Position numbers and translations under genes: made by a program
Shown: piece by piece, positions 1 to 64,000 of the stretch
How the letters are laid out: every line of letters begins with the position of its first letter
How positions within the stretch are numbered: the first letter of the stretch is position 1
NCBI GenBank assembly: GCA_963806155.1
Contig: CAWDXC010000018.1
Location: 42,514 to 106,513 of the forward strand
Direction: 5' to 3'
From: an uncultured Actinomycetes bacterium
Lineage (GTDB): Bacteria > Actinomycetota > Thermoleophilia > RBG-16-64-13
Length of the DNA stretch: 64,000 nt
Notes under the pieces: generated by a model
The model's database searches: none
What the model saw: the letters and a program-made list of their open reading frames with translations, nothing else
What the model was told of the DNA's origin: nothing

Positions 1-40
1 CCCCCATAGACTTCGCGCTCCGGCGCACGGAGGAACGAGC

Positions 41-835
41 ATGCGCTTCATCGACGCCCACCTGCACACCGACATGATCGAAGACAAGCAGCTGCAGAAG
101 CTGGTCATGATGGGCATGGAGGCGGCCATCGTCCCCAGCCCTCACATGTACCTGGGAAGCAAAGACGCAGACAGCGTGCTCCTCATGTGGGAGCGCTTCC
201 TGGGCATGGAGACCACCACCGCCAAGACCCTGGGATTCGAGCTCTTCACTTCCCTGTCCGTACCGTTCTTCGGCGTGAACCACGCCGATGCCGAGAAGTG
301 TCTTGAGCGGCTGCCCGACTTCCTTACGGCCGAGCGGGCGGTGGCTCTGGGGGAGATAGGCCTAGACACCGGCACCGACTTCGAGAAGGAACTCTTCCGC
401 GAGCACTTGAAGATCGCCAAAGCCCGCGACCTGCCCGTCATCCTTCATACCCCCATCCGGCTGGCTCCCCAGGGAGAGACGGTGCTGCCTCAGGTGCTTG
501 AGATCATAGAAGAAACGGGTTTCCCCCCGGAGAAGTGCGTCTTCGACCACGCCGGGGAAGCCACGCTCGACTGGCGCATGAAGACCGGAGGCATGGTGGG
601 CCTGTCGGTGTGCTGGGACAAGATGCCCCCGGAACCGGCCGCCCGCTACGTGATCGACAACCCGGACCTGCGCGACAAGATCATCATCAACTCGGAGCTG
701 GGGGGAGAAGGTAACGACTACTTCATGGTCCCCCGGGTGATCCTGGCCATGAAGCTTTTCGGCCTGGACAAAGCTACCATCGACAAGGTCTGCTACCAGA
801 ACCCGCGGGACTTCTTCGGGTTGCCGGTGGACTGA
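41..835 (+). CDS. TatD-family metal-dependent hydrolase
   Basis: 264-aa ORF with N-terminal MRFIDAHLHTD His-rich metal-binding motif typical of TatD/amidohydrolase TIM-barrel hydrolases; clean ORF to stop at 835. Confidence 0.65.
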   Translation: MRFIDAHLHTDMIEDKQLQKLVMMGMEAAIVPSPHMYLGSKDADSVLLMWERFLGMETTTAKTLGFELFTSLSVPFFGVNHADAEKCLERLPDFLTAERAVALGEIGLDTGTDFEKELFREHLKIAKARDLPVILHTPIRLAPQGETVLPQVLEIIEETGFPPEKCVFDHAGEATLDWRMKTGGMVGLSVCWDKMPPEPAARYVIDNPDLRDKIIINSELGGEGNDYFMVPRVILAMKLFGLDKATIDKVCYQNPRDFFGLPVD

Positions 836-981
836 GTCTGTTGACCGGGCCCCGGCGAGGGCCCGCGCGAACACCTTAGGGGGCGGCGGCCCGGCGGCCG
901 GTGCCCCCGTGTTTGTGACGAGGGCCGAGCGGGCATCAGGCGGAACACCGGCCTTTTCGACCTGCCGACGGATGGGACAGG

Positions 982-2256
982 GTGAAGACTTCGGGGCAAA
1001 GCGGGCGGCCGTCACGGGCATCCAATCTGCGCGTCTTCCTGAGCCGCGATTTCCTGCGCTATCTCGGCCCTGGCTTCATAGTGACGGTGGGCTTCATCGA
1101 CCCGGGGAACTGGGCCACCAACATCGCCGGGGGCAGCGAATTCGGGTATACGTTGCTCTGGGTGATAACCCTGGGTACGCTGATGCTGATCCTGTTCCAG
1201 AGCATGTCCGCGCGACTGGGCATCGTGACCGGCCACAGCCTTGCCTACAACGTGCCCCGGCACTTCTCCAGGCCGGCGAGCGGTCTCTTCGGAGTGACGA
1301 TCGTCTTGGCCTGCATCGCGACGGACATCGCCGAATTGTTGGGGGGAGCCCTTGGCTTCCAACTCCTGTTCGGTCTGCCACTCGTTGTCGGTGGAGTGAT
1401 CACGGTGGTGCTTAAGGTGGCGCTCATCGCCACCGGACGCTACAGGCACATCGAGCGCGTCATTGTGATTTTCATCGGCATCATCGCCGCCTGCTACGTG
1501 GTCGAGTTGTTCCTGGTCGAGCCAGACTGGGGGGAGGCGGCACGCGGCGCTTTCGTGCCCCATCTGGACAAAGCCAGCATCGCTGTGGCCATCGGCATGC
1601 TGGGGGCGGTGGTCATGCCGCACAACGTCTACCTTCACTCCAATGTGGTCTTGAACCGGGATCGGCCTGTGGATGACGAGGGCCGGCGCAAGCTGATCAC
1701 CTACGAGTTCGGCGACACCGCGCTGGCTATGGGACTGGGTTGGATGGTCAATTGCGCCATGGTGATCGTGGCCGCTGCGGTCTTTTTCCGGCATGGAGTG
1801 ACGGTCACCAGCCTCGAACAGGCCTCCGCGACTCTGGAGCCGCTCGCCGGCAGCCTGGCCCGGCTGCTGTTCGGCATCGGCCTACTGCTGGCAGGCCTCG
1901 GCTCGAGCTTCACCTCCGCCATGGCGGAGGTGAACGTACTCACCGCCTATCTCGGTCGGCCGGAGGACCCGCGCACCAAGTTCTACCGCATCGGTCTCTT
2001 CGTGCTGGCTTTGCCGGCCCTGGCCGTGATCGCCTCGGGGGTCGACTCGTACCAGGTTCTCATCCTCAGCCAGGTGGCGCTCAGCATCCAACTCCCCTTT
2101 ACGATCCTCCCGCTGGTGCTTCTGGTATCCGATCGCCGGGTGATGGGGGCGTTCGCCAGCCGGGGTGTCGAGCTGGCCTTGGCTGTGGCTGCCGGTCTTG
2201 CCGTGACCGCCATGAACGTTCTCTTCCTCTACAATCTTGCCGGAGGCTCTTTCTGA
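982..2256 (+). CDS. mntH: Nramp-family divalent metal (Mn2+/Fe2+) transporter
   Basis: Nramp signature GFIDPGNWATNIAGG, multiple hydrophobic TM segments over 424 aa; GTG start at 982; stop overlaps the next gene start (ATGA). Confidence 0.85.
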   Translation: MKTSGQSGRPSRASNLRVFLSRDFLRYLGPGFIVTVGFIDPGNWATNIAGGSEFGYTLLWVITLGTLMLILFQSMSARLGIVTGHSLAYNVPRHFSRPASGLFGVTIVLACIATDIAELLGGALGFQLLFGLPLVVGGVITVVLKVALIATGRYRHIERVIVIFIGIIAACYVVELFLVEPDWGEAARGAFVPHLDKASIAVAIGMLGAVVMPHNVYLHSNVVLNRDRPVDDEGRRKLITYEFGDTALAMGLGWMVNCAMVIVAAAVFFRHGVTVTSLEQASATLEPLAGSLARLLFGIGLLLAGLGSSFTSAMAEVNVLTAYLGRPEDPRTKFYRIGLFVLALPALAVIASGVDSYQVLILSQVALSIQLPFTILPLVLLVSDRRVMGAFASRGVELALAVAAGLAVTAMNVLFLYNLAGGSF

Positions 2257-2669
2257 TGTATGAACGGATACTGGTCCCGCTCAAGCGGGACCACAGCGAT
2301 GAGATCGTGGTCGAGCACGCCGGATCTCTCGCCCGCCTCACTGGTGGGAGTGTGACACTCGTGCACGTGGTCCACAGCCACGCCCGTGACGAATCCGTCT
2401 ACCTCGAGAAGCAGGCGCGGGACTATCTGGCTACCGAGGCGGACGGGCTTTCCGCGAGGGGGGTGTCGGTGAGCACCCGCGTGATCACGGGCGAGCCGGC
2501 CGAGGCGATCACGGGCGTTGCCCAGGAGCTGGATGCGGATCTGATCATAATGGCCACCCACGGCCACAGAGAGATGCGTCACGTCTTCATGGGCTCGGTG
2601 ACGGAGGATGTCATCAGGAACGGCGCCACCCCCGTCCTTCTGGTCCGACCGAAGGACGCGCCCGACTGA
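2256..2669 (+). CDS. universal stress protein (UspA family)
   Basis: In-frame ATG at 2256 (MYERILVPL...) inside the longer artefactual ORF 1740..2669; C-terminal ATHGHREMRHVFMGSVTEDVIRNGATPVLLV is the Usp ATP-binding motif region; 4-nt overlap with mntH stop. Confidence 0.8.
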   Translation: MYERILVPLKRDHSDEIVVEHAGSLARLTGGSVTLVHVVHSHARDESVYLEKQARDYLATEADGLSARGVSVSTRVITGEPAEAITGVAQELDADLIIMATHGHREMRHVFMGSVTEDVIRNGATPVLLVRPKDAPD

Positions 2670-2670
2670 C

Positions 2671-3519
2671 CTAACCGGGAAGGATCGACCCGCACGAGCC
2701 GCAGAAGCGCGCGCTCTGAGGATTGTCGGCGCCGCAGTCCGGGCACGTCCGCGATGTAGGAGAAGGGGCGGTCACGCCCATACGACCCTCGCCCGGTGGA
2801 TTGGCATCTTTGACAGGCAGTACGACTGTCTCCTGGACCGGCATGGGGCTCCTCGGCGGCGGGGTCGCCGCCGGTGGAGTCGCGGGTGTCGCGACCACCG
2901 GCGTCGGGGCCGCCGGCGACGGACTCATCGGGATCGGCGCGGCTGGAGGGGGCGTGGCCGCGGCAGACGGGACGGGGGCAGTCGCAACTGCTTCCGCGCG
3001 CGGTGGCGCGGGCTCCGGAGGAGCGTAGGCTGGTGCGACCGGGCTCATCTGCGCCGGTGCCATGGCCGGTGTCTGCACCGGCGCCGCGGAGGCCGGCGCC
3101 CGCGCCGGGAGAGCCGTCCCGCGCAGCAGGGTGAGCACCAACCCAAAGAGGGCCGCCACCGTAGGAATGAGCACGATCACCGAGACCCAGCTATGGAACA
3201 CGGCCGCGGTCGCTACCTGGAACGCGACCACGAGAGCCAGGAGCCAAAGCACCGGCCCTTCGCGGAACATCTTCCAGGAAGCGGCAAAGGATATGAGGCT
3301 CGCGAGGAACGCGAAAGAGTATTCGATCGCCGATCCGGTGGTAGCCGAGGCGAAGCTGCTGCCGAACCCTCCAAGGCTGTCGGTGACGGCGGTGATGAGA
3401 CCGAGAGCCCCAAGCACCCCCAAGAGCAGGAAGGCCATCCCCGCAACGGCGACGAGATTCCCCAAGAGGGTGATGTAGAGATAGAGAGGCCGCTCGGAAC
3501 CTGTGGACGAGTCGTTCAT
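2671..3519 (-). CDS. membrane protein with Pro/Ala-rich linker and C-terminal zinc-ribbon
   Basis: N-terminal ~4 hydrophobic helices, ~90-aa P/A/T-rich low-complexity linker, C-terminal CPDCGAxN...CGSCG zinc-ribbon; ATG preceded by GAGGG. Confidence 0.55.
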   Translation of the reverse strand: MNDSSTGSERPLYLYITLLGNLVAVAGMAFLLLGVLGALGLITAVTDSLGGFGSSFASATTGSAIEYSFAFLASLISFAASWKMFREGPVLWLLALVVAFQVATAAVFHSWVSVIVLIPTVAALFGLVLTLLRGTALPARAPASAAPVQTPAMAPAQMSPVAPAYAPPEPAPPRAEAVATAPVPSAAATPPPAAPIPMSPSPAAPTPVVATPATPPAATPPPRSPMPVQETVVLPVKDANPPGEGRMGVTAPSPTSRTCPDCGADNPQSARFCGSCGSILPG

Positions 3520-3614
3520 CAGCCCTCGGTGACTTGACTAGCGGATCGCAACGACACGGTTCATCTTAGCACCAGCCTCCGGCCGCGCAACTGGTAGTCC
3601 ACAGATTCGACGAT

Positions 3615-6512
3615 TTGCAAAAGTGGCGAGGGGAGATAAGAATAGAGCCAACCAATAAAAGGGGGGGTGGGCTCGTGTTCGGTCGGCTCTCTTTCGAAGG
3701 TCAGGACGGTGTCCAGGAGCGTGAGCTCGACCAGGCCGTCATCGGCTTGGGGCGCGCTCCCGAGAACGACGTGTACCTTGATCATGCGACCGTCTCCCGG
3801 TTCCACGCTCGTATCGTCTCCGACGCGGTCGGAAGCAGCATCATCGACCTGGGCAGCGGCAACGGTACGCGGGTCGACGGGGCAGAGCTCGACGTCAAGA
3901 TCGAGCAGCGGCTGGTCGACGGCTCTCTCATCCAGATAGGGCCTTTTTCCATTCGCTACCACCTGGGGGCGGTGGCGCCGACCGTCCTCGCCGCGGCGCC
4001 CGGCGCTCTGCCGGGCGTTCTACCTGAGCCCGCCGGGAAGCTGGGCCAGACCATAGTGATGGCCCCTCCCGCACCGCCGCGGCTGGTCGTCACCACTCCC
4101 CAAGGAGTCGCTGAGTTTCCTTTGACGTCCAGCTCGATGACTCTGGGGCGTGATCCGGCGAACGACATCACCGTGGATTCGGACGCCGTCTCCCGCCGCC
4201 ACGCACGCCTCGACAGGCGGGACTCGGGCTGGGATATCACCGATCTGGGCAGCACCAACGGACTTCGCTTCCAAGGCAAGCCTGTACAGAACGCACCATT
4301 GGCGGACGGCGAGGTGGTCTACATCGGGCGATCGGTCGCCTTGGAGTTCCGTGAGGCAGAGACCGCGCGCGCTGCGGGCGGCGCCCCGGCGGGCGCGGCT
4401 GCGCAGCGCGCTGAGACGTTCGACCTGCCCTCCAAAGGCGCCATGGTCCTGGGCCGCAGCGAGAACGCCGACGTCACCATCTTCCATCCCCAGGTGTCGC
4501 GGGCTCACGCCCAGATCGTGCGGCGCGGCTCTGAGCTCTATCTGGAAGACCTGGGCAGCGGCGGCGGGACCTACCTCAACGGCCAGATAATCAAGGAGCA
4601 CCTACTGGGCGAGGGGGACGTGGTCCGCATCGGCTCCAGCCGCATGGTGCTGGAGCAGGGACGGCTGCGGGTGGTCGATGAGGAGGGCAACCTGCGGATC
4701 GATGCTTTCCATCTCAGCCGGGTGGTCGGTAAAGGACTGCGCATCCTGCAGGATGTTTCGCTGTCGATCTACCCGCAGGAGTTCGTCGCCATCGTGGGAG
4801 CCAGCGGTTCGGGCAAGTCTACGCTCATGAATGCGCTCTGCGGCTTCCGTCCGGCGAACATGGGGACGGTGCTGCTCAACGGGACCGACCTCTATCGCAA
4901 TTTCAGCGCATACCGGAACGATCTGGGCTACGTGCCGCAGGACGACATCATCCACAGGGAACTGTCGGTCGTGCGGGCTCTCGACTACGCCGCCCAATTG
5001 CGGATGCCGGGGGACACCTCTGTCCAGGAGCGCCGGCAACGGGTGCAGGAGGTGCTCGAGGACCTCGATCTGCGCGTGACCGCGGACCGAGCGGTACGCC
5101 AACTGAGCGGCGGTCAGCGCAAGCGGGTGTCCATGGGGGTGGAGTTGCTCACCAAGCCCAGCCTGTTCTTCTTGGACGAGGCGACGTCCGGTCTCGATCC
5201 AGGCACCGAGTCGCAGATGATGAAGCTACTCCGCCGGTTGGCCGACCAGGGCCGCACCGTCGCCCTCGTCACGCACGCCACGAAGAACGTCATGACCTGT
5301 GACAAGGTCGTATTCATGGCTCGGGGAGGCCACCTGGCCTACTACGGACCGCCCGAGGACGCGCTCCGCTACTTCGGCGTGGACGATTTCGACGAGATCT
5401 ACACCCGGCTCGAGCAGGGCGACTCTAGAGAGTGGGAAGGCCGCTTCCGCGCCTCGCCGGGGTATCGCGAGAACGTCGAGAAGCGTCTCGCGGAGATGGA
5501 CCCGGTCGCCGCCATGCAGGGCGCCGGCGCCGCATACGGTGTGGCCGGTGCGTTCGCGGGCGCTCCCGCCGCGCCGGGAGTCCGCGCACCCGGCCAGCTC
5601 CCGCAGCGTGCCTCCGATCCGCCGCGGCGGGTGTCGAACTTCAAGCAGTTCCTGGTCCTCTCCAAGCGATATCTCGACACCATGTGGAGCGACAAGAAGA
5701 CGATGGCTTTGCTGTTCGGCATCGCCCCTGTCCTGGGAGCGCTCGACTTCATCATCTGGAAGCGCGACGTCTTCGATCTCGAGACCGGCAGCGCGACTCA
5801 GGCCGTCACCATGCTCTTCATGACCTCCATCATCACCATCCTGGTGGGGACCATCACCTCGGTGCGGGAGATCGTCAAGGAAGACGCGGTCTACCGACGG
5901 GAGCGCATGGTGGGGCTGCGGGTCATGCCTTACGTGGGTTCGAAGGTGGCTATAGGATTCATCTTCGCGGTGTGGAGCGCTCTAGTGCTCTTCTTGTTCC
6001 TCATAGCCGCGGTCGATTTCTCCCACCTGAGCTTTGCCGCGACCATGCAGCTTCTGGTGCCTCTCGTCCTGGGCACGTTCGCCGGGGTCATGTGGGGACT
6101 CCTGGTGTCGGCGGTGGCGCCCAGCGAGGATCGGGCCATGCTTCTCGTGATCCTGGTGCTGGTGCCGCAGTTCGTGTTCTCGGGAGGGATGATCCCGGTC
6201 TCGGACCTGGGAGTAGCCGGGAAGGTCATGGGATGGGTGACATCCACCCGCTGGGAGTTGGGCGCTCTGGTCACCTCGGCCCAGGTCGAGAGCGGTCCGG
6301 GGGAGGCCGCCGACCTCTCCGACGTCTATCTGCCCGGGATCGAGAGCCTGAAGACCCCGGGAGAGAAGCAGGCCTTGATCAGCACTCTCCACGACCAGTA
6401 TGGCGACATCTTCCACGTGGATCTGGCGCTCTATTGGGGAATGTCCATAGTCCTGGCCGCGATCCTGCTCGCCATCATCATCGCGCTGCAGAAGCGCAAG
6501 GACACCTTGTGA
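3615..6512 (+). CDS. ABC transporter with three N-terminal FHA domains, fused ATPase + ABC-2 permease (Rv1747-like)
   Basis: Three FHA cores (LGRAPENDV..SRFHARI; LGRDPANDI..SRRHARL; LGRSENADV..SRAHAQI each followed by DLGSxNGT); Walker A GASGSGKST, signature LSGGQRKRVSMGVELL, Walker B LFFLDEATSGLD, H-loop TVALVTHA; C-terminal ~6 TM ABC-2 domain. Likely true start is GTG at 3675 behind a GGGGGGGTGG Shine-Dalgarno. Confidence 0.85.
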   Translation: MQKWRGEIRIEPTNKRGGGLVFGRLSFEGQDGVQERELDQAVIGLGRAPENDVYLDHATVSRFHARIVSDAVGSSIIDLGSGNGTRVDGAELDVKIEQRLVDGSLIQIGPFSIRYHLGAVAPTVLAAAPGALPGVLPEPAGKLGQTIVMAPPAPPRLVVTTPQGVAEFPLTSSSMTLGRDPANDITVDSDAVSRRHARLDRRDSGWDITDLGSTNGLRFQGKPVQNAPLADGEVVYIGRSVALEFREAETARAAGGAPAGAAAQRAETFDLPSKGAMVLGRSENADVTIFHPQVSRAHAQIVRRGSELYLEDLGSGGGTYLNGQIIKEHLLGEGDVVRIGSSRMVLEQGRLRVVDEEGNLRIDAFHLSRVVGKGLRILQDVSLSIYPQEFVAIVGASGSGKSTLMNALCGFRPANMGTVLLNGTDLYRNFSAYRNDLGYVPQDDIIHRELSVVRALDYAAQLRMPGDTSVQERRQRVQEVLEDLDLRVTADRAVRQLSGGQRKRVSMGVELLTKPSLFFLDEATSGLDPGTESQMMKLLRRLADQGRTVALVTHATKNVMTCDKVVFMARGGHLAYYGPPEDALRYFGVDDFDEIYTRLEQGDSREWEGRFRASPGYRENVEKRLAEMDPVAAMQGAGAAYGVAGAFAGAPAAPGVRAPGQLPQRASDPPRRVSNFKQFLVLSKRYLDTMWSDKKTMALLFGIAPVLGALDFIIWKRDVFDLETGSATQAVTMLFMTSIITILVGTITSVREIVKEDAVYRRERMVGLRVMPYVGSKVAIGFIFAVWSALVLFLFLIAAVDFSHLSFAATMQLLVPLVLGTFAGVMWGLLVSAVAPSEDRAMLLVILVLVPQFVFSGGMIPVSDLGVAGKVMGWVTSTRWELGALVTSAQVESGPGEAADLSDVYLPGIESLKTPGEKQALISTLHDQYGDIFHVDLALYWGMSIVLAAILLAIIIALQKRKDTL

Positions 6513-6542
6513 CGGACGATCTCTGATGGACGAGGTCCTGCG

Positions 6543-8906
6543 ATGGACGATCTCGTAGGCAGGACTCTGGGCAGGTACCAGGTGACCGTCCTGGTGGGGC
6601 GGGGCGGGATGGCAACCGTGTACCGGGGAGCCGATCCGGTCCTCGACAGGACGGTGGCCATCAAGGTCATGCACAGCCACCTGGCTGCGGATCCCACCTT
6701 TGTCAGTCGTTTCCGCCACGAAGCGCAGGCGGTGGCCGCTCTCAGGCACCCCAACATCGTGAAGGTGTTCGACTTCGGCAACGAGGGCGAGTCGTACTAC
6801 ATGGTCATGGAGTTCATCGACGGCCCCACCTTGGCCGCCCTCATGCAGGCCGGAGCGGCCGCCAGCAGCACCAAAGCTCCAGGCCCTTCCGGAGAGCCGC
6901 ATAGTGGTCTCTCCACCGGAGAGATCCTGCGCCTGTTCCCGCCTCTCTGCTCGGCCATCGACTACGCCACCGCCCATGGCATGGTGCATCGCGATATCAA
7001 GCCGGCGAACATCCTCCTGACCGGCGAGGGAGAGCCCGTCCTCGCCGACTACGGCATCGCCAAGATCATGGGGGCCACCTCCTACACCGTCTCCGGGGTG
7101 GTGATGGGCTCGGCCCACTACATGTCGCCCGAGCAGGTACAGGGCTTCCCGGTGGACCACCGCACCGACATCTACTCCCTGGGGGTGGTGCTTTTTGAGG
7201 CCTTGGCCGGCCGGGTCCCCTACGACGCCGACACCACCGCGTCCATCCTCGCCCAGCATCTTTCAGCTCCTGTCCCTCCCGCCCGCTCCATCAACCCACA
7301 GTTGCCAGGAGAGATCCAAGCCGTGCTGGAACGGGCCCTGGCCAAAGAGCCGGAGAGGCGCTACCAGCGAGGCGGCGACCTGGCTGCCGCTCTGCAGACC
7401 GCCCTCGCACCCCTCCCGGCCACGATCTACGAGCCTATCCCCGGGCCCGGCGCGGCCCTCGCTCAAACGGTGGTCGAAGGTCCCGGTGTGCCGTACGCAG
7501 GGAGTGGGCGGCCGGCCGTCCCCACGGCGGCGACGGCCCCGCCCTTGACAGAAGCCCCTCCTCTGACGCAAGTCCCGCTCGTGACACCAGCTCCTCAGGC
7601 TGCACCCGGCTCCCCAGGGTCACCGGGCTTTTCTCCTACGAGGGTGGAGCGAGTGGCGCCCGAGGCACCGGCGCCGGTCACCTGGGAGCAGCCCGGCTTC
7701 GCGATCCCCTCGCGCGGGACGTCGCGTCGGTGGTGGCTGATCGCCGCCGCGGCCGTGGTGGTTATCGCCATCATCGCGGTGGTCGCCGTGCTGGCCACAC
7801 GTTCGGGCGAGCAGTCGACCGAATCCACCGTCACGACGACGGATGGCACCGTGGCCTCGGATTCCACCACCGGTCCCGAGGATCGCTCGACGACCACGAC
7901 GCTGGCGGTGGAAGTGGCCCAGTTGATCGAGGACGGGGACGCTCTTGTGGAGAGCGGGAAGCTCGATGAAGGCATCGCCATGTATGAGGAGGCGCTGCGT
8001 GAAAGCCCGGACAGCGACCTGGGCCGTACCCGGCTGGGCATCGCCTATTACCTCCATGGAGGCTACTCCACCGAGATGACGGCCCAACAGCTCGAGCTGG
8101 CCACCCAGAAGAACCCGGAAAGCGCCGAAGCCTGGGCCTTCTTGGGCCTGGCCTGGCTGAGCGCTGCCTACAGTCGTAAGTCGGGCGATCTCGCGTCGGC
8201 GGAAGAAGCCTGCCGGACGGCGGTCGAACTGGACCCGGAGAGCGGCCTGGCTCACGCGTCTCTCGGCCGGGTGCTGGCCGCTTCGGACCGGCAGGAGGAA
8301 GCCCTGACGGAGATGCAGACCGCTCTGGACCTTGACCCGCAGGATCCCTGGGTGCAGGAGTCCGCCGGCTGGATCAACGCCGTGCACGGAGACTGGGAGA
8401 CCGCCGTCCCCTACTACGAGACGGCCGTCACCTACAGACCGAACTGGGCCAGCTTCCTGAGTCTGCTGGGTGAATCTCTGTGGCAGACCGGGCACTACGA
8501 CGAGGCCCTCGAGTACTACGAGACCGAGCTGGATCTGGGGCAGGGGTACGAAGCCTCTGCCTACCAGGACATCGGGTTGACGCTATGGCACAAGGGGGAC
8601 TCCCCCGGAGCGATCGAGAGCCTGAAGGAGGCTCTGGCCCTCGACGAGAACGACGACTACACCCATTGGGCCCTCGGCGCTATCTGGGACGAGATGGAGG
8701 ACTACGAGGCTGCCTTGCCTCACCTGCAGCGTGCCGCGGCCCTGGTGCCGGACAACGCCGGTTATCAGGAATGGTTGGGGGACTGCCTCTACTACCTGGG
8801 GCGCTACGAAGAGGCCAGGGTGGCCATCGACAAGGCCTTGGAGCTCGAGCCCGACCGCGAGGGAGCGCAGCGACTCTCGGGATATCTGGCGGACGAGGGC
8901 TACTGA
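6543..8906 (+). CDS. Hanks-type Ser/Thr protein kinase with single TM and extracellular TPR repeats
   Basis: Kinase motifs GRGGMATVYRG, AIKV, HRDIKPANILL, DYGIAK, SPEQ; Pro-rich linker; TM WWLIAAAAVVVIAIIAVVAVLA; C-terminal ~350 aa of TPR-like repeats (AYYLHGGY, AWAFLGLAW, LGDCLYYLGRYEEA). Confidence 0.85.
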   Translation: MDDLVGRTLGRYQVTVLVGRGGMATVYRGADPVLDRTVAIKVMHSHLAADPTFVSRFRHEAQAVAALRHPNIVKVFDFGNEGESYYMVMEFIDGPTLAALMQAGAAASSTKAPGPSGEPHSGLSTGEILRLFPPLCSAIDYATAHGMVHRDIKPANILLTGEGEPVLADYGIAKIMGATSYTVSGVVMGSAHYMSPEQVQGFPVDHRTDIYSLGVVLFEALAGRVPYDADTTASILAQHLSAPVPPARSINPQLPGEIQAVLERALAKEPERRYQRGGDLAAALQTALAPLPATIYEPIPGPGAALAQTVVEGPGVPYAGSGRPAVPTAATAPPLTEAPPLTQVPLVTPAPQAAPGSPGSPGFSPTRVERVAPEAPAPVTWEQPGFAIPSRGTSRRWWLIAAAAVVVIAIIAVVAVLATRSGEQSTESTVTTTDGTVASDSTTGPEDRSTTTTLAVEVAQLIEDGDALVESGKLDEGIAMYEEALRESPDSDLGRTRLGIAYYLHGGYSTEMTAQQLELATQKNPESAEAWAFLGLAWLSAAYSRKSGDLASAEEACRTAVELDPESGLAHASLGRVLAASDRQEEALTEMQTALDLDPQDPWVQESAGWINAVHGDWETAVPYYETAVTYRPNWASFLSLLGESLWQTGHYDEALEYYETELDLGQGYEASAYQDIGLTLWHKGDSPGAIESLKEALALDENDDYTHWALGAIWDEMEDYEAALPHLQRAAALVPDNAGYQEWLGDCLYYLGRYEEARVAIDKALELEPDREGAQRLSGYLADEGY

Positions 8907-10717
8907 CCCGCGGGGGGTCGCCCGGCCGGGGGCTGACCGGCCAGGGGTTGGCCGGCGGCTGTCGCCATCCGGTCGACGAAGGACTGGTAGGTCTCCATCA
9001 TGGCGTCGAACGGCTTGTCGAACTCGATCGTCGTGAAGTGCCCGGCGGGCCGGCAACGGACCAGGTCGAGGGGGAGCAGGCCATCCCAGGAGTAAGCCAG
9101 CTGAGGGAAGGCCCCTCGTCCCACCACTCGGATCGCCGTCACTCCCTGAGCTCCACAGGCGGTGGCAAAATCGAGGAAGCGACGGCTCAAGCCCTCTCCG
9201 GGCCTGCCTACCGCGACGCTCAGGGACTGTAGAGAGCGAGAGGGGAGCAGGCCGAGGTAGTCGCGGGGCACTTCCATCAGGTCGTCCACCGGACGTACGA
9301 TCACCACCCGGCCCTGACAGTCGTTTACGAGGGTATTGAACATGCCCGGACTCAGGCTGGGACGGCCGGGGGCCCTCTCGTCCAGTATCACCACGAACGG
9401 GTCGTCGTAGTCCGAGAGGACTTGAAGGCCGGTGGGCACACCACTCGAGCTTTCTAGGGCCTTGTACCGGTCGAAGGTGTCGTGCAGCTGGCGGAGCGGC
9501 CAGGCGCCGCGCGGCAGTACCTCGGACAGCCTGCGAAGCCGACCGGCAAGAAGGCCGGCGTACTCGAGCGGGTCGGTATCTCCATGTGCGCTTCTCTCAA
9601 CGAAGTGGATGCGGGAAGAGAGACACCCGTTCTGATCCCAGAAGACAGAATCGAGACCGGCCAGCAGAGCGACGGCGGCGACGAGCCCGCCCTCCCACGA
9701 ATAGTGAGCGCCCTCGCGACCGAGCTCGAAGACCTCCCGGCCGATGGCCGTGAAGCTGACTTTGTGCCCATGGGGATGGAAACGGACGTGGGACCGGCCC
9801 GAAGGGCCGCGCTCCCGCGGGATCTGACCGGCGATGCGGGCGATCGTGTCGTCTCCGGCGGCCGCGATCACGAGGTCCGACCGGCCGAGAAGCCGGCTCT
9901 GGAGGGCCGCATCGTCGTAGTCCCAGACCAAGACGGCGACAGTGGAGGCGAGTTCCTCGTCCGCTTCTTCCAGCGCCTGGAGGACGATCGGGCTGAATAT
10001 GGGCTCGCGCCGCGAGTTACGCACCAGTACCACCGGCGGCGCTCCACCACAGAGGGTGGTCGAGAGGGCCAAGAGGACGATGATAAGGGCGGTCCCCGGC
10101 ACGTTCCCAGCGCCGTACCCGGTGACGAACTCCGGTGCCTCCGGTGCACCGAACAGCGATATCCCGGAATACAGGGGCAGTCGGCCGGCCAACCGGGAGA
10201 TCCCCGCCGCGCGAGAGGGGAAGAAACGGAGGCGACCTGGCAACCCGGGCAACGGCTGCCAGCGAGCCTTCGTCGCTTTCCTGGGGTCGAGGGCGAACGC
10301 GCGGGTCATCTGCTCCAGATCCCATATCTCCGGGGCCGCCATCACCGAGCCGATCATGGCCGGGCTGTAGCCCGTGTAGCCGGGGATCGTTTCGAGCTCT
10401 CGACGGGCGGGAGCCTTCGGATCGGCGAGTCCTCGGGCGACCACTTTCATGGCCACGTTCAGGCGGTCCCAGAACTCCGGGCCGCGGGGAGCCCGGCCGC
10501 GAGCGGCGGCCAGTCCGTCGAGCAAGACCGTCCAGTCGTTCTCGGTGAGACGTGGCCACCGGGTGGTGACGGCTCCCGGCGTCTCCGCTTCGCGCTCGCG
10601 TCCGCACTCGCGGCCGGCAGCGAAACTCGACTCCACCCAGGTTCGTCGTCCGCCGACGATCGCGCGACGCATGGCCTTCGGGAGCCAGAACCCGTCGATC
10701 ACACCTGGGCTGCGCAT
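8900..10717 (-). CDS. LuxC-family acyl-CoA reductase (start uncertain)
   Basis: C-terminal 450 aa of ORF 8900..10987 resemble LuxC acyl-CoA reductase (…GNVPGTALIIV…, …WDQNGCLSSRIHFVE…); the first ~90 aa of the ORF are Arg-rich GC-artefact; candidate starts M91 (10717) or M106 (10672); 3' end overlaps the convergent kinase gene by 7 nt. Confidence 0.55.
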   Translation of the reverse strand: MRSPGVIDGFWLPKAMRRAIVGGRRTWVESSFAAGRECGREREAETPGAVTTRWPRLTENDWTVLLDGLAAARGRAPRGPEFWDRLNVAMKVVARGLADPKAPARRELETIPGYTGYSPAMIGSVMAAPEIWDLEQMTRAFALDPRKATKARWQPLPGLPGRLRFFPSRAAGISRLAGRLPLYSGISLFGAPEAPEFVTGYGAGNVPGTALIIVLLALSTTLCGGAPPVVLVRNSRREPIFSPIVLQALEEADEELASTVAVLVWDYDDAALQSRLLGRSDLVIAAAGDDTIARIAGQIPRERGPSGRSHVRFHPHGHKVSFTAIGREVFELGREGAHYSWEGGLVAAVALLAGLDSVFWDQNGCLSSRIHFVERSAHGDTDPLEYAGLLAGRLRRLSEVLPRGAWPLRQLHDTFDRYKALESSSGVPTGLQVLSDYDDPFVVILDERAPGRPSLSPGMFNTLVNDCQGRVVIVRPVDDLMEVPRDYLGLLPSRSLQSLSVAVGRPGEGLSRRFLDFATACGAQGVTAIRVVGRGAFPQLAYSWDGLLPLDLVRCRPAGHFTTIEFDKPFDAMMETYQSFVDRMATAAGQPLAGQPPAGRPPAGQ

Positions 10718-12087
10718 CCCGCCTCCCCCAACAGGTCCACTCGCTGAATGGAGCCTTTCTCCAGGTAGGCACCGGTGTCGCCGCAGGGGCAGAGCGTTTC
10801 CCCCCGCCCATCGACGAGGGTGACCCGGTCCGCCGTGCGGAAGAAGCCTGGGAACAGGTCGCCGCTCCCGAAAGGATCGAAGAAGGCCAGGAGCCCGGTC
10901 GCTCTGTCTCCCGCTCGGGTCTCGCCGTCGTCGTCCAGAGCCACCGCGTGGACCCAGGGCGGGACGTGATAGTTGCCGGCGGAGCACTGCATCGCCGCCC
11001 AGTTGGCCTCGGCCATGCCATAGACATCTCGTAGGGGCAATGCGCCTCCGTCCGCCGGCCGGAAGGCGCGCTCCAGGTCCTGCCTGATCTCGTCGGGCGA
11101 GAGACCATAGGCCTCCTTCATGCCTCCGCCGGTGCCGAGCAGGCTACCCGGAGCCAGAGAGATCGCACGGTTGGCGCGTAACAGAGCCAGGGCGACTCCG
11201 TGCAGCTGGGTGAGACTGCCGAACAGGAGCACCTTCTCGCTGCGCGCCGCGGCCCGGTCAAGCCGCTTGAGGGCCACCTTGATGGCGCGGGGGTCCACGT
11301 AGTGGGCCTGGAGGGTGTTGATGGCGGGGTGCCAGACCCGCTTTTCCACCCAGCCGCGCGGGCCGGAACGGTAGGCCCGGCCGGCGCGGATGCGGACCTG
11401 GTCGGGGTGGGCGGGGAACGGTATGGCGAAATGCACTCGGTCGGAGGTGAGCCCTACCCGCCGGACACTGAACCGGGCCATGCGGGCCATGGCGATGCGG
11501 CTCCGCTTGGGCATCATGAAGATCGCACGGTGGTCGGCCTTCATGCCGAGGTACCGCTGGAAAGACAGGTAGAAGCTCTCCACGTTGAGGTCGGTGCTCC
11601 TGGCGTCTCGGGCGATGATGGTGGCTCTGCCCGAAGTGCCGCTCGACGTCAGCAGTTCCAGCGCGTAGTCGGAGAAGAGGTACTCGATGGCCTGCAGCAG
11701 CGCCTCGAGAGACCGGTAGCTCGACCCGAGCCGGCGGAGACGGTCGGCGGGAAGATCGACCGAGAGCTGGTCTATGAGCCATTCCCCAAAGTCGCGGGCT
11801 TTATCCTGGGGGAACGGCGTCCCCAACAGGTCGATGTAGGACTTGAAGGTCTGGGACGTGGGCCGCAGCAGCCGGGACAGGTCGTCCACCGCAGCCCGGG
11901 GCCCCACTCCCCGGGCGGCCACTGCGTTGCGATAGGCCGTGTTACGCGCATAGTGCCAGGAGTGCGTGGCCAAGATGCCACGCAACACCTTCTTCTCGCG
12001 CTCGGCCTCGGGAATGCTCCAGAAGCCGGCCAGCTCGTCAGTCGTTTGGGCGCCGGGTTCCACAGTGTCGTGCGCTCCTCCTGTCAC
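10699..12087 (-). CDS. LuxE-family acyl-protein synthetase (adenylate-forming)
   Basis: 462 aa; AMP-binding P-loop LLTSSGTSGRATI, overall LuxE-like architecture, C-terminal CPCGDTGAYL motif; positioned between hotdog thioesterase and LuxC homologue on the same strand. Confidence 0.7.
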   Translation of the reverse strand: MTGGAHDTVEPGAQTTDELAGFWSIPEAEREKKVLRGILATHSWHYARNTAYRNAVAARGVGPRAAVDDLSRLLRPTSQTFKSYIDLLGTPFPQDKARDFGEWLIDQLSVDLPADRLRRLGSSYRSLEALLQAIEYLFSDYALELLTSSGTSGRATIIARDARSTDLNVESFYLSFQRYLGMKADHRAIFMMPKRSRIAMARMARFSVRRVGLTSDRVHFAIPFPAHPDQVRIRAGRAYRSGPRGWVEKRVWHPAINTLQAHYVDPRAIKVALKRLDRAAARSEKVLLFGSLTQLHGVALALLRANRAISLAPGSLLGTGGGMKEAYGLSPDEIRQDLERAFRPADGGALPLRDVYGMAEANWAAMQCSAGNYHVPPWVHAVALDDDGETRAGDRATGLLAFFDPFGSGDLFPGFFRTADRVTLVDGRGETLCPCGDTGAYLEKGSIQRVDLLGEAGCAAQV

Positions 12088-12111
12088 GGTCAGGTATCGT
12101 TTCGAGGGGCC

Positions 12112-12579
12112 TTACTCCGCGCTCGCCATACGCCGGCCGCGCTTAGGAACGGGCGGAAGCTCGCGCCCTTCCAAGGCGAGGATGGCGCTTCGGTACTCCG
12201 CGCGGAGCGGGACTCGCCGGCTCGTCACGTAGTCGTACGAGACCACGAGGGTCTCCCCGTCGGCCACCACTCTGTCCAGCGCTCGGCTGTGCGCGTCGTA
12301 CTCCATGAGGAAACGGTCCTCTCCGAGGGCCGACACCCGCGCTCCCAGCGAGAGGGTGTCCGGGTAGTTCACCGGCGCCCGGTAGCGGCAGCTGTTCGTC
12401 CCGATGATGAAGCCGTAGTCCCACAGGTCCAACCGGGGCGGGATCACCCCGAGACGCTCCAGATAGGAGATACGCACGATCTCGAAATACTCGAAGTAGA
12501 TGGTGTTGTTGACGTGCCCCAGGGCGTCCATGTCCGCCCAGCGCACCTCTACCTCGACGACCACAGGGTAGTGGTTCAA
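12112..12579 (-). CDS. acyl-CoA thioesterase, hotdog fold (YbgC/4HBT-like)
   Basis: 155 aa; VRWADMDALGHVNNTIYFEYFE catalytic-region motif of 4HBT thioesterases; TTG start with AAGGAGAGG Shine-Dalgarno. Confidence 0.75.
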   Translation of the reverse strand: MNHYPVVVEVEVRWADMDALGHVNNTIYFEYFEIVRISYLERLGVIPPRLDLWDYGFIIGTNSCRYRAPVNYPDTLSLGARVSALGEDRFLMEYDAHSRALDRVVADGETLVVSYDYVTSRRVPLRAEYRSAILALEGRELPPVPKRGRRMASAE

Positions 12580-12752
12580 AAGGACCTCTCCTTGTCGGGC
12601 ATCCTACAGCGGCATTGTAACGCCCGCGCGGCAGACCTGCCTCATTGATTTCTTGATGATATCATAGTAATATTGCATAGCCGGGTGGATCCCGGTACGG
12701 TTCTTGAACTGGTTCGACTCTGCCCCAGGGTGGGCGGTGGACAGGAGGAGAG
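12580..12752. promoter_or_regulatory. AT-rich divergent intergenic control region with perfect palindrome ATGATATCAT (12656-12665)
   Basis: 173-bp region of markedly lower GC between divergent thioesterase-luxE-luxC operon and SPFH gene; contains ttgatttcttgatgatatcatagtaatattgcatag. Confidence 0.35.
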
Positions 12753-13784
12753 ATGGACGGACAGCAGGTTTCGCTGAATCACGAGCGAGAGGCCAAAGCG
12801 ATGAGCGGCTGGGGCATGCTCGCCGCGGTGATCGTCATCTTCGTCGTCGGTATCGCCCTGTTGGTGGTGGCCGCTGTGTATGGGGACGACGAGGGTCTCA
12901 GCACCGGGGAGATCTGGGCCTTGGTGGGCCCGGGTATCGTTCTGCTGGCTCTGGGCTCCTTCTTGGCTCCCGGCTTTTTCACGCTGGAGCCTAACGAGAC
13001 CCGGGTCCTGGTGCTGTTTGGCGCCTACAAGGGCACCGTTCGCCAGGGCGGATTTTGCTGGGCCAACCCCTTCTACTCGAACGGCCCGACGGCCAAAGCT
13101 ACCACCGACGCACGCGGAGGCGAGGGAGCCGGGGGGACCTCGGCGACGGCCGGCAAGAAGGGTCAGCCCTCCCGCACGGTCAAGAAGTTCCCTCGCTATA
13201 AGGTCTCGGTGCGGGCCCGCACTTTGAACGGGCCGAAGCTCAAGGTCAACGATCGCAGGGGCAACCCGGTGGAGATCGCGACGGTAGTGGTCTGGAGGGT
13301 CAACGACACCGCCCAGGCCGTGTTCGACGTCGACGACTTCGAGCTCTACGTCGAGACCCAGAGCGAGACGGCGCTACGCCATCTGGCCAGCTCCTACGCC
13401 TACGATCACGGCGAGGAGCACGAGATCACCTTGAGGAGCAATGTGGACGAGGTGTCGCAGGCTCTCAAGGACGAGTTGGGGCAGAGACTTGCCCGAGCAG
13501 GCGTGTTGGTCGAAGAGGCCCGCCTCACCCACCTGGCCTACGCGCCCGAGATCGCTCAGGCGATGCTCCGCCGCCAGCAGGCCGAGGCGATCATCGACGC
13601 CCGCCAGAAGATCGTGCACGGGGCCGTGAGCATGGTCGACATGGCCCTCCGCGAGCTGTCAGAAAAGAGTGTGATAGAGCTCGATGAGGAGCGCAAAGCG
13701 GCCATGATCAGCAACCTGATGGTGGTACTCTGTGGCGAATCCGAGGTGCATCCGGTCGTGAACACCGGCACCCTCTACACCTAG
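12753..13784 (+). CDS. SPFH/band-7 (stomatin/prohibitin-like) membrane protein
   Basis: N-terminal TM ([21 protein letters not shown]), SPFH core (…[17 protein letters not shown]…[17 protein letters not shown]…), C-terminal coiled-coil ([21 protein letters not shown]); AGGAGGAG Shine-Dalgarno. Confidence 0.8.
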
Positions 13785-13821
13785 CACCTGTTGAGGACCG
13801 GGGTCTCTCCACGAGTGTGTC

Positions 13822-14019
13822 GTGGCTGAGCGCAAGCAGTTCCTGCTCCGCATAGATCCTCGGCTCTGGTCGGAGATGGAGGCGTGGGCTGCCGACGAGC
13901 TGCGCAGTGTGAACGGCCAGATCGAGTACGTGCTCCGAGACGCCGTGAGAAGGCGGAAGGGCTCACAAGAGAAAGGATCCGGGGATGAGAGATCCCAGGC
14001 TGGACAAGCTGGCCGATAA
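13822..14019 (+). CDS. Arc-family ribbon-helix-helix DNA-binding protein
   Basis: 65 aa; [38 protein letters not shown] matches the Arc-type RHH pattern (FxLRLPxxLxxxLxxxAxxxxRSLNAEIxxxL). Confidence 0.5.
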
Positions 14020-15295
14020 CCTGCTCGACTACTCGCTCGAGCTGCAACCGGGCGAGAAGGTGGGCATAGACGGGGAAGCCGGTTCGCGCGACCTGATGGT
14101 CGCTCTGGTGGAAGCGGCCTATCGGCGAGGCGTCGTCCCGTTCGTCGAGATCGGCGATCCCCAACTGCGGCGTGCCTGGCTCATGTGCGCGACCCGCGAG
14201 CAACTCGATCTCCGGGCATCGTGGGAGTTGCAGAAGTACAAAGACCTCGACGCCAGTCTCTACATCCTTGCCGGCGACAACGCTTCCGAACTGGCCGATG
14301 TGCCCCCAGGCGTCCTCGAGGCTTCGCGGCTGGCCAACGAGCCGCTCATGGAGGTGGTGCTGGCCAAGAAGTGGTGTCTACTTCGCTTTCCCACTCCGGC
14401 CGCTGCTCAGGCCGCCGGGATGTCGACGGAAGCATTCGAGGACTTCTGCTTGGCCGTCTCCGCCCTCGACTACGCGCGCATGGACAAGGCCATGGACCCG
14501 TTGGTGGAGTTGATGTCGCGCACGGACAAGGTGCGTATCACCGCGCCGGGGACGGACATCTCCTTCTCCATCAAGGGGATCCCGGTGGTGAAAGCGGCGG
14601 GTAAGAACAACATCCCCGACGGAGAGGTCTTCACCGCTCCGGTGCGGGACTCGGTCGACGGCATCATCCAGTTCAACACGCCGTCGCTCGAGGACGGCAC
14701 CACCTATGAGCGGGTGCGTCTGACGTTCAAGGACGGGCGGGTCGTGGACGCGGACTGCAACGAACCCGAGAAGATCGCGAAGATGCTCGACACCGACGAG
14801 GGGTCTCGCTACCTGGGCGAGTTCGCGTTCGGCGTCAATCCCTGCATCGACCGGCCCATGAAGGACACGCTCTACGACGAGAAGATCGGCGGCAGCCTGC
14901 ATGTCGCTCTCGGGCGGGCCTACGACGAGGCCGACAACGGGAACCGGTCGAGTGTCCACTGGGACCTGGTGCTGATGCAGACTTCTCAGTGGGGCGGAGG
15001 CGAGGTCTATTTCGACGGTGTGCTGGTGCGCAAAGACGGCCGGTTCGTGCTCTCGGGCTCGAAAGGGACTCAATCCCGAGAAGCTGGTGTGAGGAAGCGA
15101 CTCGCCTCGATCGGGCGACGTGCCTGGGCGCTCGGGGCGGGCTACCGGCGCGGATCCGCCCTCGTTTCGACATTCCCGGGAGTCGCCTCGACATTCCCGG
15201 GCGCCGGCGCACAGGATGCGCCGGCGCCGGCCGCGTCGGCCAGGCAGGTCTCGAGGTCTACGTCTCTCTCTGAGGCCCTGCCTGCCCTGCGGTAG
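13985..15295 (+). CDS. M29-family aminopeptidase (AmpS/PepS-like); C-terminal ~70 aa uncertain
   Basis: Thermophilic-metalloprotease M29 pattern (…[11 protein letters not shown]…, …GEFAFGVNP…, …[10 protein letters not shown]…); the ORF tail runs through a 21-bp tandem duplication and overlaps the convergent MFS gene. Confidence 0.7.
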
Positions 15296-16560
15296 AGCGG
15301 CGCGGCGGCGAAGTAGACGATGCCGCCGATGGTGTACGCAAGAGCCTTAGACGTGGCCTGGGCGATCGCCCCCAGCCCCAGTTGCCCGGCGACTGCCCCG
15401 ATGTCGCCGAAGAACGAGTCGAACGAGAGCACCGTGGCCCGCTGCGCCGAGGGGATGTGCTCGTTGATGTAGGTCTGGCGGATCGGGCCGGCGATGCCGC
15501 TGACCACACCGAAACCGCCCAGCACGATCACAAGGACGGCGAAGGCCACGACGTTGTCACCCTCCGGCGCCAGGAGACCGGTCACTCCCATGCCCACGGC
15601 CAGGGTGGCCATCGCCGCGGACGCGACCATGAGGATAGATGCGGGTCGCTTCCCGAACCGAGAGCGAGAAAGCCGCTTCACCAGAGCATTGCCCGCCACA
15701 CCGGAAAGCGCGAAGAGCGCGGTGATCGACCCAGCCACCCATACCAGATCTTCGTTGCCCAGCAGTTCGAGAGCGTACGGTTGGGAGGCATAGAACAGAT
15801 ACCAGGTCAGAAGACCGTTGACGAGCGACACGAACAGCAGAGGCCGGACGACGGGATGGCGCCAGCCGTGAGTGATCCCGGCCGCGAAGATCTTGCGGCT
15901 TTCTTCCCCGAACCGAGCCAGCTCGAGCGGGCGGGGACGGAAACCGATGTCACGCATGAACACCAGAGTGACGACGAACGCGACCAGGAGCAGTGCGGTT
16001 CGGACGTAGTAAGGCACGGTCAGATCGATCTGCCCGAGAAGGCCTCCACCCAGAGTTCCCACCAGCATCGATACGCCGACGAACATGCCGCTGCGCGCGA
16101 ACACCCGGTCCTTGCTGCCCCGATAGCCTACCGAGTCCAGGGCGTCCACCAGCCAGGCGTCCACCGCTCCGGTCTGGCAGGTGAAGCCGAAGCCGAGCAG
16201 GATCGAGGCGAGGATGAAGCCGGCGATGCCCCAGTCGAGAACGGCGGAGCCTACGTAGCCCAGAGTGGCCACGACCAGGGCGCCGATGCCGATGAGAAGA
16301 GAAGCTCGTCGCCCGATGGTGTCGGCGATGACCCCCGTCGGCACTTCGAAAACGATCTGACCGGCGCTGAAGGTGGCGTTCACGAGCATCACGCCGAATA
16401 TGTCCAATCCGGCGTCCAGCAGGAAGAGGGTGTTCACCCCCCAGATCAGTGAGGCAGCCAGCGTGAAGAGAGCGCCGGTCGCGTAGTAGACGCGCTCGAC
16501 CCGGATCACGCTTGCGGGCGACTCATGGGCCGGAGAAGCGCCGGGATCAAGACGGTCCAC
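15142..16560 (-). CDS. MFS transporter
   Basis: 472-aa ORF with ~12 hydrophobic helices and MFS-like loop motifs (GVIADTIGRR); C-terminus reads through the 21-bp duplication. Confidence 0.75.
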   Translation of the reverse strand: MDRLDPGASPAHESPASVIRVERVYYATGALFTLAASLIWGVNTLFLLDAGLDIFGVMLVNATFSAGQIVFEVPTGVIADTIGRRASLLIGIGALVVATLGYVGSAVLDWGIAGFILASILLGFGFTCQTGAVDAWLVDALDSVGYRGSKDRVFARSGMFVGVSMLVGTLGGGLLGQIDLTVPYYVRTALLLVAFVVTLVFMRDIGFRPRPLELARFGEESRKIFAAGITHGWRHPVVRPLLFVSLVNGLLTWYLFYASQPYALELLGNEDLVWVAGSITALFALSGVAGNALVKRLSRSRFGKRPASILMVASAAMATLAVGMGVTGLLAPEGDNVVAFAVLVIVLGGFGVVSGIAGPIRQTYINEHIPSAQRATVLSFDSFFGDIGAVAGQLGLGAIAQATSKALAYTIGGIVYFAAAPLYRRAGRASERDVDLETCLADAAGAGASCAPAPGNVEATPGNVETRADPRR

Positions 16561-16563
16561 GCG

Positions 16564-17508
16564 TCACCTGTACCTTATGCGCGGATTGAGTATGGCGTAG
16601 ACGATGTCCGCCCCCAGATTGGCGAGGGCGAAGATGATCACGATCAGCATCGTGGTCGCCTGGATCAGCGGGAGGTCGCGCCTCTGCACCGCGTAGAGCA
16701 CCAGCCGCCCCAATCCTGGGTAGCCGAACACGGATTCGGTGATGATGAGACCACCGATCAGCCAGCCGACCCCGGCTGCGACGATCGTGACGGTAGGCAG
16801 CAGCGAGTTACGGAGCACGTGACCGAATAGCACACGGCCGGTCGAGAGTCCCTTGAGGTACGCGGTGCGCACGTAGTCGGTCTGCAGCACCTCCGCGGTC
16901 CCGGATCGTGTCATGCGGACGACGTAGGCCAGGCTTGCCAGCGACACGGTGAGCGCGGGCAGGATGAGGCTGGGCAGGGCAGCTGCGAAAGAGGTATCCG
17001 GCGGGATCGAGGACGACGAAGGGAACCAACCCAACCAGCGGGAGAAGAGTCCGATCACCAGTATGGCGGTCACGAACTCGGGCAAACCGACGAACGCCAG
17101 CGATCCCGCCGATATCACCTGATCGAGAGGGGAATTTCGCCGCCAGGCGGCAAGCACCCCCAGGAAGATCCCCAGCGGTACGTACATCAAGAAGGCCACC
17201 AGCGCGAGCATGGCCGAGTTGCGCAGTCTCTCCATGGTGATCGTTTGCACGTCTTCCTGGGTGCTTATCGAGGTTCCCCAGTCGCCCCGCAGGAAATCGC
17301 TGAGCCAGTTCCCATACTGGACTATGAGCGGCTCGTCGAGGCCCAACTCCTGCCGAAGCGCATCCTTGGCCTGCTCGGACGCCTCCCGCCCCAGGACCAT
17401 CGTGGCAACATCGCCCGGGAGGATGTGCGTGGCTGCGAACACCAACATGCTGGAGAGGAGCAGTGTCAAGAGGACGAACCCGAGGCGGCGAAGGACGAAG
17501 CGAGTCAT
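16564..17508 (-). CDS. ABC peptide transporter permease (DppB/OppB-like)
   Basis: Start MTRFVLRRLGFVLL…HILPGD typical of DppB; ATGA overlap with the upstream ATPase stop at 17505-17508. Confidence 0.8.
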   Translation of the reverse strand: MTRFVLRRLGFVLLTLLLSSMLVFAATHILPGDVATMVLGREASEQAKDALRQELGLDEPLIVQYGNWLSDFLRGDWGTSISTQEDVQTITMERLRNSAMLALVAFLMYVPLGIFLGVLAAWRRNSPLDQVISAGSLAFVGLPEFVTAILVIGLFSRWLGWFPSSSSIPPDTSFAAALPSLILPALTVSLASLAYVVRMTRSGTAEVLQTDYVRTAYLKGLSTGRVLFGHVLRNSLLPTVTIVAAGVGWLIGGLIITESVFGYPGLGRLVLYAVQRRDLPLIQATTMLIVIIFALANLGADIVYAILNPRIRYR

Positions 17509-19806
17509 TGCCGAGGCCCTTCGAAGTCGGGAGCGACCTGCAGCGTCAGCAACTCCTCGAGAGGGATATGGCAACAGATCTCGTGGTCGCCGAGCTCCTC
17601 CCTAGCCGAACGCCAGGGCGGCGTCGTGGTCTGGCAGATCGGTCCCAGCCGGCGAGGGCACCGCGGATGGAAACGACAGCCCGAAGGGATCTCGCCGCTG
17701 GTGGGAGTACCGGTGTGCAGGCGCACGGCCCTCCGACGCGCCCTCGGGTCGGGCACCGGTATGGCGGAAAGGAGGGCCTCGGTATACGGGTGGTAAGGCG
17801 GCGCCAGTACCAGAGCGGCATCGCCCTGCTCCATCAGGGCACCCAGGTACATCACCGCGATCCGGTGGGAAAGATGCTGTATGGCGGCCACATCATGGGA
17901 TATGAACAAGTATGAAGTGCCCTGCTCCGCCTGCAGATCGACCAGCAGGTTCATGAGCGAGCCCTGCACCGACACGTCCAGCGATGAGATCGGTTCGTCG
18001 CATATCACCAAGTCGGGCGCTGCAGCGAAGGCGCGCGCGATGGCCACCCGCTGTTTCTCGCCCCCGCTGAGTTCCGCGGGATAGCGGTGGAAGTAGCTCG
18101 CCGGCAGCCGAACGGCCTCGAGCAACTCATAGACCCGCCGGGCAGCGTGGTCGCGGTCGAGTCTGCCCAGAGTGAGCAGGGGGCGGATGACGGCTTGGCC
18201 CACAGTCCGCCTAGGGTTGAGCGAGGCGTCCGGATTCTGGAAGACCATTTGTAGGCGCCGCAGCACGTCCCGTTTGCGGTCGCCTGTCTCTGGCGCGAGA
18301 GGATCACCTTCCATGAGGACACGACCTCTGGAGGGCGCGGTGAGCCCGCTGACCACCCGGGCCAGGCTGGTCTTCCCGCTCCCGCTCTCTCCTACCAGGC
18401 CTAGAGTCTTGGCCTGGTCGACAAAGGTGGTGACTCCATCCACCGCCCTGGTCTTGGATCTTCCGGCGCCCTGATACAGCTTGCTCACGTCGCTGACGGT
18501 GAGGAAGTGGTCTTCTCCTGGTGCGGCGGCGATCGGGACGGGGGTGCCAGCAGCCTGCCCCGGCCCGCCGGCAGGCTGCTGTATCGGTGGTGCGCACTGA
18601 GGTAGGCTCACAGCGCCGCGGCGTCCTTCGTCCGAGAGAAGAGACTCCCATCTCCAGCACCGCGTCCGATGTCCCTCGGAGGCCGCCTCGAAAGGTGGCC
18701 ATTCCGTGCTGCATCGCTCGAAGGCCACTGGGCAGCGGGGAGCAAAGACGCACCCAGGGGGCAGGTCGTCAGGTTGGGGTAGCGAGCCGGGGATCGTCGC
18801 CAGGCGCGTCTCGAGACCGGCAGCCGAGCAACTGGTGACTCCGAGAGCTGTGGCCCCGGGGCCACCGGCCCCGGGGCCGCCCACGCCGTCGCGCTGTCCG
18901 TCGCTCCAGCCGACGAAACGGGGGACGCAGTTGAGCAGGTTGATCGTGTAGGGATGAAGGGGCCGCTCGAACAGATCGATCACGGCGCCTTCCTCGACCA
19001 TCTCCCCCGCATACATGACCGCGACCCGGTCGCACACTCGCGCCACGACCCCCAGATTATGAGTGATGTAAAGAATGGCCGTGCTGTACTCTTCCTTGAG
19101 CTCCTCGAGCAGCATCGAGCACCAAGGCCTGTGTGGTGACGTCGAGGGCGGTGGTGGGCTCATCGAGGATCAGAAGTTCGGGGTTTGTGACCAGGGCCAT
19201 CGCTATGGCCGCCCGCTGCAGCATCCCCCCTGAGAGTTGGTGTGGGTAGCGGTCGGCTACGGACGCGGGGTCGGGCATGTCCACGCGTTGGAGCATGGTG
19301 AGGCTGGACTCCCTGGCCTGCTTTCGGGTGAGTCTGAGATGGCGTCTGCCCATCTCGTCCAGTTGCTGTCCGATGGTGAGCGAAGGATTGAGGGCCGTCT
19401 GAGGGCTCTGGCTGACCAGGCCGACCCTCGAGCCCCAGACTTGTCGGATGCCCCGGCCGGCAAGGGCAAGGAGGTCCGTGTCGCCTAGGTGCACGGAGCC
19501 GGTGATCACTCGGCCGTTGCCCGGCAGATAACCGATAGCTCCCAGGGCGAGGGTGGTCTTGCCGGAGCCGGACTCACCGACCAGACCCAGCGTTTTCCTG
19601 GCACCCACGATCAGGTCAACGTTCCGGACGGCCGGCAAGATCCCTCCCTCTGTCTGGTAGACCACGGAGAGGTCGTCGATCTGAAGGGCAGCCAGTGCTC
19701 CCGGCGCCTGCGGCATGTCGGCCTGGGCCGATCTTGTCATCGTGGGATCCATGTGCCTCGTCTCCGCCTTACCGGCCTCGTCCGGCCCCCGGTGGGCTGA
19801 ACACAT
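17505..19806 (-). CDS. fused double-ATPase ABC protein (DppD-DppF-like) interrupted by a +1 frameshift near 19140
   Basis: NBD1 Walker A GESGSGKTT, signature LSGGMLQRAAIAMAL, Walker B LILDEPTTALD in ORF 19057..19806; the sequence continues in another frame (ORF 17505..19163: LLEELKEEYSTAILYITHNLGVV, then NBD2 GESGSGKTSL, LSGGEKQRVAIARAF, LVICDEPISSLD, oligopeptide C-terminal domain); a single extra base between …VLD and LLEEL…. Confidence 0.7.
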
Positions 19807-20602
19807 GACGCAGGCCGTCGGCCATGAGGCTGGTCCCGATCACCAGAAGGGAGATGGCAGACGCGGGGAACAGGAGCATCCACGGGGCGGCGTCGAAGAA
19901 GGTCCGAGCTTCGTTCACCTGCCGCCCCCAGTCGGGAGAGGGAGGCTGGACTCCAAGGCCCAAGAATCCCAGGGAAGCGACCAGGAAGATGGAGTAGGCG
20001 AAGCGAACGGAGGCCTCTACCAGCAGGGGAGGTACGGCATTGGGCAGCATCTCGCGAAAGAGGATGTGACGCCGGCTCTCTCCGCCCAGTCGGGCTGCTT
20101 CGACGAACTCGCGGGTACGCAGATCGAGCACCATGCTGCGGGCGATGCGGGCGAACATCGGTACGTACAGGACTGTGATGACGAGCACGAGGTTGAGGTT
20201 CGAGGGTCCGGCCGTGGCCATGAGCACCAAGGCCAGAAGGAGCGCGGGAAAGGCGAGCAGGACGTCCAGGATCCGCATGATGGCTTCGTCGTAGAGACGT
20301 CCGACATAGCCCGCCAGCAGTCCCAACGAGGTGCCGATGATGGCGGCCAGTAGCGTGCCTGCCCCGCCGAGCAAGAAGACCGCCCGCGCCCCCACCAGCA
20401 CACGGCTGAAGACGTCGCGCCCGAAGTTGTCGGTCCCCATCGGATGGTCCGGGGAGGGACCCTGGAGCCGCTCGGCGGCGTTCTGGGCGGTGTAGTCGTA
20501 GGGGGCGATCAGGGGGCCGAACAGAGCCATGAGCAGGAACAGGACGAAGATCACCGTTCCGGCCAAGGCGACCGGCTGGCGGCGGAGCCGGCGCCAGTAC
20601 AT
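19769..20602 (-). CDS. ABC peptide transporter permease (DppC/OppC-like)
   Basis: GTDNFGRDVFSRV N-terminal motif and EAA-loop region typical of DppC; probable start MYWRRLRRQ inside the longer ORF 19769..20962. Confidence 0.8.
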   Translation of the reverse strand: MYWRRLRRQPVALAGTVIFVLFLLMALFGPLIAPYDYTAQNAAERLQGPSPDHPMGTDNFGRDVFSRVLVGARAVFLLGGAGTLLAAIIGTSLGLLAGYVGRLYDEAIMRILDVLLAFPALLLALVLMATAGPSNLNLVLVITVLYVPMFARIARSMVLDLRTREFVEAARLGGESRRHILFREMLPNAVPPLLVEASVRFAYSIFLVASLGFLGLGVQPPSPDWGRQVNEARTFFDAAPWMLLFPASAISLLVIGTSLMADGLRHVFSPPGAGRGR

Positions 20603-20655
20603 GGTGGCTCCCCGTCGGCGGGAGCCGGAAGTGGGACTTGCTTCGACCTTCTCCG

Positions 20656-22263
20656 TCACCTCGTGAAGTAGGCGGTGCGGAACAGGGTGCGTGACCAGTC
20701 GGGCGCCAGCTCGATGCCATCGACGGCTGCACTGACCCCGGCCGCGGCCGTGGAGAAGAACGGCACGATCACAGGCCCGCGCTCGATCATGATCTGCTGG
20801 GCCTGCTTGTAGAGATCGATGCGCTTGGCCCGATCGAGCTCGCTGTTGATCTGAGCGGTGAGCGCGTCGAACTCCGGGTCGCTCCAATGGGACTCGTTGT
20901 AGGCGGCGTCGGTGACGTATGCCGCGTTGAAGTAGGCGTTGGGCGTGGCCCGTGCCCCCCACTCGGTTATGCCGAAGTCGACCACGAGCCAGCTGGTGTC
21001 GCCCTCGCTGTAGTACACATCGGGCGGTAAGGTCTGGATGTCGACCGTCACCCCGATGAGCTTCATCTGCTCTTTCCAGACTGTGGCGATCGCCGGTACC
21101 TCAAGAGCAGCCTGGGCATAGAGGGTGATGGTGAGACCGTCAGGGTATCCCGCATCCGCCAGCAACTTCTTGGCCTGCTCGACGTCGTAGAGCGGGGGTT
21201 GATCCAAGTAGTAGTCGCCGTAAGCGGGTCCCACGGGAGTACCGTTACCCACTACTGCGAGTCCGGGCCGCACCTGGTCGATGAGGCCTTGATGGTCGGT
21301 GCCCAACTGCAGGGCCTTGCGGACACTGGGGTCGGCAGTGGGCCGGCCCTCATCGGAACGCATGTGGATCACATAGTGGAAGGCGCTCGCCGGCCCGGTG
21401 ATCACCTTGAGATTCGCATCGGTCTTGATGGAATCGACCAACTCTGCGGTGAGCCCGGCCACGAACTGTACCTGATCTCCGCGCAGGGCCTCCACCTGTC
21501 CGGCTACATCCGGGGAGAAGATGAACTGGATCTCGTCCAGATAGGGCAGTTGCGCGCCTTGGTCGTCCTTCATCCAATAGTTCGGGTTCTTCTTGAGGAT
21601 CGCCCTGTCTTCCGCCGAGTAGGACTCGATCGCGAACGGGCCTGTGCCCACCCACTCGGCAGCCGGATCGGTTACCGTTTTCGAGAGTATGGCGGCGTGG
21701 TAATCGGCGACGTCGCTGGGGAACTCAGGATTGGGCTCGGTGAGAGTGAACTCTACGTGGGTGGGATCGGTCGCGGCGATGCCGGCGACGTTGGCATAAA
21801 GGCCGACGCCGGGCGACCCGACATCGGGGTCGCGCAGACGATCGAAGGTATAGACCACGTCATCGGCCGTGAACGCTTCGCCGTTGGAGAACTTCACGTC
21901 AGAACGGAGGGTGAAGGTCCAGACCTTGCCGTCTTCCGATCGCCATTCGGTGGCAAGGCCGGGAAGCAACTCGTTGCTCTGTCCGACATCGACCAGCCAG
22001 TCGTAGACCTGCTGGTTGATGAGAATGTCGGCCCGCGCGCTGGCGAACGCCGGGTCGCGGTTGGTGGCCGGCTCGGTCGCTACCTGGAGGATGCCGCCGG
22101 TCTGGATGCCGGTGTCGCCGGGCGTGGTGGAGGCCGTCGTATCTTCGTCATCCCCCGACCCGCAGGCAGCCGGGATCATGGCAAGTGCAAGCAGGGTGAC
22201 CAGAAACAGGGTCGCGAGAGCCCGCGGTCGTCTGGGACGAGTCGGTTGCCCGCGGTCTTGCAT
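20656..22263 (-). CDS. ABC transporter substrate-binding lipoprotein, family 5 (peptide/nickel)
   Basis: 535 aa; signal peptide + lipobox (LALAMIPAACGS), family-5 SBP features throughout. Confidence 0.85.
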   Translation of the reverse strand: MQDRGQPTRPRRPRALATLFLVTLLALAMIPAACGSGDDEDTTASTTPGDTGIQTGGILQVATEPATNRDPAFASARADILINQQVYDWLVDVGQSNELLPGLATEWRSEDGKVWTFTLRSDVKFSNGEAFTADDVVYTFDRLRDPDVGSPGVGLYANVAGIAATDPTHVEFTLTEPNPEFPSDVADYHAAILSKTVTDPAAEWVGTGPFAIESYSAEDRAILKKNPNYWMKDDQGAQLPYLDEIQFIFSPDVAGQVEALRGDQVQFVAGLTAELVDSIKTDANLKVITGPASAFHYVIHMRSDEGRPTADPSVRKALQLGTDHQGLIDQVRPGLAVVGNGTPVGPAYGDYYLDQPPLYDVEQAKKLLADAGYPDGLTITLYAQAALEVPAIATVWKEQMKLIGVTVDIQTLPPDVYYSEGDTSWLVVDFGITEWGARATPNAYFNAAYVTDAAYNESHWSDPEFDALTAQINSELDRAKRIDLYKQAQQIMIERGPVIVPFFSTAAAGVSAAVDGIELAPDWSRTLFRTAYFTR

Positions 22264-22376
22264 GGTGACTCCTCTCTTTGATCTCCTTGATTCGCTACCC
22301 TTCTACGCCTGTCTGCAAACTAGCAGTTCGCCCGGTGAGCTCTTGGCCGGGGCGTCCGATTGGTGCGGAAGTGAGT

Positions 22377-24854
22377 TCATTCGTGAGCCTGCTCCGCGCG
22401 TCGGGCCGCCTCCCGCCAGAACGGGAGTCGCTGCCCGATCCGCCAGCCCAGGCCTACGAAGAACCAGGCGAATACGCAGGTCGCGCACGTGACCCCGATC
22501 ACCGTCCAACTGGGCAGGTCGAGGGCCAGGAACTCGCGAGAGAAGGGGACGGCGAACGCGATCGCCAGAAGCGCGGCCATGGCCAAGAGGAGCCCCAGGC
22601 GCCATCCGCGGATCGGCCGTTCAATGACTGCGATGACCCGGAGACCTATGACGGAAAAGACCACCGTCTCCATGGTGCGGGCCTCGTCTACCGAAGCCCC
22701 CACAGCCCGGATGAGCAGATACGATGAAAGGACGGTGATCGCTGCCAGCAGACCGGTGGGGATCACGAAGCGGGCCACTCGGTACACGAATCCCGGGATG
22801 AAGCGGCGCGGGTTGGGCGCCAGGGCCAGGAAGAAGCCTGGTATGCCTATGACCAGGGCGTCGATGAGGCTGAGGTGGCGGGGAAGGATAGGATAGGACA
22901 CGGCCAGCGCCGCGATCGAGATGGCAAGGGCGGCGGCCCAGACGCTCTTGGTGGTGAACAGGTTGGCCACGCGCTCGATGTTGGCCGTCACCCGCCGGCC
23001 CTCTGCCATCACGCCGGGGAGGGTGGAGAAGCGCGAATCCACCAGCACCAACTGAGACACCGCCTGGGCGGCCGCCGTGCCGGTGCCCATGGCGATACCC
23101 ATGTCGGCCTGCTTGAGGGCGAGCACGTCGTTGACGCCGTCCCCGGTCATGGCCACGGTGTGCCCCCGGCTCTGGAGGGCCTCGACCATGGCGCATTTCT
23201 GATCGGGATTGACCCGGCCGAACACGGTGTTGGCCTCCATCATCTCGGCCAGAGCCTCTCCCTCCGGCAGGCTGCGGGCATCGATCGCCCGCTCGGCACC
23301 GCGGCACCCCGGCCTTCGCCGCGACTGGTGGCCACTGTGACCGGGTTGTCTCCGGAGATGACCTTGATCTCGACTCCCTGCTCCTGGAAGTAGCCGGAGC
23401 GTCTGGGGCGCGTCGGAACGGATCCGCTCGGTGAGTATCACCAGCCCCACGGGGGCCAGGTCGTCGGGGAGCTCGTCTCCGTTCAGGGGTGACTCAGTGC
23501 GGGCGAGCAGAAGCACCCGCAGGCCGTCCTTGGCGAGATCTCCGGCTCGAGCCCGAGCCTGGGCGGCGGCCGGTACGCCGTCCGCCGCCACGATCTCCGG
23601 GGCCCCCAGGACCCAGGAGCCACGGCCGCCGAACGCGCGCCGCGCTCCATTTGCGGGCAGAGGAGAACGGTACCGAGTCCTCGACAGTCCAGTCATGCGG
23701 GGCGGGGAGCGGACGCCGCGATAGCGTCGAGTGTGGAGTTTCGGCTGGAGGCGCTCGCCGCCATCATGCCGAGGACCTCGAGGGCCAGGGCATCCCGTCC
23801 CGGGTCGTCATGCGGGACGCGTCCCGCTGTCGAGCCGCTCGAAACGGTCGAACGCGGGAACGTGCTCGGTTATGGTGCCGGTCTTGTCGATGCAGAGCAC
23901 GTCCACTCGGGCAAGGCCTTCCACGGCCGGCAGCTCGCGGGTGAGGACCTTCCGCGCGCCAGCGTAATGGCCGATACGGCAAAGGCGATGCTCGTCAACA
24001 GGACCAGCCCTTGCGGGATCATGGCCACCAGGGCGGCCACCGCGTTGGTCACTCCCTGCTCCATGCCCACGTCCATGCGGAACTGGGCCCAGATGAGAAG
24101 CGCGCCGACGGGAATGATCCCGATGCCTATGATGCGCAGGATGTTGTTGATGCCCGTCATGAGGTCGGAACGCAGGCGGACGTAACGCTTGCCCTCGCCC
24201 GTCAGCCGCTGAGCGTAGGCGTTCGCGCCGACCGCGGTCGCGCGGAACAGCCCGGTCCCCGCCACGACGAAGCTGCCCGAGAGCAGGGGATCTCCCGGCC
24301 TCCTTGATCATGGGCACGGATTCCCCAGTCAGCAGGGATTCGTCCACCTCGAGGCTGAGCGACTCCAGCGTGTCTCCATCCGCCACGATCTGGTCGCCTA
24401 CCGTGATGCGGAGCACGTCGTCGAGGACCACCTCGCTTACGGGGACTTCCCGCTCCTCGCCGTCTCGTATCACCCGCGCCGCCGGTGCTGTGAGTACGTG
24501 AAGCCGATCGAGGGCGACCTTTGCCCGCATCTCCTGGGCGATACCGATGAAGGAGTTGACCACGATGATGGCTCCGAAAAGCGCGTCGCGCCATGATCCG
24601 AAGGTGATCATGAAGATGAAGAGCACGCCCAGGATGAGGTTGAAGTAGGTGAGCGTGTTGGTGCGGATGATGTCCCAGGTGGTCCGCCCGCCCGGGCGGG
24701 GGGTCACGTTGGTGAGGCCGGCGGCGACCCTCTCCCCGACCTCGGCGGAGGTGAGTCCGCTCACCGGCGGTCTGCTGTCCAGCTCTGCGGTGTCGCTCGG
24801 CGGCGGAGCACCGTTCACCAACTCTCCCCTCCCACGTGCCACGGGTGCTTTCAC
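22377..24854 (-). pseudogene. P-type cation-transporting ATPase disrupted by at least four frameshifts
   Basis: TGES (24854-side ORF), middle TM4 region only in ORF 23870..24265, DKTGTIT back in the first frame, GVEIKVISGDNPVTVA only in a third frame near 23300-23350, GDGVNDVLALKQADMGIAMG and C-terminal TMs in ORF 22377..23696. Confidence 0.7.
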
Positions 24855-24897
24855 GCCAAGGTTACCAAATAGCCCGTTTCAGTCTTGCATTCCTTGC

Positions 24898-25806
24898 ATG
24901 GATGGGTTCCCATTGACGGATGTCGTGCGCGATCCAATCATGATCCACGCCGGCCTGGCCCTGGCTCGTCGCCTGGAGGACCTCATCTGCGCGGAGTTCC
25001 GGCGTCTGGCCGCGGTCGCCCCGGCGGTCCTGCCGGGTGTGCCCGCGGAGTACATCGACGCAGGCGGTGGGGTAGCGCTGTGGCTGGGTGAGGGTTCGCC
25101 GGTGAACCTGGTGGTCGGCATGGGTATGGCCGGGCCGGTCGGGGAGACAGAACTGGAGCGTGTGGAGGCTTTCTACCACGATCGGGGAGCTGAGGCGGTG
25201 ATCAGCGTGTGCCCGCTGGCCGACGCCTCGCTGCTCGAGAGCCTGGGACAGCGGGGATGGCGGGTTTCGGATTTCGAGCACGTGCTCGCACTGGAGCTTG
25301 GAGGTCGGACATCGGTGGCTCCCGACCAGGCAGTCTCCGCCCCGGGTGTGCCGCCCATGGGCGTAGACGTGCGGGCATGTTCGCTACCGGAGCGAGCGTT
25401 GTGGGGACAGATCGCCGCGCGCGGATTCGCGGACGGGGAGTCGCCCCACCGCAGGCATGAGGAGTTCGGCGCGATCATGGCGGGGCGTCAGGACGCTGTC
25501 CTGGTCCTGGCCTGGGTAGACGGGGCGCCCGCTGGGACCGGAGCGTTGGTGATCGAGGGCGGAGTGGGGTGGTTGTCGGGGGATTCCACGCTGCCCGAGT
25601 ACCGAGGGCGCGGCCTACAGCAAGCCATCCAGTGGCATCGGCTGCTGGTGGCCGAAGAGGCAGGTTGCGACCTGGCGGTCACAGAGGCGGCGCCCGGCAG
25701 CGGTTCGCAGCGGAACATGGAGCGGCTTGGATTCCGTATCGTCTACACGCACGTGGAGTTCGCCAAGTCGCGAGCTGGGGGCCCCGGAAGTCGGCCCGGG
25801 GACTGA
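24898..25806 (+). CDS. GNAT-family N-acetyltransferase (two-lobed)
   Basis: ATG at 24898 (MDGFPLTDV…) inside ORF 24649..25806; C-terminal GNAT motif region RGRGLQQAIQWHRL…LGFRIVY. Confidence 0.65.
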   Translation: MDGFPLTDVVRDPIMIHAGLALARRLEDLICAEFRRLAAVAPAVLPGVPAEYIDAGGGVALWLGEGSPVNLVVGMGMAGPVGETELERVEAFYHDRGAEAVISVCPLADASLLESLGQRGWRVSDFEHVLALELGGRTSVAPDQAVSAPGVPPMGVDVRACSLPERALWGQIAARGFADGESPHRRHEEFGAIMAGRQDAVLVLAWVDGAPAGTGALVIEGGVGWLSGDSTLPEYRGRGLQQAIQWHRLLVAEEAGCDLAVTEAAPGSGSQRNMERLGFRIVYTHVEFAKSRAGGPGSRPGD

Positions 25807-25842
25807 CCCGACCGACACTCCGCCTGGCGAACCGACTGGGGT

Positions 25843-25988
25843 TGTGTTCTTTCCTCGGCCGGGCCCTCGGCTACGGGGGCGTGGTCAACGACTTCAGCAT
25901 ATGGAGCTTCCTCATAGCCATAGGAGTCTCTATCGTGCTGCTTCTGGCTCTCAGCGCCACCCGGATCGGGAGGAGGAGAAAGGCCTGA
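25843..25988 (+). CDS. candidate small hydrophobic protein (~48 aa, single TM, basic C-terminus)
   Basis: Locally AT-richer patch; translation …NDFSIWSFLIAIGVSIVLLLALSATRIGRRRKA*; possible TTG (25843) or GTG (25881) start; not supported by any conservation evidence. Confidence 0.25.
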
Positions 25989-26021
25989 TCCCCGCCGGCG
26001 ACGGCGCCGGAGGAAGCGGCA

Positions 26022-26485
26022 TCACAAGAGACGCCGCAGCTTCGGCCCCGTGAACTCGAAGCCCCTGTGTCTGTAGAAGTCCACCGCCCGCTCGGCGCCC
26101 TCGTCCTCCGGGCCGGTGACGTCCAGCCGGAACCATCTCCGCTCTCGAGCCACGGTCACGGCCGCGTCGACCAACCGCCCGCCGATACCGCGGCAGCGGT
26201 GGCCGGGCAGGACGTACATCTCGTCGATCGACGCCGTACTCTCCCCCGGCGTAGAGGGCGAAACTCTCCGAAAGGGTCAGGACTCCTACCGCGGTGCCGC
26301 TCTCGTCCTTGGCCAAGCAGGGCCAGGAATCGTGCGGAATCCAGATTCCCTTCGATGTCGGCGTGGAGCTTCTCTCGATCGATCTGGGCGAATTCTTGTC
26401 CCTCGCTTCCCAATTCGGCGAGCAGTTCCTCGATGAGCGTTAGCACGGTGCCGATCTCGTGCCGCCGGGCCATCTCGACCCTCAT
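26022..26485 (-). pseudogene. GNAT-family acetyltransferase requiring two frameshifts
   Basis: N-terminus in ORF 26156..26485, middle (…GVLTLSESFALYAGGEYGVD) in ORF 25951..26316, C-terminal GNAT motif (GHRCRGIGGRLVDAAV…FYRHRGF) in ORF 26022..26219. Confidence 0.5.
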
Positions 26486-26589
26486 GACGGCGGACCGTCC
26501 TCGGACTGCGGGGCGTCGGTCCCCGCTGAGCCGGCCGCGAGGTCGAGGGGCTTGGTCGCGGTGAGCGAGAACATGAGGGGGATCTGGGG

Positions 26590-27489
26590 CGTGTCCGTCG
26601 GGCAGGCGGTACGCGCCCTGCGTCGTCCTTGACCATCCAGGGGAACCACCGCCAGAAAAGGTACGGGTACTCGCGTAGGGACGTGATGGAAAGACCTGCC
26701 GCCGTCAGCGAGCCCACGATCTCCGCAAAGGTGTGCTGCCAGGAGTACGAGACGCTTTCGAGATCGGCATCGGGGACGGCATACGATCCCTTTTCCTCCC
26801 AGCGGAGCGCCGTCCGGTCGAAATAGGGGAAGCGGAAGCGCAGTTCGGGTTCGGCCGTCTCGTCGAACATCCAGGTGAAGGGATGGGAGTCGGCGATGAA
26901 GAACAGTCCTCCCGGTTTAAGGACCCGGGCGACGGTACGGGCCCAGGGGGCGAGGTCCGGCAGCCAGGAGATGGTCCCATGCGAGGTGAAGACAACGTCG
27001 AACTGCTCATTTCCTACGCATGCCGCGGACGGCAGCGGTGTCGGTGACATCGGCCTGGACGAAGCGGGCGTCGATCGCCAACTCCCGCGCCAGGCGCCGG
27101 GCGTGAGCGACCGCCCTCTCCGAGAAGTCGACCCCGGTCACCCGGGCGCCGCGGCGCGCCCACGACAGGGTGTCGAGTCCGAAGTGGCACTGCAGGTGAA
27201 GCAGTGACTTCTCGCGCACGTCACCCACCCCTTCGAGCTCGACGGCGTCCAGCGTGTCTCGGCCGGCCTTGAAACCTTCCACGTCGTAGAACTCGCTGGT
27301 GACATGGAGCTCGGCCCAGGCGTCCCAGAGGTCGCGATTGGCGCGGACCGGGTCGCCGGCGAGGTCGCCAGGAAGCCCGCGGCCAGAATAGCCGGGACTT
27401 CTGGCGGCGAGATCCCCGGGACCGTCGGCGGGCTGCCGCTCGCGGACCGGGTCGGCAGGGTGTGTGTCTTTGTCTTGCATGGCGGTCAT
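26590..27489 (-). pseudogene. class I SAM-dependent methyltransferase split by a frameshift near 27030
   Basis: N-terminal half with SAM-binding motif in ORF 27007..27489, C-terminal half (EQFDVVFTSHGTISWLPDL…) in ORF 26286..27050; 3' limit uncertain. Confidence 0.55.
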
Positions 27490-27553
27490 CCTAACACCAG
27501 GCTACAATAGCCGGCATCGTGACCGCCATCGCTGCCGTACTCCCGGAGGAGGA

Positions 27554-28465
27554 ATGGCCATGACGCAGACCGCGATGTTCACATCCCAAGAACGAGGCCT
27601 GCCGCTGTTCAGGCGAGGCAAGGTGCGCGATGTCTACAAGCCCAGCGGCAAGCATCTGCTCATCGTCGCCTGCGACCGTATCTCCGCCTTCGACCATGTC
27701 CTCCCCACTCCGGTGCCGGGCAAGGGCAGGATCCTCACCCAGATGTCCAACTTCTGGTTCGAGAAGACGGCGCACCTGATCGCCAACCACATCGTCGACG
27801 GCGATCCAGGCCCGGAGTGGTACCCCGAACTGGACTGGTACTACGAAGACCTCAGGGGGCGGACGGTCCTGGTGCGCAACGCCCAGCCTCTGACCATCGA
27901 GGCGATAGTGCGCGGCTATCTCTCGGGTTCGGGCTGGAAGGAGTACCAGGATCTGGGGACGGTCTGTGGCATCCGCTTGCCTGACGGCCTCCGGGAGTCC
28001 GCCGGGCTGCCGGAGGCGATCTTCACCCCCTCCACCAAGGCTCAGTCCGGTCACGACGAGAACATATCGTTCGATGAAGCGGCTTCGATCTTGGGGCGGG
28101 ACCTCGCCGAGAGAGTGCGCGATACGAGCCTCGCGCTCTATCGCTTTGCGGCGGAGCACGCCCTGGAACGGGGCATCATCATCGCCGACACCAAATTCGA
28201 GTTCGGGCTGGTGGACGACGGGAGCGCCGACCACGGGGAACTCATCTTGATCGACGAGGTCCTCACTCCCGATTCGTCCCGGCTCTGGCCGGCCGACTCG
28301 TACGAGCCGGGCCGACCCCAGGCCAGCTTCGACAAGCAGTTCGTGCGCGACTACCTGGAAGCTATCCGCTGGAACAAGGAAGCTCCCGCCCCCGCGTTGC
28401 CCGACGACGTGGTCGATAAGACCCGGGAGAAGTACCAGGAGGCCTTGCGGCGCCTGACCTCCTGA
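27554..28465 (+). CDS. purC: phosphoribosylaminoimidazole-succinocarboxamide (SAICAR) synthase
   Basis: Full-length PurC-like sequence (…RGKVRDVY…[13 protein letters not shown]…, …[12 protein letters not shown]…); ATG at 27554 behind GGAGGAGGA Shine-Dalgarno. Confidence 0.9.
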
Positions 28466-28483
28466 GGCAAGTGGCCTGACCTC

Positions 28484-29744
28484 CTAGCGCCGTCTCCGGG
28501 CGCTGCCGTTGTAGACCAGCCGAGGCTTGGGCTTCCTGGCGGTTCGGTCGGGATTGGGGATCAGCCGCTGCATGTAGGCGAAATCCTCCAGGTCGTGGCA
28601 GGGGAGGGTCTCGCCGAGCATCACCTCGATCTCGCGCAACTCATTGGCCTGCTCCGCGGCCAGGAAGCTGATGGCGGTGCCGGAGGCGCCTGCCCGGGCC
28701 GTGCGGCCTATGCGGTGTACGTAGTCTTGAGCCACGGCGGGGAGGTCGTAGTTGATCGACGTGCGAGATGCTGTCGACGTCGATACCCCGGGCCACGATG
28801 TCGGTGGCCACCAGCACGCGGTAGGTGCCGTCCTTGAAGCCGTCAAGGGCTCGTTGCCGCTGTGCTTGGGTGCGGTTCGAATGGATGGCGACCCCTTTGA
28901 TGCGGTTGCGCTCCAGGTGACGGCATACCCGGTCGGCGCGGTGCTTGGTGCGGGTGAAGACCAGCACCCGGTCGAGCTTCTCCTCCTCGAGGAGACGGAC
29001 CAAGCAGGTCGGTCTTCTGCAACTCGGCCACCGGATAGATCGTCTGGGTCACGGCCTCGACCGGCGTCGCGCTCGGAGCGACTTCCACCCGGGCCGGGTC
29101 GCTGAGCGATCGGTCCAGCGATGCGCATGACGTCGTTCGAGAGGGTGGCCGAGAACAGCATATTCTGGCGTTTGGGCGGCAGCAGGCTCAGGATCCGGCG
29201 CACGTCGGGCCAGAAGCCCATGTCGAGCATGCGGTCGGCCTCATCGAGCACCAGGATCTGCACCTGGGAGAGGTCGACGTCTCCGCGCTGATGCAGGTCG
29301 AGCAGGCGGCCCGGAGTGGCCACCAGCAGATCGACGCCACGGCGCAGCTTCTTCAACTGGGGCTCGTAGCCGACGCCCCCGTAGACCGCTGCGATGCGCT
29401 GACCGGTGTATCTGGCAGCAGGCTCGGGCCACCTCGTCGATCTGGCCTGCCAGCTCGCGGGTGGGAGTGACCACCAGGGTGCCGATGGACACGCGGTGGC
29501 CGCTGCCATTGCGACCACCGTCGCCTGCCGCGGCGCCGCCGGGCGACCGGCGGCCCATCAGTTGCAGGGCGGGGAGGATGAAGGCGGCCGTCTTGCCGGT
29601 GCCGGTCTGGGCGCAGCCCAGAAGATCGCGCCCGGTGAGGGCCAGAGGGATGGCCTGTTCTTGGATGGGGGTGGGATCTATGTAGCCGAGGTTCTGTACA
29701 GCCTTCAGGAGACCTGGTTCCAGGCCTAGTTCAGCGAAACTCAT
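28484..29744 (-). pseudogene. DEAD-box ATP-dependent RNA helicase needing at least three frameshifts
   Basis: Q-motif/motif I (FAELGL…PTPIQEQAIP…AQTGTGKTAAF) in ORF 29241..29921; DEAD (ILVLDEADRML) and SAT in ORF 28484..29518; motif IV-VI region (VFTRTK…VATDIVARGIDV) only in ORF 28641..29003; HRIGRTARAG back in ORF 28484..29518. Confidence 0.7.
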
Positions 29745-29920
29745 ATAGCGGTTAGCTCCTTGCCGTGCGCCTCGAGGGATGCACTGCGATTGTAGACGCA
29801 GTTGATCCGATCGAGTCCTTGGGAAAGAGCGCGGGGACAACCGAGTCTGTAGTAGTGTTGAGGCAGTATAGCCTATTTCGCCACGACGGCGCGGAGCAGC
29901 CCCGAACCTGTCATCCGACA

Positions 29921-29967
29921 AGCGGGTCCGGCGGCCGGCCGCAGGCTGCCGCCCGCCGGACCCGCTG
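29921..29967 (-). terminator. 13-bp perfect-stem hairpin downstream of the CocE/NonD hydrolase gene
   Basis: gcgggtccggcgg…ccgccggacccgc inverted repeat with ~20-nt loop just 3' of the stop at 29983; weak U-run (UUGUC) follows on the minus strand. Confidence 0.4.
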
Positions 29968-29982
29968 CGCCTGAGGCCGTCG

Positions 29983-31824
29983 CTACCTCCGCGGGATCAC
30001 CGGCAGGACGATGTGCGACGGGTGGTCCTTGTCATGATAGATAGTGTCCCGCCCCACTTTGAGGCCGTAGTAATGACCGCCGAAGTCGAAGGCGTTCGAG
30101 TCGTAGCAGGCCAGGTCCACCCTGATGCGGTGCCCTTTTGGGAAGCAGCAGGACGTGGCCCAGACCTCGACCTCGAACTTGTAGATCTTATTGGGCTCGA
30201 GAGGTCTCGGCTCGTCGTGCCGGTAGTAGGGCCGGTACGACAGGCTCCTGGCCTCATCCTTGGTGCAGGCGTGCGACGCTTTGAGCCAGCCGCGGGTCAG
30301 CATGCGGCCGCGCGGGGCCATGCCCGGGATCTGGTCGTCATCGGGTACCTGGTCGGTAAGGCGCACGAAGAAGTCGGTATCGGTCTGGTCCGACGAAGCC
30401 CAGAGGTTGAGGACGATGCTGCCGATCACCTCCACGTCCTCGGCAAGAGGCTCACCGGTGAAGGTGAGGATCTTCCGTACCGGGTTCGGGACCCCGTCCT
30501 CCATGACGGCCGTGCCCAGGCCGGAGAAGTGGGACCAATCGGGGTCGGGATAGTCGTAGCTGGTCGATGCCGGGGTCACCGTGGCCCTTGTCTCTCCGGC
30601 GGCCATGATCGTCTCGGGTGCCCAGGCCGTCCGTGGTCTGCCGGCAGCGTCGGCCGCCCCGTCCGCGGGGACCGGCGGCGGACCGGCCGCGGCCGCCACG
30701 GTCGGCGCCTCCCACGTGAGAGCCCCGTCGTTCAGCGATCCCACCGCGCCGCTCGGTCCCGGCGCAAGGTAGAGGTTCCGATATTGGGTGTCCGGGATGG
30801 GCCAGTCCTTCTCCGGCCGGTAGACCTCGCGGTTGCGCACGAACACGGTCACCGGGTCTTCCTCCATGAAACCGGTGTCGTTGCCCTTCAGCCAGTGGTC
30901 GTACCAGCGCAGATGCAGCAGCTGCATCTCCCGAGAGTTGAAGATGGCCATCTCGTCGCCCTCGAAGTCCCCATGGCAGAGGAGCAGCTTCTTGGGGGTC
31001 GTCACCGTCTCGTAGCCCCGGATGTTACCGCGCAGGTGGATGCCCACCTTGTGCAGGATGCCGATGCTGTAGACAGGGACCTGGATCTTGGTGAAGTCCG
31101 GGTTTCTCACCTTCCAGAAGTCGTCGCAGGTGGGGTGGTGCATGACGTTCCAGGGCAGGTCCCATCTGCCCACACCTGGTGATGGCCCGTACTTGCCCAG
31201 CCGATAGTTGGCCCGGATCTCAGCCGTCCACCAGTTGGCCGGGAAGCCCAGGCCCATGATGCCGCCGTGGAAGGCCACGTCCCGATACATGTCCGCCCCC
31301 GCGTCGAAGGGAGCGATACAGCACAAGTGGGCTGGTTGCATGGCGGCGGTGAACCACTGCACCCAGGCGAGCAGCGACTCTCCGATCATCCCCACCTTGC
31401 CGGTGCACCAGGGCTGGACCCCGATCCACTCCACCATGTCGTAGAAGTCGTTCTGCTCTTCCTGGCTGAAGAGCTGGAACTCGCCCTCCGCCGACTTGCC
31501 GCTGCCCCGTATGTCCTGGTGCACGTATGCGTAGCCTCGGGACACGAACCACTCGATGTCGTTGGTCTCGCGGAAGTGATAGATGGGCCACTGGGGCAGG
31601 TACTCGAGGTCCTTCTGGTAGGCGCTGGTGGCGTAGAGGGCCGGGAACTGCCCGGGGGCGTCGGGGCGGAACACGTCACAGGCCACCCGCACTCCGTCAC
31701 GCATGGTGACCATGACGTCTCTTTCCACGACCATCTTGTACTGAGGCCTACTCAGCTTCTCCGCCGGGAAGCCTTCGGGGAGCAGGGTGGACATGATCTC
31801 GGGCTTGAGGATCTTGGTGTACAT
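29983..31824 (-). CDS. CocE/NonD-family hydrolase (S15 X-Pro dipeptidyl-peptidase-like alpha/beta hydrolase), paralogue 1
   Basis: 613 aa; N-terminal alpha/beta-hydrolase part with GESLLAW catalytic-Ser context and C-terminal jelly-roll domain typical of CocE/NonD; about 60-65% identical to the ORF at 33851..35599. Confidence 0.8.
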   Translation of the reverse strand: MYTKILKPEIMSTLLPEGFPAEKLSRPQYKMVVERDVMVTMRDGVRVACDVFRPDAPGQFPALYATSAYQKDLEYLPQWPIYHFRETNDIEWFVSRGYAYVHQDIRGSGKSAEGEFQLFSQEEQNDFYDMVEWIGVQPWCTGKVGMIGESLLAWVQWFTAAMQPAHLCCIAPFDAGADMYRDVAFHGGIMGLGFPANWWTAEIRANYRLGKYGPSPGVGRWDLPWNVMHHPTCDDFWKVRNPDFTKIQVPVYSIGILHKVGIHLRGNIRGYETVTTPKKLLLCHGDFEGDEMAIFNSREMQLLHLRWYDHWLKGNDTGFMEEDPVTVFVRNREVYRPEKDWPIPDTQYRNLYLAPGPSGAVGSLNDGALTWEAPTVAAAAGPPPVPADGAADAAGRPRTAWAPETIMAAGETRATVTPASTSYDYPDPDWSHFSGLGTAVMEDGVPNPVRKILTFTGEPLAEDVEVIGSIVLNLWASSDQTDTDFFVRLTDQVPDDDQIPGMAPRGRMLTRGWLKASHACTKDEARSLSYRPYYRHDEPRPLEPNKIYKFEVEVWATSCCFPKGHRIRVDLACYDSNAFDFGGHYYGLKVGRDTIYHDKDHPSHIVLPVIPRR

Positions 31825-31886
31825 CAGCTACCTCCTTGCGCACGGGCGACGGGCCGCAGGGGCCCCGGCGCTCCCGTTTGTGGACC

Positions 31887-33050
31887 TCAGCTAGAGAGCG
31901 TGAATCCCAATCCGGCCGGATTGTCTTCGTAGATCCTGGTCTGCTCGTCTTCCGATAGTCCAAGCCCGTCGAGGAACTCCCCGCTCTCCACCGTGGTCTC
32001 GTACGGGTAGTCGGTGCCCAGCATGATCCGTTCTATCCCCAGGGCGGCCCGAGTGCACTCGAAGGCGGCGGCCAGGAAATTGCCGCTGGTGGTGACGTAC
32101 ATGTTCTCCAGCAGGTACTCGCTCGGCCGCTTTCTTATCGCGGGCATGGAGCCGGACCCTTTGGGCACGTGGTACTGGAGGAACGAGCGGTCCACCCGCT
32201 TGAGCAGGAAGGGGAGGGCTTCGCCGTAGTGGCCGAGAATGATCGTCAGTCTTGGGAAGGCGTCGAACACCCCGCTCAGGATGAGTCGCATCATCACGGT
32301 CGAGGTCTCGATACCGAAGCCGAACCCGGGTCCGGCCAGGGCCAGTCCGTAGTCGGTCAACTGGCGGATGATCGGGAACGTCGGGTGCAGGTAGATGGGC
32401 ACGCCCAACCCCTCGGCCTTGGCCAGGATGGGCCAATAGCGCTTGTGGTCAAGGTAGGAGTCACCGAAGTTGGAGTGGGTGTTCCAGCCTTTGAACCCCA
32501 ACTCCTTGACGGCGCGCTCCAGCTCTTTGGCCGCCTCTTCGGGCTCGCGGGGTCCCAGGGTGGCGAATCCCAGATACCGGTCGGGGTGGCGGTCGATGGC
32601 CTCGGCCAGCTTGTCGTTGGCGTCCTTGGACAGGGCCGTCGCCACCGGGGGCTCCAACTGCTCCAATGCCGGCGCGGTGTGCGAGAGCACCGCGACGTCG
32701 ATGCCGATGGCATCCATCGCCTCCAGCCGCATGCCGTCGAGGTCCAGGAGTCGGTCGACCAGAGGGTCGCCGAACGGCTGCCAGTAGCCGGCCGAATGGT
32801 AGACGTGGCGTTCTCCGGTCTCCTTGTCGTCCACGAAACGGGGATAGCCTGGGTTTTTGTACAGGGCGCCTACATAGGCATCGGTGGCGAAGTGGTTCTC
32901 GGTGTCGATCTTCTTCACGCCATAGACCCCCACGTTTCGGTCGGCTACTTCAGCGATGTCCGCTCTGAACAGGTTCATCTTGCCGACCCGCGGGTCGCTC
33001 GCGCCCGTGTCGACCCGCGGGTCCAGAAAGGGGATGCACGCTCCCGGCAT
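31887..33050 (-). CDS. amidohydrolase-2 family (ACMSD/LigW-like decarboxylase or hydratase), paralogue 1
   Basis: …KKIDTENHFATDAY…, …HPDRYLGFATLGP…, …GVPIYLHP…, …ILGHYGE…, …MLGTDYPYE… (metal-binding His/Asp positions); start may be M25 (MNLFRADIA, about 32978). Confidence 0.75.
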   Translation of the reverse strand: MPGACIPFLDPRVDTGASDPRVGKMNLFRADIAEVADRNVGVYGVKKIDTENHFATDAYVGALYKNPGYPRFVDDKETGERHVYHSAGYWQPFGDPLVDRLLDLDGMRLEAMDAIGIDVAVLSHTAPALEQLEPPVATALSKDANDKLAEAIDRHPDRYLGFATLGPREPEEAAKELERAVKELGFKGWNTHSNFGDSYLDHKRYWPILAKAEGLGVPIYLHPTFPIIRQLTDYGLALAGPGFGFGIETSTVMMRLILSGVFDAFPRLTIILGHYGEALPFLLKRVDRSFLQYHVPKGSGSMPAIRKRPSEYLLENMYVTTSGNFLAAAFECTRAALGIERIMLGTDYPYETTVESGEFLDGLGLSEDEQTRIYEDNPAGLGFTLSS

Positions 33051-33114
33051 CAGCCCGCGCGGCTGATATCAGTAAGCGCCCACTTTGCAGACAATAGCGG
33101 GACGCGTCGCTTTG

Positions 33115-33678
33115 TCAAGCCTGCCCGGGACGACGGGTCACCGAGATGCTCTCCAGGAGGCGCTCCAGCATGCGTTGGGCCCGGTCGGCGGTGACGTATT
33201 CACTGAGCCCCATGAGATAGGATACGTCCTGGGCCCAGTAGACGCCTACGAGCTCCCAGGCCAGTTGCTCGGTGTCTGTGTCCGGCCGAATGACCCCCTG
33301 GACCTTTCCCTCCTCGAGAATGGCCGCGAGGGCGTGGATGGATGAGCGCTCTCTTTCGGCCAGGGCATCTCGGAGCCCGACCTCGGGCGGAGCGGCCACA
33401 AACTCAAACAGAGGGTAGACGTAGCCTTCTATCTCTGAGGAGACGACGGTGGAATGCAATCTTCCGATCGCCCGCAGCCGGTCGAGCGCGTTCCCTCGGT
33501 CGGCCGCGTGGATGATCTTGAACACGCGCTCGTACACAAGGTCGAGTGCGGCAAGCAGCATCTCGGTCCGGCTGGAGAAATGTCTATACAAGGTGGCCTC
33601 GGACACCCCTGCCGCCTCGGCTATCCGGGACGTGGTGGTTCCCTGGACGCCGTATTTGGCCACGACGCCCATGGTCAC
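33115..33678 (-). CDS. TetR-family transcriptional regulator
   Basis: HTH …GTTTSRIAEAAGVSEATLYRHFSSR…; conserved helix-1 sequence (AERKRQIVEV) lies upstream of the first ATG/GTG with an in-frame TAG 27 codons upstream, so the true start is unclear. Confidence 0.7.
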   Translation of the reverse strand: MTMGVVAKYGVQGTTTSRIAEAAGVSEATLYRHFSSRTEMLLAALDLVYERVFKIIHAADRGNALDRLRAIGRLHSTVVSSEIEGYVYPLFEFVAAPPEVGLRDALAERERSSIHALAAILEEGKVQGVIRPDTDTEQLAWELVGVYWAQDVSYLMGLSEYVTADRAQRMLERLLESISVTRRPGQA

Positions 33679-33850
33679 CTCGACGATCTGCCTCTTGCGC
33701 TCGGCGGCCTTGAGCCTGCCGGCCTTGCCCGGTCTTACGGCGTCCGTGGCATCTCCCTTCCAGTAGTTGCTTGCATCCTAGCTCATAAGGCCTGCGCTAC
33801 GCGAGTGGCTTCACGGCTGACGGCCGCCGACGTGCTTGCCCCGGGAGGCG

Positions 33851-35599
33851 CTAGGCCGGGATCACCGGCAGGATGATGTGCGACGGGTGGTCCTTGTCGT
33901 GGTAGTAGGTGTCTGTCCCCACCTTGATGCCGTAGTAGTGGCCGCCGAAGTCCAGGGCGGGCGAGTCGCCGCAGGCGACATCGATGCGGATGCGGTGTCC
34001 CTTCTTGAACACGTTGCAGGTCGGCCAGATCTCTATCTCGTACTTGTAGATCGTGCCCGGCTCGATGGGCTTGGGGTCGTCGTGCAGGTAGTAGGGGCGA
34101 TAAGGCTTCGAGAGTTCCTCGCTCTTGGTGAAGGCGTGCGAAGCCTTCAGCCAGCCCCGGGTCAGCGTGAGCCCGTTCGGCGGCATCCCGGGGATCTGCT
34201 CAGAATCGGGGGCCTGATCGACCAGACGACAGAAGAAGTCGGTGTTCTTCTGGTCTGACGACGCATACAGCACCAGCACGATGCTGCCCGAGACCTCCAG
34301 ATCTTCTTCCAGCGGGGCCGTGGTGAACGTCGGGATGCGGCGCTGCCCGTATACAACGCCGTTCTCCTCGATGACGGCAGTACCGCCACCCGAGAAATGG
34401 GTCCAATCCTGGTCGGGGTACGAGTATTTGAACGAGCTTTCGGCTTCAGCCGGGGGATCCCAGGAGAGCCGACCGTCGTTCAGCGAGTCCACCGCCCCGC
34501 TGGGTCCGGGATGGAGATAGAGCCTGCGATAGTCGGTCCGGGCCAGCGGCCACTCGCTTTCCGGCCGGTACACGTTGGCGCCTCTGACGAAGATGGTCAC
34601 CGGCGGCTCCTGCATAAGGCCGGTGTCGTTGCCCTTCAACCAGTGGTCGTACCAGCGCAGCATCAAGAGCTGCATCTGCGGGGAGTTGTAGATGGCCATC
34701 TCGTCGCCGTCGAGAACGCCGTGGATGAGCATCATCTTCTTGGGGGTAGTGACCTGTTCGTATCCGCGGACCACTCCGCGCAAGTGGAGCCCCACCTTGT
34801 GGAGAGCGCCCACCACGAACACCGGGCACTCGATCTTGGAGAAGTCGGGGTTGCGCAGCTTCCAGAAGTCGTCGTACGTAGGGTGGTTCATGACGTTCCA
34901 GACCATGTCCCACTTGCCCATCTCGGGGTTGGGAGGCACGAAGCCCGGGTCACGGGCCGCCCATCCCAACCGGTAGTGGCCACGGATCTCCCACATGTGC
35001 CAAGCGGTGGGGAAGCCGACCGCCATCATGCCTCCATGCCAGGCCACGTCCCGGTAGAGATCGGCGCCTGCGTCCCAGGGAAGGATGCAGGTCAGGTGAG
35101 GCGGCTGCTGGACGGCCGCGAACCACTGCGACCAGGCGAGCAGCGACTCGCCCAGCATGCCCACCTTGCCGGTACACCAGGCCTGGGCTGCGATCCACTC
35201 GACCAGGTCGTACAGGTCGGTCTGCATCTCGCGACCAAAGAGGTCCCATTGCCCGATGGGTGAATGGCCGGTGCCCCTCGAGTCCGAGTGCACGAAGATG
35301 TAACCGCGGGAGACGAAGTATTCGATGTCGTTGGTCTCGCGCATGTGGAAGATCGGGAGCAGAGGCAGGTCGTCCAGGTCCTTCTGATAGGAGTCCGCCG
35401 CTAGCAGGGCGGGGAAGGGACCGGGCGCGTCGGGCCGGTAGATGTTCAGCGCCACCTGCACGCCGTCGCGCATGGTGACCATGATGTCTCTCTCCACGAC
35501 CATCTTGTACTCGGGCTTGCTGAGCTCGTCGGCCGGGAAGTCCTTGGGGAGCATGGTGGACATGATCTCCGGCCTGAGCGTCTTGGAATACACGGGCAA
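33851..35599 (-). CDS. CocE/NonD-family hydrolase, paralogue 2
   Basis: 582 aa, collinear with the 29983..31824 product (GESLLAWSQWFAA, …KGHRIRIDVACGDS…HYYGIKVG…DKDHPSHIILPVIP). Confidence 0.8.
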   Translation of the reverse strand: MPVYSKTLRPEIMSTMLPKDFPADELSKPEYKMVVERDIMVTMRDGVQVALNIYRPDAPGPFPALLAADSYQKDLDDLPLLPIFHMRETNDIEYFVSRGYIFVHSDSRGTGHSPIGQWDLFGREMQTDLYDLVEWIAAQAWCTGKVGMLGESLLAWSQWFAAVQQPPHLTCILPWDAGADLYRDVAWHGGMMAVGFPTAWHMWEIRGHYRLGWAARDPGFVPPNPEMGKWDMVWNVMNHPTYDDFWKLRNPDFSKIECPVFVVGALHKVGLHLRGVVRGYEQVTTPKKMMLIHGVLDGDEMAIYNSPQMQLLMLRWYDHWLKGNDTGLMQEPPVTIFVRGANVYRPESEWPLARTDYRRLYLHPGPSGAVDSLNDGRLSWDPPAEAESSFKYSYPDQDWTHFSGGGTAVIEENGVVYGQRRIPTFTTAPLEEDLEVSGSIVLVLYASSDQKNTDFFCRLVDQAPDSEQIPGMPPNGLTLTRGWLKASHAFTKSEELSKPYRPYYLHDDPKPIEPGTIYKYEIEIWPTCNVFKKGHRIRIDVACGDSPALDFGGHYYGIKVGTDTYYHDKDHPSHIILPVIPA

Positions 35600-35635
35600 C
35601 CTCCTGGGGTCGATTCACGTGCGCCGACAAGATGC

Positions 35636-35718
35636 GGGGCCGGCGGTCCCCGCTATCGCTGCGACCGCCGGCCCCCTCACTTCCGTTCGAGTCGGCGCCC
35701 GGGCGTCGCCCGGGCGCC
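35636..35718 (-). terminator. two tandem GC-rich hairpins downstream of the solute-binding-protein gene
   Basis: ggggccggcggtc…gaccgccggcccc (35636-35674) and ggcgcccggg-cgtcg-cccgggcgcc (35694-35718), both perfect inverted repeats, between the converging ends of two minus-strand transcription units. Confidence 0.35.
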
Positions 35719-35742
35719 GGGCTCACTGCTTGACGGGATGAT

Positions 35743-37179
35743 CTACGAGTACACCATCGGCGTAGCCTTGGCCTGCACCGTGGTTCCCGGGGCGGTGGCG
35801 TTGCTGACCACCACCGCCTCGACCGGATTCTTGCTGCCCTTTATCCACTGTTGGGCGCCGATGAAGGGCTTATAGACGTTGGGATGGGGATGGAAGCCGT
35901 TGGGGTCGACCGGCTCGGTGTAGTCGATGTAGCCCTGCTGGAAGGTGTTCTTGGTGGTCTTGACGGCCGCGATCACGGCCTCCTTGTCTTCGGCGTCGGT
36001 GGCCCGCTTGTACACGTCGATGGCCCATTCGACTTTGCCGTAGCAGCCGATGGCCGCGGTCCACTGCTCGCCCGTCTTGGCCTCGTAGTCGGCGGCCAGA
36101 CCTTCGGAATCAAGGTCGGAGAGGGTGTCTTTTAACTTCCAGCTGGGGTGCCAGGCGGCCTCACCGATCAGGCCTAGGCCCTGGTTGGGATAGCTTAGGA
36201 CCGCCTGGGGGAAGATGAGGGCTTTACCGGAGCTGATGAACTTGGGCTGGAAGCCCTGCTGCAGGGACTGGGTGAGGAAGTTGGAGAACCAGGGGGGGTC
36301 GTTGGTGCCGCAGATGATCTCGCAGCCCTCGTTCTTGAACATGGAGATCTGCTGGGTGAAGTCTTCGGCCGGGACCGCGTAGGGCTCGGGCACCACCAGG
36401 GTGTAGCCCTTCTCGGCGAACACCTTGGGCGCGGCGGAGGGGTCCATCCAGCCCTGGTAGTCGGCGTCGTTCTGGAAGAGCATGCCCACCTTCTTGTTGG
36501 TCTGGACGCCGCTTACCTCGAAGGCGTCGGTGAAGGAGGCGATGGTCTCTTCTGAACCCAGCATGTTGCCCCAGGCCCACTTGAACTCGACCGGCTGGCC
36601 ACTGCGGATGTAAAGGGCCTGCCAGGGGCTGAAGCTCATAAGGACCGGGCAGGCCAGAGCCTCGCCCTGGTCGGCCACCGGGTTGCAGGTGTCCGGGGTG
36701 CCGGAGGCGAGCAGCATGTCGACCTGGTCTATCTGCACCAGGTCGGCCGCCACCGTCGCGGCCCGGTTGGAGTCGGACTGGCTGTCTTTGACGATGATCT
36801 CCACCATGCGCTTCTTGCCGTCGCCGGCGATGATGCCCTCCGCCAGAGCCGCCTCGGCGTGGGCGAGCCACCACTCGTCGGCGATGGCGAACACGGCGAA
36901 GTTGCCGGTCTGGGGCGAGACCAGTCCCAGCTTGATGGCCCGGCCTTCCTCCGCCCCTGCGCTCACGGTGGTGGTGCTCTGGGCCCCGGTGGTGGTAGTG
37001 CTCTCCGCCCCGGTGGTGGTGGTGCTCTCCACCGCGGTGGTGGTGGTCTCTTCCTCGCCGCCGCAGGCGGCCACCAGGCCGCCCAGGCCGGCGCCCATAC
37101 CTACGGCCGCCCCGGCCACGCCGGCGATCTTAAGGAAGTCACGTCTACTGTAGGTCTTGTCTTCTCTCTCTAGCATCAT
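35743..37179 (-). CDS. ABC transporter substrate-binding protein, type-1 PBP (Liv/amide/aromatic-binding type), Tat lipoprotein
   Basis: Twin-arginine motif SRRDFLK, lipobox LVAACG, Thr-rich tandem-repeat linker, then ~400-aa PBP1 fold. Confidence 0.8.
   Translation of the reverse strand: MMLEREDKTYSRRDFLKIAGVAGAAVGMGAGLGGLVAACGGEEETTTTAVESTTTTGAESTTTTGAQSTTTVSAGAEEGRAIKLGLVSPQTGNFAVFAIADEWWLAHAEAALAEGIIAGDGKKRMVEIIVKDSQSDSNRAATVAADLVQIDQVDMLLASGTPDTCNPVADQGEALACPVLMSFSPWQALYIRSGQPVEFKWAWGNMLGSEETIASFTDAFEVSGVQTNKKVGMLFQNDADYQGWMDPSAAPKVFAEKGYTLVVPEPYAVPAEDFTQQISMFKNEGCEIICGTNDPPWFSNFLTQSLQQGFQPKFISSGKALIFPQAVLSYPNQGLGLIGEAAWHPSWKLKDTLSDLDSEGLAADYEAKTGEQWTAAIGCYGKVEWAIDVYKRATDAEDKEAVIAAVKTTKNTFQQGYIDYTEPVDPNGFHPHPNVYKPFIGAQQWIKGSKNPVEAVVVSNATAPGTTVQAKATPMVYS
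36966..37058. repeat. 24-bp tandem repeat (~4 copies) inside the SBP gene
   Basis: ggtggtggtgctct… units; encodes ESTTTTGA / ESTTTTGA / QSTTTVSA linker between lipobox and folded domain. Confidence 0.6.
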
Positions 37180-37255
37180 TGTTCCCCTTCTCGTTCGTGT
37201 GGCTTACCCTGTCATACCCGGTCTGTGCGTCCGCCGCCTCCTCTCTTGCGATCCC

Positions 37256-37282
37256 CAACAGTCTTCCAACAGTGTCAACAGT
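37256..37282. promoter_or_regulatory. three direct repeats CAACAGT (ACTGTTG on the coding strand) upstream of the SBP gene
   Basis: CAACAGT at 37256, 37267, 37276 (spacing 11 and 9 bp) immediately 3' of the molybdoenzyme stop and ~75 nt 5' of the SBP start. Confidence 0.3.
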
Positions 37283-37283
37283 A

Positions 37284-39866
37284 TCAAGTGTGGTCCCACC
37301 TTTCGATTTGCACCAGGCAGGAGTTCGGCGCCTGTCCTGGGGATGTGGGCGTGATGTGCCGTTCGGGGGTGAGGATGTTCACGCACCCCGCTCGGTCGGG
37401 GGAATGCCCAGGCTCTCCGTCCGGGAGGTAGTCGGAGCAGCTCTCGTACGAGTGCACGGTGCCCGGCGGCAGGCGCTCCGTCACCTGCGCCGCGAGGATC
37501 ACCGAGCCCCGGTCGTTGAAGGCCCGGATAAGATCGCCTTCGCTGATACCGCGAGCCGCCGCATCGGCGGCGTTCAGGCGCATGATCCAGTAGAAACGGC
37601 CGTCCGGCGCGAGCACCCGGTGGTCCTTGATCTCGTTTATCCAGCTCTCCTTGCCGTCGCCCATGGTGTGGAAGGAGTAGCGGGGATGGGGCGAGATCAT
37701 CTGGAGCGGGTACTTCGAGTAGAGATCGCGAGTGTGGTGCCCTTCCCAGCTCGGGATGTACTGAGGGCCCAGGATGGGTCGCTCGGGGTCGATGGTCCCC
37801 GACTGCTCGAACCGGGTCAGGCTGGAAGATACGAATTCGATCTTGCCCGAGGACGTCTGGAGGCCCTTGAGTCCCACGGTGTCGGCCGGGTGCGGCCCCC
37901 AGTCGGGGGTGTCGCGGACCCGGTCTTCGGCGAACCAGCGGAACGCTGGGGTGGGCGCGCGGTCGACCGGCGCCGGCACCACGTAGTAGCCCTTCTTCTC
38001 GAACTCCTCCCAGGTCACGGCCTTGGGCAGGTCGCTGGCGGCGAACATCTGCTTGGTCCAGTCGAGTTCGGTCTTGCCTCCGTCGGTGAAGATCTCCCAG
38101 ATGCCCAGACGCTTCGCCAGTCCGGCGAAGATCTCGTAGTCGGCCTTGCTCTCGCCCAGGGGTTCGATGCACTTCTGCTGCAGGGTGATGACCCGGTGGT
38201 TGCAGAAGGTATAGGAGTCGGCCACGTAGCCCGAGCAGTTGGCGAACTCGCTGATGTCCCAGCGCTCGAAATTGGTGCACGCCGGCAGGATGATATCGGC
38301 GAACTTGGTCTCGCCCTCGAACCATATGGCCTGGTTGACCACGAACGGCACCACCCCCTCCCGGTACGCCGCGGCATACCGGTTCGTGGCGGTCATCGTA
38401 CCGATGAACGACCCTCCGTATCTATAGTACATCTCAATCGGCGGATAGCCCGGAGCCGGGTACTCGTACTTCTGGAACTGTGACTCGATGGAGGAGCCGC
38501 AGAAGCCCTTGCCTCGCCACTCCAGCCGCTCGCCTCTCATGGCCTCAGGGATGTGGAGACGCGGTACCGTCTGGCCTTCTGTGGAATGGTGGGTGCAGCG
38601 GGTCGCACCCCCGTTCGGGAACATCCGATAGAGCCAGCGAAAGCCGGCGGCCGAGTTATCCACGTCGCCGGATATGCCGCCCTCCGCGTAGCCGGGGAAG
38701 CAGAAGGAGGTGTCGACCGGCGCGCCTGCCGTGGTGCACCAGATGTTGCTACCGGGCTTGCCCATGCCCTGCATCGCCGCCAGGGCGACCATGGCCCGGG
38801 TCCACTCGTTGCCCGTGGCGGAGCGGCAGGCCCCACCCATGCCGTGGTTGCTGCCGGGCGTGAGCATGGTCTTCTTGCGGGCCCATGTCCGGGCGAGAGC
38901 CCTGATCTCCCGGGCCGGGATGCCGGATTCTTGCTCAGCCCATTCCGGGGTCTTGGGCGTGCCATCGGCCACGCCCAGTACGTAGTCTTTCCAGCGGTCG
39001 AACCCCACGGTGCGGCCGGCCACGTACTCCGTGTCGTAGGTGCCCTCGCTGAGCCACACGAAAGCGATCGCCAGGGCCACGCATACGTCCGTGCCCACCC
39101 GTGGGGCCAGCCACTTGTCGGCGAAGAGGCCGGCGGTGTGGTTATAGTACGGGTCGATGACTACCATCTCGATGCCGAGCTCTTTCAGCCAGAAGCGGCG
39201 GGGAGTGCTCTCGAACGCGGCGTAGATCCCACCGCAGGTAGCTTCGGGGTCGGCCGACCAGAGCACGAGCATCTCCGTGTGCTTGAGCGCGTCCTCGAGC
39301 AGGTCGTACTGCTCGGGCAGGCCCAGGCGGTGGCTGAAGCCCCACATGTGGGTGGCGCCCCAATGCCAGCCCTCCCAGCTGTCCGGGTTGTGCTCGCCGT
39401 AGGTGAAACCGACGAGGTTCATAAAGCGGAAGTAGGTGCTGTGCCGGTAGCCGATGTTGCCCCACATATGGTGCGAGCTGGGCGTCGACAGGATGGCAGC
39501 CGGTCCGACCTCTCGCTTGATCCGGATCATCTCTTCCGCGACCGTGTCCAGGGCCTCTTCCCAGGAGATGGGCTCGTAGCCGGAGACTCCCCTGTTCTGG
39601 ATGTTCCGCTTGCCCTTGGCGTGGAAATCGACCCTTCTGAGGGGCGTCAGTATGCGTTTTGGCGAGTAGATGAGCGAGCGATGGGCGACCGTGGGGGGTG
39701 AGAGCGTGACCTTGCGGGGCGGCGCGAAGCGCCGCCCCCTCGCCTCGATCTCCCAGGACGGCGCGTCGGTATCGTCGAACGTGATGGGGACGATGCGGAC
39801 GATCCGGCCGTCCTCAACATACACGTGCACCGGCCCGCCGTTGGTCCCGTTGACGAAGCGCTGCAT
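37284..39866 (-). CDS. molybdopterin-dependent oxidoreductase, pyrogallol hydroxytransferase large-subunit (AthL)-like
   Basis: Near-identical blocks to the transhydroxylase family: ILSTPSSHHMWGNIGYRHSTYFRFMN, SWEGWHWG, NFERWDISEFANCSGY, GSVILAAQVTE, PGTVHSYES; no N-terminal Fe-S Cys cluster; ATG at 39866 directly abuts the MBL gene stop. Confidence 0.8.
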   Translation of the reverse strand: MQRFVNGTNGGPVHVYVEDGRIVRIVPITFDDTDAPSWEIEARGRRFAPPRKVTLSPPTVAHRSLIYSPKRILTPLRRVDFHAKGKRNIQNRGVSGYEPISWEEALDTVAEEMIRIKREVGPAAILSTPSSHHMWGNIGYRHSTYFRFMNLVGFTYGEHNPDSWEGWHWGATHMWGFSHRLGLPEQYDLLEDALKHTEMLVLWSADPEATCGGIYAAFESTPRRFWLKELGIEMVVIDPYYNHTAGLFADKWLAPRVGTDVCVALAIAFVWLSEGTYDTEYVAGRTVGFDRWKDYVLGVADGTPKTPEWAEQESGIPAREIRALARTWARKKTMLTPGSNHGMGGACRSATGNEWTRAMVALAAMQGMGKPGSNIWCTTAGAPVDTSFCFPGYAEGGISGDVDNSAAGFRWLYRMFPNGGATRCTHHSTEGQTVPRLHIPEAMRGERLEWRGKGFCGSSIESQFQKYEYPAPGYPPIEMYYRYGGSFIGTMTATNRYAAAYREGVVPFVVNQAIWFEGETKFADIILPACTNFERWDISEFANCSGYVADSYTFCNHRVITLQQKCIEPLGESKADYEIFAGLAKRLGIWEIFTDGGKTELDWTKQMFAASDLPKAVTWEEFEKKGYYVVPAPVDRAPTPAFRWFAEDRVRDTPDWGPHPADTVGLKGLQTSSGKIEFVSSSLTRFEQSGTIDPERPILGPQYIPSWEGHHTRDLYSKYPLQMISPHPRYSFHTMGDGKESWINEIKDHRVLAPDGRFYWIMRLNAADAAARGISEGDLIRAFNDRGSVILAAQVTERLPPGTVHSYESCSDYLPDGEPGHSPDRAGCVNILTPERHITPTSPGQAPNSCLVQIERWDHT

Positions 39867-39868
39867 GG

Positions 39869-40672
39869 TCACCGATACCACTCTGGCGCCTTGTTCCAGG
39901 TCTCGAACTCGGGCATGCTGTGCGAGAAGAACAGTTCGGCGTCGTGCTCCTCCGCCAGGTCCTTGAGCCGCTGCAGCGAATGGGTACCCGCCACCGGGTC
40001 GAGATGGAAACCGCCCACCACCATCATGTCCAGGTTCTTGGGGGTCATGGCCGCGTCGCCGGTAAAGAGCATCGGCTGCCGGCCGGCGAGCTTCACCAGC
40101 ATGCTGTAGTGCCCGGCCGCATGGCCCAGGGTCTCCAGGAGCCACACCCCAGGGGCGAATTCCACGTCTCCGCTGACCAGTTGGAATTCCGGGGACAGGT
40201 TAGGGTCCACGTTCGCCGGTATCTCCATCCGATGCTTGACGAGCTGAGGAGCGAACCAGGCCACGGCCCCGTAGCTCAGCCTCTCGAACAACTCGGGGTT
40301 CTGCGCCTGTTCGTACTCCTTCTCATGGCAGACGACCTTGGCCTGGGGGAACAGGTGGCTGCCGCCGCAATGGTCGATGTGAAGATGAGAGAGGAGCAAG
40401 TGGGTCACGTCCTCGGGCTTGTATCCGACCTTGGCCAACTGGGCCGGCAGGGTCTGGTCCGACGACTGTATGGGCTGGTCCTGAGGCACGTACTTCTGCA
40501 TGTACTCCAGATCGAAGCCTGTGTCGTACAGGAAGAGGCCGTCTTCGTGCTCCACGAGCACGCTGTACACGGGGAAGCGGATATCTCCCGCGGGGCCGCG
40601 ATTCCAGTAGATCTTGTGGCCGTCTATTGCCATCGAGCCCCCGTCCAATAGGCAGACCCTCGTAGGCTTCAC
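39869..40672 (-). CDS. MBL-fold metallo-hydrolase (lactonase-like)
   Basis: HxHxDH motif LSHLHIDHCGG, downstream His/Asp ligands; GTG start with AAAGGAGG Shine-Dalgarno 6 nt upstream. Confidence 0.8.
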   Translation of the reverse strand: MKPTRVCLLDGGSMAIDGHKIYWNRGPAGDIRFPVYSVLVEHEDGLFLYDTGFDLEYMQKYVPQDQPIQSSDQTLPAQLAKVGYKPEDVTHLLLSHLHIDHCGGSHLFPQAKVVCHEKEYEQAQNPELFERLSYGAVAWFAPQLVKHRMEIPANVDPNLSPEFQLVSGDVEFAPGVWLLETLGHAAGHYSMLVKLAGRQPMLFTGDAAMTPKNLDMMVVGGFHLDPVAGTHSLQRLKDLAEEHDAELFFSHSMPEFETWNKAPEWYR

Positions 40673-41022
40673 CTGCAACCTCCTTTTGTCTGACGCTGTC
40701 GCTCCGGTGGCCGCCCCGCGCGTGGATCGAACCAGACCAGGGGCTTTCCGAAAGCCGTCAGACCGGTTCTCTCCGGAGCGCGGTCCGGTCCCGTCCGTTG
40801 GCGATATCAGTCGTTGCACAGAACCAGAATACCAACTCTGAGTTCAGCGGTAAGATGGTCGCGATCGAGGTGGCATCGCGGTTGGCTGCGCCAGCGGCGC
40901 CAACCTGATGACGACCCACGGTCATTGTGGACGGAGTGCTCGAGCATCCCCCCGCAGCGGGAAACGTTGAATGACGTGAGACAATCCAAGACAGTGAAGA
41001 CGTGCGGCTAGGGAGGGGCACC

Positions 41023-41745
41023 ATGGAGCAGAGGCTTGAGCACAAGGCGGGGAAGCGGCCGTGCCGCCGGCGGCCGCGGGCCGCGACCATCACCGGGGTG
41101 GCTGCCGCGGTCATCTTTGCAATCGCTTTGGTAGGTGCGGCGGGCTGCGGTTCCGACAAGGAAACGTCGACGACGACGGTCAGCACCAGCGAGACCGTCG
41201 CGAGCACTACGTCCACCTCGGGTGGCAGTCCCGGTTCGGTCACTTCGACGATCCCCTCTCCACCGACACATCCTGGTACCACCAGCTCTTCCAGCACCAC
41301 CACTACCGAGGCCCTGTCCAGTGCCGAGACGCTCCTGCCGAACGGCAACGTCCGGGCCATGGGTTACGTCGACGAGGTGTGGGAATCCGGGGGGGTCCGC
41401 TACCTGAGCATCGATTATGCCGAGATGCTCACCGGAGACGCGGCCGTGGCTGCGGCTATCGAGGCTGGTGACCTTGCCCCGGGCGAAGACCTGCCCAACG
41501 ACTACTACATCCGTAATGTCAATCCCCAGTTGCGGGAGTTCACGGTGTCGCCGTCCGCTTCCATCACCACGGCCACGTATTTGGGCGGAGGCCCGGACGA
41601 CCCTCAGCCTGTAACATGGGCCGAGTTCAAGAGCTTCTGGGACGCCACTCCTCCCGCCGGGGCCGAGCACCTGCATCTCATGCCGTGGTGGATCGAGCGT
41701 GACGGTCACGAGATCGTGAGTATCGCCGAGCAGTATCTGCCGTAG
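41023..41745 (+). CDS. secreted lipoprotein of unknown function with Ser/Thr-rich linker
   Basis: Signal/lipobox (LVGAAGCGS), ~90-aa S/T-rich low-complexity linker, conserved-looking C-terminal domain; GGGAGGGG Shine-Dalgarno. Confidence 0.6.
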   Translation: MEQRLEHKAGKRPCRRRPRAATITGVAAAVIFAIALVGAAGCGSDKETSTTTVSTSETVASTTSTSGGSPGSVTSTIPSPPTHPGTTSSSSTTTTEALSSAETLLPNGNVRAMGYVDEVWESGGVRYLSIDYAEMLTGDAAVAAAIEAGDLAPGEDLPNDYYIRNVNPQLREFTVSPSASITTATYLGGGPDDPQPVTWAEFKSFWDATPPAGAEHLHLMPWWIERDGHEIVSIAEQYLP

Positions 41746-41772
41746 CTTGAGTCAACGAAAGGAGTCCAAGGC

Positions 41773-42774
41773 GTGAGGACCATCGACCTCGAGAACCATT
41801 TCACCACCGACATGTGGTCGGAAGCACTGCGCACCAACAAGGGCTATCCCAGGATCGATCCGGCGAAGGGTCTGGGCTTTGCCGCGGACGCCTGGCTGCC
41901 TCTGTCGGACACCGGGGCCAAGCTGGCGGACATGGGCGAAGGCCGCATCAAGCTGATGGACGCCGCCGGAGTCGACTATGCCGTCATCTCCCTGACCTCC
42001 CCGGGGGCCGAGCAGTTCGAGGTCGAAGTCGGCAGGAGGGTCGCGAAGAACGCGAACGACGTCCTTGCCGCGATCATGAACGAGCATCCGGACCGGTTCG
42101 GCGGTTTCGCCGCATTGGCTCCCAAAGACACCGAGTGGTCGGTCGAGGAATTGGAGCGGTGCGTCAAGGAACTGGGCTTCTCCGGCTGGGAGACCCACTC
42201 GAACTTCGGCGACTCGCATCTCGATGAGGAGCAGCACTGGCCTCTGCTGGCGAAGGCTCAGGAGCTCGATATCCCCATCTACCTGCACCCGGCCGTTCCC
42301 ATGATCCCGGAGTTGCGCGAGTTCGGCATGGTCCTCGGCGGCCCCACCTTTGGCTTCGGCGTCGAGGTCATGTACACGTTCATGCGAATGATCGTCCGTG
42401 GGGTGTTCGACCGGTTCACGAATCTCAAGATCATCATGGGTCACTACGGCGAGGCTTTTCCCTTCTTGGTCGACCGGGTCGATCGGGCCTATATGCAGAA
42501 GCATGAGACCCCCAACCCCGAGATCGGTCCGGGGAGCAAGGAGTGGGCGAGCTACTACGTCAAGAGACACCTCTGGGTGACCACCAGCGGCAACTACCTG
42601 CCGGCGGCCTACGTCTGCACGCGGGACGGTCTGGGTCTGGACAGGATCCTACTGGGGACCGACTTCCCGTACGAGGATATGACCGACTGCATGGGGTTCC
42701 TCAGAAGCCTGCCGCTGACCGAGGACGAAAAGACCAAGTTGTACGAGACGAACGCCCGGGCACTGGGGTTCTAG
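41773..42774 (+). CDS. amidohydrolase-2 family enzyme, paralogue 2
   Basis: …TIDLENHFTTDMW…, …HPDRFGGFAALAP…, …IPIYLHP…, …IIMGHYGE…, …LLGTDFPYE… collinear with the 31887..33050 product; GTG start behind AAAGGAG. Confidence 0.8.
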   Translation: MRTIDLENHFTTDMWSEALRTNKGYPRIDPAKGLGFAADAWLPLSDTGAKLADMGEGRIKLMDAAGVDYAVISLTSPGAEQFEVEVGRRVAKNANDVLAAIMNEHPDRFGGFAALAPKDTEWSVEELERCVKELGFSGWETHSNFGDSHLDEEQHWPLLAKAQELDIPIYLHPAVPMIPELREFGMVLGGPTFGFGVEVMYTFMRMIVRGVFDRFTNLKIIMGHYGEAFPFLVDRVDRAYMQKHETPNPEIGPGSKEWASYYVKRHLWVTTSGNYLPAAYVCTRDGLGLDRILLGTDFPYEDMTDCMGFLRSLPLTEDEKTKLYETNARALGF

Positions 42775-42856
42775 GTCGATGGATGCCGGGGGGCGGGCCC
42801 GCGTGGCGCGGGCCCGCCCCCCGACGCGTCTCGGGCGGCCCTCCCCGCGCACGACC

Positions 42857-44035
42857 TCAGCGGCCGGCGCCGCTCAAGTAGGCGTCCAGAACAGTCAAGC
42901 CCTCAGGGAAGTCCTCTCTGCCCAGTCCCAGGCGGAAGTGCTCATCGCCGTAGTCGTAGACCGTGGAGGGCAGCAGCAGCACGCCGGTGTCGCACAGCAC
43001 GCGTGCGCAGAACGCCTCGGCTCCCTCTCCCTGCTGCTCGTACGGCGACCGGAGACGATCGACCCCAGCCGCCGGCGTGGCACCGGCCAGCAGGCGAGGG
43101 AAGCAGACCGTGCCGGCACGCGGGGGCGTCCACCGGAACCGATCGAGGTGGCGGTCGAAGAACCCGCCGGCGAGTTCGACGTTTCGGCCCACACGTTCGC
43201 GGTGGGCGCGGAGGATGCCCTCCCGCGACCGCAAGGCCATCAGCGCCAGCAACTCGCTGGGCGCGCTGCTGCAGATGGTGGTGTAGTCCTTGAGGGCACT
43301 CATCCTCCCCAGAAGCTCACGGTCGCGGGTGGCCGCCCAACCTATACGCAGCCCGGCCAGCCCGAACGCCTTGGACATCCCGGACAGGGAGACGGCTCTG
43401 TCGTAGACGTCCACGGCTGCGGGCAGACGGGTCTCCGCCACCGGTTCGAGCAGCCGGTACATCTCGTCGGAGAACACCCAGGCACCCACCGAAGCCGCCG
43501 CAGCCACCATGGCGGCAAAGTCTTCTTTCGCGGGGAGCGCCCCGGTGGGGTTGTGCGGGAAGTTCCAGACCACCAGCTTGGTGTTGGGGCGCAACAGTCT
43601 CCTGAGCTGGTCGGGTTCGAACCACCATGCCTCGGCCTCCTCCGGTTCCCAGTAAGTCACCTGGCAGTCTATCGAAGCTGCGAGCTCGTAGAGGGACTGG
43701 TAGCCGGGGAAGGTGCAGATCATGTGATCACCCGGCTCGAGGAGGGCGTTCATGGTCAGGAAGATCACCTCTTCCGGGGCTGCGACCAGGATGTTCTCAG
43801 GCTTAAACCCTTGGTAGAGCCCGGCTATCTCCTCGCGCAGTTCCGGCAATCCTTGCGACTCGGTATACCCAAGGCGCAGGGTCTCCCAGCGCCTCCTCAG
43901 GTCGGGATCGGCTCCGGTCAACAGATCGGCCATGGCCAGCCCCTGACAGTCCGAAGTCGAGAGTAGGTAACGCGCGCGGAACTCGTGCCGGGCGAAAAAG
44001 CGCTCGAGAGCGAACGGCCGCGGGTCCCTGCTCAC
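42857..44035 (-). CDS. PLP-dependent aminotransferase (class I/II fold)
   Basis: 392 aa; …WNFPHNPTGALP…, Schiff-base region …LSGMSKAFGLAGLRIGW…. Confidence 0.75.
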   Translation of the reverse strand: MSRDPRPFALERFFARHEFRARYLLSTSDCQGLAMADLLTGADPDLRRRWETLRLGYTESQGLPELREEIAGLYQGFKPENILVAAPEEVIFLTMNALLEPGDHMICTFPGYQSLYELAASIDCQVTYWEPEEAEAWWFEPDQLRRLLRPNTKLVVWNFPHNPTGALPAKEDFAAMVAAAASVGAWVFSDEMYRLLEPVAETRLPAAVDVYDRAVSLSGMSKAFGLAGLRIGWAATRDRELLGRMSALKDYTTICSSAPSELLALMALRSREGILRAHRERVGRNVELAGGFFDRHLDRFRWTPPRAGTVCFPRLLAGATPAAGVDRLRSPYEQQGEGAEAFCARVLCDTGVLLLPSTVYDYGDEHFRLGLGREDFPEGLTVLDAYLSGAGR

Positions 44036-45471
44036 CGTTCGGCCGGTCCTTCAGCCGCATGCCCGCCCGGCGCGTCGTGTCGCGGACCCACGAGCGAGGC
44101 GGCGACGCCCACTGCGCAGAGCGCGGTGAAGATGGCGAAGCAGATCTGCACGCTCGTGAGCAGGTTCGGATAGTCCCCGGCTTCGATGACATGTCTGCCT
44201 ACCACGAGAGCTAAGACCAGGGTGGCGATACCGAGACTGATGTTCTGCCCGGCGAGGCGCATCGTCCCCAGCGTCGCTGAAGCAACGCCCAGATAACGCT
44301 TGTCCACGCTCCCCATGATCGTGTGCGTGATGGGGGAGGCGAAGAATGCGAAGCCCAGGCCCAGTATGCACAGCACGGTGATGATGTACCAGTAAGGGGT
44401 CTCCTCGCCCAGGAAGACCAAGGCGAGCAGCCCCAGGGTGCATACGGCCATCCCGGCTGAGGCCACCCAACGCGCCTGCACCCGGTCCGCGACCCTTCCT
44501 GCCACCGGGGAGAAGACAGTCTGCACGAATGTGCCGGCCACGAGGACGAAGCCGGCGGTCTGCGGATCGAGACCCCGGGTGTACTGCAGGTACAGACTCA
44601 TGAGGAACGTCAGCGCAAAGGTGGCGGCATAGTTGATGAGCGCAGCGGCGTTCGAGTAGGCGAAGACGCGATTGCGACGCAGCAGGTCGACGTTCAGCAC
44701 CGGATCGGCGGCCCGCGTCTCCCACCAGAGGAAGACCGCGAGTCCGGCCGCGCCGACCACGATCAAGACCACTCCCAGCCAGTCGGGGAGCCAGGTGAAC
44801 CCCAGGAGAACGGCCGGCAGAGCCAGCGCATAGATCACCGAGCCGAGGATATCGAAGGGCGCCACTTTGGGTTCCCGCCACTCCAACCCCCGCAGTCTCC
44901 AAACGGCGACGGCCCAGTTGATCAGACCGAAAGCGCCCACGATGTAGAACATCGCGCGCCATCCGAGATTGTGGACGATGATCCCCCCGATCACCGGACC
45001 CAGAGTCAGGCCCAGATAGACACCGGCCACGTTGAGTCCCAGCGCACGTCCGCGAGTCTCGGCCGGATAGGCCAGGGTGACCAAGGCGGTGCCGATCGCG
45101 AACACCAGGGCCGCCGCCAGACCCTGGATCACCCTCAGCATGATCAGCACCGGCGCCGAGGGAGAAAGGGCCAAGGCAAAGGCCATGACGGCGAACAGAA
45201 GTAGACCCCACACGAAGATGCGCTTGCGGCCGTAGATATCCGCGAGCCGGCCTACAGGCATGAGCACGGACCCCGCTGCGAGGATGTAGGCGAGCGATAC
45301 CCAACTGAGAGTCACCGCGGAGGCATCGAACTCCGACCCGATGACGGGGAGGGCGATGTTGATGGCCGACGCCATGAACGTCGCCAGGAATCCGGCCACA
45401 CTGGTGACGATGAGCACCATTGACTGGTCGCGCGGGGCAAGAGGGGTGTCGGTCCTACGTGGTGGCTCCAT
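44032..45471 (-). CDS. MFS transporter, DHA2 (EmrB/QacA-like, 14 TMS)
   Basis: …LADIYGRKRIF…, …MLRVIQGLAAAL… DHA2 motifs, 14 hydrophobic segments; ATG at 45471 (MEPPRRTD…). Confidence 0.8.
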   Translation of the reverse strand: MEPPRRTDTPLAPRDQSMVLIVTSVAGFLATFMASAINIALPVIGSEFDASAVTLSWVSLAYILAAGSVLMPVGRLADIYGRKRIFVWGLLLFAVMAFALALSPSAPVLIMLRVIQGLAAALVFAIGTALVTLAYPAETRGRALGLNVAGVYLGLTLGPVIGGIIVHNLGWRAMFYIVGAFGLINWAVAVWRLRGLEWREPKVAPFDILGSVIYALALPAVLLGFTWLPDWLGVVLIVVGAAGLAVFLWWETRAADPVLNVDLLRRNRVFAYSNAAALINYAATFALTFLMSLYLQYTRGLDPQTAGFVLVAGTFVQTVFSPVAGRVADRVQARWVASAGMAVCTLGLLALVFLGEETPYWYIITVLCILGLGFAFFASPITHTIMGSVDKRYLGVASATLGTMRLAGQNISLGIATLVLALVVGRHVIEAGDYPNLLTSVQICFAIFTALCAVGVAASLVGPRHDAPGGHAAEGPAER

Positions 45472-45557
45472 GGTATGCCAGCGTATCAGGGAAAGCGGGC
45501 GAATTGCGCGGGCGACGGCCGCTTGTGCCGCGGCCTGGGTCCATTCATACTGGGCCG

Positions 45558-46748
45558 GTGAACTCCGAACCCGACTCATACACTCTCACCACGCCCATAC
45601 CACTCTACGCGACCACGTTCACGGTGGGTGTGGTGATGATCTCCCTGGGTCCCATTCTCGATCCCACCATCAAAGACCTTGGCATACCCCTGTCGCAGGG
45701 AGGCCTCACTTCGGTGGGATACGCCATCGGGATGCTCGCCGGGGTCCTGGCTCTGAATCTCGCCTTGGCGCGCGTGCCGGTGAAGTGGACCCTCATCGGG
45801 GCCGCGTGGCTGCAGACGCTGGGGCTTGCCGCCGCGGGTCTGCTGGCCACGGGCCTTTGGTCGCTGTTCGGAGCCTACGTGGTGGTGGGTGCCGGCTGTG
45901 TCTTCTTGAACAGCCTTCCCGGGATGTGGGTCACCTCACATATCAAAGCAGGTACCGGCCACGCTATGGTCGTCCTTCTTCTGTTCTTCGCGGGGGGGAT
46001 GATGGTGACCCCCCTTCTCATCGGCGGCGTCCTCGGACTGGGGGTCTCCTGGCGGTGGGTGCTGATCGCCGAAGCGGTGGTCTCCTTGGGCCTGGCCGTG
46101 CTGCTCACCATTATGCCGGTGTCGGACATCAGGGGCCGGGAGAATCTGCGCCTGCGCGAACTCCGGGAGGTGATCGGCTTCAACCGCAGTCTGTTCTGGG
46201 CTGTGCTCGGCGCCTCGGTCCTCTACATCGGGGCCGAGTTCATCCTCAACGTGTGGCTGGCGAAATTCGAGATCGACGTCTTCGATGTCAGCAAGACGAT
46301 GGCCAGCCTGGCTGTGACGCTGTTCTGGGTCGGGTTGCTCGTCGGCAGGCTCATCGTCATGCCTTTGACCAAGAGATACCTTGCCTCGAGGCTGCTGTTG
46401 GTGGGGAGCGCGATCATGGCCGTCTTCGCCCTGGGGATAGCACTCTCCACCACCGCCGCCATGTCCATGGTCATGGCATTCTTCTCGGGGCTGGGAGCGT
46501 CGGCTGCGTTCCCCCTCATCCTGAGCTTCTCCGCCCGGTTCCCAAGATGGCACGCCGGAGTGGTCTTCTCGGCGGTCATCATGGCCGGAGCGCTGGGGAG
46601 GATCATCTTTCCCTACGTCATCGGACCGATCGCCGATTCGCTTGGCTTCCGGATAGCAATCGGGCTGGCCTTTGTGCTGGCCGCGGTCTTGTCCGGACTC
46701 TCCCTGTATCTTCACCGGGTGTCAGGCGAAGGGAAGGAGCCCGGCTAG
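45558..46748 (+). CDS. MFS transporter
   Basis: ~12 TM helices; probable GTG start at 45558 inside ORF 45420..46748; divergent from the DHA2 gene across an 86-bp spacer. Confidence 0.7.
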   Translation: MNSEPDSYTLTTPIPLYATTFTVGVVMISLGPILDPTIKDLGIPLSQGGLTSVGYAIGMLAGVLALNLALARVPVKWTLIGAAWLQTLGLAAAGLLATGLWSLFGAYVVVGAGCVFLNSLPGMWVTSHIKAGTGHAMVVLLLFFAGGMMVTPLLIGGVLGLGVSWRWVLIAEAVVSLGLAVLLTIMPVSDIRGRENLRLRELREVIGFNRSLFWAVLGASVLYIGAEFILNVWLAKFEIDVFDVSKTMASLAVTLFWVGLLVGRLIVMPLTKRYLASRLLLVGSAIMAVFALGIALSTTAAMSMVMAFFSGLGASAAFPLILSFSARFPRWHAGVVFSAVIMAGALGRIIFPYVIGPIADSLGFRIAIGLAFVLAAVLSGLSLYLHRVSGEGKEPG

Positions 46749-46829
46749 AGACGGCGAACGCCACCCTGTATACTACGGCCTTCTGTTCCAGCTTCCGTTC
46801 CCGAGATCGAAAGCATTGAGGAAATCATC

Positions 46830-48143
46830 ATGAGGGCCAATCTGGTCAGCCCTTCATCCGCGCACCTTTCGTACGCCATCCGCGATATCGTGACCTTCGC
46901 CGATCTGGTGCGCCAGCACGGGGTGGAGATCGCGTGGGAGAACATCGGAGACCCCATCGCCAAAGGAGAGAAGGTCGTTCCGTGGATCCGCGACATCGTC
47001 CACGAAGTGCTGGATATAGACGATTCATGGGGATATTGCCCGACCGAGGGTTTTCTTGAAGTGCGCGAGGCGCTGGCCGCCCACGTGAACGAACGCCCAG
47101 GCGCGCGGGTCTCGGCCAAGGACATCATCTTCTTCAACGGCGTGGCCGACGCGGTGGCAAAGGTGTACGGGTTCCTGAGCGCGCACGCTCGGGTCATCGG
47201 TCCGTCTCCCGCCTACAGCACGCACTCGTCCGCAGAGTCCGCGCACTGTGCCCTTCCTCACCTCACCTACGACCTCGATCCCGAGAACGGCTGGCTGCCG
47301 GATCTGGTCGACCTCCGTCACAAGATCCAGGCCAACCCTTCCATCGCCGGGATCCTCATCATCAACCCCAACAACCCCACGGGCGCGGCCTATCCGGTCG
47401 AAGTGCTGGAAGAGATCGTGGCCCTCGCCCGGGAGTTCGGGCTGTTCCTGGTCGCCGACGAGATCTACATCCACATGGTCTTTCCTGGGGTCGAGACCGT
47501 CCATCTCTCGGAGGTGGCCACCGAGGTGCCCGCCATCATCATGCGCGGGATCTCGAAGGAACTACCCTGGCCCGGGTCCAGGTGCGGATGGATCGAGGTG
47601 CTCAACCGCTCGTGCGATCAGAACTTCTCAGCGTACGTGGATTCGCTCGTCGCAGCCAAGCGCCTGGAAGTCTGCTCCACCAGCGGCCCGCAGTTGGCCA
47701 TTCCCAGGATCTTCGGCGATCCGCGCTACCCGGACCACCTGGCCGGGCGCGCTCGTACCTTCGCCGAGCGAGGGGAAGAGGCTTGCCGGGCGCTACAGGG
47801 CGTCCCCGGGATCAAGGTGCGACCCGCCCAGGGCGCCTTCTACATGACCGCCCTCTTCGAGCCCGGGACCCTGAATGGGCACAACAGACTACCGATAGCC
47901 GATCAGCCCCTGAGGGAGACTGTCGAGCGCCAGTGCAAGGGCGCTGCTCCCGATGCTCGTTTCGTCTACCATCTTCTCGGGTCGACGGGCATCTGCGTGG
48001 TCCCACTGAGCGGCTTCTGCTCCCCCCATCCCGGGTTCCGCTTCACCCTGCTCGAGACGGACGACGCTAAACGGGCGTGGATCTTCCACACCCTGGCAGA
48101 CGCGCTCGCCGAGTACGTGGAGAGTGGCCGAAGGGCTGCCTGA
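46830..48143 (+). CDS. class I PLP aminotransferase, alanine aminotransferase (AlaA)-like
   Basis: IIINPNNPTGAAYPVEVLEEIVALAREFGLFLVADEIY closely parallels the AlaA block IVIINPNNPTGAVY…ADEIY; full-length 437 aa. Confidence 0.8.
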   Translation: MRANLVSPSSAHLSYAIRDIVTFADLVRQHGVEIAWENIGDPIAKGEKVVPWIRDIVHEVLDIDDSWGYCPTEGFLEVREALAAHVNERPGARVSAKDIIFFNGVADAVAKVYGFLSAHARVIGPSPAYSTHSSAESAHCALPHLTYDLDPENGWLPDLVDLRHKIQANPSIAGILIINPNNPTGAAYPVEVLEEIVALAREFGLFLVADEIYIHMVFPGVETVHLSEVATEVPAIIMRGISKELPWPGSRCGWIEVLNRSCDQNFSAYVDSLVAAKRLEVCSTSGPQLAIPRIFGDPRYPDHLAGRARTFAERGEEACRALQGVPGIKVRPAQGAFYMTALFEPGTLNGHNRLPIADQPLRETVERQCKGAAPDARFVYHLLGSTGICVVPLSGFCSPHPGFRFTLLETDDAKRAWIFHTLADALAEYVESGRRAA

Positions 48144-48148
48144 GACCG

Positions 48149-48703
48149 TCAGCGCTCGACGACTACCTGCACGGCCGGCTCGGCGCCGAGGGTGAAACGC
48201 CAGCGGCAGTCCAGTCCGGCCGGTCGCTCCCCAGGGGGCGCGAAATCGCAGTGCACCTGGATACGGGGGTCGACTTCGCCGGCTATCCCCAGGAATTCCC
48301 GGCGGTGCATCTCGGCGCAGAGGTACTCCTCAAGCCCTCTACGCCGTCGCGCCTCCTGCGTGTCGCAGCAGGGCACCGTCAGAACGACCTCGTCGGGTGA
48401 CTCCTCGATCTGATAGCCGAGCAGGGCGGTCCAGGGATAGAGGCGCAAGACTTCCACAAACCCCTCGAGGCCCTTATCGGTTACCGCGAAACGGGTCACA
48501 AGATCACGAGCGGCCAGGCCTGAAACCCGGGCCCACACGCGCTCGTTCAGGTGTTCGGCGGCCGGCCGGCCCTGTTCCTCGGCCAGGTAGAGGAACCAGA
48601 AGCTATCCATCACCCGATAGTGCCAAAGGAGGAAAGCCAGGTAGCTCCGCAGTTCGGAGGGGTCCATGCTGTCGAAACGGGAGAGGTCCATGTGGTCCAG
48701 CAT
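48149..48703 (-). CDS. hypothetical protein with Cys-rich motif (TVPCCDTQEARRRRGLEEYLCAEMH)
   Basis: ORF 48149..48784; likely start MLDHMDLS at 48703; no family recognised. Confidence 0.45.
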   Translation of the reverse strand: MLDHMDLSRFDSMDPSELRSYLAFLLWHYRVMDSFWFLYLAEEQGRPAAEHLNERVWARVSGLAARDLVTRFAVTDKGLEGFVEVLRLYPWTALLGYQIEESPDEVVLTVPCCDTQEARRRRGLEEYLCAEMHRREFLGIAGEVDPRIQVHCDFAPPGERPAGLDCRWRFTLGAEPAVQVVVER

Positions 48704-48753
48704 AGCGGAAAGGGGGAGCGAGAGACGCGGAGGTCGGGTATGGTGTAGCGATC

Positions 48754-49668
48754 GTGAACAGGGAGCTACGCACAAGCAGAGCACTGGGCCGGGCGATCAG
48801 CGCAGCCGCCTACGCCGCGGCCTTGGGTGTGGCCGCGTGGGTCGTCGGCGTGATAGGTCCGAGCCACCCGCTCGCCGTCATCGGCCTCGGCACCCTGGTG
48901 GCTACCATCGTGGTCTTCATCGTTTCGGTGACTGTCGACAACTCCAGCGTCTACGACCCCTACTGGGGCCTGCAGCCCTTGGCCATAGCCGTGTACTATC
49001 TGGCGGCGGGCTGGGACGGCATCGGGGCGCGGCAGGTGGTCGTGACTGTACTGGTGTTCTTCTACGCGTTGCGGCTCACCAGCAACTTCTACCGTGATTG
49101 GCCGGGGCTGTCAAAAGAGGATTTCCGCTACCGGGCCTTCCGAGCACGTGCCGGCCGGGCGTATTGGCCGGTGAGCTTCGTCGGCATACACCTGTTTCCC
49201 ACCATCATGGTGTATCTGGGTTGCTTGCCCTTGTACGCGGTGACGAGACCGGGGGCCGCGGGCTTGAGTTGGCTGGACGGCGTGGCGACGGTGGTGATGG
49301 CGGGGGCGATCGTTCTCGCTTACGTTGCCGATGAGCAGCTAAGGGTGTTCCGCCGGGATACTCAGAATAGGGGCCGCTGCATCGGCAATGGACTGTGGGC
49401 ACACAGCCGCCATCCCAACTACCTGGGGGAAGTGGCAACGTGGTGGGGTCTGTGGCTGTTCGCCCTCGCCGCCGGTCTTGCCTGGTGGTGGACGGTGGTC
49501 GGAGCGCTGAGCATCACCCTGTTGTTCATCTTGGTGAGCGTCCCCATGATGGAGAGGCGGGCTTTGGCGACCCGGGAGGGGTATCGAGACTATAGGGAGC
49601 GAACGCCTATGTTGGTGCCGATTCTTCGCCGCGCCGCGCCGCCCGATCCCGAGAGCCCACGGACCTAG
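48754..49668 (+). CDS. DUF1295/steroid-5alpha-reductase-like membrane methyltransferase-fold protein
   Basis: Multiple TM helices and the HSRHPNYLGE signature shared by DUF1295 / ICMT / phospholipid-methyltransferase-fold proteins. Confidence 0.7.
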   Translation: MNRELRTSRALGRAISAAAYAAALGVAAWVVGVIGPSHPLAVIGLGTLVATIVVFIVSVTVDNSSVYDPYWGLQPLAIAVYYLAAGWDGIGARQVVVTVLVFFYALRLTSNFYRDWPGLSKEDFRYRAFRARAGRAYWPVSFVGIHLFPTIMVYLGCLPLYAVTRPGAAGLSWLDGVATVVMAGAIVLAYVADEQLRVFRRDTQNRGRCIGNGLWAHSRHPNYLGEVATWWGLWLFALAAGLAWWWTVVGALSITLLFILVSVPMMERRALATREGYRDYRERTPMLVPILRRAAPPDPESPRT

Positions 49669-49727
49669 TTGGAGGGCCGGCCTCTCGACTGGGTCCCGAT
49701 CCGGCGGGCGCGGCCGGCACCCTCTGG

Positions 49728-50180
49728 TCAGTCCTTCCAGTCTTCACCCACTTCGAGCTTGGTGGCCGTCAGCGAGTCGTTGACGTCCCGGATGAAGTAC
49801 ACCAACGAGGCTATCAGACTGCCCATGCTGAGGATGAAGAGGACCGCCACCAGCCAGAGGACGTCTACTCCGAACAGGGCGCTGACGAAGAGGCTGATGA
49901 TCAAGATAGCGGCGAAAAGGACGCAGAACGCCGCCAGGCTGATAGCCCGGCGTATCAGCTCCGCCCGGTGCTTCAGGATACGCAATTGTGCCCGGATGGG
50001 CTCCTTCGCCTCATCGTCGGCCCCCCTCACCTGATGAGCGAGCATCCGGGAGCGGTCGACCACCCGGCCCAGCCGGTTGGTCATGGTCAGGAGGAGGAGA
50101 CCGACACCCGATATCACCACGACCGGCCCGATGGCCGTCTGCAGTACGGGGACCAGTTCGGCTGTTTCGGTCGCCAGCAC
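49728..50180 (-). CDS. DUF2721-like two-TM membrane protein
   Basis: …GLLLLTMTNRLGRVVDRSRML…RAQLRILKHRAELIRRAI… pattern; GTG start with AAGAGAGG Shine-Dalgarno; upstream part of ORF 49728..50411 is GC-artefact. Confidence 0.55.
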   Translation of the reverse strand: MLATETAELVPVLQTAIGPVVVISGVGLLLLTMTNRLGRVVDRSRMLAHQVRGADDEAKEPIRAQLRILKHRAELIRRAISLAAFCVLFAAILIISLFVSALFGVDVLWLVAVLFILSMGSLIASLVYFIRDVNDSLTATKLEVGEDWKD

Positions 50181-50352
50181 TGGAGACCTCTCTTTGTGTG
50201 GGGTCGTGCAGGCGCCGCGATTGTAGCAGAGGCGGTAGAATCCGTTGCGCTGCAGATCACCGTGAACAACCTCGTGGTCGAAGAGCAGAGGCCTTCGACC
50301 GGAAGCTTCTGGCCTTCCTCGGCCGGGCCCGCTGACACGCACCCAGTCTCGG

Positions 50353-50859
50353 TCAGCCGGCCAGGTCGATGGCCTTCTCAAGTAGCTCGGCGGCCTGGGC
50401 GCCGCAGGCATCCCGTATGTCCGAGGCGGTCAGCGCATCGCCGGGAGGCGGGCTGAAAGAAGGATGGAGGGTGCTCCAGTATGCGGAGCGCCCTTGGATG
50501 TCGGGATCCCACGCACCGTCGACCTCTGCCTGCCAGGCTTCGCGGGCAGCCGTAAGGCAGTCCAGGACGCGGCTGAGCTCGTGGTCGAGCCTGGTTTCGG
50601 CCGGATTGGTGATCGGCATGTTCCTGTGGGCCACCACTGCGACCAGGAGGGCCGCGCTGAACTCCGCATAGCCGCCCGGATCGGACGCGGCCGACAGGAC
50701 CTGTCGGGCTTCGGCCGAGGCAGCGACGGCGGCCCGCCCGTTCTCGCCCGCAGCGATAAGGCCGGCTTCCCTCTGGAAGCTCGATATCACCAGGCCGATC
50801 ACCGCGAGCGCCACGATGACGGCCGGAATGAGTATCCATCCCCGGCGTTTCTTGGTCAT
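50353..50859 (-). CDS. hypothetical membrane-anchored protein
   Basis: MTKKRRGWILIPAVIVALAVIGLVISSF… N-terminal anchor then soluble domain; start at M149 of ORF 50353..51303. Confidence 0.5.
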   Translation of the reverse strand: MTKKRRGWILIPAVIVALAVIGLVISSFQREAGLIAAGENGRAAVAASAEARQVLSAASDPGGYAEFSAALLVAVVAHRNMPITNPAETRLDHELSRVLDCLTAAREAWQAEVDGAWDPDIQGRSAYWSTLHPSFSPPPGDALTASDIRDACGAQAAELLEKAIDLAG

Positions 50860-50880
50860 GCTGATAGGATAACCGCTGTG

Positions 50881-51534
50881 ATGGACGACTGGGAACTGGA
50901 ACCCCCCGAGCAGAAGCCGGGACCACCCGCCGGATCGGGACCACCCGCCGGGCCGGGGCTGCCGGCTCCTGCTCCGACCGCGCTGGCTGTCCAGGAGGGC
51001 ACGACCGAGACGCTCCGGAGCGGCCGCCTCCGGGGAGTACACGTGGCCGTGCCGGTGGCTGCTGCTCTTGTCATTCTGCTCGCAGGCATGATGATCGGCT
51101 TCTTCATCGCTCGCGGGCAAACCTCCGGTGACGCCGCTCTCCTCACAGAGGCCCGGGACGAGCTGAGCCAGTCGCAGCAAGCCCTTTCCGTGGCTGAGGA
51201 GCGTAACTGGGCCTACTATCGAGCAAACGAGGCCCTCAAGAAGCAGCTCGAGGAGGCGATGACGGGCGGCTCTGCCTCGACGACCCTCCCCGGTCCGGTT
51301 CAACCGGCCGGCGCATACGGGGACGGGGTGTACCTCGTGGGTGAGGACATCGCTCCGGGAACGTATGACGGAGTCGTGGACGGCGACTTCGGCTACTGGG
51401 CCCGGCTCAAATCGACCGACGGCTCGACAAGCGGCATCATCGCCAACGGCATCGTCCGTGGCCCCTTCGTGCTGGAGATCTACATCGGCGACCGGGCGGT
51501 CGAACTGCGGGGCGTCACGATCACCGCTCGGTGA
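50881..51534 (+). CDS. hypothetical membrane protein with coiled-coil segment
   Basis: MDDWELEPPEQ…, P/G-rich region, TM (VAVPVAAALVILLAGMMIGFFIA), coiled-coil (DELSQSQQALSVAEERNWAYYRANEALKKQLEE), C-terminal globular domain. Confidence 0.5.
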   Translation: MDDWELEPPEQKPGPPAGSGPPAGPGLPAPAPTALAVQEGTTETLRSGRLRGVHVAVPVAAALVILLAGMMIGFFIARGQTSGDAALLTEARDELSQSQQALSVAEERNWAYYRANEALKKQLEEAMTGGSASTTLPGPVQPAGAYGDGVYLVGEDIAPGTYDGVVDGDFGYWARLKSTDGSTSGIIANGIVRGPFVLEIYIGDRAVELRGVTITAR

Positions 51535-51670
51535 ACCCTGGCAGCGACTTCGACCGCGTCACGTGGCCGGGCCCCGGCTGCGACCCGGGCACGGTCACGC
51601 GCCGCGGCTCTGGGTAGGACACCGGCAGCGGCAGATTCGCGTGTTGACCCCGGACGGGACCCGTGAGGTG

Positions 51671-52030
51671 CTAACGCGCGAAACCGACGTGAGGCGAGTA
51701 GAACTTGGCCCCCAGACCGGCCAGCATCTCTTTGACCTGCGGGCTTGGGTCGCCGATGACGACCATCTCTTCGAGCGGCGAGATCTCCAGCATGGCGCCG
51801 AGTTTGTCCCCGAGGCCCTGGAAGTGGAGCAGGAACGCTTCCGCATCGCCGTAGGATTCGATCAGGTAGCAGCTGGAGCCGTCTTCGTCGATGAACCACT
51901 CGTATCCGAGCGTGGTCTGCTCGTTCGCCTCGACACCTGAGGTCAGGTTCTCCGACATCTTCTTGAATTCCTCGAGCTTCCCGGGCTTGATACCTTGTCG
52001 TACGATCATGCGAAAGGGTCCGCCGGCCAT
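51671..52030 (-). CDS. ABM (antibiotic-biosynthesis-monooxygenase)-like small protein
   Basis: ~119 aa from MAGGPFRMIVRQGIKPGKLEEF… inside ORF 51671..52171; ferredoxin-like ABM fold suggested by the sequence pattern only. Confidence 0.45.
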   Translation of the reverse strand: MAGGPFRMIVRQGIKPGKLEEFKKMSENLTSGVEANEQTTLGYEWFIDEDGSSCYLIESYGDAEAFLLHFQGLGDKLGAMLEISPLEEMVVIGDPSPQVKEMLAGLGAKFYSPHVGFAR

Positions 52031-52183
52031 GAAGAGCTCCTTTTGTCGGAGGTTTGCGCGCGCTGATGATGTTAGCAGGCCGGGCATGATTTCCACGCGC
52101 GCCCGGTCGTCGGTAGGGGTAGACTTGGCCGGAGCCGGGCATAATAAGCGGGCACACCAGCCGAGGCGCACGGGGAGGACAGC

Positions 52184-53116
52184 GTGGCGGACAAGATAGA
52201 TATCGCGATCGTAGGCGGAGGACCGGCGGGGCTCACGGCAGCCATCTACGGGGCGAGAGGCAGAGCGCGTACCGTGCTCTTCGAGACGGGGCTCACCGGT
52301 GGGCAGATCACGTCAGCCTCCTGGGTGGAGAACTACCCCGGGTTTCCTGACGGCATCGGCGGATACGACCTGGCCGAGCTTATGTTCAAGCAGGCCCAGA
52401 TCGCAGGCGCCGAGTTTCGTACCATCTCCCCGGTGGAGGCGATCCGTGCGGACGGATGCGAGTACATCCTCACGGTCAACGGCGAGGAGGTCGAGGCTCG
52501 GACGGTCATAGTGGCTACGGGAGCCATTCCCAAGAAGCTGGGCGTGCCCGGGGAAGCCGAGTTCACCGGTCGCGGAGTGTCTTGGTGTGCGACCTGTGAC
52601 GGACCCCTCTATCGCGACAAAGTGGTGGCGGTGGTCGGCGGGGGAGACTCGGCCACGCAAGAGGCCCTCTATCTGAGCAAGATCGCCAGCGAGGTACACC
52701 TGATCCATCGGCGGGACGAGTTCCGCGCCACTCCCTGCATTCAGGAGCAATGCTTCTTCAACCCAAAGATCATAATGCACCTCTCGCGTTTGATCGACGA
52801 GATACTGGGCGAAGGGGGGAGGCTCACCGGCCTTCGGCTGCGTTCGAAGGAAGACGGTAGTGAGGAGATCCTGGCGGTGGACGGGGTATTCGAGTTCGTG
52901 GGCATCGATGCCCAGAGCGCATTGGTCGCCGAACTGTGTGAACTGGATGAGCTGGGTTTCGTCAAGGTCGACCGGAACGGCTTGACCTCACGCACGGGTC
53001 TCTATGCGGCAGGAGACGTCTCCGCCTACGAACTGAAGCAAGTAGTGACGGCCTGCGCGCGCGGAGCCTTCGCCGCCTACCACGCCATGTACTACCTGGA
53101 CACCATGGTCTGCTAG
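52184..53116 (+). CDS. trxB: thioredoxin-disulfide reductase
   Basis: FAD motif IVGGGPAG, redox-active CATCDG, NADPH motif VVGGGDSA, full-length 310 aa. Confidence 0.85.
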   Translation: MADKIDIAIVGGGPAGLTAAIYGARGRARTVLFETGLTGGQITSASWVENYPGFPDGIGGYDLAELMFKQAQIAGAEFRTISPVEAIRADGCEYILTVNGEEVEARTVIVATGAIPKKLGVPGEAEFTGRGVSWCATCDGPLYRDKVVAVVGGGDSATQEALYLSKIASEVHLIHRRDEFRATPCIQEQCFFNPKIIMHLSRLIDEILGEGGRLTGLRLRSKEDGSEEILAVDGVFEFVGIDAQSALVAELCELDELGFVKVDRNGLTSRTGLYAAGDVSAYELKQVVTACARGAFAAYHAMYYLDTMVC

Positions 53117-53191
53117 CGCCGTAGGAATGACGAGCATGGGCTCGGGAAGCAAGCGCTCTCCGCGCTGGCGTGCTACTGGAGAGCGAAGCTA

Positions 53192-54642
53192 GGTGCCCGC
53201 GCTGAGCAGCGACAGAGTCACCCGTGTTCCCTCACCGAGGCGACTGGCAACATCTATCCGTCCCCTTGGGCCTCCATCAAGGTCTTCGCGATAGAGAGAC
53301 CCAGTCCGCTTTCTCTATTCCCTGCTTGGGCTGTACCAGCCTGATAGAAGCGCTCAAACACGTGAGGCAGGTCTTCGGAGGCGATGCCGGTACCCGTATC
53401 GGCGACAGCGATGACCACCCTCCGGCCCTCCGCCTGCGCCTCAAGCGTTATGGTGCCCCCGGGGGGCGTGTAACGGAGCGCGTTGTCGAGCAGGATGAGA
53501 ATGATCTGGCGGAGCCGCGTGTAGTCGGCACGCACGACAGACGAGTCTGAGCTCGTTTGCAGGATCACACCTCTTTCTTCCGCCAGCCTTCCGAAGGAGC
53601 GGGAGATGTCCGAGAATAGCTCGTTGACCGCGAGCGGTTGCACCTCCAAGTCGATCTTGCCGGCGTCGATGCGGGAGAGGAGAACGAGGTCGTCGACCAG
53701 CCGGCTGAGGTGGTCGCTCTCCGTGACAACATCTGTGAGCACCTCTGCCATGCCCGGGTCGGGGGAAGCCGCCCCGCCGGGAGGTTCAGTAACCGTTCCG
53801 GTCGTCGAGCACTGTCGTAAGGCGTACTCGGTACTGGCCCGGATCAAGGTCACCGGAGCGCGGAGTTCGTGACTCGCGTTGGCCACGAAGACCTTCTGCT
53901 GCTCCCAGGCCTTTCGGGCCGGCCCGAGGGAGCGGCCGGCGAGATACCAACTGGCTACGCCCACCACCACTGCGGCGCCTCCGCAGGCGAGGAGCACGGT
54001 AAGCAGGATCTGGCCGAGCACGTGGTTCTGGTCGACCAAGAGGCGTCCCGCCTGGACGTAGGCGATCGGCTGGCTTTCTGAGACGGCCGACGTCGGCAGG
54101 CGATAGGTAGCCACCCTGACTTCGCGCTCGTCCGCCAGCGCCGCTGTGCGCACGTCGGGAGCGTTGGTCGCAGCCTCGTAGCCCTCCACAACGGGAGTGG
54201 GCTGCTCGGTCTCGGCGACGGAGGCATCTGCTATGAGCTTCCCGTTCGAGTCCAGATGGAGCACGAACTGGGGAGCGAGCTCGGAGTCGGGATATGATCC
54301 CCAGGGCGGTCCGGCGCCCTCATCGTCGGACTCACCTGCCTCACCCGTCGTGCTCGTGTTGCCGCCCTGTGTCTTCTTGGCTAGCCCAGGAGGAAGGTCG
54401 GAGGCAGTCACCATCTCGCTGTGACGAGACCCCCAACTCTCTTTGGCAGCCTCCAACTCCGGAGGTAGTTCTATCCCCAGACTCTCGTATTCCAGCGCCA
54501 CCCGATAGCGTAGGGCAGCGTCGTTGTCGGACTGAAAATAGAAGCGGAGCAGCCCATAGGTCCCCAGTCCCATGAGCAGGACCAGGCCCAGAGCGGCGGC
54601 GATGTAGGTGGCGGTCAGGCGAAGGCGCAGTCCCTTGAACAT
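53192..54642 (-). CDS. sensor histidine kinase with a -1 frameshift in its last ~25 codons
   Basis: Two TMs flanking ~230-aa periplasmic domain, HAMP, H-box SHELRAPVT, N/G boxes (DNALRYTPPGG, DTGTGI, GLGLSIAKTLMEAQG); as read the ORF stops at 53254 (GDG*), but one missing G in a GGGG run restores …GGRIDVASRLGEGTRVTLSLLSAGT* ending at 53192. Confidence 0.75.
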
Positions 54643-54653
54643 GATGTCTCCGC

Positions 54654-55328
54654 TTAACCCAGGCGATAGCCGACGCCGCGCACCGTGGCGATCAGGTCGG
54701 GTTGGCCCCGCCGATGAAGCTTGCGCCGCAGGAAGGAGATGAAGACGTCCACCTGCGTGAGTTGGACCGGGTCGCCGTAGGACCAGACGTAGTCCACTAT
54801 CTGCCGTCGGGAGAGGGCCTGACCAGGGTGGCGGAGGAAGAACTCGAGCAGGCGCCACTCCGTGGGGGTAAGATCGACCACGCGGTCGCCTCGCCGCGCC
54901 GAGCGGGCCCGGAGATCCAGCACGAGATCCTGGTGTCGTAGCTCCCAGGAATCGGCGGTGGTCGCCACCGTGTGACGTCGGGCGAGAGCCCGGATACGGG
55001 CGAGCAACTCCTCGAAGGCAAACGGTTTGACCAGGTAGTCGTCTGCCCCGCTGTCCAGACCCATCACCCGGTCTTCCAGTTGTCCACGGGCGGTAAGCAG
55101 AAGGATGCCGGTAGGCAGCCGGTTGGCCCGGACGGCCCGGCAGAGCGAGGGCCCGTCGCGTCCGGGGAGCATCCAGTCTACGACCATCACGTCGTAGGTC
55201 CCCCGCAGCGCGAGTTCGGTGCCCTCGTCGCCGTCGTGAGCAAGGTCGACGTCGATCCCCTCACCGCTTAAGACTCGGGCGACAAGGCGGGCCAGCTTGC
55301 GATCGTCCTCCACTACCAGTACTCGCAC
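54654..55328 (-). CDS. OmpR-family response regulator
   Basis: Receiver domain (VLVVEDD…DVMVVDWMLPGRDG…LLLTARG) and winged-helix output domain (…LTPTEWRLLEFF…RGVGYRL); likely GTG start at 55328. Confidence 0.85.
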   Translation of the reverse strand: MRVLVVEDDRKLARLVARVLSGEGIDVDLAHDGDEGTELALRGTYDVMVVDWMLPGRDGPSLCRAVRANRLPTGILLLTARGQLEDRVMGLDSGADDYLVKPFAFEELLARIRALARRHTVATTADSWELRHQDLVLDLRARSARRGDRVVDLTPTEWRLLEFFLRHPGQALSRRQIVDYVWSYGDPVQLTQVDVFISFLRRKLHRRGQPDLIATVRGVGYRLG

Positions 55329-55477
55329 GCCCCGATTATCGCCCAAGAACCTTGCGAAAACATTGCGAGATTCGGCCCCGCTTCGCAATCGAACGTCAAG
55401 GCAGGCCGCCTAGACTGGAAACCATGAGCGGGATGTGACCGCTCAGAGACCCATAGTCGAACAGCAGGAGGTATTTC

Positions 55478-55981
55478 ATGAGACTAAGAAGGACGGCTCT
55501 GACCGGAGCGGCCGTGGTCGTCGCCACGGTGGGTTGCCTCGTCGGCCTCTGGGCGGGCGCCGCTCTCGCCGAAACGACCACGACCGGTGTGGGCGCAGCC
55601 GCTGTCATGTCCATCGCCGACGCGGCCACGGCGGCGAGCGGCAACGTGGTCACCGTTTCAGGCACCATCGGCGCGGTGATCGAGGGCAACGAGTACACGC
55701 TCACGGACGGCGCCACCGAGATCAAGATCGACGGTGGCCCGGCCTGGTACAAGGCTCTTGGGCTCAAAGCGGGCGACGTCTACACAGTCACCGGTGAGGT
55801 CGATCGGGGCAAGGACGGCACAGCCACCGCCGAGATCGATATCCACACCGCGACGGCACCCGATGGGACGGTAACGACTGTCCGCGAAGGCAGCGGCCGG
55901 CCACCCTGGGCCGGTGGGCCGCACGCGAACGGCCAGACTCCCGGGCAAGGTGTGCCTGACGACGACACTGACTCCGACTAG
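55478..55981 (+). CDS. secreted OB-fold (BOF/YgiW-like) protein
   Basis: Signal peptide, two copies of a VTVSGTIGAVIEGNEYTLTDGATEIKID-type beta-rich unit reminiscent of bacterial OB-fold periplasmic proteins. Confidence 0.45.
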   Translation: MRLRRTALTGAAVVVATVGCLVGLWAGAALAETTTTGVGAAAVMSIADAATAASGNVVTVSGTIGAVIEGNEYTLTDGATEIKIDGGPAWYKALGLKAGDVYTVTGEVDRGKDGTATAEIDIHTATAPDGTVTTVREGSGRPPWAGGPHANGQTPGQGVPDDDTDSD

Positions 55982-56066
55982 GGCGAAGAGCGCGAGCCAC
56001 TTCTGAAGGATGCAGGGGAAGGCCCGCCTCACGAGAGGCGGGCCTTCCCCCCGCTCTCCTGGCAAG

Positions 56067-57575
56067 ATGCTGACAAGAGACCCATACACCAGGCCCAGGA
56101 GGAGACGGCGGCGCCGAGTTAGGTGGAAACGCCTGTTGCTGTGGGGATTCGCCTTGCTGGCAGTGCTGACTGCTGCATTCACGGGGGGCTCCTATCTGTG
56201 GCTTCGCGGAGTCGTGAGTGAAGCCTCCGGTGGAGCTGCCGTCGCAGCGGCCAAGGATGTGGTGGACAACAAGCCGCCGGCGAGCACGCTCCCTTTGCCG
56301 GAAACGCCCCAGGGCATGGATATTCTCGTTCTGGGTTCAGACAAGCGCAGCACCGGCAACGAAACCTACGGACGGTCAGACACCCTGATGCTCGTTCACG
56401 TGGACCCAGCGAACGCTTTCATATCGGTCTTGTCGCTACCGAGGGATCTGCGGGTGCAGGTGCCAGGTCACCGTTTCCAGAAGATAAACGCCGCCTACGC
56501 CTTCGGCGGCGCTGCCCTAGCGATCGAGACGGTGCAGAACCTGACCGGCGTGGACGTGGATCACTACCTGGAGATCGACTTCGGTGCCTTTGAAGACGTG
56601 ACCACTTCCATCGGCGGCGTGTATGTCGATGTCGACCGCCGCTACTACTACGACGGGCTTGACTACGAGAACATCAAGCTCGCGCCTGGGTACCAGCTCC
56701 TGAACGGGGCCGCGGCGCTCGACTACGTGCGCTTTCGGCACGATCAGAACACGGATTTCGGCCGCCTCGAACGGCAGCAGCGTTTCTTGAGGGCCGTCCG
56801 GGAGCAGGCCATGGGGTGGGACCTTGCCTTCAAGCTGCCGAGTCTGGTCAAAGACCTGTTTAGGAACGTGAGCACCGAGATGAGCGCCACCGAAGTGATA
56901 AAGCTGGCCTACTGGCTCGTGAACCTGCGGGGGACACAGATCAAGCAGGTCGCCATCCCCGGCGATATCCAAACGATAGACGGAGTCTCCTACGTCGTTT
57001 CCTCCGATGGAACGATCCAGGAGGCGGTGGGCGACTTCTTGTCTCCTCCGGCTCCGGTCGATGATTCGTCTCCCAGCACAGCGGCCGGCAGCGGTGACGA
57101 CACCCCCAGTCCGACGACTTCATCTGTCGAGTCCTCCGGCGGAGAGCCCCCTTCCGCAGACAGCATTGTCGACGGCGCCGAATGGCGGGCCCTCGCTCCT
57201 GAGGCCGGTCTTGCGCTGCAGGGGCCCACCTACGTACCCGCCGGGTACGCTTGTATCGAGATGCGCGCCTACACGATACCCACCGGCGACGGGACCAAGC
57301 CTGCAGTCAAAGCGGTCTATAGGTATGAGAACACAGACCAGTACATGGGGATAATGGAAACCGCTTGGCTGGACGCTCCCGCGGCGAGCCCCGGAGAGAA
57401 CGTGGAATACGGTGGCATGAGCTTCACTGTCGTGGGGATCGATAGAAAGGTGGAGCGCATCTGGTGGAAGAAAGACGGGGTTCTCAGCTGGGTTTCCAAC
57501 ACGCTCTTCTACAGCTTGGATCGTGATGAGCTACTAGCGGTGGCCCACAGCATGGTTCCGATATCGGCTCCCTAG
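56067..57575 (+). CDS. LytR-CpsA-Psr (LCP) family protein
   Basis: N-terminal TM, LCP core (…ILVLGSDKR…GRSDTLMLVHV…ISVLSLPRDL…NAAYAFGG…), extended C-terminal domain. Confidence 0.8.
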   Translation: MLTRDPYTRPRRRRRRRVRWKRLLLWGFALLAVLTAAFTGGSYLWLRGVVSEASGGAAVAAAKDVVDNKPPASTLPLPETPQGMDILVLGSDKRSTGNETYGRSDTLMLVHVDPANAFISVLSLPRDLRVQVPGHRFQKINAAYAFGGAALAIETVQNLTGVDVDHYLEIDFGAFEDVTTSIGGVYVDVDRRYYYDGLDYENIKLAPGYQLLNGAAALDYVRFRHDQNTDFGRLERQQRFLRAVREQAMGWDLAFKLPSLVKDLFRNVSTEMSATEVIKLAYWLVNLRGTQIKQVAIPGDIQTIDGVSYVVSSDGTIQEAVGDFLSPPAPVDDSSPSTAAGSGDDTPSPTTSSVESSGGEPPSADSIVDGAEWRALAPEAGLALQGPTYVPAGYACIEMRAYTIPTGDGTKPAVKAVYRYENTDQYMGIMETAWLDAPAASPGENVEYGGMSFTVVGIDRKVERIWWKKDGVLSWVSNTLFYSLDRDELLAVAHSMVPISAP

Positions 57576-58054
57576 ATCCATCGTCCTTCGGCGTCAAGGC
57601 CGAAGTTCGCCAACTGCCCCACCAGGTAGGTATGTTCAGCCCACTGTGCCGGCCTCACTCCTTCAGCTTCCCTGCCCTTGAGCATCACTCGCACTCAGGC
57701 ACGGATGGTTCCGGACTTGACGCTCTCGACCGGACCTGCATTGATCCCGCGCCCTGCGCCACGAAGTCGGCGGGGAAAGCTCTGCAGACGGATTTGCCGA
57801 CGGACCATGTCTGCACCGATGAGATGTGAGGCGAGAGGTGGGGAATCTCGTCATAGACGGATACTCCGCGTAGGCGTGTTCGGCGGCGATGCGGACGGCC
57901 TGCCGGGGGCATGAGGTTTTGGCAGGGATAGCTCGATTCTGAGCATGTGCGAACCGATAACCGGCTGCCGGGCGCCCCCCCCGTGTCGGACTGCCTGCGG
58001 CGGCGGCCCGCCGCGCACCGCCCCTGCGTCACCCGGCGCACCGTCGAGAAGCTC

Positions 58055-58948
58055 TCAAACGGGCCGGTAGACCGATATGGTGACCGACACACTGACCGTT
58101 GTGGAGTCTGTTAGCCCGGCCGTCCTTTGCGCGAGTTCCTCGGCCGAGATGTGATAGGCGCTTGGTCCCATGCCCACGAGCGTGGCCGCGTCGGCGGGCG
58201 TGAGCGCCAACGAGTCTTCGAAGTCGGTCGAAGCGATCGGAGTGAATCCGCCGCTGAGTCCTGCGTCCAGACGCTCCCGCTTCCGTGTATCCACCTCCAG
58301 CAGGCCGAGGACCGGGACGAGTTCCGAGAGATGGCGGTCCGTGGGAGTGACCACGAGCAGTCGCCCTCCCGGTTGGACGACCCGCCTGAACTCGGCTGGG
58401 TTGCGGGGCGCGAAGATGTTGAGGATGAGAGCCGCACAGTGATCGCGGACCGGAAGGCGCTGCCAGGTGTCGCAGGCGGCCGCGCCGATGCGCTCGTGCG
58501 CGCGGGCCGCCCTGCGCAGAGCGAACTTGGACATATCGAGGGCCAGGCCGGTCCTACCAGGCAGCCGGTCGAGCACTTCCGCGAGGTGGTAGCCGGTCCC
58601 GGCCCCCGCGTCGACGATGCAGCCACCGGCCGGTTGTCGCTCCGAGGCCGGTTCGAGGCCGGTCGGAGCCGGCTGCACTGCCGCCTCGAGGACGGCGCGC
58701 GCCGCCGCCTCGGCTATGGCATTGCGGAGTCCCAGGAAGTGACCGGCTTCCAGGAAGGTCTCGCGGGCGCGCACCATGGAAGCGGTGTCTCCGCTCCCCT
58801 GGCGGCGGCCACCCGGAAGGAGGTTCACGTATCCCTGGCGAGCGATGTCGAACGAGTGGCCGCCCGCACAGCGCAAGCAGCGACCGGCGATAGAGAACTC
58901 GCCGCCACAGTGAGGGCAGAGGAGCAATCGAACGACATCGGCGCGCAT
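58055..58948 (-). CDS. RlmA-like rRNA (guanine-N1)-methyltransferase with N-terminal zinc ribbon
   Basis: LLLCPHCGG…CLRCAGGHSFDIARQGYVNLL zinc-ribbon/RlmA N-terminus, SAM motif VDAGAGTGY. Confidence 0.65.
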   Translation of the reverse strand: MRADVVRLLLCPHCGGEFSIAGRCLRCAGGHSFDIARQGYVNLLPGGRRQGSGDTASMVRARETFLEAGHFLGLRNAIAEAAARAVLEAAVQPAPTGLEPASERQPAGGCIVDAGAGTGYHLAEVLDRLPGRTGLALDMSKFALRRAARAHERIGAAACDTWQRLPVRDHCAALILNIFAPRNPAEFRRVVQPGGRLLVVTPTDRHLSELVPVLGLLEVDTRKRERLDAGLSGGFTPIASTDFEDSLALTPADAATLVGMGPSAYHISAEELAQRTAGLTDSTTVSVSVTISVYRPV

Positions 58949-58994
58949 GGTCAGGGCTCGGGAGTCACGTGCGCACGTGGTAGGACGTAGGCGG

Positions 58995-60026
58995 TCAAGC
59001 CCGCACCCGCAACCGTTTTGGCACCACCTGCACGCGGAGCGGGAGCGAGCCGAGCGCTTCTCCGTCGACATCGAGGAGGAAGCGGCGCTCGGCCGCTTCC
59101 TCCTCGAGTCCCAATTCCAATCCTTCGCAGGAGAAGTGGTGCACGGTGGGCTCTTCCAAGTGGCGGCCGCTGTAGACGCCGCGCACCCGGTCGGCCAGGT
59201 AGGGCTTGCTCCGGGCCGTGACCGTCACCACTTCCAGGCGCCCGTCGTCCGGGAGAGCCATAGGGGCTACGTCCATACCCCCGCCGAACCATCGTCCGTT
59301 GCACACGGCGACCAGGTAAGCGGGGATGATCTCCTCCCTCGGCTCTCCCTGCCAGGTTATCCGCACGCGGAGAGGTCGCTCCTTGCTGACGATGACCGCT
59401 CCCAGGGCGGCCAGATAGTAGCCGACACGCCCTCCGAGGAAGGTGGGCATCCGATCGATATAGCGATCGACCAGGCCGCCCAAGCCCGCCGACAGGACGT
59501 TCACGAAGTACTGCTCCGCGGGCCGACCATCCAGCGCTCGAAAGGATGCCCGACCCACGTCCACCAGGCGCTCTCTACCCGAGGTCAGTGCCTCCAAACA
59601 GCGCTCCACACCGGCTTCGATCCCCAGGCTGCGGCGGAAGTCGCCGCCCGTACCCACGTTTATGAGGCCTACGGCCGGGCCAACGGCGTGGCGGCTTGGC
59701 GCCGGCTCAATACCCGCGGCGCCGGCAGCAGGTGCGATCGTTGCCGGCTCGACGGACTCGGCAGCGGCAGCAGGCGACTCGTCCTCCAGCGCCAGCACCC
59801 CGTTCGCCACTTCGCTGAAGGTGCCGTCGCCTCCCACGGCCACGATAAGCGGGTAGCCTTCCCGGGCCCCCTCGTGAGCCAACTCGCGGGCGTGACCGCG
59901 GCGCGATGTATAGCGGATGGCCACGTCACCCAGCGCTTGCTCCACTCCAGCCAGTATCTCGGGTAGGCTACGCGCCGTGCTGCGCGCGCCACAAGCCGGA
60001 TTGACGATCAGAAGCGGCGGTAGCAT
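58995..60026 (-). CDS. diacylglycerol/lipid kinase catalytic-domain protein (YegS/DagK-like)
   Basis: LLIVNPACG…, …VAVGGDGT…, …LINVGTGGDF… with an Ala/Pro-rich insertion; 343 aa. Confidence 0.75.
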   Translation of the reverse strand: MLPPLLIVNPACGARSTARSLPEILAGVEQALGDVAIRYTSRRGHARELAHEGAREGYPLIVAVGGDGTFSEVANGVLALEDESPAAAAESVEPATIAPAAGAAGIEPAPSRHAVGPAVGLINVGTGGDFRRSLGIEAGVERCLEALTSGRERLVDVGRASFRALDGRPAEQYFVNVLSAGLGGLVDRYIDRMPTFLGGRVGYYLAALGAVIVSKERPLRVRITWQGEPREEIIPAYLVAVCNGRWFGGGMDVAPMALPDDGRLEVVTVTARSKPYLADRVRGVYSGRHLEEPTVHHFSCEGLELGLEEEAAERRFLLDVDGEALGSLPLRVQVVPKRLRVRA

Positions 60027-60138
60027 GCTCCCAGGCTATCAGGTCGCGCAGCCGGGCCGTAAGGGGGGGGCGCCGCGGGAGCCCGGCGCGGATGATTCTG
60101 GCAGAATCATCCGCCGAGCATAAGGAGGTGAGTCGCCG

Positions 60139-61125
60139 ATGCCCAACCGTGATGGAGCTGATGAGGGACCCGAGACGGGTGCGGTGCCCGAGACGGGTGC
60201 GGTTTCCCAGCCGAGTTCGCTCGAGGCCCTGCCTCGAGGTTATCTCTCGCGTCCGCTGACGGGAGGTGACGTCAGCGCCGTCTGGGCTTTGGAGGCGGCC
60301 GGAGAGGCCTTCGACGACGGCGTGGTCGAGATCGATCTCTCCGACCTGGAGGCTGAATGGCTCCAGCCCGACTTCAACACCACCACAATGTCGATGGGCG
60401 TCTTCTGGAATGAGCAGTTGGTGGCCTACGCCAAAGTCTTCCAAGGTCGAGCCGAAGCTCTGGTCCACCCCGAGCATCGGGGGCGCGGGATCGGCACTGC
60501 CCTGATGCGATGGACGTGGGAGGTCGCCCGCGGCGAAGGCAGGGTGCGCGTAGGCCAGACGATATCCGACAACGAGAAGGCTGCGGAGGCACTGTTCCGG
60601 GCCAACGGCTATGAGCACGGGCATACCTCCTGGATCCTTCGTGTCGACCTGGATGCTCCCCCACCCCCGATCGTCCTGCCCGCGGGCTACTGCTTCCGGC
60701 CCTATCGCCCTGGGCAGGATGACCGTGAGGTCTTCACGCTGATCGACACCGCTTTTGACGAGTGGCGCGGGCTATCGAGCGAGTCCATGGGATTCGAGAA
60801 CTGGGTGGCCGCGACGCTCTACCTTGTGCCACCCGAGCTGGTCGTTCTCATAGAGCGCGACAGTCGCATCGTGGGCGCAGCGATCGGCTATGACTACGGT
60901 GCGGACATGGAGGGCTGGATCGAGCAAGTCGCGGTGGACAGGGCGTACAGGGGGCAGGGCCTGGGCCGAGCGCTTCTACAGGAGAGCTTCCGGCGCTTCT
61001 GGGAAGTCGGTCGGCGGCGATGCGGAGTCTCGACCGACTCTCGGACCGGCGCTCTCGGTCTCTACGAACACGTGGGGATGTCCGTGTGCAGGAGCTACAC
61101 GCGCTGGATGAAGCAGGGCCTGTGA
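60139..61125 (+). CDS. tandem-GNAT N-acetyltransferase (MshD-like architecture)
   Basis: Two GNAT cores (HPEHRGRGIGTALM… and VDRAYRGQGLGRALL…); N-terminus carries an 18-bp tandem duplication. Confidence 0.65.
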   Translation: MPNRDGADEGPETGAVPETGAVSQPSSLEALPRGYLSRPLTGGDVSAVWALEAAGEAFDDGVVEIDLSDLEAEWLQPDFNTTTMSMGVFWNEQLVAYAKVFQGRAEALVHPEHRGRGIGTALMRWTWEVARGEGRVRVGQTISDNEKAAEALFRANGYEHGHTSWILRVDLDAPPPPIVLPAGYCFRPYRPGQDDREVFTLIDTAFDEWRGLSSESMGFENWVAATLYLVPPELVVLIERDSRIVGAAIGYDYGADMEGWIEQVAVDRAYRGQGLGRALLQESFRRFWEVGRRRCGVSTDSRTGALGLYEHVGMSVCRSYTRWMKQGL

Positions 61126-61198
61126 GGGGGGCCCAGGGAGCGGCCGGGGCGGGCGCCGGCCACGGCGCCCGCCCCGGCCGGCTCACCGTTTCGGTCTT

Positions 61199-61711
61199 CT
61201 ACGTGAACATCCCGGTCAGCTTCTTGGCGAGGGCCTCGGGATCGGGCACCAGGCCGTCAGGTGTCAGTTTGTCGATGATCCCGGGGAGGATGGCGGCGAT
61301 CTTGGCTGCTGCCTCATCCGTGGAGATGCCCAGCTTGCCCGCGATGGCGGCGATCTGATCCGAACCAAGAGCGGCTTTGATCTGATCGGCGCTCACCGGC
61401 AGGTTCTCACCTTTGCTGACCCAGGATTTCACGACGTCGTCCAACCCGCCCGCGCCCAACTTGTCGAGCAGACCCGAGAGCCCACTGCCGCCTTCGCCGA
61501 GGAGCGAGCTGACAGCGCTCTCTTCCGCCGAGCCCGCGACCATCCCGCCGCCACCGGTGGGCGCGTTTGCAGCCGTCGCTGTTGCCCCGGCTGCTGCAGT
61601 CGTGGCTGCCGTCGCGGCCTTGGCGGCTGTGTCGGTCGCCGCGCTCGTAGCAGCCGTCGCGCTCGCTCCGGCCTTCTTGCTGCCGCTCTTGAGAAAATCG
61701 AAGAATCCCAT
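61199..61711 (-). CDS. DUF937 (YidB-like) protein
   Basis: Ala/Thr-rich N-terminal region; C-terminal …DDVVKSWVSKGENLPVSADQIKAALGSDQIAAIAGKLGIS…LTPDG… matches the YidB/DUF937 pattern. Confidence 0.6.
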   Translation of the reverse strand: MGFFDFLKSGSKKAGASATAATSAATDTAAKAATAATTAAAGATATAANAPTGGGGMVAGSAEESAVSSLLGEGGSGLSGLLDKLGAGGLDDVVKSWVSKGENLPVSADQIKAALGSDQIAAIAGKLGISTDEAAAKIAAILPGIIDKLTPDGLVPDPEALAKKLTGMFT

Positions 61712-61958
61712 TCTCTGGCCTCCATCTCCCTGAGACGTTGCAACTACAGCCTATACTTGGGGTAACCAATGTGCAACTCGAGGAGACTCAGAGGGCCAGC
61801 CATTTCGCCGGGCTCTTTCGCCCGCTATTTCGGAGGGCGTACGCGTGCGGCGGACTGGTCGGCGTGACCGCGCCCAGTCGCCGCTCCGCCTCAGCTTGCG
61901 CAGACGCGGACAACAGGAGCAAGTCCGCCTTGTCCGACCCCTTCGCTACGACTCGCCC

Positions 61959-63236
61959 TCATTGGGCGGATGCGGTTCGGAGCAGGCCGTCGAGGCGCAG
62001 TCCCGGCGCCCACGGCTCTCGCCAGGCGGCTAGGAGCATCTCTAGGGTGACCCTCTCGACCGACTGGGCCGCGACCAGGTCCACCGAGCCGATGCTCTCG
62101 CCCTCCAGGGTGAACTCGACCGTCCCGTAGACATCTCCGACCTGCACCGGCAGTTCTGGATCACGGTCCAGCGTCGCGGTGCTGGTGACGACATCGTCCT
62201 CGAACAGACTCGTGACGAGGGTCCGCCCCTCGACTAGTCGGATCTTCCTACCCAGGCCGTCCGGCTCGTCCAGTTCGGTCACCAACCGGCCTTGGTCGGC
62301 GAGGACCGTCCGAGAGTAGCGACGGAATCCGTAGTCGAGCAGCGCCTGACTCTCTTTCCAACGGGTGTCGTCATCAGCCGCGCCCAGGATCACGCTAACG
62401 AGGGAGACGCCGTCCCTGGTTCCCGAGGCGACCAGGCAGTAGTCGGCATAGGGGGTAGACCCCGTCTTCACCCCCGTCACCCAGGAGTTGGCGGCCAGCA
62501 ACGCATTGTGGTTCTTCAGCCTGCGCGGGGTGTCCTGACCGGGCCGGGGGAGATCGTAGGCGCGGGTGCTCACGATGCGGCGGAACACCGGGTCCTGCAT
62601 CGCGTATTGGGTCAGGGTCGCGAGATCCTTGGCGGAGGAGAAGTGCTTCTCGTCGTGGAGCCCGCTGGGGTTGACGAAGTGGGTGTTGGAGAGGCCCAGG
62701 GACTTGGCTTTGGCGTTCATCATCGTGACGAATTCCTTGACGCTTCCGGAGGTGGCCTGGGCCAATGCGACCGCCGCGTCATTCGCGCTCGGGACCAATA
62801 GGCAGTAGAGGAGTTGTTCTACGGTGAGCACCTCACCTCGCTGTAGTCCCAGCGCCGACCCACCTGTTGCCGCGGCTGTTCCGGATATCGTGACCTTGCT
62901 GTCCAGCGCGAGCGACTCGAGGACCACGACCGCGGTCATGATCTTGGTGGTGGAGGCCATCGGTAGGCGGGCGTTGGCATTGTGGGAGAAGACTATGCGC
63001 CCGCTGTCCATGTCGACCACTATCGCCGCGGTCGCGGTGACGGCGGGAGGGCTGGGCTTGTCCTGGGCAAAGACGGGTGTGATCTTGTCTCTGGCGATCT
63101 CGGTCGAGGCGGAGGCCGAAGACAACGGGCCGAATAGCAGGGCTGCCGCGAGCAAAGCAACCGAAAGCAGGACCCCGGCCGCGACCCGCGACCACGAAGA
63201 AGTCGGCGCTCGGCCTCCTGTCGGCGGGGGCTTCAT
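61959..63236 (-). CDS. D-alanyl-D-alanine carboxypeptidase (S11, PBP5-like)
   Basis: Signal peptide, SxxK (MASTTKIM), SxN (PSAND), KTG-like region; 425 aa. Confidence 0.8.
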   Translation of the reverse strand: MKPPPTGGRAPTSSWSRVAAGVLLSVALLAAALLFGPLSSASASTEIARDKITPVFAQDKPSPPAVTATAAIVVDMDSGRIVFSHNANARLPMASTTKIMTAVVVLESLALDSKVTISGTAAATGGSALGLQRGEVLTVEQLLYCLLVPSANDAAVALAQATSGSVKEFVTMMNAKAKSLGLSNTHFVNPSGLHDEKHFSSAKDLATLTQYAMQDPVFRRIVSTRAYDLPRPGQDTPRRLKNHNALLAANSWVTGVKTGSTPYADYCLVASGTRDGVSLVSVILGAADDDTRWKESQALLDYGFRRYSRTVLADQGRLVTELDEPDGLGRKIRLVEGRTLVTSLFEDDVVTSTATLDRDPELPVQVGDVYGTVEFTLEGESIGSVDLVAAQSVERVTLEMLLAAWREPWAPGLRLDGLLRTASAQ

Positions 63237-63299
63237 GGCAGCGCTATCTCCATCCTTCCTCGCCCTGCGGATATGGTACCGGCAGAACCAGGGCCTCGG

Positions 63300-63815
63300 C
63301 TACTCCACCAGGCTCACCCGGTGCATGACCACCGGTTCTTTGGGGACGTCTGAGTGGGCCCCGGATGTTCCGGTCGCCACCTGGGCGATGGCGTCCACTA
63401 CCTCCATGCCCTCCACCACCTCTCCGAACACCGCGTACCCCCAGCCTTGCGGGGTCTTGGCCTTGTGGTCGAGAAAACCGTTGTCCTTCAGATTGATGAA
63501 GAACTGGCTGCTGGCGCTATGTGGATCGGAGGTCCGGGCCATGGCTACGGTCCCGCGGTTGTTCTTGAGCCCGTTATCAGCTTCGTTGGTGATAGGGGGA
63601 TTCGTGGGCTTCTGGCGCATGTCCTCCGTGAAGCCGCCCCCCTGGATCATGAAGCCGGGGATGACCCGGTGGAACACGGTCCCATCGTAGTGGCCCGAGG
63701 ACGCGTAGGCCAGGAAGTTCTCGCTGGTAATGGGAGCCTTCTCCTGGTCGAGCTCCACCGTGATGTCCCCGTGTGACGTGCTGAGGAGTACTCGAGGGTT
63801 AGCCTGTTCCTGCAT
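63300..63815 (-). CDS. ppiB: cyclophilin-type peptidyl-prolyl cis-trans isomerase
   Basis: …[14 protein letters not shown]…[15 protein letters not shown]…; probable start MQEQANPR at 63815 inside ORF 63300..63926. Confidence 0.85.
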
Positions 63816-64000
63816 GGGTGTCACCTTTCCCTGCTGAGCCGGAGCTCGGATGGTGTCGCGAGTTGCGTGTGCAATCTTCTCATGTTCGCCGAGACCAGGT
63901 CGGTGGCGACGGGTCGCCAGTACCACCTGGGTTCTCAGGCGGCTGAGGCACCTCCTGGGGGCCTCCGCCCCTCATTCGTACGAGTCCTTCGCGTTTTCGC

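Follow-up and report, generated by a model that had tools for sequence, protein, structure and literature searches.

A transporter gene and a kinase gene lie 30 nt apart on the plus strand

The locus described here lies in a 64-kb stretch of DNA (the window, by which we mean the whole stretch that was analysed). Its core consists of two genes on the plus strand, the first encoding a predicted ABC exporter with FHA domains and the second a membrane Ser/Thr kinase.

3657..3667, plus strand: Shine-Dalgarno-like AAAGGGGGG, 8 nt 5' of GTG 3675, read from the sequence
3675..6512, plus strand: triple-FHA ABCG-type half-transporter gene, 945 aa (Pfam domains, AF2 model)
6543..8906, plus strand: receptor-type Hanks Ser/Thr kinase gene, 787 aa, beginning 30 nt past the transporter stop

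The transporter starts at GTG 3675 and not at 3615 as in the open reading frame listing, and is thus 945 aa long instead of 965; this 945-aa product is 100% identical to the database protein P0001. Its stop codon occupies positions 6510-6512 and the kinase ATG is at 6543, leaving a spacer of exactly 30 nt that includes a GAGG ribosome-binding site. Distance and strand are therefore as an earlier note on this DNA had them, and so is the domain architecture of both proteins, as Pfam profiles find three FHA domains, an ATPase and an ABC-2 permease in the first and a Hanks kinase with TPR repeats in the second. A promoter scan detected no sigma-70-like site 5' of the transporter gene, and terminator-like matches at the locus were no better than chance. 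Neither a PP2C phosphatase gene nor additional FHA or kinase genes were found in the 64-kb window. We consider it probable that these two genes make up one operon, which would encode a phospho-regulated exporter.

Two of the three FHA domains carry a complete phosphothreonine-pocket signature

FHA domains are dedicated phosphothreonine (pThr) readers, and three of them occupy the N-terminal part of the transporter.

3684..3968, plus strand: FHA1, aa 4-98, with canonical G26-R27, S41-x-x-H44 and N63-G64
4080..4358, plus strand: FHA2, aa 136-228, with canonical G158-R159, S173-x-x-H176 and N195-G196
4398..4661, plus strand: FHA3, aa 242-329, with G260-R261 and S275-x-x-H278 kept and the Asn of Asn-Gly absent

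The Pfam FHA profile (PF00498) scored 173.7 bits on ORF 3615-6512 against a cutoff of 20.7, in three stretches, and a home-made FHA HMM delimited three domains at aa 24-118, 156-248 and 262-349 (numbering of the 965-aa ORF) with E-values of 1e-41 to 1e-45. All three copies called by the earlier note thus stand above the profile threshold. Taken individually, these domains have GarA/OdhI and FhaB as their nearest matches. The pThr-pocket signature (Gly-Arg, Ser-x-x-His, Asn-Gly) is complete in FHA1 and FHA2, while FHA3 has SGGGT where S-x-N-G-T would be expected, and no conservation was seen at the Asn position in 111 homologues. Since FHA3 lacks the Asn of the signature throughout the family, its binding of pThr may be weak or absent. 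In the AF2 model FHA3 passes into the ATPase domain without a disordered linker.

The C-terminal part of the transporter has a predicted ABCG-like fold

4692..5474, plus strand: nucleotide-binding domain (NBD), about aa 340-600 (Pfam ABC_tran)
5637..6506, plus strand: ABC-2/ABCG-type membrane domain, aa 655-944 (Pfam ABC2_membrane, hydrophobicity scan)

The ATPase domain (ABC_tran, 107.9 bits, 8e-31) bears a full set of catalytic motifs, which can be read from the translation as Walker A (GASGSGKST), Q-loop (VPQDD), signature (LSGGQRKR), Walker B with the catalytic Glu (LFFLDEAT) and H-loop (VTHAT). It is followed by a membrane domain (ABC2_membrane, 63.8 bits against a cutoff of 26.9) composed of an elbow helix and six hydrophobic helices, of which TM5 and TM6 are connected by an extracellular loop. 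The AF2 model of the whole protein (mean pLDDT 80.4) was matched by Foldseek to ABCG2, ABCG5/G8 and ABCG1 with TMt of 0.8-0.86 over about 630 columns. Like these eukaryotic half-transporters and the plant ABCG16/25, the protein combines an N-terminal NBD with a six-helix type V fold and a TM5-TM6 extracellular loop; however, sequence identity to them is only about 20%, and they have no FHA module. The loop cysteine pair found in most members of the family to which our transporter belongs is missing from it. The first gene product is an ABCG-type (type V, ABC-2) half-transporter, which should act as a homodimer.

The best NCBIfam match was TIGR00955, the pigment-precursor permease (White/ABCG) subfamily, but at 201.3 bits it falls far under the curated cutoff of 736, and we rejected this assignment. 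Partial NCBIfam matches include the DrrA and PDR families.

The kinase combines a PknB-like catalytic domain with a predicted TPR ectodomain

6543..7406, plus strand: kinase domain, aa 1-288 (Pkinase, 9.7e-42)
7416..7733, plus strand: disordered cytoplasmic juxtamembrane region, aa 292-397, with 10 Thr
7734..7796, plus strand: single transmembrane helix, aa 398-418, with an Arg-rich flank on the cytoplasmic side
7797..7907, plus strand: Ser/Thr-rich disordered extracytoplasmic stalk, aa 419-455
7908..8894, plus strand: extracytoplasmic TPR solenoid, aa 456-784 (Pfam TPR families, AF2 model)

The second gene product scores 143.6 bits with the Pkinase profile (cutoff 31.7) and has the catalytic residues Lys41 (in VAIK), H149-R150-D151, N156, D169-Y-G171 (DYG standing for DFG) and the SPE motif. 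K41, H149-R150-D151, N156, D169 and G171 are invariant among 30 kinase homologues, and so are both threonines of the activation loop, T179 and T182. In sequence and fold the domain is closest to PknB and PknA; Foldseek matched it to PknB, PknA and PknE, all of which ranked above PknF. The two-Thr activation loop and the Thr-rich juxtamembrane segment also recall the PknB-GarA and PknB-FhaA type of signalling, with the difference that the FHA reader is here a part of the effector, i.e. the transporter, and not a soluble adaptor. Membership in the PASTA kinase family (NF033483, PknB/Stk1) was rejected, as the match reaches 341 bits against a cutoff of 450, covers the kinase domain only, and the ectodomain consists of TPR repeats and not of PASTA domains.

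The juxtamembrane region contains two conserved islands, A-Q-T309-V-V-E and P-T366-R-V-E. We considered T-R-V-E and [AP]-T-V-V as general marks of partner kinases and discarded them as clade-specific and not enriched across phyla: T-R-V-E was found only in the actinobacterial clade and one other locus, and [AP]-T-[VIL]-x is equally frequent in non-partner kinases (8/24 vs 6/17).

The only hydrophobic helix of the protein, delimited at aa 399-417 by hydrophobicity, has an N-terminal flank with Arg/Lys that is kept in 30 homologues, and therefore the TPR array would be extracytoplasmic (N-in/C-out). The array itself was recognised by TPR_2 (1.7e-37) and many other TPR families and was modelled as a solenoid of 20 helices, or about 10 repeats, with pLDDT of at least 95; its structural matches are generic TPR superhelices. 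The description of this protein in the earlier note, a membrane Hanks kinase with an extracellular TPR array, agrees with these data, with the topology predicted from the helix and its flank.

A conserved threonine in the first FHA linker is the better phospho-acceptor candidate

3969..4079, plus strand: disordered linker 1 (FHA1-FHA2), aa 99-135, holding the candidate phospho-acceptor Thr126
4359..4397, plus strand: short disordered linker 2 (FHA2-FHA3), aa 229-241
5502..5627, plus strand: Ala/Gly/Pro-rich disordered NBD-TMD linker, aa 610-651, with no threonine

It had been proposed that the Ala/Gly/Pro-rich segment between the ATPase and the permease, placed at about aa 590-650, is a candidate phospho-acceptor region. 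This segment in fact spans aa 610-651 of the 945-aa protein (about 630-671 in the earlier numbering), and we ruled it out as an acceptor on composition and conservation. It would be a poor acceptor for pThr-specific FHA domains because it is free of Thr here and no Ser/Thr column in it is conserved; 28 of 111 homologues have no Thr in it either. Linker 2 (pLDDT below 50 over aa 230-245) is devoid of Thr in 62/111 homologues. Linker 1, with pLDDT below 50 over aa 100-132, contains Thr126 (codon 4050-4052) in the motif G-Q-T-I-V-M-A-P-P, and this column holds Thr in 72% and Ser in 9% of the 111 homologues, with the consensus T-V-V-L-P. Thus, judging by conservation, Thr126 is most plausibly the phospho-acceptor, and a better candidate than anything in the NBD-TMD linker.

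The transporter is a homologue of Rv1747, and the kinase is not an orthologue of PknF

The earlier note had stated that the locus recapitulates the PknF/Rv1747 pairing of mycobacteria. As far as the transporter is concerned, its homology to Rv1747 was borne out by alignment: BLASTP against P0244 (Rv1747 of Mycobacterium tuberculosis, 863 aa) gave 33% identity over 635 columns (E 2e-93) in a single collinear alignment of transporter residues 248-864 to Rv1747 residues 220-807, that is from FHA3, corresponding to Rv1747 FHA-2, through the NBD and TMD. In both proteins, FHA domains at the N-terminus are fused to an ABC-2 half-transporter in which the NBD precedes the TMD, and Rv1747 is encoded in an operon with a single-pass membrane Hanks kinase (PMC3138270), the arrangement predicted here as well. 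The differences are, however, considerable. Rv1747 has two FHA domains, as do all 120 of its orthologues when scanned with the HMM that finds three here. Its FHA domains are joined by one disordered linker of about 100-150 aa, whereas the linkers in our protein are short (about 37 and 13 aa); the Rv1747 phospho-acceptors T152 and T210 have no aligned residues in our transporter, and Thr126 has no counterpart in Rv1747. Moreover, Rv1747 FHA-2 retains the Asn of Asn-Gly that FHA3 lacks. A one-to-one map of Rv1747 FHA-1 and FHA-2 onto FHA1 and FHA2 was rejected, as FHA-2 is collinear with FHA3 and the best match of FHA-1 is FHA2.

The kinase half of the comparison did not hold in the same way. 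A kinase does recur beside the transporter (see below), but ours is not a PknF orthologue, being 34% identical to PknF and 36% to PknE, with a fold nearer to PknB and PknA. The gene order is inverted, since the kinase gene lies upstream in pknF-Rv1747 and downstream here, and our kinase differs further in carrying a TPR ectodomain of about 330 aa.

The three-FHA transporter is widespread and is often followed by a kinase gene

Relatives of the transporter are encoded in at least 597 species genomes, which belong to Thermoleophilia/Gaiellales, Chloroflexota and cyanobacteria, and our locus survey took in 80 of these relatives; the transporter and all relatives surveyed are sequences from uncultured organisms. 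Three FHA domains are present in 117 of the 121 top homologues and in 67 of the 80 genomic loci. Hence the triple FHA arrangement is not peculiar to this protein but is the standard architecture of a large family, and the system is a widespread, uncharacterised relative of Rv1747/PknF and not a one-off oddity. A literature search for three FHA domains with an ABC transporter, or for FHA/ABC/Chloroflexi, returned nothing relevant.

A same-strand kinase gene was found within 2.5 kb downstream of the transporter gene in 19 of 54 informative loci, where 1.5 would be expected, while 25 of the 54 had no kinase within 10 kb. The kinase and the transporter are thus co-conserved, as the earlier note had anticipated, although this pairing is not obligatory; with nearly half of the loci lacking a nearby kinase, the family can use kinases encoded elsewhere or other pThr partners. 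Together with the great number of Hanks kinases in Chloroflexota and Actinomycetota, these kinase-free loci might suggest that adjacency is fortuitous and that the two proteins act independently. We find this extremely improbable, because adjacent kinases are about 13 times as frequent as the kinase density of the flanks at these loci would predict (Poisson P ~3e-15), the transporter and kinase genes are closely packed (anything between an overlap of 1 nt and a spacer of 30 nt), and FHA domains serve to read pThr. In addition, the partner kinases are a more similar group: their domains match the window kinase with a median E of ~1e-76 to 1e-81, compared to ~1e-40 for other kinases in the same loci. 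The same order of an ABC gene followed by a TPR-kinase gene occurs in Dehalococcoidia and Actinobacteria MAGs in which the remaining neighbours are unrelated, and the sensor domain of the kinase is swapped between lineages (TPR, TIR, PD40, periplasmic-binding).

The adjacent kinase or another regulator may engage the FHA module

In the PknF/Rv1747 system the phospho-acceptor Thr residues lie in the inter-FHA linker, regulation is positive, and clustering depends on FHA domains (PMC3138270, PMC8339232, PMC9312465). By analogy with this pair and with PknB/GarA, we propose the following steps for a coupled kinase and transporter. The TPR array would bind a ligand or an envelope cue and promote kinase activation, upon which the kinase would autophosphorylate T179/T182 of the activation loop and juxtamembrane Thr residues. 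The FHA domains of the transporter could then dock on these pThr sites, allowing the kinase to phosphorylate the transporter, most plausibly at Thr126 of the FHA1-FHA2 linker. Intra- or intermolecular FHA-pThr binding, in a transporter dimer that would carry six FHA domains, might finally alter dimerisation of the ATPase domains and/or cluster the transporter, resulting in more export.

On the other hand, the FHA module might mainly recruit other phosphorylated regulators, with the adjacent kinase just phosphorylating them and with regulation being inhibitory or of a scaffolding kind. Candidates for such a regulator are a universal stress protein similar to Rv2623, whose pT237 binds Rv1747 FHA-1 with a negative effect (PMC5549992), and the membrane protein encoded next to the transporter gene.

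2671..3519, minus strand: membrane protein, divergent from the transporter, tail rich in Thr and Pro, zinc ribbon at the C-terminus

This protein may, speculatively, be a partner of the pair, as the E-T-V-V-L-P in its cytoplasmic Thr-rich tail resembles the T-V-V-L-P of the family linker, and the loci without an adjacent kinase would also fit recruitment of other regulators. However, the zinc-ribbon protein is present only in the two closest relatives, E-T-V-V-L-P is not kept in one locus (L001), no universal stress protein gene was seen beside the pair, and it is a conserved kinase lineage that accompanies the transporter. We therefore regard recruitment of other regulators as rather unlikely.

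Neighbouring genes hint at an acyl-derived cargo

8900..10717, minus strand: LuxC-like acyl-CoA reductase, convergent with the kinase (Pfam LuxC, 4e-29)
10699..12087, minus strand: LuxE-like acyl-protein synthetase, in one operon with the LuxC-like gene and upstream of it (Pfam LuxE, 3.6e-9)
12112..12579, minus strand: 4HBT/YbgC-type thioesterase, the gene that opens the minus-strand set (Pfam 4HBT_2, 3.5e-21; NCBIfam)

The likely start of the LuxC-like gene is ATG 10717, with GGGGGAGG as the RBS (start scan). None of the LuxC-like, LuxE-like, zinc-ribbon and lipoprotein neighbours matched a named NCBIfam family. LuxE/LuxC-like genes recur beside the FHA-ABC gene in four different arrangements, other lineages included, although just 9 of about 84 loci show this link and the window has these genes on the strand opposite to the exporter pair; the LuxC-like gene is possibly linked in function to the pair. 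In about 15 Anaerolineales loci, a FAAL-PKS-NRPS cluster adjoins the transporter gene. The ABCG fold and these recurrent acyl-activating neighbours hint at an acyl-derived envelope lipid or lipopeptide as cargo, and they lend some support to the export of a lipid or glycolipid, which the earlier note had suggested and which we likewise infer.

The same FAAL-PKS-NRPS clusters could instead speak for a drug, toxin or secondary-metabolite efflux pump that is tuned by the kinase upon envelope stress. Multidrug and polyketide exporters do occur among ABC-2/ABCG-type pumps, the partial DrrA and PDR matches point the same way, and loss of Rv1747 induces the efflux-related iniBAC operon (PMC3908365). 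We nevertheless hold an efflux pump to be improbable, as the sole biosynthetic cluster in the window is the LuxE/LuxC/thioesterase set, and the family is conserved in very diverse genomes with varied neighbours, which is easier to reconcile with a housekeeping cargo than with a strain-specific metabolite.

Significance of the locus

To our knowledge, Rv1747/PknF, with a still unproven substrate, is the sole case of FHA-phosphothreonine gating of an ABC exporter that has been studied. The locus described here suggests that such gating is not confined to mycobacteria, and belongs to a larger three-FHA family in Thermoleophilia/Gaiellales, Chloroflexota and cyanobacteria, often accompanied by a related kinase with an exchangeable sensor. 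Members of this family with 2, 3 or 4 FHA domains, short or long linkers and various sensors are natural variants for tests of FHA valency, and the recurrent LuxE/LuxC-like and PKS/NRPS neighbours are concrete candidates for the cargo pathway.

It is conceivable, if still somewhat doubtful, that the pair is one case of a modular signalling-export cassette spread across phyla. Such a cassette would combine a conserved kinase lineage, an exchangeable sensor (TPR, TIR, PD40 beta-propeller or periplasmic-binding protein) and a multi-FHA ABCG exporter gated by pThr-driven multivalent clustering, which would export an acyl-derived envelope lipid synthesised by the LuxE/LuxC-like or FAAL-PKS enzymes encoded nearby. 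If true, this cross-phylum reading would be the first lead on what class of substrate the Rv1747 family handles.

The transporter is a three-FHA, ABCG-type half-transporter

The + strand open reading frame listed at 3615-6512, with TTG as its first codon, has the architecture described in the earlier note, but its start had to be corrected. AAAGGGGGG at 3657-3667 precedes an in-frame GTG at 3675, and P0001, a database protein 100% identical to the window transporter, is 945 aa long, which fits a start at this GTG exactly (transporter residues are numbered here on that protein). The three FHA segments pass the Pfam FHA threshold (three stretches, 173.7 bits versus a cutoff of 20.7), and ABC_tran (8e-31) and ABC2_membrane (63.8 bits, cutoff 26.9) were matched as well. 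An HMM made from these segments located the FHA domains as follows.

FHA domains of the transporter
aa 4-98, FHA1, complete G-R, S-x-x-H and N-G signature
aa 136-228, FHA2, complete G-R, S-x-x-H and N-G signature
aa 242-329, FHA3, G-R and S-x-x-H kept

FHA3 carries SGGGT at the expected Asn site, a position unconserved across 111 homologues. The motifs of the ATPase domain (NBD) are all intact: Walker A, Q-loop, signature, Walker B/Glu and H-loop.

In the AlphaFold2 model (26 aligned sequences, mean pLDDT 80.4), the only stretches with pLDDT under 50 are aa 100-132 (linker 1, FHA1-FHA2), 230-245 (linker 2, FHA2-FHA3) and 610-651 (between the NBD and the ABC-2 membrane domain, TMD), with no disordered break between FHA3 and NBD. 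Foldseek matched this model in the PDB to ABCG5/G8, ABCG2, ABCG1 and plant ABCG16/25, at target-normalised TM-scores of 0.8-0.86 over about 630 columns and about 20% identity. On its predicted fold, the transporter is thus a half-transporter of the ABCG type (type V) that should function as a homodimer. Membership of the curated White/pigment subfamily was ruled out (TIGR00955, 201 bits versus a cutoff of 736). The family consensus of the TM5-TM6 extracellular loop, G-x-C-x-x-x-D-L-S-D-C-x-L-P-G, has two cysteines that recall the ABCG2 loop disulfide; the window transporter, which reads G-P-G-E-A-A-D-L-S-D-V-Y-L-P-G at aa 872-885 (about 6288-6330), has neither.

A TPR kinase follows 30 nt downstream

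The transporter stop codon is followed by 30 nt, including GAGG, and then by ATG 6543, the start of a 787-aa ORF with a Pkinase match (9.7e-42) and many TPR profile matches, which confirms the adjacent TPR-bearing kinase. Its AlphaFold2 model (30 sequences, mean pLDDT 79.6) comprises five parts.

Parts of the kinase in the model
aa 1-288, kinase domain, confident
aa 292-397, disordered juxtamembrane segment
aa 398-418, membrane helix
aa 419-451, disordered stalk
aa 456-784, 20-helix TPR solenoid, pLDDT >=95

The sequence itself has a single hydrophobic helix (aa 399-417) with Arg N-terminal to it and a Ser/Thr-rich stretch after it. Because this helix and its positive N-terminal flank are kept in 30/30 kinase homologues examined, we infer that the TPR array is extracytoplasmic. 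The Mg-binding DFG motif reads DYG at aa 169-171 (nt 7047-7055), and this is invariant in 30/30 aligned TPR-kinase homologues. P0178, a database protein of 584 aa with 74% identity to the kinase, matches both ABC2_membrane and Pkinase in Pfam; the likely explanation is a fused gene call or a frameshift over a relative's transporter-kinase junction.

The transporter is related to Rv1747, the kinase not specifically to PknF

Rv1747 of M. tuberculosis is represented here by P0244 ('ABC transporter ATP-binding protein [Mycobacterium tuberculosis]', 863 aa, orthologues named Rv1747), whose locus reads pknE, pknF, Rv1747, in agreement with the published order (PMC3138270). BLASTP gave a single collinear alignment (33% identity, 635 columns, E 2e-93) between window residues 248-864 and Rv1747 residues 220-807, pairing FHA3 with FHA-2 and covering NBD and TMD; the best window counterpart of Rv1747 FHA-1 is FHA2. 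The parallel to Rv1747 drawn in the earlier note is thus backed by homology, and a kinase does stand alongside. However, the window transporter has an extra N-terminal FHA domain and much shorter linkers, and the gene order is reversed, with the transporter first and the kinase second. Moreover, identity of the kinase to PknF (34%) is no higher than to PknE (36%), and Foldseek ranked PknB, PknA and PknE ahead of PknF, so that there is no specific PknF orthology. The HMM that gives three FHA domains in the window transporter gives two in 120/120 Rv1747 orthologues.

Three FHA domains are the rule in a large family

The third FHA domain is not a peculiarity of this locus. Among the 121 best homologues in a 5.8-billion-protein collection, 117 have three FHA domains and the four exceptions are truncated. 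At least 597 genomes encode a relative (scan of one genome per species), and the 80 loci surveyed out of these have three FHA domains in 67 cases, four in 6, two in 6 and a split ORF in 1. In this large and uncharacterised family, then, three is the usual number. Four domains occur in Anaerolineae loci (L022, L024, L029, L037, L048, L066), and two in cyanobacterial and some other members (L040, L042, L026, L077, L079). Of the protein clusters formed at 50%, 98 match the triple-FHA module at E <=1e-30. The matches listed include many Chloroflexota (Anaerolineae, Dehalococcoidia, Ktedonobacterales and Thermoflexus among them), Gaiellales/Thermoleophilia and cyanobacteria (Acaryochloris, Thermosynechococcus, Altericista); closest to the window among them are uncultured Actinomycetes and Gaiellales MAGs (89% and 85% identity). 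A literature search found no paper on the three-FHA family. The window transporter thus belongs to a widespread and so far unstudied branch of Rv1747-type transporters that has three FHA domains and a receptor kinase evolving along with it.

In five Anaerolineae/Chloroflexota loci, a same-strand gene 3-7 kb ahead of the FHA-ABC gene encodes a protein of about 570 aa with two FHA domains and a kinase domain.

Two-FHA kinase proteins
L016 221-1933
L025 1769-3478
L028 3954-5654
L030 1249-2922
L052 3834-5570

Kinase pairing is recurrent, and the sensor is exchangeable

Kinase neighbours were counted in the 54 loci whose downstream sequence reaches 3.5 kb or more (the class of L004 was set by inspection). 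A same-strand kinase lies immediately 3' of the transporter in 8 and one gene further downstream in 11; it is immediately upstream, in the PknF-like order, in 3 and elsewhere within 10 kb in 7, while 25 have no kinase within 10 kb. The 19 downstream kinases compare with 1.5 expected from the density of kinase genes in the more distant flanks (beyond 3 kb) of those loci (Poisson P ~3e-15). The pairing is real and recurrent, yet not obligatory; the two genes are co-conserved in related loci, as the earlier note required.

Three TPR-kinase homologues that were looked up (in a Dehalococcoidia MAG, an Actinobacteria MAG and a third contig) stand in the identical order behind a triple-FHA transporter. 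The junction ranges from 1 nt of overlap to 28 nt of gap, and the remaining neighbours are unrelated. The kinase-TM-TPR architecture occurs in about 50 protein clusters, many sharing contigs with transporter homologues. Partner kinase domains match the window kinase at a median E of 1e-76 to 1e-81, versus 1e-40 for other kinases of the same loci, while their C-terminal parts vary (TPR, TIR, PD40 propeller, periplasmic-binding domain or none recognised). The sensor is an exchangeable module on a conserved kinase domain.

A Thermoleophilia-type clade has TIR in place of TPR and lacks the membrane helix (cytosolic): L004 13138-15093 and proteins P0203, P0204, P0212, P0220 and P0229; several TIR kinases share contigs with triple-FHA transporter homologues. 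Behind a single membrane helix, the partner kinases in L026 (14803-17145) and L061 (14402-16990) have a PD40 beta-propeller or a periplasmic-binding domain (Peripla_BP_6/ANF_receptor) as ectodomain. In 23 loci (L034, 13203-14192, and 22 other Anaerolineales loci), a conserved lipoprotein of about 330 aa, with signal peptide and Cys lipobox, is encoded between the FHA-ABC gene and the kinase; it has no Pfam or NCBIfam match and no counterpart in the window.

Candidate phosphosites lie in linker 1 and the kinase

The pThr specificity of FHA domains is established (PMC3138270). The NBD-TMD linker, suggested earlier as phospho-acceptor, proved a poor choice: Ala/Gly/Pro-rich and 18 to 81 residues long across homologues, it has zero Thr in the window transporter, no Thr in 28/111 homologues and no conserved Ser/Thr column. 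Linker 1 is without Thr in only 3/111, and its one conserved position, Thr126 (Thr 72%, Ser 9%), lies in the motif G-x-T-V-V-L-P about ten residues ahead of FHA2. Judged by this conservation, Thr126 is a candidate phosphosite. Its position is analogous to that of Rv1747 T210, immediately upstream of FHA-2 (PMC3138270), though the residues are not alignable.

In the kinase, the putative sites are the invariant activation-loop T179 and T182, and T309 and T366 in the conserved juxtamembrane islands A-x-T309-V-V and P-T366-R-V-E of the TPR/TIR-kinase clade; these islands do not generalise to Chloroflexota partner kinases. T-R-V-E occurs twice in the juxta-kinase segment of L004.

A divergent gene at 2671-3519 (- strand) encodes a protein with roughly four membrane helices and a C-terminal zinc ribbon. 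In its long tail, rich in Thr and Pro, the stretch Q-E-T-V-V-L-P resembles the conserved T-V-V-L-P of the transporter family's linker; the corresponding tail has A-E-T-L-V-I-P in L044, and L001 has no clear equivalent. This protein could be a third pThr partner, or the motif match could be due to chance.

Gene context points to a possible acyl-derived cargo

Three - strand genes (8900-12579) converge on the kinase.

Genes converging on the kinase
12112-12579, - strand, 4HBT thioesterase
10699-12087, - strand, LuxE-like acyl-protein synthetase
8900-10717, - strand, LuxC-like acyl-CoA reductase (start refined)

Nine loci, from at least three lineages, have a LuxE/LuxC pair no more than a few kb from the transporter, in four arrangements: convergent (window, L001, L044), upstream on the same strand (L004), upstream and divergent (L082), or beginning at the transporter stop codon (L022, L024, L029) or after a radical-SAM gene (L025).

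Acyl-enzyme genes at other loci
L004 5147-8092, LuxE/LuxC
L022 5985-9065, LuxE/LuxC
L024 13891-17110, LuxE/LuxC
L025 13814-17334, LuxE/LuxC
L029 13858-17131, LuxE/LuxC
L082 170-3363, LuxE/LuxC
L034 1085-9700, - strand, acyl-AMP ligase/ketosynthase/acyltransferase/ACP-condensation/A-PCP set, divergent from the FHA-ABC gene

Such an acyl-AMP ligase, KS, AT, ACP-condensation and A-PCP hybrid set is divergently upstream in about 15 Anaerolineales loci. Both contexts point to an acyl-derived cargo, and the LuxE/LuxC pair may be its synthesis pathway. Added to the ABCG fold and to the hypothesis that Rv1747 exports a glycolipid (PIM) (PMC5549992), they make a lipid or lipopeptide a plausible candidate cargo. 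In L025, a PP2C phosphatase gene (18878-19831) comes downstream, after FHA-ABC, radical-SAM, LuxE and LuxC; no PP2C gene was found within the 64-kb window.

Proposed mechanism

The sequence analysis shows which domains are present, their homology and the co-conservation of the two genes. By analogy with PknF/Rv1747 (PMC3138270, PMC8339232, PMC9312465) and with PknB/GarA, we infer each step of a mechanism that would most likely run from sensing through kinase and FHA domains to export. A cue sensed by the TPR ectodomain would lead to autophosphorylation of the kinase; the FHA domains would dock on it, and linker 1 would be phosphorylated. FHA-pThr contacts within or between protomers, with six FHA domains per dimer, might then change NBD engagement or cluster the transporter, resulting in more export. 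Because FHA3 joins the NBD directly, allosteric coupling would be possible.

The family offers a comparative handle on FHA valency and exchangeable sensors in the control of ABC exporters, and also on what three-FHA transporters carry.

Follow-up and report, generated by a model that had tools for sequence, protein, structure and literature searches.

A three-gene locus in the 64,000-nt stretch of DNA that we analyzed (hereafter, the window; 65% GC, about 50 called genes) probably forms an operon encoding a two-component, Lux-type carboxylic acid reductase fed by a thioesterase, a reading that we hold with some reserve. Judged from their sequences, the two reductase components, a LuxE-type acyl-protein synthetase and a LuxC-type acyl-thioester reductase, are likely to form an ATP- and NAD(P)H-dependent enzyme that converts a carboxylic (probably fatty) acid to the aldehyde. 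The core of the original prediction, a Lux-like fatty acid reductase operon, is borne out by family profiles, catalytic residues, predicted folds, and the adjacency of the LuxE-like and LuxC-like genes, which all agree.

Table 1. Features of the locus and its flanks, in window coordinates
Feature	Position	Strand	Remarks
Hotdog-fold (4HBT/YbgC-like) thioesterase	12112-12579	-	155 aa; TTG start; Pfam 4HBT_2
LuxE-type acyl-protein synthetase	10699-12087	-	Maximal ORF 462 aa; probable start GTG 12063 (454 aa)
TSSGTSGR phosphate-binding loop codons	11626-11649	-	Residues 147-154 of the 462-aa ORF; invariant in 33/33 aligned homologues
Cys458, predicted acyl-carrying, C-terminal tail	10714-10716	-	Codon overlaps ATG of LuxC-like gene
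LuxC-type acyl-thioester reductase (ALDH fold)	8900-10717	-	605 aa; ATG 10717; GGGAGG at 10727-10722; maximal ORF 10987-8900 (695 aa)
Cys365, predicted catalytic Cys	9623-9625	-	Motif FWDQNGCLSSR; transitive alignment to LuxC Cys296
TACAAT, likely -10 element of operon promoter	12614-12619	-	Invariant in 9 aligned intergenic regions; other positions diverge
AT-rich block AATATT-n5-GATATC-n7-AATCAA	12645-12674		Invariant columns in intergenic alignment
Convergent kinase ORF	6543-8906		
Divergent Band7/SPFH gene	12753-13784		

An adjacent LuxE-LuxC pair

The three genes were predicted to be co-directional and tightly spaced, and they are. All three ORFs lie on the minus strand, and their GC3 values (0.77-0.88) are typical for real genes in a window of 65% GC. 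The gap between the thioesterase stop codon and the start of the LuxE-like gene is 24 nt if translation begins at 12087 and 48 nt if it begins at 12063; the database counterpart of the LuxE-like protein (P0121) has 454 residues, as from the latter. The LuxE-like and LuxC-like reading frames overlap by 19 nt, and their translation is coupled. Since the LuxC-like start codon overlaps the codon of the predicted carrier cysteine of the LuxE-like protein, the arrangement fits a 1:1 complex. At the distal end, the LuxC-like stop codon (8900-8902) overlaps the convergent kinase ORF by 7 nt, exactly the overlap that had been proposed.

The LuxC-like start site had been left among three methionines of the 695-aa ORF, M91, M106, and M180. 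M91 corresponds to ATG 10717, 4 nt downstream of the GGGAGG, and a 605-aa database protein (P0001) matches the sequence from M91 with 100% identity and coverage. Possibly, translation begins instead at a GTG 15 nt (five codons) downstream, where a GTGA overlaps the LuxE-like stop codon. We rejected M106 and M180 because either start deletes a conserved DGFWLP motif.

Both family assignments in the original prediction were upheld by Pfam searches, in which the proteins scored above the gathering cut-offs of LuxC and LuxE. The LuxC-like protein matched PF05893 with 102.1 bits (cut-off 21, E=4e-29) over model positions 95-396 of 401. Its AlphaFold2 (AF2) model (pLDDT 84, pTM 0.87) found LuxC itself as the top Foldseek match (7xc6_A, E=3.1e-17), with aldehyde dehydrogenases (ALDHs) six orders of magnitude worse (about 1e-11). 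Sequence searches of the PDB returned only a spurious flagellin match with the single sequence and no sequence with a 33-homologue profile, so the homology to LuxC is shown through Pfam, the fold, and a Bacillaceae intermediate. Through this intermediate (L044), WDQNGC of the window protein aligns with FDQQGC and then with YDQQAC of 7xc6_A, where chain index 285 is Cys296; the predicted equivalence of Cys365 and Cys296 is thus one of sequence alignment via L044, not of direct structural superposition. The GNVP motif, including its Asn, is conserved, and AAAGDxTI and GNVP are placed where the cofactor and oxyanion sites would be expected.

The LuxE-like protein matched PF04443 with 36.4 bits (cut-off 24.9, E=3.6e-9), although only model positions 198-384 align, and matched LuxE in the PDB (7xc6_E) with E=3e-7. 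The predicted P-loop, SSGTSGR, is present within the TSSGTSGR loop, which aligns with FTSSGTSG of 7xc6_E. In the family alignment, TSSGTSG, GGGxK, CxCG, and the C-terminal EAGCAAQV are all invariant. GGGMK, which contains K324, aligns with GGGWK, and the R449-x8-C458 spacing equals that between Arg355 and Cys364 in Photobacterium phosphoreum LuxE. From motif and spacing, K324 and R449 appear to be the counterparts of LuxE Lys238 and Arg355. The tail Cys is kept throughout, with a GC motif within the last 8 residues in 120/120 LuxE-like cluster representatives.

In the AF2 model of the LuxE-like protein (pLDDT 87), the core ends near residue 425 and is followed by a low-pLDDT tail; only about 37 residues lie beyond the core domain, and the ANL C-terminal subdomain is missing. 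The best folds were PaaK1 and other PaaK-family ligases (E about 1e-11, TM about 0.55). When the family was aligned with a Bacillaceae LuxE using hhalign, the central core alone was aligned (family columns 272-409). Searched alone, the N-terminal halves of the two proteins (200 and 262 residues) had no Pfam match; we therefore claim divergence and scattered insertions, and no separate extra domain.

We also made the neighborhood comparison that the original prediction had proposed. The LuxE-like gene lies directly upstream of the LuxC-like gene in 48/48 related loci, and the pair alone is universally conserved. The long LuxE/LuxC pair is a discrete clade from Thermoleophilia/Gaiellales-like Actinomycetota and Anaerolineae metagenome-assembled genomes. 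In most loci (n=30 with both end motifs located), the LuxC-like start falls between about -19 and +56 nt from the LuxE-like stop. The spacing is widest in L013 and L010, where the conserved LuxC motif starts 113 and 152 nt past the stop. In 6-7 Anaerolineae loci, the pair is preceded by KARI (ilvC-like) and phosphoribosyltransferase genes, which we judged to be lineage synteny; the neighboring SDR gene of L027 recurs in no other locus.

The thioesterase and the upstream region

The first gene was predicted to encode a 4HBT/YbgC hotdog thioesterase that stands in for LuxD. Its product matched Pfam 4HBT_2 (PF13279) with 76 bits (cut-off 25.5, E=3.5e-21) and the PDB thioesterases 5byu and 2cye (E=4e-18 to 2e-14), and an identical 155-aa protein is present in a public collection. 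The motif DMDALGHVNN contains Asp18, which does not vary among 13 orthologues. PDB entry 5dio has Ala at this position (DMAALGHVNN), whereas Asp is found in the window protein and in 5byu, which is nearly identical to 5dio in other respects. This pair of structures, together with YbgC/4HBT enzymology, suggests that Asp18 is the catalytic residue. The hotdog assignment stands on the 4HBT_2 match and Asp18, but membership in the YbgC/FadM subfamily (TIGR00051) does not, as the protein scored 44.7 bits against a cut-off of 68.7.

A LuxD-like role for this protein is plausible but limited to one clade. Of about 40 long-type loci, 15 have the thioesterase gene directly upstream of the LuxE-like gene, at LuxC identities down to about 55%; it is absent from all Anaerolineae-type and some Actinomycetota loci. 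In L055, an orthologue (53% identical) sits beside the same M29 peptidase and MFS neighbors without LuxE-LuxC. Among homologues of at least 50% identity, LuxE-LuxC came after the thioesterase in 3/4 testable metagenome contigs; after more distant homologues, it never did. These patterns would fit a self-contained LuxE-LuxC pair, with the thioesterase either an unrelated YbgC/FadM-like housekeeping neighbor that shares the transcript or a proofreading hydrolase; an editing role of a pathway thioesterase has been described for TabJ. Because the whole Band7-M29-MFS neighborhood is syntenic across the thioesterase-bearing clade, the co-occurrence may simply reflect relatedness. We nevertheless consider a self-contained pair somewhat unlikely, since the thioesterase gene, where present, is always on the same strand and immediately upstream (24-48 nt gap), keeps this place despite a different divergent neighbor (L041) and despite the insertion of extra genes (L025, L041), and supplies a logic that parallels LuxD-LuxE-LuxC.

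The operon had been predicted to be driven from an AT-rich divergent promoter. The AT-rich block is unique in the window (0 matches in 100 shuffles), and its core is found once per locus in 13 related loci, without exception a short distance upstream of the thioesterase gene. On the plus strand, however, it reads TTGATT-17 nt-TAATAT, a promoter-like arrangement directed at the divergent Band7/SPFH gene, and it fits better as the promoter of that gene than of the operon. The GATATC palindrome within the block might serve as an operator. For the operon there is a separate TACAAT, about 50 nt closer, followed by an invariant GGAG Shine-Dalgarno sequence (12591-12588) and the TTG start of the thioesterase at 12579; conservation makes TACAAT the likely -10 element. 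A scan of 8.5-13.1 kb for the sigma-70 consensus found no promoter. A terminator scan of the same region predicted none between the thioesterase and LuxE-like genes and returned two weak plus-strand sites inside the Band7 gene, at chance level. Rfam had no match over the whole window and thus revealed neither a riboswitch nor a leader RNA, and PADLOC defense models also gave no match.

Proposed mechanism, substrate, and use of the aldehyde

In the reading we favor, a reductase fed by the thioesterase, the hotdog enzyme would use Asp18 to release the free acid from acyl-CoA or acyl-ACP by hydrolysis. The LuxE-like protein would bind ATP via the TSSGTSG loop, form acyl-AMP with Lys324 and Arg449, and, having no CoA-binding C-terminal subdomain, move the acyl group onto its own tail Cys458, steps suggested by its conserved residues and architecture. 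The flexible tail would then pass this group on to the LuxC-like partner, at Cys365 of its ALDH fold, where, by homology, NAD(P)H would reduce the thioester and the aldehyde would be released.

Medium- or long-chain fatty acids are the most likely substrate class. Both proteins score far under the cut-offs of the authentic equivalogs (17.2 bits vs 750 for LuxC, NCBIfam NF052251; 41.1 bits vs 550 for LuxE, NCBIfam NF052244), so that, of the fatty aldehyde originally predicted, reduction of an acid to an aldehyde is supported and "fatty" is presumptive. The same low scores would suit identical chemistry on a short, branched, aromatic, or functionalized carboxylate, with the aldehyde as an intermediate of a specialized small-molecule pathway. 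The structural neighbors of the LuxE-like protein act on phenylacetate, hydroxybenzoates, salicylate, and 2-hydroxyisobutyrate, and 4HBT-type hotdog enzymes include aryl-CoA thioesterases. The most distant pairs, in Bacillaceae (26-29% identity), lie beside an NMT1/THI5-type ABC transporter and an SDR, a context that suggests a small soluble substrate but need not transfer at that identity. We think a non-fatty substrate unlikely: the best PDB fold for the reductase is LuxC, no aromatic or amino acid pathway genes are conserved beside the pair, and the sole characterized LuxE/LuxC enzymes all use C14 fatty acids (PMC9157457).

In line with the predicted absence of luxAB, neither a luciferase-like monooxygenase (PF00296) nor a LuxD-type acyltransferase was found among the approximately 50 called genes; this result holds for the window outside 25.8-27.0 kb and 53.1-54.6 kb, two short stretches with no called genes, and apart from a few ORFs that matched nothing. 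Across the 48 related loci, no luciferase/LuxD gene cluster recurs and no aldehyde-consuming enzyme is conserved near the pair. With no luciferase, the aldehyde would be put to another use, for example in making alcohols, waxes, lipids, or the envelope.

Not all lineages can use the LuxC-like protein for reduction: its catalytic Cys is kept in 103/120 cluster representatives, but about 9/120, as well as locus L025, have Ser, Gly, Arg, or Ala in its place. In several distant loci, the immediate neighbors of the pair include Hanks-type kinases whose sensor domains vary. A more specific proposal, that the long pair is a Thermoleophilia/Anaerolineae-specific carboxylate reductase supplying aldehyde or alcohol to an as yet unrecognized membrane-lipid or envelope pathway, its activity controlled by the adjoining Hanks-type kinases, with the Cys-less LuxC-like proteins as non-catalytic derivatives, is speculative and in our estimate improbable. 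Least credible is a system that makes no aldehyde, in which the LuxE-like protein charges itself and the LuxC-like protein is an acyl acceptor, transferase, or scaffold toward lipid, glycan, or protein, or takes part in Ser/Thr kinase-linked regulation: the Cys-less LuxC-like forms beside LuxE-like proteins that all keep their Cys, the adjoining kinases, and the suspicion that luxC/luxE of Aeromonas flagellin glycosylation islands give an acyl group to glycan would suit it, but the Cys, GNVP, and AAAGD, a cofactor-site motif of the ALDH fold, are retained in the window protein and in 103/120 relatives, the neighborhood has no conserved acceptor-related gene, and the Cys-less forms may be decaying copies.

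Few natural routes lead from a free acid to an aldehyde, and LuxC/LuxE, one of these, has to our knowledge been investigated in luminous Gammaproteobacteria alone. Here, a discrete and very divergent branch of this two-enzyme machine is maintained in abundant, uncultured, non-luminous lineages of soil, sediment, and sludge, with the predicted acyl-relay residues and the translational coupling intact. If characterized, it could show how these bacteria use aldehydes, for example for alcohols, waxes, unusual lipids, or signals, and might yield compact parts, adapted to high GC, for aldehyde or alcohol bioproduction. For now this is a finding at the level of annotation: Pfam and NCBI ("acyl-CoA reductase") already make the family assignment, and a specialist would be surprised by the divergence of the clade and the composition of the operon alone.

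Comparison with known systems

The mechanism of P. phosphoreum LuxC-LuxE has been published, with LuxE Arg355 and Cys364 and LuxC Cys296 as key residues (PDB 7XC6; PMC9157457). The window proteins share with this system an adjacent gene pair; in LuxE, the TSSGTSG loop, the Lys/Arg pair, and, replacing the ANL C-subdomain, a short tail that bears the carrier Cys; and in LuxC, the ALDH fold, the DQxxC catalytic Cys, and GNVP. They differ in having about 14% identity, about 90-120 additional residues, and divergent N-terminal halves. The window operon also lacks luxA/B, luxD, and luxG and has the order E then C with overlapping frames, and its clade belongs to uncultured Actinomycetota/Chloroflexota, whereas the luminous hosts are Gammaproteobacteria. 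LuxD, the myristoyl-ACP thioesterase/acyltransferase, is an alpha/beta-hydrolase with a Ser nucleophile. The window thioesterase would occupy the same pathway position, could free an acid from a thioester, and is encoded with LuxE/LuxC, but it is an unrelated hotdog-fold protein, predicted to be Asp-dependent, and is tied to the pair in one clade only.

PaaK-family ligases (PaaK1 2Y27, BT_0428, NatL2, AjiA1) are the closest folds to the LuxE-like protein and have the same adenylating core and P-loop. PaaK, however, has a C-terminal subdomain and transfers the acyl group to CoA, whereas the LuxE-like protein ends in the EAGCAAQV tail. Carboxylic acid reductases carry out the same overall ATP- and NAD(P)H-dependent conversion of acid to aldehyde, but as single A-PCP-R polypeptides that use phosphopantetheine in place of a protein Cys tail. 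TabE, of a Streptomyces tambjamine pathway, likewise converts a thioester to an aldehyde on an active-site Cys, but takes acyl-ACP/CoA without a LuxE partner (bioRxiv 10.1101/2025.08.11.669332). We rejected as a relative the mycobacterial mel2 "lux-like" locus, which by its authors' account has no LuxE homologue, and set aside a haloarchaeal "alternative FAR," whose paper makes no mention of LuxC.

Uncharacterized LuxE and LuxC homologues, without luciferase as in the window, also occur in flagellin glycosylation islands of Aeromonas and enterobacteria, where they sit with ACP, ketoacyl-ACP reductase, AMP-ligase, and glycosyltransferase genes (PMC7874193, PMC4875605). These neighbors are absent from the window locus, and the clade described here is a separate, longer subfamily.

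Operon structure and gene starts

The three operon ORFs are densely packed on the minus strand, as the original prediction of three co-directional, closely set genes for a thioesterase, LuxE and LuxC had it. Their GC3 (0.77-0.88; window GC, 65%) matches that of other real genes of the window. Pfam searches assigned the thioesterase to the hotdog family 4HBT_2 (E=3.5e-21) and placed both Lux-like proteins above cut-off, the LuxC-like protein at 102 bits (cut-off 21) and the LuxE-like protein at 36.4 bits (cut-off 24.9), in an alignment limited to the C-terminal half of the LuxE model. NCBIfam returned the same families. Because its scores were far under the equivalog cut-offs (LuxE, 41 versus 550; LuxC, 17 versus 750), sequence comparison indicates that the Lux-like proteins are related to the luminescence enzymes only remotely, at family level, and are not their orthologues. 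The thioesterase fell below the NCBIfam YbgC/FadM cut-off (45 versus 69).

Positions of the features discussed (window positions, or positions in related genomic loci, L handles; P handles are database homologue proteins)
Feature	Position	Strand	Remarks
Hotdog thioesterase gene	12579-12112	-	155 aa; TTG start
LuxE-like gene	12087-10699	-	maximal ORF 462 aa; probable start GTG 12063, giving 454 aa
LuxC-like gene	ATG 10717 to 8900	-	605 aa; maximal ORF 695 aa
LuxC-like C-terminal tail	8900-8960	-	last ~17 residues
AT-rich block AATAYT-n5-GATATC-n7-AATCAA	12674-12645		invariant in 9 loci
TACAAT	12619-12614	-	invariant in 9 loci; assigned as candidate -10 of operon
GGAG	12591-12588	-	invariant in 9 loci; upstream of TTG 12579
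ORF of 65 aa	13822-14019	+	between Band7 and M29 peptidase genes
Kinase-related neighbours, window	6543-8906; 3615-6512	+	
Kinase-related neighbours, related loci	L017:4299-6596; L039:2618-5356; L035:4976-6562; L038:1551-2762; L026:3265-5346		
Cys-less LuxC-like forms	L025:8064-9590		also P0017, P0020, P0023, P0025, P0027, P0028, P0046, P0066, P0099
Region of the two S15 peptidase-like genes	29983-35599; 37284-40145	-	paralogous
Bacillaceae LuxE-LuxC locus	L044:6265-12404		one of L043-L049

Three starts had been proposed for the LuxC-like gene. The first, M91, is ATG 10717. It is supported by a 100% match of its product to database protein P0001, by GGGAGG 4 nt 5′ of the ATG and by the conserved N-terminal motif DGFWLP, which begins at residue 8. 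M106 and M180 were rejected, as conserved sequence would be lost. An alternative is a GTG five codons downstream of the ATG, in a GTGA shared with the LuxE stop. The ATG itself overlaps the codon of the LuxE-like carrier cysteine. The LuxE-like protein probably has the same 454 residues as database protein P0121, and a thioesterase product identical to ours is in the public record, its TTG preceded by the invariant GGAG.

The predicted 7-nt overlap of the operon's 3′ end with the convergent kinase ORF (6543-8906) follows from the coordinates. The coding sequence that extends into the 3′ part of the kinase gene specifies a low-complexity tail, AGQPLAGQPPAGRPPAGQ, which is predicted to be disordered (pLDDT <50) and is variable or missing in homologues.

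Catalytic residues and a candidate acyl relay

According to the cryo-EM study of Photobacterium phosphoreum LuxC-LuxE (PMC9157457), LuxE requires its adenylating core, the pair Lys238/Arg355, and Cys364, the last carried by a C-terminal motif (~20 residues) that takes the place of the ANL C-subdomain. Across an alignment of 33 LuxE-like homologues, TSSGTSG, glycines G318 and G321 of GGGxK, and Cys458 (C-terminus EAGCAAQV) are invariant, while K324 and R449 are each conserved at a level of at least 90%. The nine residues from R449 to C458 equal the Arg355-Cys364 spacing, and the tail cysteine is present in all 120 LuxE-like cluster representatives. Alignment with the PDB LuxE (E=3e-7) covers the P-loop, bearing out the predicted SSGTSGR. 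An AF2 model (pLDDT 87) has a PaaK-like core followed by only ~37 residues.

LuxC of P. phosphoreum depends on Cys296, on an ALDH fold (PMC9157457). Direct sequence searches of the LuxC-like protein against the PDB gave no usable LuxC match. The best fold match of its AF2 model (pLDDT 84, pTM 0.87) was LuxC itself (7xc6_A, E=3e-17; ALDHs, ~1e-11). A Bacillaceae homologue served as a bridge: it aligns with 7xc6_A at E=1.5e-18, with FDQQGC on YDQQAC (Cys296) and GNVP on GNVP. The window protein carries WDQNGC, with C365 as the predicted catalytic cysteine, and GAGNVPG.

The best-supported model, which we regard as moderately likely, is a Lux-type relay from thioester through free acid to aldehyde. 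The thioester would be hydrolyzed and the free acid adenylated; the acyl group would then move onto Cys458 of the LuxE-like protein, pass to Cys365 of the LuxC-like protein and be reduced by NAD(P)H.

One main rival is a non-reductive acyl-transfer or regulatory role in place of aldehyde formation. Two observations hint at it: LuxC-like proteins that lack the cysteine, and recurrent Ser/Thr kinase neighbors. The former (~9 of 120 representatives, plus the protein of locus L025) have Ser, Gly, Arg or Ala at the catalytic position, and in at least L025 and P0099 the HGHKVSF motif is degenerate as well. Their partner LuxE-like proteins all keep the carrier cysteine. These forms may be pseudo-enzymes, or a sign of altered function.

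A second main rival holds that the thioesterase has no part in the LuxE-LuxC pathway. The enzyme retains the Asp of DMDALGHVNN, a position that is Ala in PDB 5dio and Asp in the otherwise near-identical 5byu. In 15 loci, every one from the Actinomycetota-like clade, an orthologue (53-82% identity) immediately precedes the pair and is co-oriented with it; in L025 and L041 the gene remains upstream despite inserted extra genes. On metagenome contigs, thioesterases of at least 50% identity were followed by LuxE-LuxC in three of four testable cases, and those below 50% never were. However, the link is incomplete: Anaerolineae-type loci have LuxE-LuxC without the thioesterase, and locus L055 has the thioesterase, again with the M29 peptidase and MFS genes beside it, but no LuxE-LuxC. 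The entire Band7-M29-MFS neighborhood is also syntenic within the thioesterase-bearing clade. The predicted role as a LuxD substitute is therefore plausible.

We infer that the relay's substrate is probably a fatty acid; the third main rival is a substrate of another kind.

Promoter region and neighboring genes

The divergent intergenic region (173 nt) contains three blocks invariant across nine loci; the remainder has diverged. The AT-rich block occurs once in the window and in none of 100 shuffles, and its core once per locus in 13 loci. The operon had been predicted to be driven from an AT-rich divergent promoter. Because the distance from this block to TACAAT differs from locus to locus, and because the block reads TTGATT-17-TAATAT on the plus strand, we assigned it as the putative promoter of the divergent Band7 gene, which it fits better, and TACAAT as the operon's own candidate -10 element. 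A consensus promoter scan found no promoter, and Rfam no RNA element. In the window, the GATATC core is a perfect palindrome, ATGATATCAT, and falls within the spacer between the two putative Band7 promoter hexamers. Since plain promoters do not usually have conserved spacers, the palindrome may be an operator for some regulator.

Matches of the 65-aa ORF to ribbon-helix-helix/ParD-like models are weak and below threshold (E=0.005-0.08); going by these, it could encode a small DNA-binding protein. In L004 a 65-residue gene is called at the corresponding position, a match by position and length. We found no link between this ORF and the palindrome.

Pfam detected neither a luciferase-like monooxygenase (PF00296), in line with the predicted lack of luxAB, nor a LuxD-type acyltransferase among the ~50 called window genes. 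No obvious aldehyde-consuming enzyme was found beside the operon, and none of these genes recurs in related loci.

Hanks-type Ser/Thr kinases directly adjoin LuxE-LuxC in several distant loci, in varied orientations, and more often than kinase density would predict by a rough estimate. Their C-terminal modules differ (TPR in the window; SH3 plus FGE-sulfatase, PD40, FHA or FlaA-like elsewhere), and in the window a triple-FHA ABC transporter precedes the kinase. This recurrence may point to a regulatory link. Six Anaerolineae-type loci (L015, L018, L027, L030, L034 and L035) carry a ketol-acid reductoisomerase-like gene immediately 5′ of LuxE and co-oriented with it, ~1.5-2.5 kb upstream of LuxC (~3.7-4.8 kb in L035, with a kinase between), usually with a divergent phosphoribosyltransferase; we judged these neighbors to be probably lineage synteny. 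Elsewhere in the window, an amidohydrolase and a TetR regulator lie between the two paralogous S15 X-Pro dipeptidyl-peptidase-like genes; a large molybdopterin oxidoreductase, whose N-terminal domain is pyrogallol-hydroxytransferase-like, and a TAT-signal binding protein are encoded nearby. This possible catabolic island has no relation to the operon.

Distribution and comparison with known systems

Homologues at E<=1e-5 comprised 382 LuxC-like and 494 LuxE-like proteins, all metagenomic, with Anaerolineae and Chloroflexota as named sources. With one genome per species, we obtained 38 loci of the long type, the clade of extended proteins to which the window pair belongs, from three source groups: MAGs labeled Actinomycetes, Actinomycetota, Gaiellales or Thermoleophilia (55-83% identity), Anaerolineae/Chloroflexota (41-55%) and one Spirochaetales MAG. 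When 1.84 billion representatives were searched exhaustively with the profile, 1074 matched at E<=0.001, but just 62 of them at E<=1e-30. Full-length long-type proteins score at least 440 bits; a steep fall then leads to ordinary LuxC-family proteins (450-500 aa), which score at most 147 bits and mostly align to profile positions ~186-560 alone (a few start at ~32-82). By these profile scores, the long-type clade is thus discrete and small.

Neighborhood comparison, a check suggested with the original prediction, found LuxE directly upstream of LuxC in 48 of 48 clustered loci. In most of the 30 loci with both end motifs, LuxC starts ~-19 to +56 nt from the LuxE stop; the start of the conserved LuxC motif is 113 nt past that stop in L013 and 152 nt past it in L010. 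Seven Bacillaceae loci hold distant cousins (26-29% identity) in another context, the pair being followed by an SDR and by an ABC transporter whose binding protein is of the NMT1/THI5 type. Their hosts are cultured alkaliphiles (Halalkalibacter, Alkalihalobacillus and Evansella); this non-luminous Lux-like cluster, distinct from that of the window, is amenable to experiments.

Non-luminous luxC/luxE pairs have been annotated previously, with speculation on their function in flagellin glycosylation islands (PMC7874193, PMC4875605), and characterization of ALDH-like thioester reductases such as TabE is under way (bioRxiv 10.1101/2025.08.11.669332). We found nothing specific in the literature on these proteins in Actinomycetota/Chloroflexota-type phyla. 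The mycobacterial mel2 locus was rejected as a relative, since by its authors' account it has no LuxE homologue. Unless its substrate or kinase link proves unusual, the system is of moderate-to-low note. The window pair resembles the luminescence LuxC-LuxE at the Pfam and residue levels but scores below the equivalog cut-offs, in an operon without luxA, luxB or luxD. By analogy, the system would work like LuxC-LuxE.
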